Source of the DNA: Takakia lepidozioides
Taxonomy: Eukaryota > Plantae > Bryophyta
Direction: 5' to 3'
NCBI GenBank assembly: GCA_030704615.1
Contig: CM060732.1
Span: 47,120,001-47,184,000 of the forward strand
DNA length: 64,000 bases
The notes under the pieces were generated by a model. It was not told the DNA's origin. It did no database searches and saw nothing but the letters and a program-made list of their open reading frames with translations. Position 1 is the stretch's first letter; every line of letters begins with the position of its first letter. Positions 1 to 64,000 of this stretch are shown in pieces. The position numbers and the translations under genes were made by a program.

Positions 1-1260
1 AACAGTGTGCATCAACGCACACTGTTTGAGCCCCCCTTTTGCCTTGTTTTTGGGTGTGGAAATGTTGCACACAGGGCCACTCTGGCATGTTCAATCCACC
101 CTTTATTGGAAGCTCAAACATTGTGCAGGAACGCACAATGTTTGAGCCCCCTTTGTCATTGTTTGTTTCATGTGAAAATTGTGCACACAGGGACCTCTCT
201 ATGTAAGGTTCAATCCACCCTTTATTGGAAGCTCAAACATTGTGCAGGAACGCACAATGTTTGAGCCCCCTTTGTCATTGTTTGTTTCATGTGAAAATCG
301 TGCACACAGGGACCTCTCTATGTAAGGTTCAATCCACCCCTATTGGGAAGCTCAAACTGTGTGCGGCAACGCACACTGTCTGAGCCCCCTTTTGTGCTTG
401 TTTTTTTATGTGAAAAATGGCCACATAGGGCCACTATGCCATGTTGAATCCACCCCTTATTGGAAGCTCAAACAGTGTGCGACAACGCACACTTTTTGAG
501 CCCCCTTTGTCATTGCTTGTTCGGCCACCATGGGCCCACTCTGCAGGTTGTAAATACCCCTCATTGGAAGCTCGAACAGTGTGCGGCACACGCACAGTGT
601 TTGTGCCCCCTTCAGTGCCTATTTTTTGATTTGAAAATTGGCCACTCATAGCCACTATGCCATTTTCAAATCACCCCTTATTGGAAGCTCAAACAGTGTG
701 TGGCAACGCACACTGTTTGAGCCCCATTTTTTTCTTGTTTTTTGATGAGAAAATCGGGCACCTAGGGCCACTCTGGCAGGTTGAATCCACCCCTTATGGG
801 AAGCTTGTTTTTCATGTTCAAAACGGTCACAAATGACATCTCTCTCAGGTTCAATCCACACTTACCTGGCAGCTACAGTGTGCGGCAACGCACACTGTTT
901 GAGCACCCCTTGTCATTGTTTTTTTCATGTGAAAATCGTGCACACAGGGGCCTCTCTGTAAGGTTGATTCCACCCCTATTTCGAAGCTCAATCTGTGTGC
1001 GGCAACGCACACTGTTTGAGCCCCCACTTGACATTATTGTTTCAAGGTAAATATGGCCACGAATGGCCTCTCTGTCCACACTTACCTGGCAGCTCAAACA
1101 GTGTGCGGCAACGCCCACTGTTTGAACACCCATTGTCATTGTTTCTTTATGTGAAAATTGTGCACACAGGGGCCTCTCTGTAAGGTTCATTCCACCCCTA
1201 TTTGGAAGCTCAAATAGTGTGCGGCAACGCACACTAGTTTTGGCCCGCACAATGCTTGTT
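1..1260. repeat. Tandem array (~120-bp period, ~11 units, continues beyond left edge); each unit contains the hairpin GCTCAAACAGTGTGCG-GCAA-CGCACACTGTTTGAGC
   Basis: Hairpin copies at approximately 1, 110, 230, 348, 465, 568, 686, 870, 985, 1092 and 1207. The sequences between hairpins are homologous to each other (tgtgaaaat..gcacacagg..caatccacccc.tattggaa). Confidence 0.95.
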
Positions 1261-1360
1261 TTCTCATGTGAAATTGGGCCACATCGGGCCTGCTTGCCAT
1301 GCTCAAAACACCATCTGTTCTTGCCTCTCTCTTATATCAATTTGAATGAACAACCGTGTA

Positions 1361-4300
1361 GGAGAAGATGCAAATGGTGGCGGATGAGAACCCTTCGGGG
1401 GAGGGAAGGAGATCATTGCTGATGTGGACGATGAATTCTATGAAAGCAAAGCCGCGGAGGTGCTGGGGGGTGAGAAGGTAAACTCTCAGCTTGTGGTGCA
1501 AAATATGCTTGCCCCGGGTGGGAGGTTGAAGATCCCCCTGTGTAGGTTGGTTTCCATGCCCGTCGTTCGTCCACCCCTCATCAAGGACATCCTGAAGCTG
1601 GAGGCCAAGTTTGTTAATGGGTATTTGGATGGATTCGCAGTCTTTTACATTTCTACAAAGGATTCAAGAGGCAATGAGCTCCTTGTGGATGAGTCATTCA
1701 TGGACTCCTAGGATCCCATTTGGAGACAGGTGAACGAATCCTTCGAACTTCTTCTCTCCAGGGAACCTTCGACCCAGGCATTCTCAGGGAAGATGTTTCA
1801 CGTATGGAATGGCAACCACCGGTTGCTTGCATGGATGGCTGTCATTGGGAGGCTGCACTCACAGGAGGAAGAGTGGCATTACTCTGTTCGATCGATGGTG
1901 CTGGATTGTGACGGGAACATGATGGGTCTTCTGACGGCAATGAATGATGTGAACATGTTGGTTTCTCATTCTACATGTTCCAGTTGTGGTTCCGTGGTTC
2001 TTTTGTTCCAGTCCTCTGTTGACGGTTCTTGATTTTCATTCTGACTTTCACATATCATTTTGCAGAGGGACGGAGACATCGCATGTCAAAACGAGTCTGG
2101 TTCACACACTGTACAGGATACAAAGGATCGGGCAGATGCCCTTGACCAACTTCAAGACCATCCTTTCAGCAGAGATGTACAAGAAGTGTGAAAGCTCCAA
2201 GACATCAGAAACGTGGTACTCGTTGACCCGTGAGGCTTTCATGGAGTATATGTACGCGGTGAGATACATCTTCCATCATGTGGCCTTTCGATATTCCTGC
2301 TTCCAGATCTTTGATCCTGTTTGTTTCCCTTGCCCTTGGGTTGATTCAACTCTCGTGCATTCCCTTGCAGCAAGACATTGCAGGTGTAGGAGAGCGTGGC
2401 AAACTGGAATACTACAGCTCTACCCCTGAGGAGAGAAGGACAACAAAGGGGGTTGAGAGTCACATCAAGAAAGAGATGACCGCCACAAGAAGGACTATTA
2501 TGAGTGCTTTTGTTAAGCAGTTGAGAATTGCCGACCCATCATTCGGATCGCAGTTTCTTCTGGAGGTGAAAAACCATTACAACAAGCCAGGCAAGCCAGA
2601 GATGGCCCAGGAGAAGTTACACAGGTTGTCTACCGCCGTTGTGTCTTCAGAACAGAAGGTGAAGTGGCTACAGATATGGAACTCCGATCCCACTGTTAGC
2701 GATACCCACATGTTCCCCAGGCCGGAGAAAGAGAAGAAGACCCAGCGTGTCATTCTTGTCAGTGACAATGTACTGGATACATGATTTCACAAGGTCACTT
2801 ACTGGAGCCAGGTATGATGTCCTTTGTTGTGTCATTTTCTTTTTGCTTTTTCTGTCCTTCTCTTTCCATTGGCTGTTACATTGGCTGTGATTGTTTTTGG
2901 GTTCATTCTTGCATTTGAATTGTTTTGCAGTTGGAGGAAAGGGCCCGGTCGGTTCTACATACTCAATTGGCTGACTATGGCATCACCATGACAGCACCGA
3001 AGGTCTCCTTCCAAGCATACATGAGGAAATGGAGAGCCACAGTGTGGTAATCTTGTTTCTTCAGAGAGTTCAGCAAGGAGGGTGGCATCAGTCGAACAAA
3101 TGAGCCTGACCAGCAAGAGAAAGGAGAGGAAGCCTGGAAACGATGCCTTTATAGGTGCGAAATGGACTGTGCTTCTTTGTTTTGCAAATACACACCCTTC
3201 TCCATCCAACCTGTTTTGGGCTGGCTCATATGAGTTTGCGGTGCCACACACTCATTTGTTCTATCCGTGTGTAGTAACACCAAGGTGCACACCCTGGGCC
3301 CTTCAGGCTATTTTCTGTGCGGTGGTTGCAATGTACTGTGCCGCATACTGTTTTAGGGGGTCTTCCTGATGTGGTGGAAAAGCTGAGAGACAATCATTGC
3401 ATAATGAGGCTGTCTCTGTTCCTGCAGGTACATAAAGTTTGTTCTCATGGAAGAGAACTGCTTGGACAAACATCCTGATTTCATGGACCTTTGGCTTGTC
3501 CCTGCTGGCAACCAGACCATGTTTACTACTGGGATCTTGCATGACTGGGGCCCAGACCATCTTTTTGCTTGTGGTTGGTATTTGGATTGCCCTCTTTCTG
3601 AGACCCCAGCTCAGGAGGTGTCTTTGAGGAGAGAGAATGAGCGTATAGCAGCCACCGCCGCAGCAGCCGACCTCGACATTCATGATAGAAATTTGCGGAC
3701 TCTTGCAGAGAATGAGCCTCCCACTCAGGATACCCCGGGTAGAGGTAGAAAGGCAAAGGGAAAGGATGTTGCTGGTGGTGTGGGGAAAGGAAGGGGTAGG
3801 GGGAAGGGGGCACAAGGGCAGGTAGGTGGGTAGGGAAGTGTTGCAGATATTGGCCCTGTGGTGCATGTCCAGCAGACTCCACCGCATGGTAGGGGATCCG
3901 AGAGAAAGAACAAGGGGGTGGTTGATCCCAAGGACCCGTACCATGCAGTGGAGCATCCCACGAGGGTCATTTGCCCTACCACGTTGGAGATGGCCAACGT
4001 CGGGTTCCTTGCCATGATGGAGTCCAAGAAATCTGATTACAAGGGCGAGCCATCACCAGTGTGGGAGAGGATTGTGGAGTTCCTCGGCACGGTGCGTGTT
4101 GTCTTTTGCTTCTTGTCTGTTGTGGGCATGGATCGTTTCAATCCTTTTGAGCATTCCATTGTATTCTTGTTTGCAGGCTAAAATGACCAAATCTTGGGTG
4201 AACGGGAAGGAGAAGCCATATGCAGCCGAACTCATCATCTTGGACATCCCTGATGGGTTGCCAGTCCTGGATGTCCCTCCATCGGGTGTTTGTCTAGGTT

Positions 4301-5043
4301 GGAATGCTTTTGATGAGCGCTACTGGCGGTGGGTTTTCTCCTTTTGCAATTTCTTTCTGTCCGATGCAGATGTTTTGGTGCTCATCCAGTCCATCGACCT
4401 TCGCTGTCGCCGTGCACTTGCCAGCTATTTGAAAGCCTCCGGTATGAGGGTCGTGAAGACATGGAATTGTGTGAACAGCATGTACCCGACGAAGGGGGAT
4501 CGTCCGGGAGAGATGGTAAATCTGCCTTCTTGTTCCTCTTCTTGGTGGTTCTTGGATGGAGTTGCATAGGTCGCTCAAACTCATATGTAGGGGCCTGGTT
4601 TTGAAGCTTCTTAGTTCCTTGTGGATGTCTTGTTCGCAGACTCGTTTGTTTGAAGCTGTTTGTCTCGTCCGAGTGCATTCACCTACGACTCCGGCCGTCA
4701 TTAGGGAGTTTGCCATCACTCATGGGGGCAAGTTCATAGACGAGAGGACAGAACCTCCCACGGATGACATGCACCACAACTACGTTGACAACAACGTGTG
4801 CTTGCGAAGGGGGAATGGAGTTCCTTGGAGAGGGGCGAGGGAGAGGAGTCCGGCTTTCATTCAAACGATTGTGGAGTGCTGCACCTACACAGACGCCAGA
4901 GTTCTGGATTTGTCAATGGGCACAAGTTCGTCTCTTCAACATTCACATTTCATGAGGTTTGTTTGAGCTTGCACTTTCAGCACTTCCCACCGTTCCAAAT
5001 GTGTCTTCAATGTCTGTTTCCTTCATTCTATTCTACTGCAGGT
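1361..5043 (+). pseudogene. Multi-exon decayed gene: N-terminal ParB/Srx-like domain plus C-terminal beta-class amino-DNA-methyltransferase-like domain
   Basis: ORF pieces join across GT..AG introns (approx. 1957-2065, 2258-2370, 2812-2930, 4092-4176, 4516-4639). ParB-like motifs: IPLCRL..MPVVRP and FHVWNGNHRLLAW. MTase-like motifs: ELIILDIPDG (motif IV-like), FLSDADVLVL, and ERSPAFIQTIVECCT..ARVLDLSMGT (motifs X-I), in beta order. In-frame stops at 1709 (TAG), 2782 (TGA) and 3831 (TAG). Confidence 0.65.
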
Positions 5044-5454
5044 GACTTTGGTTTGGGTAGAGCATTCTCGCATCATTTGCTCGTTGGTCTCCAAACCATT
5101 CCTATTAGAAGAATGCTTTTGTAAATCCATCATGTTGAAGTCCACGTGATCAAAGAGCGTTCAGGCATTCTCAATTCTGGTGAGCATCCATGATGCTCCC
5201 GCACATACCTGGCATGTTTGCAAGGGTGGTGAGTAAGAAAAGATTTCGCAGGGATCCGCTTTGGATGATGTCAGTGTGCACTTGCTCACGACGTAGCCAC
5301 ATTCCAATGCAGGGGCCTTGATATGTTGATAACGTCTAAATGGATAGAAAGGATGGATACAATGGATGTAACACATCCAGTCTGCATTCCCTGGAAATGG
5401 CTGATCAACCCGCGGTAATAGGTGACACCCGCGGAAATAGGCCCTGTATGCATG

Positions 5455-5538
5455 CTGACGTGACGTGAGCCTGTGCTGGGCTCACGGTTTCCTGGGTTCA
5501 CAGGCTCACGCCTCCGGGCTCACAGAATAGCACCCCCC
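5455..5538 (-). mobile_element. Putative DNA-transposon terminus (reads GGGGGGTGCTATTCTGTGAGCCC on minus) with clustered GTGAGCC-type subterminal motifs
   Basis: About five GTGAGCC/GGCTCAC-type motifs in both orientations within 80 bp, ending at a C6 run. The partner end is not in the window. Confidence 0.35.
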
Positions 5539-7121
5539 GCGTCGACCAACATACTTTGATGTGCTGGAAACGACGGCCCAACAGACCCAACTCAAACAAA
5601 CTTGCCGCACACCAGACTTGGCGAACTGGTAGCCGAACAAACTGATATCCCAAGAGAGCGACTGTCATGCTTGCCGCCGTCGTTGCATTTAAGAGGGTCC
5701 ACAAGACTCCCACGTTCTGATGTGGACGGCCCAATAGACGCAGTACAAACAGACTTGTGGCAGTCAAACGGACTGAAGTGGCAGTCCAACAGACGGCCTG
5801 GAGTCCAGCAGTCCCAAGAGAGCCTTTGTACTCCTGCGAAAGATGATTTAATTGGTGCAGGAGACTTGGACGTGGTGCAAAGTCCGGCCGAATAGACCCA
5901 CTGTGAACAGACTGGCGGCACAAGAGACTAATAAAGTGGCATCTGTCAGACAGACACATGTTCGAAGAGACTGATTTTCAGGTCACCGTCGAGAGGCGAA
6001 ACTGAGTAGAAAAGCGTCATATCCAATGCAGTGGTGGGCCACCAGAGACAATGCGAACAGACTCATAGCAGAAAAGACTGATAAACTGAGTCTCTGATAT
6101 CGATACAGATCCAGTGTCTCGCCCGCGGATGGTTCAACAGACTCAGGAGAGAAGAAGCAAGAAGACTGACGAGAAGAGACTGAGGGTAAACAGGAAACTC
6201 GATTGTCTTCAACTGTCCTCATCGTGTCAATGGACATGATCCAGTCCTACCAGTCAAACATCCATGCACACTTGCAGAATGTCAGCACATGTCTCAGTGT
6301 GGTTCCGCAGGTGTAAATGGATGTTTGAGGACCGTAGGACAGGATCTTGTCCGCTGAGACGAGGAGTAGTAATGTTGCAGTCTGCTGCCAACCCCTCTAT
6401 CATGTGATGGATCCTTGACAAAGCATTGGATCTTCGGGATTTCCATTATGCTAAACTTCTGCACGCTCTTGCACGCCGTTTTACTTCGTCCCCTAAACAG
6501 TCCCATCGTCCGATATGAAATCTGCAATGTATACACGCCCCCATGGGGTCCATTGCAGTACGAAGGGGTATCATGAGGGACCAGAAGCAGATGACGATAT
6601 GGAGGACAGATAAGGCAGTAGCGATTTTATGACATATAAGCATACCATAAAGCCTAACCTTCCCTAAAGCACAACAAGAAGGCCAAAATAGTGGAAGCAT
6701 ATGCACGATGGTGGCTGTAGAGCCCGGCCCGCCAGTCCTGTCATGTTCAGGCACACCCTTCATCATCATTAACGTCGCTCGTGCACAAGAAGAAGACGGC
6801 GTGCGTGGAAACGCCCTCCGCAACATCCGACAACAAAGAGCCCTCATAAGAGAGAGTCCGGTTTTGGTGGCAGGGTTTAGATTTTCCCAGCCCTAAAAAA
6901 GGAGGGCTCGGATGGGTTTTGAAATGTTTGACGGTCCAGATCCGGCGCCGTCAGCGGACTGGATGGCCACGGACTGGAGGGCAGACTGGTAGCAGACTCG
7001 AGGGCAGACTTTTTGGCGCGGCGGAGCGCGGGCAGGGCTGCCGCGGGCGCGGTTGGTGGGCCGCAGCTATTGGGGCCGCGGCAATCGGGTGCGGCTGGGC
7101 GACCGCACGCAGCGGCGGGCA

Positions 7122-7152
<31 letters not shown>

Positions 7153-7240
7153 TCCGGTGTGGGGGAGCCGGGCGTCCGTGCGCGGGGCCCACCGGTCTGC
7201 TCGCGCGTGCGCCATAATGTACCAATTATTGTAAAATGAG
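5539..7240 (-). mobile_element. Probable remnant of another element: AGACT-motif-rich region ending in a GC-rich terminal segment
   Basis: Many AGACT/GGACT motifs at 5610-6250 and 6950-7010. GC-rich block at 6940-7215 with a G29 run, then an abrupt change in composition near 7240. Confidence 0.35.
7122..7150 (+). repeat. Poly-G homopolymer (29 G)
   Basis: Read directly from the sequence. Confidence 0.97.
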
Positions 7241-7499
7241 AGGCGTATTTTTTCTTTGCGTTCTTGTCGGCTGGTGCTTCTACTTTCCATATTGAGGTGG
7301 TCTTATTGGCTTTCTTGTAAAGAGAGACTTTGCGGAGACATGCAAGTCAATGGAGAAAATGTGGTCAAAGTACCTTACACCATGTCAAGGCGCTGAATTG
7401 CTGTTTGAGGCTTGTTTGCCTCAGTTGAGAATGAGATTAGACATCTTTAGAATTGATTTGAACTGAATGGCTTCAAGTTGCAAACATCATTTTTGAAAC

Positions 7500-7710
7500 G
7501 TGCTAGTTGGGGCCATAGATTGGAGCAAGGCAGAGGAAGTCAAAACAGTTGATCAAGTTTGAACTCGACCGCTTAAGGGCTGTAGGGGTGCCATTAAAAA
7601 CATCAACTTGCTATGTTCTGCGTGTCAGTGGATGAAATGTCGTTTGTAGGCACCAAACTCACAATGCGTCACTTCAAGCTAGGCCAGTATGTTGATATCA
7701 CTGGAACCGT
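7500..7710 (+). pseudogene. rpl3: Fragment of organellar (mitochondrial-type) ribosomal protein L3, frameshifted
   Basis: Reads KQLIKFELDRLRAVGVPLK/HQLAMFCVSVDEMSFVGTKLTMRHFKLGQYVDITGT, resembling the uL3 segment ..RAQGVP.K..L.EF.V......VGT.L..RHF..GQYVD.TG. Frameshift in the A-run at ~7600. Confidence 0.7.
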
Positions 7711-8273
7711 GCCACTGGCTTTCAGGTTGGGATTCTTCCCCCCTCTTTATCCTATTTTGACGATGCCTATGTGTGTCTGTTTCATTGATTGGCTATGTTT
7801 CACACCATGACAGGCCTCACTATTGCATGAGCATGGCATGTTCATTAAGATTTTACTGACAAGACCTAAATGATATGACTCTTAGCAAGAGTTGTAAAGG
7901 GGCTACAGGAGATGACTGAGGTTGATGTCACTTTTCATACATTCTAATCCAATTTTTTTCAGGGGGAGGTGAAAAAATTAGCATTTGATCTAACTTGGAT
8001 ATACAAGAAATTAAAATTCAAGAAAAGAAAATTAAGCCTCGCGCAACAATGCAATGCAAAACAGTTGGCATGGATTGTACAAGTGTAGATTTGTAAAAAT
8101 CAAACAACAAATAATATTTTGCTAGTTGCGCTTGTTTGAGTGGAGTAATCAAGGCCCTCCATTCTATCCCCAGTACAAAAGCCATATGCATGCTGCATTA
8201 CAGTCCAATAGAATGCAATCCCACTGAACAAGCCTCTTTACAATTTCCACACTACACTCATCACTCAGTTTAA

Positions 8274-11200
8274 CCCCTAATGGACGAGGCGACCCGTTTC
8301 GGGTCGCATCAGGGTGGCTACATAATTCATCCATGATGTAACTTTGTCGGATGACATCGGATGAAAACAATTTTTGAACGATAGTTGTGCGCCTTGATGT
8401 CATGCACCCGCCTGTCTTTATGGCACCCTAAAATAATAAAATCCCTGCCGTCAGTGTTTTTCTTATTGTGCAGGGGTACCCAAATTTGGGTGGTTCAGGG
8501 CCCTCCAGCACCTTTGATCTAGTGACGTGGCAGGCTAAAGGGGTGAGGGGGCGATCAAAAGCCGGCGACGGGTTTAGGCATGGGGTTGCATGTCCGCCCG
8601 TGCGGACACACCCAGGCACCTGAAATAATGATGATGACGGGCCCGGTAGGTGGCGGGAGCGGCTGGGTATCTTCTCAGGCATAGAGTCTCCAGCCTTCCT
8701 TGCACCTTGCTTACGGGCAATTTCTCTCGATTGTCGCTGCTTTATGTTTTTGCTGCTCTTGTTTTTGCTATCGTCGCATGCAGGTGATTTGTAGGGGGGG
8801 GCTTCTATGTGTGCTCATTATGAGCGCAGCTCGAGCTGCACAGCCATACATTTTCCATGTAGGAAACCACCGGGAGTCGTTCCGCTTTGCGAGATATGGC
8901 CTTGGAACTTGATCTTCCTGCTTTTTGTGCATTGACGATGCTGTTAGGGTTCAATTTGGAGGCGTTGTTGCTTGTACTACTGAGAATCTTCAAATGGAGA
9001 GTGATGGTGGTGATGAACCTAACCTGGATTTTCTCAACTTGTTCAAGCCTTGTACCTGGGAAAAAGGCGTGGGCATCAATTTTGTAAGCGACAGAGATGC
9101 TTTTAGTGGCCCCGACCCTGGGCCTTGCCTCCCTGACATGAAGGTTTCCACTCCTATTTGGTTTTTTCACCTGTTTTGGAGGCAATCTGTACTCGAGCGG
9201 ATTTGCAGAGAGTCCAACCGCTATGCATGTGAAGCGTTGGGTACAGGGACTCGTGGAGGGCCTCGAAGGAAGGAACTGCAGGTTCCTGAACTGCGGCTTG
9301 GATTGGTGTGCGTCTGTTTATGGCATGAAGAAGCTGCCCGTACTCGTTGTTACTGGCAACACTCTGAGGTGTTCTTCTCTTGCCCTGTCATCCGCAAAGT
9401 AATGACCCGAGACAGGTGGGAGGCCATACTTAGATGCCTGCACCTTGTCGACATTTCCACTTTGGTCTCTGATCGCTCAAGTCCCAATTTTGACAAGTTG
9501 GGAAAGTTTAGGTGGGTTTGCGATGAAGTAGTTGCTAGATGTAAATCGTTGTGGAATCTGCACAAGATGTTGACGGTGGACAAGCTTATGATCCGTTACA
9601 AGGGGAAATATTATCCGATTAGGATGTACATGCCAAAGAAGCCATGCAAGTGGGGCATAAAAGCTTGGGCGTTGGCTGATTCAGAAACGCATTATGTGTA
9701 CGATTTCTTTTTCTACTGTGGGAAGAATGCAAAGGGCCCTGAGGGTGACAGGCCAAAAAGTGGCAAAGGTGAGGGTTATGATGTTGTCACCAGGCTTGCT
9801 GCGGGATTGCATGGTTTGGGGCATGTAATTGTCACTGACAATCACTTCACCTCGGTGCAGCTTCTCTATGACTTGGCCCAAGTTGGCACTTGGGCCACTG
9901 GCATAGTCAAATTAAACAGGAGAGGCCTTCCTCCTTCTTTGATTAGGATGAAAAAGTCTAGGACTGCCAAGCAAGGCCAGTCATGGTACAGGATGCATGC
10001 TTCTAAGCAGCTTGCTGCAATCTTGTGGTGGGACAAGAAGGGGGTATTTCTATTGTCTTCTGTAGCTAGGCCAGCATGTAGGCCTTCTTCTCCTATGTCT
10101 GTAAGACGATTCGTGGGACACCAGAGAGTGTCAGTGCCATCTGTTCCTACACATGTGCAGTATCAAACAATTATGCGAGGAGTAGATGTGCAAGACCAGC
10201 TTTGAGGTGCGTACAGCTTGCAGCTACGTACAAAGAAATGGTGGCATCGTGGATTCTTCTTCCTTATGGACACAACAATGGTGATTGCATATATTTTGCA
10301 TTCAGCCCATGTCACCAAGATGGGCCGGCGGGCCATGAGCCATTTGGAGTTCAATTTGGCGCTGGTTTATGCATTGACAGCAGGGACCTGCACAGACAAC
10401 ATGGAGGGCACTGGCGATGGGTCTTGCACATTTGTGCATCAATGCCTTCACACAACGCAGAGGCGGTTGTGTGGTGTTTGTCATGTGCGCACTCATTACT
10501 ACTGCCCTGGATGTGAGGGCAAACACTTGTGCATTGGTGCGTGCTGGAATGAGGCACATCGCCATGGATCGAGGTGACATTTCCAGTTGCAACTGCAACT
10601 GGTGTCGTGCTCTGTTGGCGTTTCTTGTGTGTGTGAGTGTTCACAGGGTGGTGGGGCTGTGATGGCAGGTTTGGTGGTCGCTGCTATGGAGTGCGTTTGT
10701 CGGGTGCTGCGTTTCGGGTGCCCGACAATTCTCCATAAATCGATGACGTAGCCCGATTTTTTGGGCCGGAATCCTCTGCCGGCTCAGGCATGAGTTCCCC
10801 GGAATTTGGATTCAAGTAGAAATAGACCCAAATGGAAATCTATGCATGTAGATTGGTTAGAATGCTTCCAAATTTTTTATGGTGGTGAGTTTCCACCCAA
10901 AGAACAATATGACCAGAGGAACTGACATTGTGATGAAAATTTGGACACATTTGAGGCAGATTTGGGGTCAATTGTAATGGAGAGCATGTTTGACCCACCA
11001 ATTTTCCCATACAAAGCAACCCTCATGTGGTTTTGGAATTTGGTTCTAGAATCTTGGCCCAAGGTGCTCTACATGCCAGGCAATTACAATCTGGGTATGC
11101 TGTATCAATGAAAAATCATTTTGCCAGGCCAATTGCTTGGTCAAACCATTTTTTCACTCCAAAACTAGAGCACAATAAATATTTACAGCTTACATTTTTG

Positions 11201-11386
11201 TTATAATCTTCCTAATGACACGGTGAAATCACTTGAAATTTTTACAGTAGGTTCCTGAAGTAGGTAGGATTACTTTCATACGGTTCATCCCCCTAGATGT
11301 TTGCCAAATGTCAGATATGCCTTCAAACATGAGGACATGTTCAGTTTTGGCATGGGCCCACCAAAAATGGGCTCGTCCATTAGGGG
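8274..11386 (+). mobile_element. Full-length piggyBac-superfamily DNA transposon (3113 bp)
   Basis: Perfect 15-bp TIRs CCCCTAATGGACGAG at 8274-8288 and 11372-11386, TTAA on both sides (8270-8273, 11387-11390), and an internal piggyBac transposase. Confidence 0.96.
8925..10577 (+). pseudogene. piggyBac (PGBD-type) DDD transposase, disrupted
   Basis: Motifs MTRDRWEAILRCLHL, LTVDKLMI, YMPKKPCKWGIK, VTDNHFTS, MRGVDVQDQL, KKWWHR and a C-terminal Cys-rich domain CGVC..CPGC..LC..CW..H. In-frame TGA at 10203 (likely CGA>TGA) separates the two ORFs. Three mutually compensating 1-nt deletions at ~9295-9340. Confidence 0.93.
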
Positions 11387-11999
11387 TTAAGCAAATTCTC
11401 TTGACTATCATTATGACGCTGTCTACAATCGGCCCTTCTGACATACCTCCAAGCAGCATTTCAACATCTCGATTCTCAACACAAGAGAGAGAAATCGATC
11501 ATTGCCTCATGAAGACAGGTAGCCATGTTTCTCTTCTCTCTCTGCCAAAAGAAAAAAAACTATTATCTAATCAGTAGCAAATGGGCTTTGACACTGATTT
11601 CATTTTTGGGTAGGGAATTAGCCTGAGAATTGGTACCTAAACCAAACATTGCATCGATTTCTAAGCCCTTCCATTGCTGGAATGGCTGGCTTCAATGTGA
11701 GGATTCCGTCTCATACGCCTCCTCTCACTATTAATTTCCGTCTCCATGCTTGTTTTCAACATGGTACTGATTGTCTAGGAGTTGAAAGTTGTTGTATACG
11801 AACACCCAAGCAAACCCCACTTGATCTGTAGAATCAAATACAAACCAAATGTAACGAGGTCCTAATGGCTTGCACTCATCCACTCATTCATACAGAAAGT
11901 AGAGGTCAGATGGAGCGAGATTACCAATATTTGAGTAACAATGTAGGAGGTCCACAGACATGTACGTATGAGCATGTAATGTAGGAGCGTACCTACCAA

Positions 12000-14700
12000 C
12001 TTCTGGTGCATGTTGCGTTCCCTCTTGTGGATCATTGGTTCTTAGCCGGAGATCTTAATATGGTTGAACATTCAATTGATCGTTTGGGTTCAGTTCACTA
12101 TTCGTCTTCTGAGGAATTATCGGCTTGGGACTCTCTTTGCTTTGCTGTTGGCCTTTTGGTCATTCATGAATTTGATTCCAATGCTATCGGGTTTACCTTG
12201 TCCAACAATAGATCACCCCCCCATCTCAGCATGGCTAGATTGGACAGGCTGTATTGTTATTCTGTTGCTAAGGCTTTGGGTCAAGGCCCTGCCTCAATCC
12301 CCGATTGTGCCTGACTTTGATCATGCGCAGATTTCTTTTTCCTTGACCCCCCCTGGGATCCACGCGAGGGGGGCAAATTGAACCCAACGCTGCTTTCCTC
12401 CCCTGCTTTCATCTTGGATCTGGCCAAGACCTGGACCCTCGCAGGCTCTTCGTGCTATCCCCTACGCTTAAATTTCTGAGCAAACTGGAGGCTATTAGGC
12501 ATGAGGCACAAGCTGCTGCAGAAAGATCTAGAAAAGAGAAAGCATTACTTAAATGCATTACTCATTGTCAATGGCTTATAGAATCGGGATCAATAGGCCC
12601 CCATACTTATGATTCCTTGGTCTCTGCCAAAAGCAATCTGGGCTCATTAATCAGCACCAGGGAGCAGGCAATTACAAAAAAAAGCAGACGCTCAATTGGT
12701 CTCTTAAAGGAGAAAAAATAACAGCCTATTTTTTCAGCGATCTCCTCTCTTAGGAGCTCTGATGGTAACATTTTATGTAAACCAAAGGACATGGTTGGGG
12801 TCGCAGCGATGCACTTTAAATCATTGTTTGGCCCTTCCCTGACTGACAATTCTTTGGAGCGTGATGCAGTTCTAAAGTCCATCCCCAGCATCCTATCAAT
12901 GATCAGGCCATTCTTGGAGATCCCTTCACCGCATCTGAGTTCTTGGATGCGATTGAATCTCTAAGTGCCTTCCCATCAAAATTATTGCCAAGGCTTTGGC
13001 ATTGAGGCTGCAACTCCTTGGTAAGCTTATCCGCCCGGAACAGACATGATTCCAGATAGGATGATTCTAGATAATGTTTTGCTTGCACATAAAGCCTTGT
13101 TCATGCCCAAGCCTCCAACCAGCCCTTAGCCCTCCTTATGTTGAACTTCGAAAAGGCGTTCGACAACGTTAATCGGTCATTCTTGCTCGGAGCCCTGCAG
13201 AAGGTTGGAATCAACGACACCTTCCTTCAATGGGTGAAATTTCTCCTCACCTCGGCCTCCAGCAAGGTCACTGTCAACGACACGCTGTCGTCCTCCTTCC
13301 ATCTCCATAGATCGGTAAGACAGGGATGTCCCTTCTCTCCTTTTCTTTTCCTCATTGCTGATGACTCCTTAGGGCACCTTCTTCATTCCAATCCTGACAT
13401 CGTGGGGCTTAAAGTCCCCAAAGTCGTGCCAGATACCTTTAGTATTAAAGCCTCCTTATATTTGCTCATAGACAATAGCCCTCGCAACAAGGTTACGCTC
13501 ATGCTTGAGGCTCTCCAGCTTTTCTCTAAGGCCTCAGGTCTGCGGGTCAATTGGGCTAAGTCTGTGGCAATCCTATCCAAGCTGAATGCTGATGCTACTC
13601 TATCCCATATTGCCTCGACCTGGGCCTTCGTTGGCTGGCGGATGGCGAAGCACACACACCATCGGGCCACTTGATAGGTCACGGGCTTGCAGATATTGCT
13701 CAACGTTGTGCTGCAGTTATAACCAAGCTTAAGAGGAAATTAATCCAGTGCATCTATCCATTGTTGGCAGGGCGTTGGCAGTGAACCAGGTGCTTCTGGC
13801 CTCGAGTTGGTTTACAGCAGCTGTCTGGTCTCCTGGTTCTGAGATCATCAACCAGATTAGAGCTCTGGCCCGAAATTTCATCTAGGGTGCGACTCTATCC
13901 TCTCCCTCGCGAAGAGCTCTTGTTAGTTGGGCTCAAATTACCCAAAAAAAGAAATTTGGTGGATTACGCATTATCGATCCTATGAAGCAGATCGTCTCTC
14001 TGCTAGCGAAGTGGGTGCCCCGCGCTCTCACCCACCTGGCCTCCCCTTGGAGTATGCTGGTTAGACAACACATACTGGAGGCTTCCCCTGCTCCTGGCTC
14101 CTGGCCTGCATCGCTTTGCTGGGTGATTCAAGGCCCCCCACATAGAGCATACGACCTTGGATCCTTGGCTTGGAGGTCAATCTGGAATGCATGGCTGAAA
14201 AATCGACCCTTCCTATCGCAGCGTACTCCAGCAACTATCGACGAGGCCCTTAGACCACCTTTATTCCTTAATTATAATGCGGATTCAGACCTCCTCCTCA
14301 GATGTTCCGACAGATGGGCGGCTTGGGAGACTGCAGGGATTTCCCACTTTTCTCACCTCTGGGAAGGGGGAACCTTTTTGCCTCCACAGGATTCTTGCTC
14401 TTCGCTTTCTTCCAGAAGAGCTAGAGCCTGGACTCTGGTCACCGATAATATTCCGGCCTCCTAGATTTCGATTTGCTCTCTGCGTGTCAATCGCACTATG
14501 ATCCCGTTGTGGATGGGCGGATATAGCTTGTCACGCCCTATTGCGATGTTTGCTTCATTTAGGATGGGAACCAGGCTTTCTGGCTTGGAATTCAAAGCTG
14601 ACTCTCTTGGGAATCTCTATGCTCCCACTTGGGCATCCAGAGAGGAGAACTCTTTGACTGCAATCAGAGTTTTCAGCTATGACATAGGCTTAACCCAACT
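12000..14700 (+). mobile_element. Decayed, 5'-truncated LINE (L1/Tx1-type) ORF2: endonuclease end plus reverse transcriptase
   Basis: WFLAGDLNMVE and ARLDRLY (APE endonuclease); LNFEKAFDNV, RSVRQGCPFSPFLF, SGLRVNWAKS and GGLRIIDP (RT and downstream region). Many stops and frameshifts. Confidence 0.9.
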
Positions 14701-14949
14701 TAACTCTCTGCTGGATAATTTACTGCTACTTCCATCATTTGTTCATTGTTTTGGTCCCATAAGCTCCCTGGGCTTTCTGCAGATGGAGTTCCTTTCTCTT
14801 TAGTCTTTATTCCAATGTACTGTAAAAACTTTGGCTTGGCATACCCCTGTGCCCATTGAAAAGAAATCCCTGATATGGTTGAAAGCAGAAAAGAGAGGGA
14901 AAAGAGAGAAAGGGTTACCACTCAAGGCTTGACGGGTTGCGCTTTCTGG

Positions 14950-15003
14950 ATGTGTATATGTGTGTGTGTGTGAGATAGAGAGAGATTGAGGCAGAGATAG
15001 AGA
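14950..15003. repeat. Compound (TG)n/(AG)n microsatellite
   Basis: Read directly from the sequence. Confidence 0.8.
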
Positions 15004-15444
15004 GCCAGTGTACCCAAATATTGTGATTCATAAAGATCATGAGTCGAGTACCAAGCCTTCCCACCAAGTGTGGAAATACTTACATTTAGGTCAATTGCTA
15101 CATAATATTAGCACAGTAAATATCATCACATACAGCTAGAAAGCCACTTTCTTACTTGGCCATGTGCTGTAACAGCAACAGGTGTACAGCAAGAGACTAG
15201 AAAGACAAATCTGAGCCAATCATAGGCAACAGCCTCCAGAGCTCATCCTTTCATCTTTGCACCAAATCTCCCACATATTACTTGCAGAACCATGAGACGC
15301 AGTGAGCCTCAATTAGCGAAATTCCATCTCTCTTGTTTGAACAAGTTCCCCACACTGTAATTTGAAGTCGAAAGAGGCCATACACCAACATCAAGTTGAT
15401 TTTAAGCACCATCCCACCTCTCCACCTTTAGCATGGTGCCATAT

Positions 15445-18400
15445 TCAACTAGAGCTAGCCTGTAGGTGCACGAGAGAGTAGTAAGCCCCACCTTCTCCCT
15501 TCGCCAGGAGTTTATCATGAGTGCCCTGCTCCAGGATAGCACCGTCTTGAATCACGGCTATAGTATCTGCATTCTGTATAGTTGACAGCCTGCACAGATT
15601 TGTTACCACTTTAGATCCATTTTTTGGTTAACAAGTATGCTGTCATTAGGCTTTTGAACAAACTTAACTGTCCATGTCAGAATCAGGACCTTTATAGGAA
15701 AGGATGTGTCAAACTAGGAAAGATAGACAAGAGATGAACAAAATACAAGTTGATCGATCTAAAAATACATCAAATCACTAGATTGCAAACAGTTTGAGTA
15801 CAGACCTGTGGGCAATCACAATGGTGGTCCGTCCCACCATCATGCGGTCCAGAGCATCTTGAACTACACGCTCTGATTCAGCATCCAAAGCACTGGTAGC
15901 CTCATCCAAGAGTAATATAGCGGGGTTCTTCAATACTGCCCTCGCAATGGCAATCCTCTGTTTCTGACCCCCTGAGAGCTGGAGTCCCCGCTCCCCAGCA
16001 GACGTCCCATACCCCTTTGGCAGGGCACTGATGAAGTTGTGAGCATTGGCTGCACGTGCTGCCTCAATAATCTCAGCTTCTGTTGCATCTTGTTTTCCAT
16101 ATGTAATGTTGTCACGGATTGTACCTGCAAACAGTGTAGGTTCCTGGCTAACAAGCCCTATATACTGACGCAGTGATTGCAAGTTTAAATTCCGGATGTC
16201 CCTCCCATCAATGAGGACTTTGCCATCTAGTGGGTCGTAAAACCGCTCAATGAGACCAATTATAGTTGACTTTCCTGACCCACTCTGACCCACCATAGCT
16301 GCTGTACAGCCTGCTTGCACCTTGAAGCTGAAATTCTTGAAGATCACAGAAGCTGGCCGGGAAGGATAAGCAAACTGAACCTGTTGAAGCTCCACGTGTC
16401 CGTCCACTTTTCCCACTTTCTCAGCCTTCTTGTTATCAGCGTTAATTTTCGTGTCTCGGTCCAGGATGTCAAAGACTGATGCGATAGCAGTAGTCCCTTT
16501 GGCAAGGTCAGGTGTCATAGTCCCAGCCTCTGCCAGGGCCCGACCAGTGCTAATAAGCACAAAGAAGACTTTGAAAACACTAAGAAAGCTGACTTCCCCC
16601 TTGCTGGCGAGTTGGGTTCCATACCAAAAATCCAAGCCCCAAGATGCAAATAGAACGAATGTGGCTGCACCAATGCCTGCGCCTGCCACTTGGGCCCGTT
16701 TGAAAACTTCCTTTGTTGGACCCTCAAGCTTTGCCTCAAATAGGGCCAGAATCTGCCAAAGTTTCACAGAGCCAGCGCATCAATGGTACCTCAAAGAAAA
16801 GTTTGTGCTCAAAGCTTTTATGTTCAACGGCTCAACATCCCGTTTTATCCACTTTATGGATAAACTTACATTTGGTAAAGTGTTGGTAATGTGTTTCAAT
16901 CCATAAGCTCACATTCACAATTTCCATCAAGACAGTACATGCAGGTGCCTTGTTTGCTATAGCCTTGCGGCCAGAGACCCCGCACTCAGTTTGGCCCGGA
17001 AAAGAGGGAACAGACGCTACCATTGTGGTGGTCTCACTCCAGTAGAGGGACTTACCTTGATTTAAACAATGCTTTCCAATTTTCCTCTACAAAGCCCTTC
17101 ACAAAAGCATCAATCTGCTGTGTGCGAGCTGCCCAGCAGTTAGACCCCAACAGGGGGCTTTAGGCTCAGCCTCGAGATTGAAAGTTGGTGAACAGAGGTG
17201 CAGCGACTATGTTCTTTATGGTCCTTAAGAGGAAGAGAGACAAAGGGAGAGAGAGAAAAAGAAGAAAGGAACCTCCACTACAGGGAGATCAAAGTGCTAC
17301 AGAAGAAACAAGAAAGAACCAAAGTCAGTAGAAACTCGGGCCAAATTGTTTGTTGAAGCACCCAACATTTCCACTCTTTATCAATAGATGCCTCAGCCAT
17401 GGGATGATCACCTTTCAAAAGACAGTAGTAGCTCACCCTGCTATCACCCCACTTCAGCATATTACAAGATGGGGAACCCCTGTCCATGTTTGTGTCTCTG
17501 TGTCTCCTTCTGACAATCTGCGGCCTGTCCATGTTCTACAAGCTCTCTGGCCCTTCTGTGGATGTTCAAAGTTCTTTTCTCTTCTTCTTTTCAATGTACT
17601 CTGTGAGCTTTTTCCTTGCCATACCTTGTGCCCATTCACTACACCACCGGTTTGGTTGAAGAGGAAAAGACCGGTCGACGAAAAGGAGTAATAGGGTGCA
17701 GAACAACCACTGAAGGCTCACTCCAGTTGTGTTGTGTGTGAGAGAATCTACTCAAGAGATGTTGTTTGCCATAGCCTTGTGGTCATATAGACCCCAAGCC
17801 GAGTTTGGGCAGAACATGTGAGGGGAGAGAGAGAGTCTTAAGCTGACATAGAGTGAGGGAACCTGTTCAGAGCGTTTTACCTTGTCTTGGGCAGAGAACG
17901 CAGTGACACTGCGGTGCTGTGACACCGCCTCACTCGCCACCTGAGCAGCTTCCTGCTGTGCTTCCGCTGTCTGCTTGGCAAATCTTGAAAGCAATTTTTT
18001 TTTCATGTAGTATGAGCAGATTATGAAGGGCTGGACGGCAATGAACACAAGCGCCAATTTCCATGCAGTAACGAGGGCTATGATAAAGCTCACAGCCAAT
18101 GCACTGGCCGTCTGTACTAGGATCGAAATTCGGTCACCAACCAGGGCGCGGACCTATCATGCCCCAGCAAGCCAGAAATCTGATTAGCTTCATCCATGCC
18201 TTGGCTCCAAGGAAGGCTGTCTGGAGTTGGGCATTCCGTGAATTACAACACAGTCCAAAACATACATGAACACAATGAATTTTATTCTAGTCACTCATCA
18301 AAAGTGTAGGCTCAATAGCATGGTTGAACATGTGACTGCAAGGGCTCCTCGGGAAGTCACTTGGAACACCCCATAATCTATGCCAAAGACACAGTCTGGA

Positions 18401-21400
18401 CACTATTTTGCAAGCGCCTCACAGCTGCACTCACATCCAAGCACACAAGTTTTCAGTGAGGCGTATATGTACAGACTTCTACAGACAATACCATGGAGTG
18501 AGAAGACTATACCATGTTGGCATCCGAAGAGATCCGTGAGCACACAGCCCCACTGGCATTCTCATCACGATCATACCATGCAACCTCAAACCGAAGGATG
18601 TTTGCAAGCATTCTGACACGAATGCGCTTGGTCAAGTACTCGCCCATTGCAGCAAAATTATAATGTTGCACTAGGTTCACCAAAAATGATGCTGCTGTCA
18701 GGCCCACAAACACTGTGCAGAATATCTTGATGTCATGCCGTAGCTTGTGATGATCTGTATTATAGAAAGTGTTCACCATTTCGGCAAGAATGTAGGCGTA
18801 GAAGGGTTGCACAAACCCAAAGCCCATGGCACCCGCAAGACCCAAAACTCCCATCTTCCATTCTGGCTTATTTAGAGCAAGTAGGCGGCGGAATGAGGGG
18901 ACTTGCTGCCTCTCACCTTGTATTTGCTCTGGCATTTCAAGATCGGGACTAGGATTAACCTGCTTTGGTGTTCCAGAAATAGAGAAATCATCGGAGGACA
19001 GGCGGAAAGAAAGCCTGCTGTGACGTGAGGATGAGCGACGGGTCACAATTTGATCATCAGGTTCGGCTACATCCAACTCGTGCTCATCAACTCCAAGGGT
19101 TGAAACCATAACTTCAGCTTCCTGGCGCGCCTGCTGCAAACGCACCAGTGCTGCAAATGCTCCTTTTTCACCTTTGGCAAGAAGCTCCTCATGGTCCCCA
19201 ATTTCCACAACCTGTATGTCAATTGAGGAAAACCAGATTGTCAAGAACTGTGCACAAAGAAGCTCCAAACAAGACTCGGACAGCTCGCCTACGATAGACA
19301 GCCAAGAATAGGACTACCTAAGGTTAATCACACATACACGTAGTCTAGACTTTATTTCGACGCACCTTGCCAGACTGTAGAACTGCAATAATATCAGCGT
19401 TGCGGATGGTTGAAAGTCTGTGGGCTACCACCACAGTGGTGCGCCCCACTGCAGCTCTCTCAAGAGCTTGTTGAACGACTTTCTCGGACTCAGAATCCAG
19501 GGCACTGGTAGCCTCATCTAGCAGCAGCACAGGCGGGTTCTTCAGCAGTGCTCGGGCAATGGCAATGCGCTGTTTCTGCCCTCCTGACATCTGCACTCCC
19601 CTTTCTCCCACCTGTTGTGACCCCCCCATGCACACAAAATGAAAGTGAAATCATGTCATTCATACGTCCAGGCCCCACTCGTAATTCGATAGCAATCTTC
19701 AAGAGGATGGTTAGGAGGATGATCAGGAAAGATCATTTAACACTACGGAACCATTTTATTCTATCAAGTAAAACATGTCATACAGCTGTACCTGAGTATC
19801 AAAGCCCAAAGGTAATTGGGTGATGAAGTTGTATGCGTTGGCTGATTTGGCGGCTTCAATCACCTCCTCTGTGGTGGCACCATCTTTTCCATAGAGAATG
19901 TTTTCCTTTATGGAGGTAGCAAATAGGGCGGGCTCTTGACTTACCAACCCAATCTGTAGGCGGAGCCACTTAAGCTGCAAATCCTTAATGTTGACACCAT
20001 CAATGAGCACTTCCCCAGCCAATGGATCATAAAATCGCTCAAGCAAAGCTATAACTGTTGATTTCCCAGATCCACTGCTCCCAACTAGGGCCACTGTCTT
20101 TCCTGGATTCCCATCACAACAAGGTGAAGCGCTGAGTGAACCCTGTTATACAGTGAATAGATATATGCAGAGCGGGATAGCAAATCACAGCTTATATCAA
20201 TCCATGCCTGACTAGCTTAATTCTTCAAGTGCAGCGCCAATACTCCTGACTAAAAAGGTTCTGGTATGGCAGTGAACTCCCCAGATTGTGCTGATGCAGT
20301 CAAGGTCCCTGCTGTCTTAGTCTTGACTATCAACTGAACATGTCAACAGGTTACACTCCTGACAATCAAACTCAATTTCAGATGGTCAATACTAGGAAAG
20401 AAAGAAAAAAGGAAGAAACCTTAAAAACTAACGAAACTAACCAATATTGGCCGCTGCCTTGTTCTTAAAATTAGGCTCGTGCAAGGGTACTCCTACTTTA
20501 TACTGTGTTCACAGGTGTAGAGGTCTACATAAACAGTTTAGAAGATGTATGAAAATACTTCCATAGAGTCGCTTTACTTCACAGATGATTATCTACTCAA
20601 CAACCTGGAGTTTTTAACGTCTAAATTGATCTTCCAGATCTGGATCACAAATGCCAAACAATCCATTCTCAATTCCTAAGCGTACCTGCAGGTATTTGAA
20701 GACTGAAATTCTCGAAGATGGGTACGTCCATCCTTGAGGGATATGAAAAACTGACATTGCGTAATTCCAAGTTTCCTTCTACCTTCTCCAGTTTCTGGCC
20801 AGTAACATCATCGGCATCAATTGGCGGCACTCGATCTATGAGAGCAAATATGCGTGATGCAGCTTCACATCCTTCCGAGAAAGCCTTGAAACTTGGAGTT
20901 GCATTTCCTAAAGCTCTGTTACACAAGGTAGCACGTGTAAAGTCGCTAAACACCAAGTAGAAATCCCACAGTTTATAGCTCCTCCATATAGGGACAGACA
21001 TCTCTTAGAAATCTCTTACAATCCCATGCTGGTTGGGACAATGCTCTAATATCTACTACATCGAAAATCCTCTTTTGTAGCCAATCGCATTCACTGTGCT
21101 AGAATTATGCTTCGATACAGCTGCATAGCTCCTGGAGCTAATCATGAACAGAGGAAGTAAGACACATCAATTTTCGTGGTAGTATTGTGGCAACTGCAAA
21201 CAAGAAACGTCTGAGAATATTTCTAATGCAACCTCAAGGAACGGAAAGCTTACATGCCACCAGTGAGAACAGCAAAACCAGTTGTCAGCACCTGCCCACC
21301 ATTTGCATTACCGTGGATGACCTGTTCACTTCCATACCATGCCATGAATGACCACACCGCAAAGGTGACACCAGTAGACCCAGTGGCTAATCCCTTTGCC

Positions 21401-23504
21401 AATCCCTGCTTCAGCCCCAGTTTGACCGTGGCGTCTAGGGACTCAGAATATGCTTTGACAGTGGTATCCTCCCCCACAAAGGAATAAACCGTGCGTACTG
21501 ATGAGATTGATTGTTCAGCTATGCCTCCAGCCTTACTGTAGGCAACTTGCATGCGCAAGGCCAGACCTGACACAGCTCTGCTGTACATGCCTCCTGGAAG
21601 TAGCAGTAAGGGCACAAAAGGCAGACCAGCAAGGGCCAGTCGCCATGCTTGGAAAAATCCCACTCCAAAACCACCGATAAAGTGCGTGATGTTCTGTAGA
21701 AAATTTCCTACCTGCAGGTGCATATGCCACCCAAATTAATCAGATCCAGGACATCAGACAAGCTTTGTAAAACTCTTTGTTTCGCCTCCAATCGCATGTG
21801 AGCGAGCTCATAATGTTAGACCAAGATTATATGTACATCCTGCCAGCTTACAAACGGATTGATGGCAGAACGCAAGCTCATGTAGGGTTGGATAATGTGG
21901 CTGACAAATCTTTGATTCTTATTGACCTTCGTGTGGATATGGGCCTTGACAGCAGACATCAATCCTAGATGAAGTGGTGGTGAATATGACAGTCGTTGCT
22001 TCCTTCAAAAATGTACAAAAATGTAAACCTTCTGAGGCAGACTACAAACTCACCTTTTCACTCATTGCGTCCTGGAGAAGCAATGTGTCGACCGAGACAT
22101 TGTTGATGACCTCAGCAGTGCTGGTTGCATCACTGTCAAAGTAAGCAACATTTTGGCGCAAAATGGCCCGCACATACTTCGCACGGATCCGGGCTGACTG
22201 CCGCTCCCCAGTGCACATCCAACAACTTATCTCTGCTCAAGTTCAGCGGGAAATTGAGATTTTAGGCACTGCGCTCTCCCACTTTTTCACCGACAATGGA
22301 ATCAACAGAGCAAAACTGCAAGAAAATCAAGAATCCACGAAGAAGAGAGGATCGGACAGAACATACCCAGGTAACACGTCACAGCCCCCACGATTGCGAC
22401 GTACACAAAATATAGTGAGTACTGTTCCCATAGCCCGCAACACCAGTTGGTTCAGATTAAAACTCAAATTCGTCCGAATCCATCAGTACCACACCTATAA
22501 TGCTGGGATTTTCTTGGTTTGTTCTACCTGTCCCAAGGGCGCTTGTGGCCCTCTGTGGACCATATAAAATTTCTTTCTTTCAATCTCTCCCTTGCACCAC
22601 CACATCGGAGGAAATTAGCCTGAAGGTGGACAAAGTGCCTTTGTACACTACAAGAACTTCAAATTTGGAAAGATTCGTGAACATTAACTGCCATGGCTCT
22701 TGTAATTTAGATTGTGACAATGTATCTGGGCTACGTGAATCGCTCATCTTGAAGCACTATAGCAGGCACGTTTATGATACCAGAAAATCCCAAAGTCTAT
22801 GCAAGCCTTGAAAACAAGATTGCAGCACTGTGTAAAACTCCTTTTAGATATCTCTCTCTCACACGCACCAAAATATGTGGGAAAAGTCAATGGGGTGCTT
22901 CAATTTACATCATGTTTCTATGAACGAGTGAATCTGTTGTGTGTCAGGATCCTGATTTTCATTTGCGCGCTTCTGCGAACTGGGAAAATTGTTCTTAAGC
23001 ATCCAATCAATTGGACCGCCTTACACGACGCGCATGCTCAAACCAACGCACAATACTTCTTTATAAACGTGCACTTTCAATCTCAACTGTCCACACAGCC
23101 CTGCAGTTTCACTTTCACCCACAAAGAGACTGCAATGATGGCAAATGAAGTACCTGCGAAAGATTGGTTTTCATTATGAGGCTCGTGTTGTCATGAAGAT
23201 TCCCAAAAGTGTTGATAAGATGACTCTGAATCAGCAGCGTGGCTGGTAATGTAAGCCCATTCACCACTGCGGAAACTGATCCCACCACCATCAGCAATAT
23301 GTCGTACGTATCTGCATACTGAAATAGCTTCCAATATGGCACCACTCGTACCTCGTTCTTGGATTCGCTCTTGGACTTGTCTAACTTCGCATCACCATTT
23401 TCAAGCTTGGTTTTCTCTAGTGTGCTATCTGCGACCTCCAGCCCGGCTTCGCCCTGCCTCATTTTCAGCGAGTCTTCGGGTGTTTGCCTCAAACTTTGTG
23501 TCAT
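15445..23504 (-). CDS. ABCB: Full-size ABC transporter subfamily B (MDR/P-glycoprotein), 11 exons
   Basis: Exons read with GT-AG ends: 23504-23154, 22421-22367, 22232-22054, 21711-21254, 20915-20686, 20102-19792, 19611-19366, 19211-18513, 18153-17881, 16752-15806, 15589-15445 (TGA). TMD-NBD-TMD-NBD layout. Walker [10 protein letters not shown] and GQSGSGKST; signatures [14 protein letters not shown] and [14 protein letters not shown]; Walker [12 protein letters not shown]; linker [15 protein letters not shown]. Confidence 0.96.
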
Positions 23505-25639
23505 GCCAACTCCGGAGCGAGCAAAGTTGCCAACTCGACCGAAAGAAAATTAGTTAGCTAGTCCACTCAAGAGCAGAGATCCTTCCTTCTCTTGGCTTCC
23601 TGTCTCAAGTGGTAGCGATGGCAAGACTGGGCCGCATACACATATATATACACAGACACCACTGCACGCAGGAGATACATAGACCTGATCATGCACTATA
23701 ACAGCCAATGATCCTGGGAGGTTAAACCTGCAAAATACTATTGTAGTAGCCCGCCCAGAGGGCCCACAAACCGCTTCTGCTGGGACCCAATCTCAAACTG
23801 TTCTCTCCTCTTGCGGCGGCCGAACTTCTCCGCCTGTAACGGTGTTGCACTGGAGAAAACTACCAGGTCTAAACCAGATTTTTGCCTAGATTACCTCATC
23901 AGACGAGACCTTGTTCACGTCATTCGTCCAGCAACCCGCAAGCGTCACCCCAAAGTGTATATCAGAATCAAGCGTCGATCGTCTCTCATGAAGTACAATA
24001 CTAGTTGCATGGCCAACATACGGTAGATATCTGGTCTTTATCGTGGACCCTGTGATGCGGGCCCTCAAATTCCTCCTAAATGACCGATCGACAACAACAG
24101 TACGCAGTTGACTGCCTGATGGTCAGAGGCTCCGTTCATCACGTCTATCGGCAGTTTACATAGCTGGGGTCTTCCTTAATTCCCTTGCTAATCTTGCGAA
24201 GATAGTTAACGACAAGCTTGACAGCAGTGAGTGACATCCCGAGCCCTCACTAAACACGCAATCGGGTCTTAAGCACGCAATTGGAATCAAATCACAGATT
24301 GCGCTTGTTCGTAGGCACATGGGTGCAGGGTGACCACGAAGAAACACAAGATGCCTGAATCGTTAGCACAAGCTACTGCATCCAACGTAGACGCTACACA
24401 TTGCTCATCAGCGTAAAGTGAAGCTGATGTGATGCGAAGCAGGCCAGCTAGCTACAAGTTTGACGTTTTGCGCAGCTGGAATGGAACAGCAGCCCTCACA
24501 AGAGTGCGATGGCATGCCTGTCCTGCTCCTCATGCTTGTGGACCCACAGAGCAGGCTGTGACGAGAGCATTGATAGCAAGCGGAGAGGCCGTGATGAGCT
24601 CCGGAAACAGAAGCAGAAGTTTCTTGGCATGTCAGCGGACAGCTTCGCTCTACTTCACTGATCTTTTTCTTGCGCTGGATTCCAGGGCACGTGAAAAACA
24701 CGAGTCAACTGTGAAGAGTAAAAAACAACTACGGACCTACCCAACTTACTACCTACCCTGATAAAACGTTTTGTTGGACACGTTTCTTCCGCTTGTCATG
24801 GGACCAGCTTTTCGCTGGACTAATGTTTTTAGATGATCGTCATCCGTTTGGTTTTGGATGGATTATATTTGCTGATGTAAGATAAGGTTATCCTGATGAC
24901 GTGCATTATAGTTTTTGTTTTTCTGTAGCGTGCTGGCCATGGATTCTCCTCTGTGTCTGGAAGGAGCAAATTCCCTTGTTCTTTTTCTTTTTTTTAAAAA
25001 ATTAAGAAAGAGAGAAGTAAAAAGTAAAAGTTCAGTTTTTTAACATCCAGTGAATTTACAGAGCCTTCTGTTGTCCATAGAGGGGCCATTGAATGGTCGG
25101 TTGAAGGCACATGTTGAAGGATTGCACCCAGGATCACCTTGGTTATGCACAGGCAAGGCACAAATATCCAACCAGTGGGCTACCTGCTCAAGTGCAAGTG
25201 AAGGGGATTGGATCTTATAGGGAAAAAATATTGAGGGTTAGAGTTATTAATCTTAAAGGTATTCTCACACTTGCAAGGGTATTGCGTGAGTGCAGCTGTA
25301 ACTGAGAAGTGATCATCAATTATACCTTTTTCATGAAGTAGTATGAATATATTTGCACAGATTTGGAAAAGAATGATACATGGATCATGTTACTGTAACC
25401 ACCTAAGGATTATCAGAGGAGGATTGGGAAGCTCTCGCATATCATCGATGGGCGAGTTGAGAGGTATGTTGCTGCCGGAGGTTTGAATTCACCATACATA
25501 ATGAGTAGTATTGAGAAATATGCCTTTTTACATATTGCATTGTCTCTAGGTCGCTTGCATAACCAGAGCATGGAGTAGTAGGTATGGCTTGTTTGCAAAC
25601 GGATGAATTTTTCCCATTCCTTCCTTAGTAGGGAACAGG

Positions 25640-25840
25640 ATTTCTAGTGACTATTACAGCAGTAAGACGCCGGCCGGCGAATCTGACGTGAGGCCGGTAG
25701 GCCGAGGGTCAGGTGAGTGGGCATGGAACCTGCTGTAATAGTACTAGAAAGATTAGGGCTAAGTTCTAGTGACCTATTTCACTGTCATATTCCAGATTCG
25801 GAATAGGTCACTAGAATCATAAAGGTCACTAGAATTATAA
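25640..25840. repeat. Short foldback/MITE-like segment with TTCTAGTGAC motifs in inverted pairs
   Basis: tttctagtgactattacagcag (~25640) pairs with ctgctgtaatagtactagaaa (~25730); ttctagtgacctatt (~25764) pairs with aataggtcactagaa (~25802). Confidence 0.55.
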
Positions 25841-26789
25841 AGTGATTACGATGCAATTCCGTGAAATAATCAACCTCTAAGCAATGAAGGAATAGTTAGC
25901 CCAAATCTTTTATTTAATTAAAATGACCTTCATCATTGCTTGTTCTGCTATTAATTTATTATGGCATGGTGTACTCATGTTGTATTAAATGCTGCTACTT
26001 TATTAAACGTATACAATAAAGTAAAAAAGGTGGCATACGTTGTTGTTATGAACGTTTGCCTGCACGGTGAACGTGCCTCTGTGAAGACATTGAAATGTGA
26101 CAAAGCGAATGCCATGAAAGCCAAACTACAAAGTGAAGACACTGAAATCAGAATACATGATCAGTAAGCGAACGTTGTACAGAAACAAGAATGTATTTGG
26201 GTTGCGCACCAATAAGGCCCCCAGTTTGTGTGAGGTGGGAAGAGTGGACGAATCTGAGGTTCCGCATGCAGATACCCTTACTCAATGTTATAATGTTATA
26301 ATCCTCAAAGGCAATTGAGGGTTTTTGTTTTCCTCCCCTCTAAGTAAAATGTTGAGGGACTCTCTAGCTAAGGAATCAATAGCTAGGAAATATAGGATAC
26401 CCATGAGTTTAGTGGTGGTAGAATGAGATAGCGGCTCATCAAATATGACCTACGCATCAGGTGACTAATTGACCGCTGTCAATTTTGTCTTTGTTGAGGA
26501 TGAGAGCTATAAGTGATCTAATAGGCTACTGAGGAGTTTAATGATGGTAGTATGGGTCTTGGCCCTTGGTATATAAATTTTAGGTTTTGATGTACAATAT
26601 TCTATGACCTAGTAGCATTAGAGTCTCAAGGAACAGCCACGAGAGACCCATAGAATTATCCCAATGAACGCAATGGTATTGCATTCACTATCCATAGTAA
26701 AGCTTGTAAACCGTTCCTCATTGAGCTCTATTGTAGCTTATAGGTTCTTTAATTGCTGGAGTAGTGTGCCCTTGTCCAGGGTTGCACAC

Positions 26790-27260
26790 TGAGATATTTT
26801 TTTAAAACAAAATTGGGATCGCAACAATGGCTTAAATTTCTTTCTTTCTTTTTTTTGGAAAAAAAATCAGGATTCCCAGCCAAATCAGGACCCCAAGCGT
26901 TGGCCTGTCGGTCGTGATTTTAATTTTAATTTTAATTTTAATTTCATAAGATATTTTGGGATCGCGTCAATGGCAGGTCGAATCAATATTACTTGAGACC
27001 GTCATCAACCACAAGCGCTGACTGTCCCAATAATGTTTTTAATTATTTTAGAATAATTCGGGACCGTTACAATGGCAAGCACGACTTTTTTATTTCTTTT
27101 TTAAAATCGGGACTGCCAGCCAATCAAAAGCGCTGCCCTGACAGTCCTATTTTACTAAATATATGTATATATATATTTTAAATTGGGACCACCAATTTTG
27201 GCGATCCCGATTTTATTAAAAATATTTATTTAAAAATAAAAATAAAAATAAAAATATTGA
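26790..27260. repeat. AT-rich degenerate repeats with (T)TGGGAC/TGGGATC cores; probable non-autonomous transposon remnant
   Basis: Repeated aattgggatcgc, ttcgggaccg, atcgggactg and aattgggacacc cores separated by A/T tracts. Confidence 0.45.
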
Positions 27261-28294
27261 TTTCAAGTATGCATCAGTGTTGGCCGGGTATTACATTTCG
27301 GGCATATTGAAGGGTCCGGGTAAGGCATCTTCATTTAAAGTGGTATGGAGGTCAATGGCCCCCCATCTTTTGAAGTTCCACACTCTAAGTACAGTGAGAG
27401 TACCGGATTCTGCCTGTCCACCATGTACACCAGCGGCAAACACGTCGCAGCAAGATGCCATGACAAGAGAAACTTGCAAAAACAAAACTCAATAAGGAAG
27501 AGATTATGAAATCAAGTAGCACGTTTGCCATTGCACAAAACACAAACAAGAAACCTTAATGAAGGGATAAGAGAATTGATTGAAAAGATGTCAAAGCAGG
27601 CGTGACAGAGCAGACATGCATTCTTGCATGGCGGCGAAAACAAGTCACTTGAAAGCATTTCTCTTGGACCCTGCACCTGCATTATCTAGAACGGCCTCTA
27701 CGCCATCCACATTTGCTCCAGATCTCGCTCCGGGTATAACACTCTTACAATCACGACGCCGGGTTCTCTAGTTGGTTAGCAAGCTCGATGGCCTCTGCCA
27801 GTTCCCTTCCATAGCCAGGTCCTTGCGAGCTGCACTTTATGCATAACCGGCAAATAGCCGCTGGGTATGTATGTCCAAATGCCATACTGGTATGAACTCC
27901 TAACATGTCGTCTCAAGTAATTTAGTGATATAAAAGTAAAAACAAAATATTTACCGTACAACTATGCACTTATGTTTTTTATTGCAAAACGACGGTGTCA
28001 AACCTTTTAGAGAATGAAGATGAGGACCCGTAATGATGTGTCTCCCAAAAACATGGTTGCACACTAACGTGACTTCAAGCCGCGTCAAACCCGACATTGA
28101 TTAATATTATTCAAGTTCACTTTATATAAAAATAAGTGTAAGAAATAAGGGACAAATTACATGCCATATATGCTAAAAGCAATTTTTTTTTAAAACCACG
28201 CGGACTCAAAAAGCAACCAAAAAATGGCCAAGTCGGCTAAAAATTACATATTACATAGTAATATTTAATTTTTATTAAATTCCATGTATTCTAT

Positions 28295-28770
28295 ATAGAA
28301 TTAGGACCGTCAGTGCTGGCAGACCTATATATTTCAAATATATTTGAATTAAATTGAGACCGACAATATTGGCGGTCCCGTTAAATTTGTAAAAATATAT
28401 TGATTTAAATTAGGACCGCTAGTGTTGGATCCCAATATATTTAAATAACATTTGAATTAAATTGAAACTGCCGTTGTTGGCAGTCTTGATATATTTAAAA
28501 ATAATATTAACTTAATTGGGACCGTCAGAGCTGGTGGTTTCGTTATACTTCTCAAATTTATTAAATTCAATTAAGACTGCTATTGCTGACAGTTCTGATG
28601 TATTTTAAAAAATAATAATTTAAACTGAAACCACGAGTGCTGTCAGTCTCAATATATTTATAAATAATATATTTTAAAAATATATTAATTTAAATTGGGA
28701 CCGGCAGTGCTGGTGGTCCTATATTTTTTTTTGAGAAAGTTTAAATAAATTTGGGACCGCTAGTGCCATT
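28295..28770. repeat. Degenerate ~55-60-bp tandem array with palindromic core GGGACCGCCAGTGCTGGCGGTCC
   Basis: About 10 units of aatt(g/a)ggacc..agtgctgg..gtc separated by AT-rich linkers. Confidence 0.7.
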
Positions 28771-29452
28771 CAACAATGTATTAAGGCCTGCATTTCGATT
28801 ATAGATAAACGAATAACGCATATTTAAGAATAGATTAGTCTTGGAAGACCATTACAATTATTGAAAGAAAGTAAAAAAGTTGTGGCATCATGTCTGTATG
28901 TGACTTTTTAGAGTCCACGAGTTGTCATAATACATTAAAGGTGTGAAAATACGACAAGGTGTGACCACCAAGTTTATAAAGAAATGTAGGATGTCAATGA
29001 AACAAAAAAAAACATGGGACATGAAGTTGTATATCACAAACGGACTTTGATCTTTATTTTCTCACATGCAATCAAAACACACTATATAATTGCTGATATA
29101 AAATGAATGGCATTTTTTGTCCTCACACATTGTACATGATATACAAATGTTTCTTACAATCTCACTGAATGACTCAGTGTTGTCTTCCTCAGCACAAACG
29201 CTACCGTCGTCCAATTGGATGCACATGAAATTGTAGATTTGGTCCAATTCATAAGGTAAGAATGGAGGGTGATGTGTGATTTCCTACTAGTTGGCTTTTA
29301 TCGTGAAAAAAATCCAAAGAACCAAATGCAGAACTTACCATAGTTCAGTTTGAGAGCAAGGCAATGACTGACTGTAGTACGATTCTCACACTATGGAGTT
29401 ATCAAAGATGTGCCACAGAAAACGGTCAAATATAGTTTGATATAATTTGAAC

Positions 29453-30451
29453 GAGATTAGTTGATAACCCTAATGTGAGTCAACTCTATTTGGGCACGCT
29501 ATTTATCTGTGGAGGGATTCAAGTGCATGGCAACAGAATCCTTAAACAGCTCTTTTGATTGAATGTGTAGATCTTGAGAATATGGCAAGAATAATGGATA
29601 CTAATGATACAGCAAAAGATGTGCCATAGAAAGCGATCTTGAACATAGTTTGGTATAGTTTGAACAACTAAAAAATATAGTTTGATACAATCTCAATTTC
29701 TAATATTGTTCTTGGCTCCCGCCAAGGTGCAACTGCGGTGGCGATATGCACGGAAGAAGAAAAATAGCCCAATGGTGTGGCTGATCTGACTACAGTATGC
29801 AAAGGTAGATTTTTGTGTAGCCTTTAGCTCCGAACCTCTTATGCTGAGTGTAACAATTGTAATATCTGCATTCCTTGTAAACATCTTTTTGTTTTATTTA
29901 CATGCGAAAAAAGGAGTGAACATATGTGTATCCAAAAAATGAATACCTATGATGATATTCATGGTTCTAAGTTCTGTAGCATTTTATAAGCTCAGTCCAA
30001 ATTGAGGTCAGAGAAGGGATGGGCGAAGACATGCTTGATGCTTTGAGCTTTATGCGCTGAGAAGAGATGTTGAAGCTGTGAGCAAGAAAATGACCAATTG
30101 AGGGACTTTTGAGAGAGGACGAGGGATGAAAATCACCTATTGATTGCATTGTTGGAGAGGACGAGGGAGGAAAATGGCCAATTGAGGGACTTCTGGGAGA
30201 GGGCGAGGGAGGAAAATCGCCAATTGAGGGACTTATGACAGAAAGCTTCACGTATTGTCCACCCATTCCATCAGATTTCATAACCCTCATAATCCCTTGG
30301 ACTACCAGCAGTTAGTATCCATTATTCTTGCCATATTCTCAAGATCTAACACATTCAATCAAAAGAGCTGTTTAAGGATTCTGTTGCCGTGCATAGATAC
30401 ATAGCATGCCCAAATAGAGTTAGACTCACATTAGGGTTATCAACTAATCTC
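29453..30451. repeat. ~150-bp inverted repeat pair (29453-29604 / 30312-30451) around a ~700-bp spacer
   Basis: gagattagttgataaccctaatgtgagtc...gaataatggatactaa is the reverse complement of ttagtatccattattc...ttagggttatcaactaatctc, apart from one internal indel. The spacer holds 3-4 copies of a ~40-bp repeat at 30085-30235. Confidence 0.85.
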
Positions 30452-31397
30452 ATGCGCAAAGCATAAGCCTATATATTAAAAATCCTATCAAGTGTTGAAG
30501 TATACTGTCTAGTAAATTAGCTGAAGTACAATCAAATGGTGTAAAAAATGTCAGCATGTGTATAATGTGTAATGGTATCTGTTTATGAGTCCGATTACAT
30601 GGGTCTTTCCAATACCCAAACCAGATCCCTGTACATTTGGCCCAGAAATTCGCAAAGACTGCTACTGAATAATATGGATGAAAACATGACCATTTTTTCT
30701 TGGGCAGCATGATAATGTTTTTTTGTTTTGTTTTGTTTTCCCCCTGCATTTCAGGTTTTCCGTCCCTTTCTTTGTTAAAAATATTCATTTAATGTTATAT
30801 ATATATATATCAGTTCTTGTTATTTATACTTCAAAATGCTACTAGTACAAATCAATGAGTCAAGATTGGAAAATAAATAAATAAATAAATAAAATTGTAC
30901 TCATCTCTCAACAACCTCATTAGTTCTTCATTCTTTCAGTTAACTTAGTTGCTCTCTCAAGACCTGTATTGCTGACCAAGGCCATCTAGCGGATATGTTC
31001 TCTTTTCAGCTGATAGGGCCCACCCCTGAAAAGGGGCAGTAGCCTCAAGTTGAAGTGACTCTTAGTTAGCTTCGGCATGAGTCTTTTCACGGTGTGTCAC
31101 CCAATCATCTTGGTGTATCCTTCATGGACCCCCACATGGTTATTTTTCCATGTTTATTAATATGAATTACAGGGGGAAGATAATAAGAATAATGTAAGAA
31201 CTTAATGCAAGCGCGTCAGGACGGTCCAGCCTTGACACCCGTACCGCCGGTTCTTCGCCTCCGGCAAACATCGAAAGGCAGCCGGCTGGGCTCGGTCAAT
31301 CCCTCCCCACCCCCGCCCTCATCCCATCGGCGTCGTCGCCCCCTGCGTCGTCCTTCTGCGACACCAGTCCGCCGCTTCCAGCAGTCCGCCAATTCCC

Positions 31398-34300
31398 TGT
31401 AACCCCCGCCCCGGGTTCAACCATCACCCCCATGTAACCCTCTGTAACTCCGCCGAGTGTAACCCACATTACCATGTAACCCTTTGTAACCCATATAACC
31501 CCATGACCCTCTGTAACCCATGTAACCCTCTATAACACCGCAGAGTGTCACCCCCACCCCTATGTAACCCTCACTACATGTAACCCTCTGTAACCCATGT
31601 AACCCTCTATAACACCGCAGAGTGTCACCCCCACCCCTATGTAACCCTCACTACATGTAACCCTCTGTAACACTTTGCAACCCATGTAACCCTATGTAAC
31701 CCTCTGTAACACCGCAGAGTGTCGCCCTCACCCCTTATGTAACCCTCACTCCATGTAACCCTATGTAACCCTCTGTAACACCGCAGAGTGTCGCCCTCAT
31801 CCCTTATGTAACCCTCACTCCATGTAACCCTCTGTAACCCATGTAACCCTCTGTGACCCTTTGTAACCCTCACCACCATGTAACCCTCTGTAACACCGCA
31901 GAGTCTCACCCTCACCCGTATGTAACCCTCATTCCATGTAACCCTCTCTGACCCTCTGTAACCCTCACTCCATGTAACCCTCTGTGACCTCTATATCCCT
32001 CACCAGGTGTAACCCTTACCTCCATGTAACCCTCTGTTACATAGGTTACAGAGCCACAGAGGGTTTGTGAGGGTTACATGGAGTGAGGGTTACATGGTGG
32101 CGAGGGTGACATTCTGCGGTCTGTAACACCGTAGAGTGTCGTCCTCACCCCTTATGTAACCCTCTGTAACCCATGTAACCCTCTGTGACCCTTTGTAACC
32201 CTCACCACCATGTAACCCTCTGTAACACCGCAGAGTGTCACCCTCACCCCTATGTAACCCTCACTCCATGTAACCCTCTCTGACCCTCTATAACCCTCAC
32301 CACCATGTAACCCTCTGTAACCCATGTGACCCTCTATATCCCTCACCAGGTGTAACCCTTACCACCATGTAACCCTCTGTAACACCGCAGAGTGTCACCC
32401 TCGCCACCATGTAACCCTCCGTAACCCTCACAAACCTTTTGTGACACCGCAGAGTGTCGCCCTCACCCCTTATGTAACCCTCACTCCATGTAACCCTCTG
32501 TAACCCATGTAACCCTCTGTGACCCTTTGTAACCCTCACCACCATGTAACCCTCTATAACACCGCAGAGTGTCACCCTCACCCCTATGTAACCCTCATTC
32601 CATGTAACCCTCTCTGACCCTCTGTAACCCATGTAACCCTCTGTGACCCTCTATATCTCTCACCAGGTGTAACCCTTACCACCATGTAACCCTCTGTAAC
32701 ACCGCAGAGTGTCACCCTCGCCACCATGTAACCCTCCGTAACCCACACAAACCCTCTGTGACACCGCAGAGTGTCACCCTCATCCCCATGTAACCCTCAC
32801 TCCATGTAACCCTCTGTGACCCTCCGTGGCTCTGTAACCCATGTAATCCTCTGTAACACCGTAGAGCGTCACCCTCACCCCTTATGTAACACTCACTCCA
32901 TGTAACCCTCTGTAACCCATGTAACCCTCTGTGACCCTTACCCTCTGTAACCCTCACCACCATGTAACCCTCTGTAACCCATGTAACCCTCTGTGACCCT
33001 CTATATCCCTCACCAGGTGTAATCCTTACCACCATGTAACCCTGTGTAACACCGCAGAGTGTCACCCTCGCCACCATGTAACCCTCCGTAACCCTCACAA
33101 ACCCTTTGTGACACCGCAGAGTGTCGCCCTCACCCCTTATGTAACCCTCACTCCATGTAACCCTCTGTAACCCATGTAACCCTCTGTAACCCATGTAACC
33201 CTCTGTGACCCTTTGTAACCCTCACCACCATGTAACCCTCTGTAACCCATGTAACCCTCTATGACCCTTTGTAACCCTCACCACCATGTAACCCTCTGTA
33301 ACACCGCAGAGTGTCACCCTCATCCCTATGTAACCCTCATTCCATGTAACCCTCTCTGACCCTCTGTAACCCTCACCACCATGAAACCCTCTGTAACCCA
33401 TGTAACCCTCTGTGACCCTCTATATCCCTCACCAGGTGTAATCCTTATCACCATGTAACCCTCTGTAACACCGCAGAGTGTCACCCTCGCCACCATGTAA
33501 CCCTCCGTAACCCTCACAAACCCTTTGTGACACCGCAGAGTGTCGCCCTCACCCCTTATGTAACCCTCACTCCATGTAACCCTCTGTAACCCATGTAACC
33601 CTCTGTAACCCATGTAACCCTTTGTGACCCTTTGTAACCCTCACCACCATGTAACCCTCTGTAACCCATGTAACCCTCTGTGACCCTTTGTAACCCTTAC
33701 CACCATGTAACCCTCTGTAACACCGCAGAGTGTCACCCTCACCCCTATGTAACCCTCATTCCATGTAACCCTCTCTCACCCTCTGTAACCCTCACCACCA
33801 TGAAACCCTCTGTAACCCATGTAACCCTCTGTGACCCTCTATATCCCTCACCAGGTGTAATCCTTATCACCATGTAACCCTCTGTAACACCGCAGAGTGT
33901 CACCCTCGCCACCATGTAACCCTCCGTAACCCTCACAAACCCTTTGTGACACCGCAGAGTGTCGCCCTCACCCCTTATGTAACCCTCACTCCATGTAACC
34001 CTCTGTAACCTATGTAACCCTCTGTGACCCTTACTCTCTGTAACCCTCACCACCATGTAACCCTCTGTAACCCATGTAACCCTCTGTGACCCTCTATATC
34101 CCTCACCAAGTGTAATCCTTACCACCATGTAACCCTGTGTAACACCGCAGAGTGTCACCCTCGCCACCATGTAACCCTCCGTAACCCTCACAAACCCTTT
34201 GTGACACCGCAGAGTGTCGCCCTCACCCCTTATGTAACCCTCACTCCATGTAACCCTCTGTAACCCATGTAACCCTCTGTAACCCATGTAACCCTCTGTG

Positions 34301-36248
34301 ACCCTTTGTAACCCTCACCACCATGTAACCCTCTGTAACACCGCAGAGTGTCACCCTCACCCTTGTGTAACCCTCATTCCATGTAACCCTCTCTGACCCT
34401 CTGTAACCCTCACCACCATGAAACCCTCTGTAACCCATGTAACCCTCTGTGACCCTCTATATCCCTCACCAGGTGTAATCCTTATCACCATGTAACCCTC
34501 TGTAACACCGCAGAGTGTCACCCTCGCCACCATGTAACCCTCCGTAACCCTCACAAACCCTTTGTGACACCGCAGAGTGTCGCCCTCACCCCTTATGTAA
34601 CCCTCACTCCATGTAACCCTCTGTAACCCATGTAACCCTCTGTAACCCATGTAACCCTTTGTGACCCTTTGTAACCCTCACCACCATGTAACCCTCTGTA
34701 ACCCATGTAACCCTCTGTGACCCTTTGTAACCCTCACCACCATGTAACCCTCTGTAACACCGCAGAGTGTCACCCTCACCCCTATGTAACCCTCATTCCA
34801 TGTAACCCTCTCTCACCCTCTGTAACCCTCACCACCATGAAACCCTCTGTAACCCATGTAACCCTCTGTGACCCTCTATATCCCTCACCAGGTGTAATCC
34901 TTATCACCATGTAACCCTATGTAACACCGCAGAGTGTCACCCTCGCCACCATGTAACCCTCCGTAACCCTCACAAACCCTTTGTGACACCGCAGAGTGTC
35001 GCCCTCACCCCTTATGTAACCCTCACTCCATGTAACCCTCTGTAACCTATGTAACCCTCTGTGACCCTTACCCTCTGTAACCCTCACCACCATGTAACCC
35101 TCTGTAACCCATGTAACCCTCTGTGACCCTCTATATCCCTCACCAAGTGTAATCCTTACCACCATGTAACCCTGTGTAACACCGCAGAGTGTCACCCTCA
35201 CCACCATGTAACCCTCCGTAACCCTCACAAACCCTTTGTGACACCGCAGAGTGTCGCCCTCACCCCTTATGTAACCCTCACTCCATGTAACCCTCTGTAA
35301 CCCATGTAACCCTCTGTAACCCATGTAACCCTCTGTGACCCTTTGTAACCCTCACCACCATGTAACCCTCTGTAACCCATGTAACCCTCTGTAACCCATG
35401 TAACCCTCTGTGACCCTTTGTAACCCTCACCACCATGTAACCCTCTGTAACACCGCAGAGTGTCACCCTCACCCCTATGTAACCCTCATTCCATGTAACC
35501 CTCTCTCACCCTCTGTAACCCTCACCACCATGTAACCCTCTGTAACCCATGTAACCCTCTGTGACCCTCTATATCCCTCACCAGGTGTAATCCTTACCAC
35601 CATGTAACCCTCTGTAACACCGCAGAGTGTCACCCTCGCCACCATGTAATCCTCCGTAACCCTCACAAACCCTTTGTGACACCGCAGAGTGTCGCCCTCA
35701 CCCCTTATGTAACCCTCACTCCATGTAACCCTCTGTAACCCATGTAACCCTCTGTGACCCTTTGTAACCCTCACCACCATGTAACCCTCTGTAACACCGC
35801 AGAGTGTCACCCTCACCCCTATGTAACCCTCATTCCATGTAACCCTCTCTGACCCTCTGTAACCCTCACCACCATGTAACCCTCTGTAACCCATGTAACC
35901 CTCTGTGACCCTCTATATCCCTCACCAGGTGTAATCCTTACCACCATGTAACCCTATGTAACACCGCAGAGTGTCACCCTCGCCACCATGTAACCCTCCG
36001 TAACCCTCACAAACCCTTTGTGACACCGCAGAGTGTCGCCCTCACCCCTTATGTAACCCTCACTCCATGTAACCCTCTGTAACCCATGTAACCCTCTGTA
36101 ACCCATGTAACCCTCTGTGACCCTTTGTAACCCTCACCACCATGTAACCCTCTGTAACACCGCAGAGTGTCACCCTCACCCCTATGTAACCCTCACTCCA
36201 TGTAACCCTCTCTGACCCTCTGTAACCCTCACCACCATGTAACCCTCA
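31398..36248 (+). repeat. Left subterminal array, ~4.85 kb of TGTAACCC-based higher-order repeats
   Basis: Modules CATGTAACCCTCTGTAACC, ACACCGCAGAGTGTCACCCTC and CACCACCATGTAACCC repeat in higher-order blocks of several hundred bp. Confidence 0.97.
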
Positions 36249-36589
36249 GTATCACCGCCTCGTGTACATCATACACGTGTAAACTATCCGACGGCCGAAT
36301 GGAGGTTTAAATAGAGGCCGAAACCCTAATTTGCTCTCTCCATCCGTTTCCAGATTCTTAGCTCGCTCGTTTTTTTGCTTTGGGGCATCAGCTTTCTGCA
36401 ATTCCCATGGTGCCCAATCGGCTTCACACATCAATGCGAAAGATTTGTAGTTCATTCAGTTCAGTATCGTCATCCCAGCAACATACAAGACAACGCTTTC
36501 CGTGCAACGATCCGTCAAATTTATTACCACGATTTTCTCTACGATTGATACAGTTGTCTCTATTCTTTTTCTTTCTCAATGTCATTCTT

Positions 36590-36760
36590 GTTGTTTTGTC
36601 ACCGTCCCCGATGGCTATGGTATTCCTAAGATCCGCATTAGGAAAGGGTTTTGTTTCTTTCGGTCTAGCCATGCAAGCAGCCGCTCATTTGACGGGGTGC
36701 CCATTCACTCTCCTCTCGTGTATCTTTTGTTCACACACCAGCCGGGGCAGCCTACTCATC
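36590..36760 (-). pseudogene. Inverted, decayed paralogous fragment of the zinc-knuckle exon of the cargo gene
   Basis: Minus strand reads ERRVNGHPVK*AAACMARPKETKPFPNADLRNTIAI, against KSRLNRHIVDGTAACMARPKGTKPFPDAELKHAMAV at 37780-37890. Confidence 0.8.
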
Positions 36761-37569
36761 GCTATTATGGATGCAATACGTATCGAATCATGCGTGTTTT
36801 GCAAGCACTGTCAACCGGTTACATGTCTGATGGTTTATATGACTACCTCACGTGTGGTATGGTTACACACAGGGGGTTACACGGTGTTTTCTTTCTCAAT
36901 ACATGCTAGCTTGGTAGACGGTTTAGTAATGGAGGTTTAGATGGGTTGACATGTTTGATGGGTTACGTGGATGTTGCGCTCGCGGAGCCACATAGGCTAG
37001 GGTTACATGGGTGGGGCATTACATTGACCATGTTTACCTGGAGGTTGCATACTAATGGTTTGATATGACAGGGTTACATCGATGTTGTGTTCGGGAGTCA
37101 CATAGACTAGGGGTACATGAGGTTGTGACGAAGGGTTACATCATATCTGGGTACCTGACGGAGGGTTACACTCGACGTGCCTGGCATTCGAGTAACGGCC
37201 GGTTTGTCGCGCTCACAAGTGTAGGGTTACGGGTTACACTCCGCTATTCCGGGTGACACCGGGATTGCAACTCATACACGTGTGAGTCAGTGCGGATATA
37301 ATTGATTGCAAGCCGCCAGATTTTAATGAACCGCCGTCTTTCGCTTAACCGACGTGCCTTACGGGTGACATCTAGCTAGCTTCGTTCTTCGTTCTTTGAT
37401 CATTGTTCAGTTTTCCCCTTCTCGCAGCCATTCATATTCTTCCTGCACTCCTTGCTGTGCGTGCTCCCTGTTGTGCGTTCTTCGGAATTCTCTTGGTCTT
37501 GGTCTTTTCTTGTCTTGTCTTTTCTTGCTCTTGCTCTTCTCTTCTCTTCTGTCAGCTTTTTCTTTTGTC

Positions 37570-40500
37570 ATGGCTGATTGTTATTTGTTCCCTGGAGAGG
37601 CTACTATTCCATTTGATCACTTGAAAAGGGATGGCGAACGAGTTCGCTTTTGGTACACTGAGCATGAGCATGCTACAATGATCGCGTACTGCCACACCAG
37701 GTGTAGAGAGGCCAAGGTGGAGGGAGCAAAGGGCCGGCCTAAGTTCAAATGTCCTTATTGTGGGGCAGTAAAGGTAGATAAGAGCAGATTGAATCGGCAT
37801 ATTGTCGATGGAACGGCCGCATGTATGGCCAGACCGAAAGGAACAAAACCGTTTCCTGATGCGGAGCTCAAGCATGCCATGGCTGTTGAAAATGTGATGA
37901 ATTCTGTTCCAGCTTCTTCTGTTGATGCATATCATGCATGGATTCTGCAAAATAGGGTGGCTTTGGGTGAGATTGCAGATCCTATTGAAGTGCCTGCTGT
38001 TGTACCTTCTTCGGCTATTTCTGCTACAGAGGTTCCATCTTCTAGTGCTCCTGCTGTTTCTGTCCCTGGTCCTTCTATTCGGCAGGTTTCTAACGAGAGA
38101 GACAAGCGGCGATTGAGCCCGCCTCTACCTGTCCCTATTGCAAAGAAAATCAACATTGGAAACCGGGGAAACCGGAGCTCAAGGTTCATCTTGCGAAAGA
38201 GAACTCCAGGCTCAATCCTTCTGCTACCGCATGGCCTTATTCCTCAGTTCCCATTTCCGAATGTCAATGAGAAGGGGTTTTGGCCGGCATTCCAAGAATT
38301 TGTTGCGCGAGGCGAGGGCGCAGTCCATGCGACAGCTGCAAAATCAAGTTGGGTTCTATCGACAGACAATCAAGTTGGATTCCCTGCCATTTCTCTGTTT
38401 TTCAAATTTTGGGCTGTTGTCTATCCATGTAACCCTTTGTGTTACCCCCCTGTCTCTCCTGTGGCGTGTAACCCAGAGTGTAACCCACCTACAGAGGACC
38501 CCTTTTAAAAACCCCTATGGTGTGTAACCCACCTCTGTGTAACCCCGTGTAGCCCATCTTGTTTGTAACCCATTTTCATGTGTAACCCCTCGTGCTGTAA
38601 CCTTTTTCTCTGGTGTAACCCCTCACGCTGTATTGCGCAGGGAGGTCGATATCATCTTAGAAGCGATGATATGGACAGTGTTGTTGCTGCCCACAAGGCA
38701 TTTACTGCCCAGCCGGATCATGGTCCGTTAATGATAGAGGAATTGAATCGGGTGAAGGAGTATTTAGAGAGCATTGGGCATCCTGACATGCCAAAGCAGA
38801 AAAAGAAAAAAGGTGGGAGACTTACACGAGTCCATCGAGAGAGCCAAGCCTCACATGATGATGACACGATGGACGAACTAGCTGTTGGCAATACCGACCT
38901 TGACGATGCCAGAACTTCAAATCCTCTTGTCATCACTATTACTGTAGATGGAATCAAAGGTTTGGTTGTTCCACATCCGTTGGAATTCACTCGTGGTTTT
39001 GCCGAAGGATTGATCAGTCAAATGGAGAATCTCACCAAACCGCACATTGGACCGCCACCACTCCTTTTGAGAATTCTAGCCCACAACGATGTAAGAAATC
39101 ATGGCAGGTCAGTTTCCCAAACGCATCCCAGGTTGGGGTTCACGACTGAACTTCTGGAAAGTGCTCTTACGGCCTCAAAGGTGAAGGACCTGGTCGATGA
39201 GTATTACGGCTTTAGTCTGATGTACTTTGCACAACCTGGTGACGGAATTGCGACCTTGGATTCTGAGCTCGAAGACTTAAGATCGAGTTTGAGTACAGAA
39301 GAGTGGGGTGACCGGTCAATTAAGATCAACGGAGCTATACAGTTTTGCAAGGCAAGCCGTCGTCGCGCCGCCCATCACTTTGCGATCCAACAGAGAGAAT
39401 CGTTTATCCAGCTTTGGTGTTGTGGCCTCTTCAGCGAATCACCAACAGAAATGGACTTCAATGCGCGTTTGGGCATCCAGTATATGAGAGACCTTGGGTC
39501 TGTAGTGCCTTGGTATCTCTGTAAGTGTTACTCCATCCACTGTCACCCCTCTCGTCGTGTAACCCCTTTGTGTGTAATCTTGTAATCATTGTAACCCTCG
39601 CTATGTGGAACCTTGTAACTCAGTGTAACCCTCGTTGTGTGGAACCTTGTACTCAGTGTAACCCTCGCTGTGTGTAAATCAGTGTAACCCTCGGAGTATG
39701 TAACCCTGTAATCAGTGTACCCCTAATGGTACCCCTCGCTGTGTTACCCTAGATTTGTTACCCTCTCGTTGTGTAATCTCAGTAGTGTAACCCATTGCAA
39801 ACTACTGTCTCTAACAGGGTGGTGTAACCCATATCGTGTAATCCGAACCACTGTCTTGTCCTAGTCAGTGTAACCCTTACATAGTGTAACCCTTGCACTT
39901 TCAAAAACCTCGTTCCACGACTAAAAACCTTTGTCTTTTCCCCGATGCAGATGAGTCCGAGCTCATGACCAATCAAGTCGCCAATGCGTTCAAAAACCTT
40001 TTTGAGGCTCAACGTGAGCTTCACGAAGTTGTGTATGGGGCCCCTCCACAATGCGATACAGGGGGCGTAGGGGGCGCGCAGACGAGCGATGGGCCAATTT
40101 CCGCCCCGCAGAGCGACGATGTACATGACGAGGACATCATTCCAAGTCAATCTGCCGTTGTATCTTTGTCGCAGGTTGGTGAATTGTACTCAACCCAGCT
40201 GCACTTAGGGGTGAACCTAGCAGACTTGACGCGGGATTTGCCCATGATTTCTGATACTGATACTGAAGATGATACATCAAGGTGGAACACCCAAGTGCGA
40301 ACCTCTTTGTCCGCAGCCCCAGTCATTTCTTTTGAAGGTCTTAATCGAAGAATCGGGGACCCGCTTGACCCAGAGTCTGTGTATGACTTTGAATCTGGAG
40401 ATGCTGGGTTGAACCCTCGATGCAGCAATGTAAGTATTTGTCAGGATCATGTGGTCAACCTCTCTCAGAATGACCCAGCCTTCGTGGGTCCCATTGATGC

Positions 40501-43180
40501 GCAGGGTGACTCTGCAAGGGGAGGATGCCCTGAAACCGAGGGTTACACTGCACCTGAGGGTGACACTGTGCAGAGAGGAGCAACATGGAAGGAGGGTTAC
40601 ACTGCACCTCAGGGTGACACTGTGCAGAGAGGAGCAACAGGGAAGGAGGGTTACACTGCACCTCAGGGTGACACTGTGCAGAGAGGAGCAACATGGAAGG
40701 AGGGTTACACTGCACCTCAGGGTGACACTGTGCAGAGAGGAGCAACAGGGAAGGAGGGTTACACTGCACCTCAGGGTGACACTGTGCAGAGAGGAGCAAC
40801 AGGGAAGGAGGGTTACACTGCACCTCAAGGTGACACTACGGATACCGGTGTGGCTGACAATGGTGAGGGACATTGTCGTGGGTGACACACCATTGCCCGT
40901 GAACACTGCAACTTCCGTTGAGAGTGACATTGACATGGGTTACACTGATAGGGGTGACACCCCACAGCCAACCCACATGGTAGATGTCAGTGAGTGTAAC
41001 ACTGTCATGGATGACATTCCACTACCACTAGTCGTGGAAGGTGACACTCCTTTGCCACGGCCACTAGTCGCGACGGATGACGGTCTTCTGCTAGTCAACA
41101 TGGTCTTGGAGGGTGCGGAGAAGGGCGACACAAACAAGGATGGCATTGAGGAGGTTGATGCAAAGAAGAGTGACATCGACATGGGTGACACGGGGAAGGG
41201 TGTCACCGAGGAGGTTGTCAGTTGGAAGGGTGACACAAAGCAGGGTCACACTGAGAAGCGTTTCACTGTGGAGAGTCACGAAGAGAAGGATGTTGCGGAG
41301 CATCTAGACACTGAGAAGAGTGACACTGCCAAGGGTGACACACATAAGATTGTTACTCAGCAGAGTGACACTGGGAAGGAACCCGATGAGAAGGGTGACA
41401 CTGCGAAGAGTGACACTGATAATGCGGCCAAAGAGAAGGGTGACACTGAGAAGGTAGCCGGAGAGAAGGGCGACACTGAGATGCGTGACTCTGAGGAGGT
41501 AGCTGAAGAGAAGGGTGACACTAAGAAGAGTGACACTGAGGAGGTAGCCGAAGAGAAGGGTGACATTGAGAAGGAAGCCGAAGAGAAGGGTGACACTGAG
41601 AATCGTGACACTGAGGAGGTAGCCGAAGAGAAGGGTGACACTAAGAAGCGTGACAAGGGGTTTGAACAGAAGGGTTACACTGACAGGGGTAGCACCGAGG
41701 AGGTGAGCTGTGACACTTCTGCCCTTGGTCAATCACCTCCCCAGCACGTCTCAGACGAGGGAGTGCAGTCTTCAGCACTTGCAGCAAACTCAGAAAAGGC
41801 ACCTCTGGCTCAGAAATTCCCCCTATCGGCGGCATTGTCAGGGTTGCAGAGAATCCCAGGAGGTCAAAACGGCCGCCTGCTCAAAGAAAGCGGTTGGCTG
41901 AACCCCCTAGCGCTGACAAAGAAGTATCTGTTCTTGTCGCACCCAAAAAACAGCGAACCAAACCGAAAGGCAAAAGTGCAGGGGTCTCGGAGGTTGACGT
42001 TGTCCAGCAGCAAGAGGTCCTTGCCAAGCACTTGCGGGAGCGTTCGAGGTACCTCATTGTACTTTGATCCTCTCTGATTTTGAATATTGATTATAACTCT
42101 TGTATGATGCATCGTAATGTTCGTAATGTGCGGTTTGTTGTGCAGACTAAAACAACGGTACTTGACAAAGTTCAGAATGGTGTCGGACCCTCCTGGGGCG
42201 CCCGAAGTGAAGTTTTATTATGGCGATGCCTTCCTGGCTTCTAGTCCGTTACAGTTTTACTTGGAAGAGACAGATTTTGAGCCGATGTATAAAATAAGAG
42301 CAACTGTCACAGATGCATTGCTCTCGGGTTACAACAAACTTCTGGAGGCCAAATTGTTTAAGGCTATCGCACCTGAGTTTGTCATCTGTGCTCCTTTTCA
42401 ATGGCATGTCATGCGTACCAATGGTAACGATCTGCAGACGCTATTCGGGTTGGTGCAAGAATGGTACACTCAGGATGCCCGAGGGATGGTGTTCACAAAG
42501 AATCGAGATCTTGTGGACGTGGTTGTCATCCCTATTGTCTTCGAGTAAGTAATTTCAGCATTGACTGAGCATGTTGGGTTACACTCCTCTATTCTAGACT
42601 GAGTTGCACTAGTGACTGCTGACTAGTTGTGTAACACCGTTTAGAGTTACAGTACAAAGGGTTACACTACTGGGTTACACCACAGCCGGTTACACCACAA
42701 TGGGTTTCATTGGAGATGTTTTTTTCTATTCTGACGTAACGGCTTTGTTTGTGTTGCAGTGATCACTGGAGTGTTGCTGTTTTAGAGCGCCGAGGTCGGA
42801 TAGTACATTTGGACTCCCATAAAACCATTGCCCGACCCAAACTCATTGAAGGAATTTTGCGAAATTTTGCCATAGCGTTCTTTGATTTCATGCCTGGATC
42901 TGATGACTTCAGTTACGTCATGGAGAGGATGGAATGGTTTGAGGCCAGTGTCCCCCAACAACGGAGCTGTTGGGAGTGCGGCTATTATGCACTTTGTTTT
43001 GTGCAATTTTACTTGGAGTGGAAGTTCAATGTGAAAACCACAGAAGATCGAACCCGTCATAGGCGGGCGTTTACTGCAAGTTGGTTCAACGAGTCAACCA
43101 TGATAGCTTCCCGTACTCATATGATTAGTTGGCTGTGTGACGAGATGGACAAAGACTTGGTCAGATGGCCAAAGAAATAA
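37570..43180 (+). CDS. Transposon cargo gene: N-terminal zinc-finger-like motif, acidic KGDT-repeat linker, C-terminal Ulp1/SENP-like (C48) cysteine protease; two apparent frameshifts
   Basis: Phase-compatible exons 37570-38373, 38641-39520, 39951-42048, 42146-42544 and 42760-43180. FKCPYCG..RLNRH motif. Protease catalytic residues in IPIVFDDHWSVAVL (H), HLDS (D) and QQRSCWECGYY (Q, C). Frame switches near 40865 and ~41780 cancel each other. Confidence 0.85.
40538..40836 (+). repeat. 54-bp in-frame tandem repeat (5.5 copies) encoding EGYTAPQGDTVQRGAT(G/W)K
   Basis: Unit gagggttacactgcacctcagggtgacactgtgcagagaggagcaacagggaag, containing two copies of the element's GGGT(T/G)ACAC motif. Confidence 0.95.
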
Positions 43181-44528
43181 ATAGCGTCTCTTGATGCATT
43201 TTTGCTTCTATGTGGTTTGTTCGTAACACTTCACAGTTTGGGTTTCATGCAATGGGCTTACATGGGGTTACACCTTATAAGGTTACATGAAGTGGAATCA
43301 TAGACAAGTACTTGGGTACACCTTTGGGCCCTGGGGCAATGGGCTTACACTCTGTGGGTTCACACATAAGTGATGGGTTACACCATGCCGGGTCTCACAA
43401 CGTGGGGTTACACTTATGGGTTACATACCTGGCTATGTCAGGGTCACGTTGCTGAAACAGTATACTTTCGTGGCATGTAACCCCACCTCGACTATGCGCA
43501 TTTGTTTTATTTTTTATTTTTTTCGCACTGAAGTGTTTGTGCACTGAAGTTCTCAGATTTATACTACATGGGGTTACATACATGAGGGCTATGTACAATG
43601 GGTTACATACGATGGGGTCACAATAGTGTGGGGTAACATCTGGTCGGGCTACATACTTCTTGGAGTTACAACACTCTGGGTTACACTCACTCAAGAGGGT
43701 TACACAGTTCTAAGTTACACTGTGCACAATGAAAGTGGGCAGGGTTGCCTATACAAGGGCTACGTGTCGTGGGGATACATAAGATGGGGTGATGTAGCAT
43801 CGGGGTTTATAGCGTGCACCCCAAATTGTACAATGGGTTACATGCGATGGGGTGACATCAATGGGGGTTACATGTGGTCGGGATACATACTTCTTGGGGT
43901 TACACAACAACAAGTTACACTCCGGAGGGCTACACTGGTCCATAACATAGGTTGAACGGAATGATTATCTATCTCATGGATTACACGTCCATGGGTTACA
44001 CACAAATTGGGTTACACATAGAGGGGTTACACATACAGGGGCTAGTGTTGGTGACTAAAGGTGCTCGACTTCAACATCTTCCCACTCTGTATTGAAGGGT
44101 CATGTAACCCCGGCAGACTAACCCAGACCCTGTAGTCACATTGTAGTCACATTGTTCTCAGAGTTACACCACTGACAGCAATATTCTATGGGGTTACATA
44201 CTAGGTTACACTGTTGATAGTTACATTGCAGTTACACTTGGAGTTACACCACAATGAGTTACACTGAAGAGGTTCACACTCATCTGTGTTACACTGTGTG
44301 GAGTACCACAGATGCAAGTTACACTAAGTAGAGCTATGTTACGTTATGAAACCCCAGACAGTGTAACCCTGCGGTGTGTCACCCCGGCCCATGGGTGTCC
44401 CATTGAGTGGGTTACATAGGTTGAATGTGGATGGAATGGCAAAGTGAATAACAACCCATGAACAGACATGTACTTCATATTAAACTTGGTGATCACAAAG
44501 TAAGTGTCATTGCCAATGGACTCAATGG

Positions 44529-47500
44529 TCACTTACTACGGAACCGGTCTACAAAATCTACTTTCCTGGCAAGGGACATGTTGTTTCCATCATCATTTTT
44601 TATGAATGGAACTGCTTGAAGAGGGTGCAACAGACCTTTGTCGATTCTAACTTGTAAAGTGGACAGCCTCCCACGAACACAACGAAGCTCGGCAAGCAAA
44701 TGTTTGCGCATTGTTTCACTCTCATTGCCAAGAAGCGACAGGGACTTCATCTCAGATTCAATTGATGAAACATCCGATGGCTCCTGCCGACCACGCCGGG
44801 ATGATGCTGAGCACTCCGTAGGCTCTGCTAGATTCACAACTTCCTCCTCTGCATCAATATCTGGAAGTTCCGATTTCATCAACATGTGAAGACCTCCATG
44901 AATGGTCCCGAGCTTTGTGCCACAGAGCTTCACAATAAGCCCTTCCTTCAGATTTGGCTTCATCAATTGAAGAACGCGGATTTGATGTTTGCACAAGTTA
45001 CCCTTCAAAGCCCATGGACAATCGCAACAAGCCCAGGTGGTCGCAGGTGCATAGATTGTGTAGCTTCGACCGGCCGTTTGAACACTATCCACAATCGCCG
45101 GATGACCAGGAACAGTGGGCAAATGAACATTGACATCAGGGATCTCCCTTGCAGTCCAAACAGCATTACTGATAAATTCCTCCTGTCGTACATTCCTTTT
45201 GAAGCCTTTCGATTTCAAGTTATCTCTATACCAATAGTGGGTTAGAACAGGACCCACGAGTTCGCTGATCAGCCAATCGATTCTCCTGCCATCAAGCCTT
45301 TGCTTTCCCGAGCGTAAACGAGCCTTCAAATTTCCGTGCCAAGATTCATTGCGGCATTAGTATCCTGACTTGCGTGGGGAATATAACGAGCCCCCGTGAT
45401 CCACATGCTCAGTTTTGGGACCCATTCCATTCTGATGTAACGTAGGAAGTCACGCGCAAGCGGATAGGAATAATTCAAATCTTCCAGTCGCTCCAGCGCC
45501 CACTCTTCTGGGGTGACTCCCACACAGGCGTTAATGCCGTACATTACGTCGCCAAGCTGTTTCAAAACAGCATTGCGAGTGTATGGATCGGGCATCTTAC
45601 GCCACGAATGTTTCAGCCAAGCGCGGCGAACATGCCAAAGGCATAGAAATATTGCTACGTCCCAAACGATTCCTGCACGCACACACATCAAATGCCACCC
45701 AATCCATCAGTGTAACTCTTGTCAGTGTAACTCTTATCAGAGGAACTCTTCGCAGTGTAACTCGTAGAAGTGTAACTCTTCAAAGTGTCACTCTTAGTAG
45801 TGTGACTCATGTAACCCCTCGTGCATCTGGTCATGTAACTATCAGTGAAAACTCACAGCAGTGTAACCCAACACATATAACCCCTCGCAGCGCTGTAACG
45901 CAATCCATGTTACACCGTGTAACTCTCAGAGCGACCCAAACCATACAACCCTCTGCGATGCTCCCAGTGTAACTCACATGCTATAGCAGTGCAACCTAAT
46001 CCATGTAGGACTGCGGATGACACGCCGTGTAACTCCCTGTGTAACTCGCAGTGTAACCCTCTGTCTACCTCATAGCAGTGTAACCCTCGGTCTAACTCAC
46101 AGTAGTATAACCCTCGGTCTAACTCACAGCAGTGTAACCCTCCGTCCAACTCAAGGCAGTATAACCATCTGTCTAACTGATAGTGTAACCCTCAGTGTAA
46201 TAGACAGCACTGCAACCCAATCCATGTAACCCCTCGAGCAACTGACAGTGTAACTCCAAGTGTTACAGGCAGCAATGCACCCCTCGTGTAACTGGCAGTT
46301 TAACTCTTACTGTGATTCTCAGTGTAACTAGCAGCAGTGTAGCCCGATCCATGAAACCCCTCGTGCATGCAACTTGTAGTGTGACTCAGAACATTGTAAC
46401 TTCTAGCCGTGTACCTGATAGCATTGATTTCTGCGTCTGCATCGTCGACAACAAAAGCATTTGGCCTCCAATCTGGTTTGCTCTGAAGAAGTCGGTCGCG
46501 AAGACGTTTCATCCAGGGGCTCAAGTCAGTCGTTTTGTTTCTCGCTGATATAATATAAGCAACAGGTATGCCGTTGAGCCATTCGTCGAACACCATCATG
46601 GTATACATTGGGAACTGCAATGTCGCAATGGTACAAAAATGAATAAGGTGAGCGTTAAAATATTGGCAACAGTTGCATGGCACTCACATTTCAGAATGCA
46701 ATGAAAGGTAAAGCGTGACACGAATACCTTATTTTCGTTGGTCCCAAATGTTGCATCGCAGGATACCACACGGTTGTGTCCCAAGTCGATCATTTTCTGT
46801 TTTTGCCACTCCGTTTGTATTCCAATTACGAACTTCAAATCACCCGCCACTGGCGCTGTCTCTTCATGGTAGAAGAAGACGCTTTCAGGATTGCTATTGA
46901 CCACATACGTACACTTTGTGCATCATCTGGATGTTTTTTGTAACTCTCAATCGCAAGCTTGTCGGCAATGTTTCTCACGTCGTACTCGAACAAGAAACAA
47001 TCGCGACTCCACTCCATGCCTGGCTGAGACGCACAAGCTTCCTGGAGTTGTTGAGTGTGTTGTGTCATAATCATAGCTGGAGATAGGCCACTGCGAAGAC
47101 TATCGACGATCCACTGTTTCATATCTTGGCTGAGACGAGGGGCATGCACGAATCGCGAGAAATGGGAAGAGGGGTCAGCTGAACCATGACATGGCTTTCC
47201 TTTTGCATCCACATGCTGTTTCTGGAAGTATGTGATGATTGCCAACTCTGAATCTAGAAAACACTGGCCAACTTTGAAGCTACACGTACACCCACGTTTG
47301 TATGACTCTCCGAAATCCGCTGCCTTACGTCTGATTCGCTTGACTGCTGTTTGATTATCGGAGGCTGCTATCGGTTTTTCTTTTTTCTTCACAATCGGCG
47401 GGTCCGTGCGCCTATCTATCGGGCGCGTAGCAGCAGTGGTACCTGCAAAAAAAGCATATAAAGCGAGGAGGGTTATCGCCATATACGACTTTGCTAGACT

Positions 47501-47935
47501 AGCAGAAAGAAGTGGGGCTGGGAATGTTATACAACCCTCATAAGTGACTTACTTATGCCACTGACGATAACTGTTTGCACGCGGGTGTTGTCAAATCTGG
47601 CAACTCACGGTACCTTCGATCTTGAACATAAAATTGGGTCTTCCCATCCACTCTACTCCTTTCTCCCTCCAGAAAGTCAGGAATGCGAGACCATGGAACG
47701 ACAGCTACTTCGATGGATATCCGTTTCCCTTTCCCTGGGAAACGGGAAACCTGCGTATCCAACGGAGGTTTGTGTGATTGAAAAGCCCGTCTATGGGCAG
47801 CTGTAGGATGCATTTCAAATGAGATACCAAATGCTGCAAATGACAGAGTTCTCCCGCCTCATCTTTCAAACCATTTGATTCCAATGCTGCTTTGCGTTCC
47901 TCGTCTAGCACTTCGCGGCAGGCAGCACATGCCAT
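44529..47935 (-). CDS. MULE (Mutator) DDE transposase with SWIM zinc finger, 4 exons, several 1-nt frameshifts
   Basis: Exons approx. 47935-47554, 47441-46728, 46614-46415 and 45672-44529. Motifs KRGCTCSF..HVDAKGKPCHG, CDATFGTN (D1), FVVDDADAEINAI (D2), FLCLWHVRRAW (CxxH), DTNAA(I)ESWH (E, across a frameshift) and SWIM CDCPWALKGNLCKH. Confidence 0.93.
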
Positions 47936-48469
47936 AGCCAAGCGCAACAATACCACCAGTACAAGTACAAATCGCATAACACGCGGGCAACGCGCGGAGC
48001 CCTCGGGACTGCACGTCGTCTACGCACCTGGTGTGGAAAATGACGAGCGATGATGGAGTTACACGTGGGTTTTGATGTCACCGAATCGTGTAACCCAGGT
48101 TTGAATTCAAAATATCTGACACCTCTTGGAGCCCGCCAATTTTTGCCGGGCACTAAGGGGCTACACGAACAGGGGTGACATGCGTTGGGATAAAGGATCC
48201 GGGGTGACACGAGCTATGAGTGACACAATCGGGGGTTACACGGGGGGGGATTGATAACAGTATTGGGGTACATGGTGGGGTTACAATGTGAGAGTTGCAC
48301 AATGGGGTTACACGAGGCGGGGCTAAGCGCTGCGTGCAGAGGGTTACAAGGGGATATGGGGTACCGGAGGACTGGCAGGTCCACGGAGAGGGGGTATATG
48401 GGATAACATGATACAAGCTTACATTGGGGTTACACGATGCAGGAAACATGGAGTGAGGTTACACCTACG

Positions 48470-50530
48470 CGGGAAGCGAGTAGTGAGGTAACAGAGGGTT
48501 ACATGGGTGTTACAAAGGGTTACCAGGAGGGAATGGAGGGTTACATGGGTTACAGGAGGGTGACCTGGGTTACATGGGGAGGGTACATGGAGTGAGGGTT
48601 ACACCAAGGGTTACATGGAGTGAGGTTACACAGGGGTGAGGGTGACACTCTACGGTGTTACAGAGGGTTACTGAGGGTTACATGGTGGTGAAGGTTACCC
48701 TGGTGAGGGTTATAGAGGGTCACAAGGGTTACATGGGTTATAGAGGGTCAGAGAGGGTTACATGGAGTGAGGGTTACATGGGTTTACATGGGTTACACAG
48801 GGTCACAGAGGGTTACACGGTTACGCAGGGTCACAGAGGATTACATGGGTTACAAGGAGTGAGGGATGCATAGGGATGGGGGTGACACTCTGCGGTGTTA
48901 CAGAGGGTTACATGGTGGTAAGGGTTACACCTAGTGAGGGATATAGAGGGTCACAGAGGGTTACATGGGTTACAGAGAGTTACAGAGGGTCAGAGAGGGT
49001 TACATGGAGTGAGGATTACATAGGGGTGAGGGTGACACTCTGCGGTGTTACAGAGGGTTACATGGTGGTGAGGGTTACAAAGGGTCACAGAGGGTTACAT
49101 GGGTTACAGAGGGTTACATGGAGTGAGGGTTACATAAGGGGTGAGGGTGACACTCTACGGTGTTACAGAGATTACATGGGTTACAGAGCCACGGAGGGTC
49201 ACAGAGGGTTACATGGAGGGAGTGAGGTTACATGGGGATGAGGGTGACACTCTGCGGTGTCACAGAGGGTTGTGAGGGTTACGGAGGGTTACATGGTGGC
49301 GAGGGTGACACTCTGCGGTGTTACAGAGGGTTACATGGTGGTAAGGGTTACACCTGGTGAGGGATATAGAGGGTCACAGAGGGTTACATGGGTTACAGAG
49401 GGTCAGAGGGTTACATGGAATGAGGGTTACATAGGGGTGAGGGTGACACTCTGCGGTGTTATAGGGTTACATGGTGGTGAGGGTTACAAAGGGTCACAGA
49501 GGGTTACATGGGTTACAGAGGGTTACATGGAGTGAGGTTACATAGGGGTGAGGGCGACACTCTGCGGTGGTCACAAAGGGTTTGTGAGGGTTACGGAGGG
49601 TTACATGGTGGCGAGGGTGACACTCTGCGGTGTTACAGAGGGTTACATGGTGGTAAGGGTTACACCTGGTGAGGGATATAGAGGGTCACATGGTTACAGA
49701 GGGTTACATGGTGGTGAGGGTTACAGAGGGTCAGAGAGGGTTACATGGAGTGAGGGTTACATACGGGTGAGGGTGACACTCTGCGGTGTTACAGAGGGTT
49801 ACATGGTGGTGAGGGTTACAAAGGGTCACAGAGGGTTACATGGTTACAGAGAGGGGTTACATAAGGGTGAGGACGACACTCTACGGTGTTACAGAGGGTT
49901 ACTAGGGTTACAGAGCCACAAGGGTTTGTGAGGGTTACATGGATGAGGGTTACATGGTGGGTGAGGGTGACACTCTGCGGTGTTACAGAGGGTTACATGG
50001 AGTAAGGGTTACACTGGTGAGGATATAGAGTCACAGAGGGTTACATGGAGTGAGGGTTACAGAGGGTCACAGAGGGTTACATGGAATGAGGGTTACATAC
50101 GGTGAGGGTGACACTCTGCGGTGTTACAGAGGGTTACATGGTGTTGAGGGTTACAAAGGGTCACAGAGGGTTACAGGGTTACAGAGGGTTACATGGAGTT
50201 AGGGTTACATAAGGGGTGAGGCGACACTCTGCGGTGTTACAGAGGGTTACAGGGTTACATGGTTGCAAAGTGTTACAGAGGGTTCATGTAGTGAGGGTTA
50301 CATAGGGGTGGGGTGACACTCTGCGGTGTTAAAGGGTTACATGGTTACAGAGGTTACATGTAGTGAGGGTTACATAGGGGTGGGGGTGACCCTCTGCGGT
50401 GTTATAGAGGGTTACAGGGTTACAGAGGTTCATGGGGTTTATATTGGTTACAAAGGGTTACATGGTAATGTGGGTTACACTCGCGGAGTTACATGGGGGT
50501 GATGGTTGAACCCGGGGCGGGGGTTACAGG
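48470..50530 (-). repeat. Right subterminal array, ~2 kb of GGGTTACA-based repeats, inverted relative to the left array
   Basis: Reverse complement of the left-array modules. The outer part is colinear with 31398-32900. Confidence 0.97.
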
Positions 50531-52194
50531 GAACTGGCGACTGCTGGAAGCGGCGGACTGGTGTCGCAGAACGACGACGCAGGGGGCGACGACGCGCCTG
50601 GGGCGACGACGCCGATGGATGAGGGCGGGGGTGGGGAGGGATTGACCGAGCCCAGCCGGCTGCCTTTCGATGTCTGCCGGAGGCGAAGAACCGGCGGTAC
50701 GGGTGTCAGGGCTGGACCGTCCTGACGCGCTTGCATTAAGTTCTTACATTATTCCTATTATCTTCCATTACAGGGCCTCGGTCCCCTTTGATTTTTAAAA
50801 AAAGGATTGTAAACAGAGATCAATGATAAGCAGGGCAGGTCAACCTAACCAAACCTATTGTTGATAACGAGGAGGGAGGAAGAGAGAGGAACCGAACGCG
50901 ATCAGTGTCAATCAATCAGCAAAGATGTCGGTGATACTTTACATACATCGCGCTTACTTCCACAGGAGTCAACTTTCGATAATCGGACATCTTAAATGTC
51001 GTGGATCCAGTTCAGCTTCCCTGTCTAAATTTCTATAATGGGAGGTTAAAGAAAGGAGGTTGGCCTGCTTCTATTTTATGTTTGCATCACAGCGGATTCC
51101 ACGTTTTGTAAACATTTTAGACAGTAGTGTGATTGCGTGCAACAATGTACCGCCACAAGAAAGAGGCAAAAAGTCTAGAGATTCGGTGGGGATTCGGTCA
51201 CTGTTGAAGCACTGGATTGCTGAGTACATTTTTTTGGGTTAGTTTTCTGGCGGCGCACGTGCCAAATGGCAGCCATGGCAAATCTTCGGAGAGACAAAAG
51301 CAGTGTATAGACAGGGAATCGAGGCATGCATTGTGGAACTCCAAGTGGGCAACTGTGAACCACTCTATGATTTGATGCCGCCTGCCTTTTTGCAATGATC
51401 GAATAATCCCTCACTTTCCACCCACTTCCTCTCCGTGGGTTTTTTGTTTGGAGCACTGATATAGCATTGGGGCCACATGCAAAGTCGCACTCAGATTTAG
51501 AGGGAAAAAGTCAGATGCTAGATCTCTTGTCGCTGATGCCATCTTTTTCTGGTGAAAACAATTCAAACCCCACATTTCAAGAGTTTTCTATGATTTCTGT
51601 TTTGTGCAATCTGTTGACACATCCTGCAAAGTGGTTCCTGTGACATCAAGCTGCTGCCATAATCATGTATCTTGTGGAATCAGGTGTTACAGGACGAGTT
51701 CGCATTCCATGACACAAGTCGTTTGCCCAACTCCATTTTCTGGTCACCAAAGAATTGACAATTCTCATCTTTGGAGACTCTCGTTTAAGCAGCACGCATC
51801 CTGTCATGCATTTTGCTTGGTTCACCAGGTACTCCTAGAAGAACAAGCCCGTCTTCAAAGTGGCAAACACAGTTGGCACCCATACGACAATTCATGCTAT
51901 CCCAAAACCTTCGAGATGACCTTGGTAGTGTGGCAGGAGTCAACACACACCTGAAGGTCCTTGATGCTATGGACAGGTGCCAGGGGGTGCACATGTCAAT
52001 GAGCCCAAAAGCATGGCCAGCCTCTCACTACAGTGTTCCCATGCAATACAAATTGAGTGTCGGGCAGGTACTTGGTCTCCATCCACCCAAACAATCTTCT
52101 TAGCTCAGCATGGATTTCCTTAAATGCACAGTACATGACAAGGTGAGGTAGCAGGATGCGCCACAAAAGCATCATGTAAAGGTAAGGGCCAAGG

Positions 52195-52510
52195 TGTGGG
52201 AAAGCTGGAGCCAGGGGCGCAGTTGCATAGAGTTGGACAACTTGGTGCGTACATTTGTTGTAGAAGACATTGATTTCAAGCCTTTCAGCTGCATTTGTTC
52301 AAACAGTTGCATGGCCTCCCCACACACCCAAGCTGGTGGGCACATCCTACTCCTAACCATGGCTTCCTGCACGATCAACTTTTCGTTAAGTCATATTGCT
52401 TAACATTAATGGGCATACATGTTGAGAAGGGTATTCTCCAAATTTTAGCTTTCATCATGTCAGCATAGACCTCTTTTCCCTTTCTGAGGGCTACAAGGCT
52501 GACATTTGGT
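52195..52510. pseudogene. Scrambled PPR/DYW gene remnants on both strands
   Basis: Plus strand ..GRSCIELDNLVRTFVVED (PG-box region) abuts minus strand GEAMQLFEQMQLKGLK and KGKEVYADMMKAKILENTLLNMYA. Confidence 0.75.
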
Positions 52511-54251
52511 GACCCGCCTCTCTACCAACCCATGGTGGGAAGATCCTGTATAATCCCGCTCCATGAGCATCTCGCTTAACCCTGTTGGCAAAGCATGTCC
52601 TCGTCAGTTTTATCTACCTGTGAGCTGCTAACTATTTAGTACTAGGAGCTGCATCCTGATCAATGGCAAGAAACCTAATTTTTTCAATACATCGGCGAGC
52701 AGCTCAGGGCTGCAGTCTCTCGCATCCCCTTTTTAAATATTTTCAACTTGAAGATGCGGAAGCCGAATCTCCTGTCTTACAGCAACGAGATATCGATTGT
52801 TCCTTAGTCACCCCCAAGTTATTTGAGTCTCCCGATCTTGCTCAATCTTACTTTGGCTCAAAACTAACTCAAGCCATAACCTCAAGAGCGACTTCAAGCC
52901 TACATATCCTTCCAACATGCTGAGAACTCCTCAGCGAAAATGTTAGCGAAAAACAAGATGCGTCACTATCCAAAGTGGATTTGTTCTTTTGCCCAACACC
53001 CTTGTCAACATGTATGTTAAATGTGGTAGCACCATGGATGCACACAAAATGTTGGAACACATGTAGTAACTGAAGTGCAGAGTATCAGTGTTTGCTAGCT
53101 ATGGAAATACTTGCATGGGAAAAACGAGTAGGAAAGCTATGACAGGCCCGAGGCTCTTGCAGCCAGAGGAGATGACAACTTTTCTCATGGGAAATGGCTT
53201 GGAAGATGTCATCGGCCAAATGCTTAAACATCGTTTCTGGTTTTCTTGTATTCACAAAGATTGATCGATCTCCTGAGGAGACTTAGGAGTTTGCCATATG
53301 GATTGTTCTATTACTCTGATCACTGTCGTATGACTACACTCAAAAAACTCTTCATCAGGAGAAACCGCCAGAGGAAGCCGTCAAAGAGCTGTCATCAACT
53401 CCAGAAGTCCACAGCTCCACATCAGGGTTAGCATGATTGGTTAAAAGTTGTTGCAAATTCTGAATACAAGAGGCACCATTAACATGAAATGTCAAAGTCG
53501 TTTCAAATGTAGAAACCAGAGCAGCATCATCTAGTTAGAAGACAGGCTCGTCGGGAATGCAGTGCATGCCAAGCTGAGGATGCCTCTTCAGTAGTTGCCG
53601 CGTAGAATCCACCAATCTTTTGAGCTCGTCATGCGTACGACAGTGATTCGAACTGTTTCTTGTACATGACATGGTCGGCGCGCTTGATGAAGCTGAGCAC
53701 ATTCGTATTGAAGCCTTTAGCTGTCAGCTTCTAGCCCATTGTCATGTTCTTCTTTCTCTAGGTCTCGAACCTGAGAGTCGAGGTGGGCTTTCGAGACCTG
53801 GTGCCCAACGCGCAAAGCAAGACCTCGCCTGCTGCGTTGCAGAGGTGGAGACGGCCAAAAACCAACGAATCCGCTTCCAAACCCTCAATCCTGGCCTCCA
53901 GGTCGTCCTTGAACTGCATCATCTGCATCATGAATTCATTGCGTTGAGATGTTACACTCTCTATCATGGTCGCCAAGTCCGAAGCTGATGGCCTACACCC
54001 TCTTGCCATCATCTGATAGTTTGTTCAGACGTCAAAGTAAGCTTCTGCAAACTCTCGAGTCCTGCTCTGATGTGCTCAAATCTGATGAGCAAGTTAATCG
54101 TGTAGAGACCTGCTCTGCCTCAAGAATGCTTGCTCCCTTTCAAACATTGCTCCGGACTGCTAGTTTGTTTCCCGTCCTCCTAATAAGAGAAACCTTTCAA
54201 CCAAAAAAGGTTTGCAGAACCCACACATTTATTTCATGTAAGCTGCCAATG

Positions 54252-56816
54252 TCACCAGTAATCTCCACACGAACAAATCCCATCTTGGAAGTGGTGAAAT
54301 CGGGTGGCATCCCGCACCACAACTGCTCGCCCAACAATCTTAGAAATGAACTTAGTGGCTGTGTGGCAGTCACCACACACCCGCAGATTCTTGATGACCC
54401 GTATATCCGTGCCAGGGGGAGTGCTGATGAGCCCAAAAGCAATGGCCAGCTTTTCACTGTGGTGGCCAAGAGAAAGTTCCTGTTGCTCCTCCTCCACATC
54501 ATGCAACACAAAGCTTGTGTTGGGCCTGTACCCGACTTTCTTCATCTCCACAGACAATCGCTTCAGCTCAGAATGGATTTCTTCAATTTGTGGATGTGAT
54601 TTGTCTTCAACAACAAATGTATGCACCCAGTTGTCCACCTCAATGTAGCTGTGACCTGGCTCCTCCTTTCTCACTCCTCTCTCCTCCATCATTTCTCTCA
54701 CCTTTTCTCTATCATCCCACCTGCCAGCTGCGGCGTAGATGTTTGATAACAGCACATAGGCTGCCGGGTGTTGTGGATCATACTTCAGGATGCTTTTTGC
54801 AGCACGTTCTGCTAGCTTCACATCACCATGAATTCTGCAGGAACCAAGCAAGGCCCGCCATAATGAAGCATCGGGTTTGATTGGCATTTTGTGAATGATG
54901 TCCTCTGCCTCATCCAGTTGCCCTGCACGGCCGAGGAGGTCCACCATGCAGCCAAAATGGTCTACAGTAGGTGTAAGGCCATGATCTTGACTCATGGAGT
55001 CAAAATAGTGACAGCCCTCATGCACCAGGCCCGCATGACTACATGCAGACAACAAAGATAAGAAGGTAATACCATTGGGTTTCAAGCCTTTCTCTTGCAT
55101 TTGTTCAAACAGTTGGAGCGCCTCCCTACCACATCCATGATGGCCATATCCTGCAATCATTGCACTCCATGAGACCAGATTTCTTTTAGCCATCCTGTTG
55201 AACACTTGACGTGCATCCTTTACACTGCCACATTTGGCATACATGTCGAAAATGGCAGTCTCCAAAATAATATCTGGTGCAATTACAGCATTGATGATTT
55301 CAGCATGGACCTCCTTGCCCTTTCCCAGGGCACCTAAGCTGGCACATGCATTAAGAATGCAAATGAATGTCACCCTGTTGGGGGTCACCCCCTCCTGTTG
55401 CATCTGCTCATAGATCTTGAAAGCCTCCCTACCACACCTGTGCTGAGCATATCCTGCTATCATTGCACTCCAGGAGACCACATCTCGGTTTGCCATCTCA
55501 TCAAACACTTCCCGTGCATCCTTTAAGCTTCCACATTTGGCATACATGTCTACAAGGCTATTCTGCAGATTTATGTATGACTTAATTCCAGATTTGATGA
55601 TCAAATCATGGACCTCTTTGCCCTTTTCCAACACTCCTAGTCTCGCACATGTATTGAGAATGCAAATAAGTGTGACCTTGTCAGGAGACACCCCTTCCCG
55701 TTGCATCTGCTCAAAGGTCTCGAAAACTTCCCTACCATACCCATGTTGCACATATCCTGCAATAAGGGCGTTCCAAGAAATTACATTTCGTGTAGCCATA
55801 TTGTTGAACACTTGACATGCATCCTCAATGCTCCCACATTTTGCATACATGTCAACAATGGTAGTCTCCAGAAAGATGTCTAACACAATTCCAGATTTTA
55901 AAATGTCAGTATGGACCCGCTTGCCCTTTTCAAGGCTCTCTAGATTGGCACATGCATTGAGGACACACATGAACGTGACCCTGACTGGAGTCACCCCTTC
56001 TTGTATCATCTGCTCATAGAGTCTGAACACCTCCTCAGCATTCCCACCCTTTGTACATCCTGCAATCATGGCATTCCACGAGACTACATTTCGCTTGGCC
56101 ATTCTGTTGAAGACTTGACGGGCATCCTTTAAATTCCCACATTTGGCATACATGTCAACAAGGGTAGTCTCCAACATAATATCCATCACAATTCCACTTT
56201 TGATAATATCAGCATGAATCTGCTTGCCCTTTTCGACGGTTCTTAGGCTGGCACATGCATTAAGAATGCAAATGAATGTGACCCTGTCCTGGGTCACCCC
56301 TGCCCTTTGCATTTTTTTATAGATTTTGAAAGCGTCCTCAGCATGTCCTTGCTTGGCATATCCTGCCACCATCATAGTCCATGTAAACATATCTCGTTCA
56401 GGCATTTTGTCAAATACTTGCCTTGCATCCACCATGCTCCCACACTTGGCATACATGTTAATAAGGCTGTTGACTAAAAAGAGGTTTGGTGTGAATTCAC
56501 TTTGGATCATGTGAGCATGCACCTGCTTTCCCTGTGCCAGGGCTTTCAGGTTGGTACACCACTGCAAGAGATAGTGGTAAGTATTGGAGTCCACACGAAT
56601 GTCTTGTTGGTGCAGTCTTTGCAGGGCCTCTGTCAGTTGCCCCTCCTTACAGAGTGCCTTAATATCAGAAGAGTTCTTGTTGACTCCCTCTCTTTGTCTT
56701 CTTTCACAAGAATCGGTGATGGTGGAGATGCTACCCCTGCCAGTAGCCTGATTTCCAACAAAGAAATGTGGCTCATTCAACCCTGCCATCCTGTATGACT
56801 CAAATTTCTCAGTCAC
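54252..56816 (-). CDS. PLS-class pentatricopeptide repeat protein with E1-E2-DYW domains (organellar C-to-U RNA-editing factor)
   Basis: Uninterrupted ORF with 17 PPR motifs, (L-S-P)x4-L-S-P2-L2-S2. PG box EPGHSYIEV, deaminase motifs HSEKLA and CGDCH, C-terminus CSCGDYW. The start codon is uncertain (first ATG ~56790, or an upstream exon). Confidence 0.97.
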
Positions 56817-58230
56817 ATATCCTTAATTCAAACTCTCTTAATATATCCAGCTTCTAGACACCTCAGACACCGATCTCGGGCTTTTCGCCACATATCATAC
56901 AAAACTTCTGCAGTCACTTGAGAGTACACACTGTACCAATTGTATCTCTTCCAGATAAAAAACAAGCACAATTGTTTCACATACTCAGACCAGTTTTCCC
57001 CCCACTGCGAACTCCTGACATATCTCTTCTATGCTTATTGCTTGGCCTGCATGCAAACCATTCAAACATAAATCTTATTCAAGAATGCCAGTATGGGCTT
57101 TGTGTGAACTGCTCTCTCTCTCTCTCCCCTGCTTGAGGCCCTTCGTTTTTCAATACTTGCTTTTATTCTGAAGTAGTTCTTGGTTGGTTCTACGTCCAAA
57201 GGGACACTGTGGCATGCTGTGCACGTTATAAACTTTACTTTCTTTCCCTCTCTTTCTCTCTGATGAAAATATCCCTCCGACCGCTTTCGCAATATGGGCG
57301 CTTCGTTTACATACCTTGGAAGTTCCGGATCTTTCAACGTATAAGAAGTTGATGGAGGACAAGGGTATCGATTGTAGTCACGTTCTGCTACATCCCCTGT
57401 GAGACCATACTGCGAACTTCTCGACAATGTACAACTTGGAGCGTCTCCAACGTATACGATGTCCAGACCCAAACGAAGTTGACCGTCTAGACCTTCCTTG
57501 GGTATCCCTGGAGACTGGGGAGGCGTCACAGCCATCACTGACAAGGCTCTCAAAGCTGGCATTGCCAAGGTGGATGCCCAGTTGAGCTCCAAAATGGGGC
57601 CCGTCAACTCATCACAAGGAGAAGACTGGGCACTAGACATAACCTCCCTGTTATTGGCACAGCACACTGCCATCCCTGCCACATGATATCAAGAAAGCGC
57701 TTCAAGGAAACCCAAATTGAACAGTTGTTACCGCTACTTTTAGAGATTTGCCAATTTCGCAATGTGATCTTTCAATGCGTCCGGGACAGAGCAAAATCCT
57801 TACGGAAAGTAGTTTTGAAGTGTCCATTCACAAGGAGATGGCAGCGTTCTCAGCTGCTCCCGTCCGCGCGCATAGAGAGGCCATAATCAAGGGACTATCT
57901 TCTCCTTAATCTGAACGAGGGGGAAGCCCTCCATCATGCAGCAAACTGATAGCTAGACTGTGGAGCGGAAATGGGCTTCCAGCTTCGCCATACCGAGCCC
58001 GAGACGCTTGCAACTAATGGCTATGACGTCTTCCCAACCTCCAGGGAATCATGCGTATGGTATGGATGTGCAACTCTTTGCATGTGTTTTCGGGTCTCTA
58101 AGATGCATGCCACAATCGCAATTCTCAGCAGAAACCATACCCATTTCCGTCAGTGAATTTCGTCTTGTGACACCCCTGTAAGTATCGCCTGGATGTCTTG
58201 AAATGTAATTTATTCTGTTTTTTTCATCAT

Positions 58231-58243
58231 TGTGTGTGTGTGT

Positions 58244-58275
<32 letters not shown>

Positions 58276-58276
58276 A
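58231..58276. repeat. (TG)n(AG)n microsatellite
   Basis: Read directly from the sequence. Confidence 0.9.
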
Positions 58277-59207
58277 GGGTTGCAAAGCTGTTGTCGGATG
58301 TCCTCTTTTAGGCCAAAGCAAATTCTTAGGTGCAAGTGTTTTGAGCTCAGCAGGCCTAGTAAATTAGAGTTGTGACACACTGGGTTGTGTCCTCCTGAAG
58401 CAGTGCAGAACGACAATTGCCTATCACATGGAGGGATGGGTAGGGCAGAGAGAGATATGTAGGCATTGACCGTTCCCTGCAAACGTTGCCTGTCAGGGAA
58501 TAGTCCCGCGGGATATCAATCTGTAGGAGCCAATTGCTTGGTTTCTACCAATCAGGTTATGTAAACTCAGGCTGAAAACGCACTTGTACTGCACACAGCC
58601 AACTGCAATCAATCAGAGGAACTCATGTAGGGGCTGGTCTGGGCATCATGCTGGAAAACATAATGTTGCTTACAGTAGTGTTGCTGTAACTGACACAGAT
58701 TTAACACATATGATTGAGTGGACTGCAGGTCGCGCTGTGCTCCAGCAAGGGCAGTGCAGGATCATTTAATGAAAGCCTACAGTAGAATTTCCTCAGTGAG
58801 ACTTGGGGAATTAGCAGCTGCTAAAGCTCTCTATTAGTGGCGTAGGACAAGCTGTAAGCATGGAACTGCTTTGGCATGTAGTCTTTTCAGACCCTTCACA
58901 GTGGTGGGATAACAGGTTTGAGAAGGTGAGGCAATTTTGATTTAGGATGCCTTTCTGTACAATGTGCTTGACTTGGCCTTGTATGTACTTGAAACCATTG
59001 TCTGTCTGTCAGGGAATTGTGGAGTTGTCACTGAAACTAGCATGATGGTGTTTTGTTGACGGGTTACATATCCAGCTCCTTAGATAAATGACAATATTGC
59101 TCTTCAGCGGGAAATAGCATCAAAAACTGCTTTTAGCCTGGAGTAATCCTTGGAGCGTTGGTGGTTTAGGATGGTCTAGACGCGGCTGTGGTTCAAGGTA
59201 TAACCAC

Positions 59208-61680
59208 TTGTGGATTTTACAGAAATATTCAAGATCCCCGGACTTCAGACATATACGCACCAATGAGGTCCTTTGGATTGACAGTTGGTTGAACCCCTCT
59301 TGGGTGAAAGCAGAGATAGCTGCAATTACAGAAGCTCGAGGACAATCTAGTGAAGGTTCTAATGTTGATGTACATCATGGAGCTGCATGGGAAGAACACA
59401 AGGGGTCCTGTTGTGGTAATTACTCAAGGACATGGTTGCTTGTTGAACATCAGACTCGCAGGAGGGGTATCTCCTCCAGCAGTGATTCTGAAAGAGGACC
59501 AAGAGAGGGAGTCAACAAGAACTGTTCTGGCACCTGTGGAGATGTATGGACACTATGTAGGGGAGGACAGCTGAAAGAGGCTGTGCACATTTTGAGGCAA
59601 GGAGGCATTCATGCAGATTGTAATACTTATGCCTGTCTATTGCAGGAGTGCATCAAGAAGAAAGGCTTAGCAGAGGGAAAGCAGGTGCATGCCCACATCA
59701 TGCAAAGTGGATTGAAGTCAAAGATCTTTCTACTCAATTCCCTTATAAATATGTATGCCAAGTGTGGGAGCTTGGTGGATGCACGCCAAGTGTTTGACAA
59801 AATGCCTGAACGAAATTTGTTTACGTGGACTATGATGATAGCAGGTTATTCCAAGCATGGCTTTGGTAGGGAGGCTTTGGACATCTATGAGCAGATGATA
59901 CGGGAAGGGGAGACACCTGACAAGGTCACATTCACTTGTGTTCTCAATGCGTGTGCTAGCCTAAGAGCTCTAGAAAAGGGCAAAGATGTTCATACTGACT
60001 TCATCAAAGCTGGAAGTGTCCCAAATTTATTTCTGGAGACTGCCCTTGTTGACCTGTATGCCAAATGTGGGAGCATGAAAGATGCTCGTAAAGTGTTTGA
60101 CAATATGGCTCAACGGAATGTTGTCTCATGGAGTGCAATGATATCGGGATATGCTCGGCAGCGGTGTGGTAGGGAGGCTTTCAAGCTCTATGAGGAAATG
60201 CAACTGGGAGGGGTGAGGCCCAATAGGGTTACGTTTATTTCCATTCTCAATGCATGTGCCAGCCTTGGAGCCCTTGATAAGGGCAGAAAGGTTCATGCAG
60301 ACATGATGAAAGCTGGAATCTCGTCATATATTAATTTGGAGACTGCCCTTCTTGACATGTATGCTAAATGCGGGAGCATGGAGGATGCACAGAAAGTGTT
60401 TGACAACATGGCCCGACGAGACGTGATCTCATGGAATGCTATGATCACAGGATATGCTCAGCATGGGTGTGGCAGAGAGGCTGTCAAGATCTATGAGCAA
60501 ATGCAATGGGAAGGGGTGCCACCCAGCAAGGTCACATTCATTTCCACTCTAAACGCATGTGCCAACCTGGGATCCCTGGAAAAGGGTAAAGAAGTCCATG
60601 TTGCCATCATCAAACTTGGAATTCCGTCATATATCAATTTGGAGAATACCCTCGTTGACATGTATGCCAAATGCGGGAGTATGAAGGATGCACGTCAAGT
60701 GTTTGAGAATATGTTTGAACGAAATGTGGTCTCATGGAGTGTGATGATTGGAGGATATGCTCAGCATGGGTGTGGTAGGGAGGCTTTTGAGATGTATGAG
60801 CGAATGATACGGGAAGGGGTAACACCCAATAAGGTCACATTCATTTCTGTTCTCAATGCGTGTGCCAGCCTGGCAGCCCTTGAAAAGGGCAAAGAGGTCC
60901 ATGCTGACATTCTCAAGACAGGAATCGCATCTTACCTTAATCTGGAGAATGCCCTAATTGACATGTATGCCAAATGCGGGAGTGTAAAACATGCACATCA
61001 AGTGTTTCACAGAATGGCTGAACGAGATGTGGTCTCGTGGAATTCGATGATTGCAGCATATGGGCAGCACGGGTACATTAGGGAGGCTGTGCACCTGTTT
61101 CAACAAATGCAACAGGAAGGCTTGAAGCCGACTGGTATTACCTTTATATCGCTTCTTTGTGCATGTGGCCATGCAGGCCTGGTGGATGAAGGTTGTGACT
61201 ATTTTGATGCCATGATGCGAGATCATGGACTCACTCCTACGGTGGAGCATTTTGGCTGCATGGTGGACCTTTTTGGCCGCGCAGGGCGATTGCATGAGGC
61301 AGAACACTTCATTCACAAAATGTCAACCACACCAGGTGCTGTGGTGTGGAAGGCCTTGCTTGGTGCCTGCAGAATTCATGGCAATGTGGAGCTAGCCGAG
61401 CGTGCAGCCAAAAACATTCTCAAGTGGGATCCACAGCTATGTGCTACTATCAAACCATCTATGCTGCGGCTGGCAGATGGGATGATAAAGCAAAGGTGAG
61501 AAAATGATGGAAGACAGGTGCAGGCGCAGCCGCATCGAGACTGGCAACTGGGTGCATACATTTGTTGTAGAAACAAATCACATCCACAGATTGAAGAAAT
61601 CCATGCTGAACTGATGAAATTGTCTGGGCTGATGGAGGCCAGGTATGTGCCCAACACACTGTTTGTGTTGCATGATGTTG
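59208..61680 (+). pseudogene. PLS-class PPR paralogue with intact 17-motif array but frameshifted E2 and truncated DYW domain
   Basis: ORF is open to 61499. After WDPQ, a deletion shifts [21 protein letters not shown] out of frame. The remnant [28 protein letters not shown] stops at ~61680 with no HSE or CxxC. Start codon uncertain. Confidence 0.88.
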
Positions 61681-64000
61681 CTTGTGCAAGAAAAGGGTGG
61701 ACATGGTTTCTAACAGCATGATCCTACGCTCAGAATTTGTTCTACCTTGGCCTGGAGTTGTTTATTTAGAAGACCTTATTGCACCTTACCCAGAAGACTT
61801 GTAGTTTCCACCTGGCACTATGCAATGGTATCCTAGAAAGCATTCTTCATTCATTGTCTGTGTCTGCAGTGTTACCTGAGTGACATACTCAGCATCAGAT
61901 GAACCAAGACACATTGTGGAGGTCAAAAATGTCCATATTCCAGCTGGAAAAAAACCCTGATCCATGGAAGAAGAAACTAGTACGCTGGAGAACTTGATCT
62001 ATCTTCTCAAAAAGAGAGATTCCAAGACGGTGTGTAGTTGCACAGCATCCGGTGTCACCCACTGGAATCTTTCCATGCACAGATGGCTCCATGCTCTCAT
62101 CAAAGAGCTTGGCCACACATTTCATGCTGGTAACCTTCAAGATAAGAAGTCAAGTTTCCTGGAGTGAAGATTGCTAGGAATCTGCCGACCCTATTCCATC
62201 TGACCAATGTTCTCGTTCTTCCTGATCATTTTAGTGATGTATTCAAAGACAACTCCCCTTGAGGAGAGCTGTAACCGCCATTACTAGGACTCCACAACCA
62301 GAGTCTAAAACTGGGTTGTAGAAAGTCAAGGACTTCAAAAGTGAAGAAATGGATGGTGGGCAGTGAGGATCCCCGCAAATTTTTCAAAAGTTTGTTCAAC
62401 ATGTGACCACGCAATATTAGAAATTAATAATCCAGAAATCAATTTGTACTCAAAAAACAAATGATTGTAGTAACATGGGATCAGCTTCCAACATTGATGG
62501 ATTTTTTTCTCTCTTTTTTTGGTATACCAAAACAGGGGAAGAAGCCCTGCAAATGACTCATGGACTTGGAGAGTAAGAAATTGAGGTTTTCAAAGGAGAT
62601 AACATGTTAGAGTGAAATATGTATGTACTCTTGAAATCAAGGTTTAAGTTGAATCTTTATTCAAAAGGCACTGTTGGGAATGACACCTTCATCAAGAAAG
62701 GTCAAGAAGTATCTGGTATGTACTATAGGTGTTGCATAAAAACTGTTGGAAGAACTGCTTGGATCGCAATCTTGGTCATGACAGCAATACCTTTAGACTT
62801 ATGATCTTGAGGGAGGAACTTGTGAGTGATTTCTCAGCTCCCCTTATCAAAATTTCTATGAGCACACCTTCTGATACATCAAGCTCTCACTCGAGAGTCT
62901 AGCTAGCTGAAATGTTCACTGTAGACCTGTTCTCATCTACATTCATGTCAAATGCAAGGTCTAATCGGTCCAAGGTATATCGTGCACCATTGGTTTTTAT
63001 AAATCGTGGTGTTGTTTCTCTCTTAAACCCATGAACTCACATCCCGCGCAACAGCTTACAGCTAGTAGGTACACTTGAAGGAACTGTATGTCCTGCACAT
63101 GTATAGCCATATAACGATAACTCAGTTGTAGTTGGATGGAAGCCTGGTGAAGTAGCATGAGTATCATCAAAAGATCAAGTGCAAGCTTAAAAGCCACACA
63201 TATTATAATTATAATTTAGCTTTGGACATTATCTAGAAGTAATTGACAAGGCCCAAGTTTTGCTAGTCAAATTGGAATTGCTACGAGAGATTCACTAACT
63301 TAATGTGTGTGCCATGGACTCACAAAAAGCTAGATAAAGGTTTGACAGAAATGTTTTGGACAAAGAAAACCCACCATCACACTTAGAGCCTCCGGGGGAC
63401 GGTGCGATTGCATTGCTTGAGAAGTATGAGAGCTAAAGTTGACTCCCCAAACGCTAGCGTAGGACGTGATAACAAAGCACAAACATGAGGCATCTGTTAT
63501 CATAACGGCCGCACAACATGCATTTGTGGGCGCGGGGGTGACGTGCCTAATATTGCAGGAAGACAAGGCAAGGCGTCACTACAATCCGCTACATGCGCCG
63601 AGGCCACCATAGCCAGCAACAGCAACAAGTTGGTCAGCCCAAGCTCAACTATCATCTTCATTGAAGGCATGACAAAGAGGACAGAAACACGAAAGAGAAG
63701 GACTGGCATGGAGGCGATGAGAACACCGAGGGCAAGTCGAAGAACGCAAGGCAAAAAGAGAGAGAGCCAGAAGATGATCTGGAGAAGAGACTAGATGGAT
63801 AATACTAGTCTAGATCTGCGTGGCTGCGTTTATATAGGGGCATCGAGACGTAGGACTTTATATGTACCCCTACGAGCTCTTCTCGCTGCCACATGTCAGC
63901 GGTCGTTCCGTGTAGGGTGGGCAACCCATCCCTTGGCTCCATGGACCGCACAGTCAATGTCGAGGCTGCAGTTGCCACAACCGCCGGTCACAAGGGAGAG

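Follow-up and report, generated by a model that had tools for sequence, protein, structure and literature searches.

Arms and introns of a foldback Mutator-like element from the moss Takakia lepidozioides share one short word, a candidate protein-binding site

The window analysed here, 64,000 nucleotides of Takakia lepidozioides DNA, contains a transposable element in which a single 8-letter word crowds the arms and fills the introns as well. The question raised by this locus is what the word might be for. The first-pass annotation gave a span of 31166-50775, which takes in both target site duplications (TSDs); the element proper lies at 31175-50766 and is 19,592 bp long. Its features are as follows.

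31166..31174, no strand: left TSD, ATTACAGGG
31175..31394, plus strand: left terminal inverted repeat (TIR) tip, ∼220 bp, non-repetitive and motif-free, starting GGAAGAT
31395..36250, minus strand: left array of the motif, with 204 GGGTTACA, the minus strand being the G-rich one
32037..32124, plus strand: in-place inversion of ∼88 bp inside the left array
36251..37569, plus strand: 5' region of the accessory gene, with a single telobox at 36321 and a motif cluster at ∼36860-37260
37570..38373, plus strand: accessory exon 1 (inferred), C2HC-type zinc finger
38641..39521, plus strand: accessory exon 2 (inferred), domain without a Pfam or Atlas match
39951..42048, plus strand: accessory exon 3 (inferred), an acidic linker carrying repeats of 54 bp and of 45/75/120 bp
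42147..43180, plus strand: accessory exons 4-5 (42147-42545, 42761-43180), Ulp1/peptidase C48 domain
43181..44528, no strand: spacer between the two gene 3' ends, motif-rich (24/kb)
44529..47813, minus strand: transposase of the MULE type, with four inferred exons (at about 47813-47553, 47448-46730, 46618-46412, 45672-44529)
∼48150..50530, plus strand: right array of the motif, with 79 GGGTTACA, degenerate over its inner ∼0.4 kb
50531..50766, minus strand: right TIR tip, motif-free
50767..50775, no strand: right TSD, ATTACAGGG

The TSD is an exact 9-bp match at the two ends, as had been annotated, and falls within the 8-11 bp of Mutator-like elements (MULEs). The near-identity of the TIR tips was also borne out: both begin GGAAGAT, the element ends are ∼98.6% identical, and comparison of the outer ∼860 bp of the arms gave 752 matches and 11 substitutions. 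Long TIRs are present in the form of ∼220-bp unique tips plus the mirrored arrays, with motif-free tips of 220-236 bp lying outside the arrays. A terminal segment followed by subterminal tandem repeats in variable number is the arrangement of foldback-type MULEs, and the element is supported as a young, large member of that type. A G at the start of the TIR, put forward earlier as a Mutator hallmark, is not fixed in the clade, some relatives starting CCCTAAC. Given such relatives, ATTACAGGG was considered as the true right tip and rejected because its left copy is in direct orientation, there is no other TSD and the tip of relative L064 is GGAAAATG. A search with the TIR tip in the JGI metagenomes gave no match, and Rfam returned nothing.

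The left array is 4.86 kb long, agreeing with the 4.85 kb first annotated, and the right array, given as ∼2 kb, is ∼2.4 kb with its degenerate inner ∼0.4 kb included. The arms in total are 5.1 and 2.6 kb with about 200 and 80 sites. All of these are lengths in an assembly where the right arm is without 18 single bases and the left without 2, losses of the long-read type, and thus they are exact only as assembled. The arrays are not simple repeats and are made of 9-43-bp modules within 255-438-bp higher-order units. About nine recent copies of these units, mostly 0.2-2% apart and varying in module order, length and substitutions, make up the inner ∼3 kb of the left array. Mirroring between the arms proceeds module by module and is confined to the outer ∼1.7-2.1 kb.

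Gene models were searched exon by exon. The transposase has the DDE residues, the CxxH motif (CLWH) and the SWIM domain of a MULE transposase, with CDATF, VDDA, CLWH and AIESWH all seen. Pfam searches with the separate pieces gave SWIM at E 7e-4 and MULE at E 0.04, the two falling just or well short of the curated thresholds; the MULE domain PF10551 is present in relatives. Single bases interrupt the frames in the assembly; over 44509-46102 an Illumina contig of 99.6% identity has them intact.

The accessory gene is convergent with the transposase gene. Its Ulp1 domain retains His-Asp-Cys and Gln and matches peptidase C48 (PF02902) at 22.9 bits, above the cut-off of 20.7, so that a second gene with peptidase C48 lies inside the element as in Kaonashi-like C48-MULEs. 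The GYT/GDT peptides in the repeats of exon 3 are encoded by the motif; single bases break the frame of this exon near 40870 and 41850. The VANC-type domains DUF1985 and DUF287 were not found by Pfam in the window exons or in 77 relatives, nor was a PMD domain found. The ESM Atlas returned nothing usable for exon 2 and only unnamed clusters for exon 1. The single-sequence fold prediction for exon 2 (pLDDT 40) was too poor for a structure search; the equivalent domain of relatives was predicted at pLDDT 88, with coiled coils the only matches among Atlas and PDB folds. The link between exon 2 and this domain is weak (hhalign probability 2.7%, E 0.017).

The distribution of the motif follows the non-coding parts of the element. 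Its density is 47-48/kb in the arms and 19.4/kb in the interior non-coding DNA versus 0.33/kb in non-repetitive exons and 0.5-0.7/kb in the flanks, and GGGTTACA itself occurs once in 44 kb of flank. A family-specific word dense in non-coding DNA is a feature of VANDAL elements carrying VANC, and is seen here with words specific to clades. Separate introns hold dispersed, non-tandem copies with different neighbours. Intron copies are in both orientations, and the sites within each block are co-oriented, as are VANC sites (PMC5735166).

Moss MULE relatives at ∼30-50% transposase identity have ATGTTAC, TGGTTAC or ATGTTTC enriched inside the element and not in the flanks. These related MULEs carry a GTT(A/T)C core without the three Gs, and the G-run, which gives the word its telomeric look, would be a Takakia-lineage variant of this family-wide core. 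On the transposase tree the ATGTTTC label forms one clade of 15 rows with support 100/100, where shuffles gave 13.3 changes. The relatives share the convergent gene order and a similar C2HC finger (profile E 0.005), and the accessory proteins are barely alignable across mosses that keep the motif core. No motif was found in relatives L002, L043, L044 and L074, and in some relatives it is not clearly excluded from the transposase exons. The cross-species motif series is new here.

The first-pass annotation had proposed that the arms are minichromosome-like ends which may bind TRB/TRFL proteins or fold into G-quadruplexes (G4s) and so protect excised linear DNA. GGTTACA is the core of the fission-yeast telomere repeat, some relatives end GTTAGGG-3', and the inward C-rich polarity described for both arrays was confirmed; this polarity is, however, a one-in-two coincidence for any inverted array. 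Like the element, the ciliate TBE and the Penelope-like Terminons have a G-rich repeat of telomeric polarity near their ends. In TBE, the host's true telomere repeat stands at the very end, and Terminons do the same (PMC6431247), whereas here another word is used and it begins ∼220 bp inside the tips, where the arrays cannot form a 3' overhang. Neither TTTAGGG nor the telobox occurs in the 7.2 kb of arms and TTAGGG occurs once; TTTAGGG is the telomere repeat in all bryophytes analysed (PMC10856949), and it is with the repeat of those other bryophytes that the arrays are compared here. The formal G3 pattern was found 28 times in the arms against 3.2 in shuffles, but the loops between G3 runs, annotated as 5-7 nt, are mostly 6-7, 13-14 and 22 nt and the predicted G4s are marginal. 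The G4Hunter mean is 0.81 for the arrays against 1.29 for TTTAGGG, windows above 1.2 are fewer than in shuffles, and the modelled energy, with RNA parameters, is about -1.3 against -8.4 kcal/mol. The element has no Myb domain, relatives lack the G-run, and the introns too are filled with the word, in either orientation. Mimicry of telomeres is thus very unlikely, and of the young giant MULE with minichromosome-like ends the first part stands and the telomere reading of the ends is not supported.

Nor is it likely that repeats have simply run away, a slippage- or conversion-prone word expanding the foldback arms in the absence of selection, seeding a satellite and being read by no protein now. 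The arms are indeed asymmetric, with the left excess very recent, and Tetris (PMC4079207) offers a precedent, and such expansion is probably true of arm length even if the word is functional. It leaves unexplained the dispersed intron copies, the near-absence from exons and the core conserved across distant relatives. The retention of this core in mosses with such divergent accessory proteins would suit a site for some host factor, for instance one of chromatin or of transcription, which the element recruits in order to remain active. As the word changes between element clades and is not enriched in host flanks, we regard a host-factor site as distinctly improbable. The locus is error-prone in the assembly, and an artefact might be suspected in the additional ∼3 kb on the left or in the inversion. 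The variation among the higher-order copies is unlike a duplicated read and the outer arms mirror each other, and we see little chance of this; an artefact would alter lengths only and not the motif biology.

The best explanation draws on the observed ends, TSD, both genes, the motif distribution and the clade-specific motif series in relatives. Judged from sequence, it is reasonably probable that (G/A)GT(T/G)ACA is the protein-binding site of the element itself, a young foldback C48-MULE with a convergent Ulp1 gene. An element-encoded protein, either the transposase's N-terminal domain or the accessory C2HC-finger/Ulp1 protein, would bind the word, an option already present in the first-pass annotation and kept here as putative. 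More copies would give more binding, and sites would pile up wherever coding constraint allows. In the arms, slippage or unequal exchange would multiply the sites, first into modules and later into higher-order repeats; the arrays would be copied to both ends, the left arm later gaining ∼3 kb more. As in Muta1, whose subterminal repeats are bound by transposase and increase excision (PMC5499845), sites in the arms would assist in transposase loading and in bringing the two ends together. Those in introns and spacers would act in self-activation or against silencing, after the manner of VANDAL/KIU and AtMu1; KIU are Ulp1-carrying VANC genes acting through non-coding motifs (PMC13317346), and the AtMu1 transposase alone binds and activates its own copies (bioRxiv 10.64898/2026.08.24.746577). 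Since ∼280 sites far exceed what end-pairing needs, the arms may have reached kilobase length by neutral overshoot. An anti-silencing role sits poorly with long TIRs, which give rise to silencing siRNA and have been lost by VANDALs (PMC10398659). Motifs common on a tree can also be plain descent and are no proof of a binder.

The element is best read as a foldback C48-MULE that would combine Muta1-type subterminal repeats with a VANDAL/KIU-like layout. It shares with the foldback-type MULEs Aedes Muta1, nematode Tm1 and Arabidopsis FARE a MULE transposase, a 9-bp TSD and a terminal motif with subterminal tandem repeats behind it, whose number differs between the two ends (PMC5225508, PMC3169594, PMC5499845); it departs from them in that the word occupies its interior too and in carrying a second gene. 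The Muta1 TIR is 145 bp with 9 repeats, far from the higher-order units of these arms, which also exceed the 20-1479 bp range that 1007 genomes gave for the TIRs of active plant MULEs (PMC12973397). Like C48-MULEs such as Kaonashi (KI-MULE), most clades of which have TIRs, it has a second gene with peptidase C48 (PMC4948706). Those were described from flowering plants, whereas this is a moss element of a different transposase clade with Ulp1 joined to a C2HC finger and a further domain, and the likeness is drawn without claiming homology to KIU. With Arabidopsis VANDAL elements carrying VANC/KIU it shares a short, family-specific word that is dense and co-oriented across introns and spacers, has been built up through tandem repeats and differs between sister families, and also an accessory protein bearing Ulp1 and peptides repeated in tandem (PMC5735166, PMC13317346). 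It has near-identical, very long TIRs where those of VANDALs are degenerate or absent, and DUF1985/DUF287 and the sequence-specific demethylation in trans are VANDAL features.

A wider reading, possible though on balance doubtful, is that mosses evolved MULE self-recognition independently of Arabidopsis VANC. An accessory protein would read a clade-specific word, amplified in Takakia into kilobase arms, and one site would serve end recognition and escape from silencing despite the long TIRs. The candidate reader would combine the C2HC finger, the domain without a known fold match and Ulp1. Self-recognition of the VANC type has been described from flowering plants, mainly Arabidopsis. The moss clade offers a natural series of words (GGGTTAC, TGGTTAC, ATGTTAC, ATGTTTC) on the transposase tree, with which one can test directly whether the transposase or the accessory protein is the reader, and in what way site and protein change in step. 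If in the Takakia copy a candidate self-binding site has expanded to kilobase arms with higher-order repeats, this would mark an early stage on the way from a transposon to a satellite. The binder could be the transposase or the accessory protein: the motif is retained in relative L064, which lacks an accessory gene but could have arisen by deletion.

The ends of the element agree with those described in the first-pass annotation, namely a 9-bp target site duplication (TSD), matching tips and inverted arrays. Both tips start with GGAAGAT, and the repeats are placed as follows:

31166-31174: left TSD, ATTACAGGG, direct repeat
31395-36250, minus strand: left array, 204 copies of GGGTTACA
32037-32124: in-place inverted block of ~88 bp within the left array
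about 48150-50530, plus strand: right array, 79 copies of GGGTTACA
50767-50775: right TSD, ATTACAGGG, direct repeat

The density of GGGTTACA in the arrays is far above chance since the 44 kb of flank contains only one copy. The outermost 220-236 bp at either end are motif-free, GC-rich and unique. In their outer parts the arms share 752 of 763 aligned bases, and each module has its mirror counterpart over about 1.7 kb. Further inward in the left arm come some nine higher-order repeat copies, each 255-438 bp long and mostly 0.2-2% apart. The kilobase length of the arms is probably the product of recent unequal exchange more than of need. The TSD and a frequent word of the arms differ at a single base; about 5% of 9-mers in the flanks are equally close to that word and the resemblance may be due to chance or target preference.

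The arrays had also been interpreted as telomere-like chromosome ends. The polarity of the C-rich and G-rich strands is indeed telomere-like, and GGTTACA does match the core of the fission-yeast telomere repeat. However, the arms contain no TTTAGGG, no telobox and a single TTAGGG, TTTAGGG being the telomere repeat in all bryophytes analysed (PMC10856949). The arrays cannot form an overhang because they are buried 220 bp inward of the tips, and related elements retain the core of the word without the G-run. No Myb domain was found among the element-encoded proteins in a Pfam search. The suggested fit to a G-quadruplex stands as a formal pattern, with 28 G3 matches in the arms versus 3.2 in shuffles, but the loops sum to about 20 nt and the mean G4Hunter score is 0.81 versus 1.29 for TTTAGGG. 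The ViennaRNA G4 term, a rough guide given its RNA parameters, is about -1.3 versus -8.4 kcal/mol for TTTAGGG.

The word, (G/A)GT(T/G)ACA, is not confined to the arms. Per kb, interior introns and spacers hold 19.4 copies, compared with 0.33 for non-repetitive exons and 0.5-0.7 for the flanks. Its orientation is nearly uniform within each block and switches from block to block. In exon 3 of the accessory gene it lies inside tandem repeats coding for GYT and GDT peptides. The same layout has been described for the VANC target motifs of Arabidopsis VANDAL elements, where the protein likewise carries tandem peptide repeats (PMC5735166).

The minus-strand gene encodes a MULE transposase bearing DDE, CLWH and SWIM motifs. 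The protein is 35-45% identical to unnamed metagenome-assembly proteins and has relatives among fern and Riccia proteins. The convergent plus-strand accessory gene has five exons, as judged from splice words and phases, which were queried one by one. They encode a C2HC finger, an unknown domain, an acidic repeat linker and an Ulp1/C48 domain which exceeds the Pfam cut-off and has its catalytic residues. The sole true telobox in the window, AAACCCTA, is at 36321-36328, just inward of the left arm and likely within the accessory-gene promoter.

The top transposase match (99%) was a Logan contig of run SRR15431198, from Takakia lepidozioides of Haida Gwaii (PMC9021317). This contig is 99.6% identical to 44509-46102 and a second contig of the run is 99.6% identical to 37161-38699. 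The PLS-DYW PPR genes in the flanks are consistent with this host. Relative to these Illumina contigs the window shows three single-base losses and one gain in 1.6 kb, and one loss in 1.5 kb, respectively. Three of the losses lie within or border the last transposase exon; in the Illumina contig this exon is open. In the arm comparison, 18 single bases are missing from the right arm versus 2 from the left. Further small frame shifts were seen by eye near 40870, 41850, 46900, 47420 and 47590. We infer that most frame breaks are long-read errors and that the element family has intact frames.

Eighty metagenome loci and seven others, all with related transposases and, judging by context, probably mostly from mosses, were fetched. 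Many are enriched in a short word of their own. GTTAC occurs 44 times in locus L003 and 50 times in L004, versus 14.5 expected in each, their flanks showing no such excess. The enriched word is TGGTTACA in L007 and ATGTTTC in a large group; it is weaker or different in L055, L061 and L062, and several of the fetched relatives lack any such word. A tree of 54 rows was built by maximum likelihood after excluding near-duplicates (above 97%), loci below 2.9 kb and rows in which gaps exceeded 110. The ATGTTTC group forms a single clade (support 100/100; shuffled labels gave a mean of 13.3 changes). GTTAC is the top word in 8/8 rows around L003, including four short contigs below the enrichment threshold. 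The Takakia row falls outside the ATGTTAC clades, therefore its GTTAC is ancestral or convergent. Such clustering of words on a sequence tree can arise from shared descent alone, not necessarily from co-evolution with a binder. Complete relatives measure 4-11 kb; their TIRs are plain and about 130-650 bp long, and they have no kilobase arrays, though such arrays would be likely breakpoints in short-read contigs. In the relatives the convergent accessory gene is again present and encodes a comparable C2HC finger (profile E 0.005); a match to the Ulp1 domain of the window was found in some of them (phmmer E 9e-4).

The element is a C48-bearing foldback MULE. It resembles VANDAL elements in layout, but a Pfam search of its exons found no VANC domain (DUF1985/DUF287), and its TIRs are neither degenerate nor absent. 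Foldback MULEs, C48-MULEs and VANDAL-type motif saturation are each already known; their combination in a moss was not found in the literature searched, nor were arms above 1479 bp or a motif series across bryophyte-type MULEs. The arms are longer than the longest TIR (1479 bp) in a survey of MULEs in 1007 plant genomes (PMC12973397).

The word is most likely bound by an element-encoded protein. The subterminal repeats of Muta1 bind its transposase, and excision rises with their copy number (PMC5499845). The AtMu1 transposase binds its own copies, demethylating and activating them (bioRxiv 10.64898/2026.08.24.746577), and KIU proteins, which are VANC-Ulp1 fusions, work via non-coding motifs (PMC13317346). 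Since the word is identical at arm and interior sites, a single binder could serve both. This binder would be the transposase or the accessory protein, the two being weighed about equally.

Some further features of the relatives were observed. Tandem 45-bp repeats bearing ATGTTTC lie in or near the transposase gene in L020, L028, L033, L036, L039 and L040, resembling the repeat-driven build-up of words in VANDAL introns. MULE accessory genes encode a conserved all-helical domain of ~300 aa (L004:12843-13754, minus strand; alignment A2 of this domain; 116 homologues), with a confident predicted model (pLDDT 88) and no match in Pfam, PDB or Atlas. Tips starting with CCCTAAC are present at L003:10905-10916, L004:6836 and L005:91 and 10563, and the 3' ends are therefore GTTAGGG, one telomere-like unit at the extreme terminus. 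The related MULE at L044:6957-17214 has a 10-bp TSD and unequal tips of ~8-9 bp beyond the TIR. Outside the element the window contains:

1-1290: tandem array of ~116-119-bp units with a palindromic core
8925-10205: piggyBac-type transposase ORF (Pfam DDE_Tnp_1_7, E 4e-51)
13138-13674: reverse-transcriptase fragment
15778-19268: pieces of an ABC transporter gene
54252-56816 and 59208-61499: two PLS-class PPR genes in divergent orientation, ~75% mutual identity, one carrying E and DYW domains
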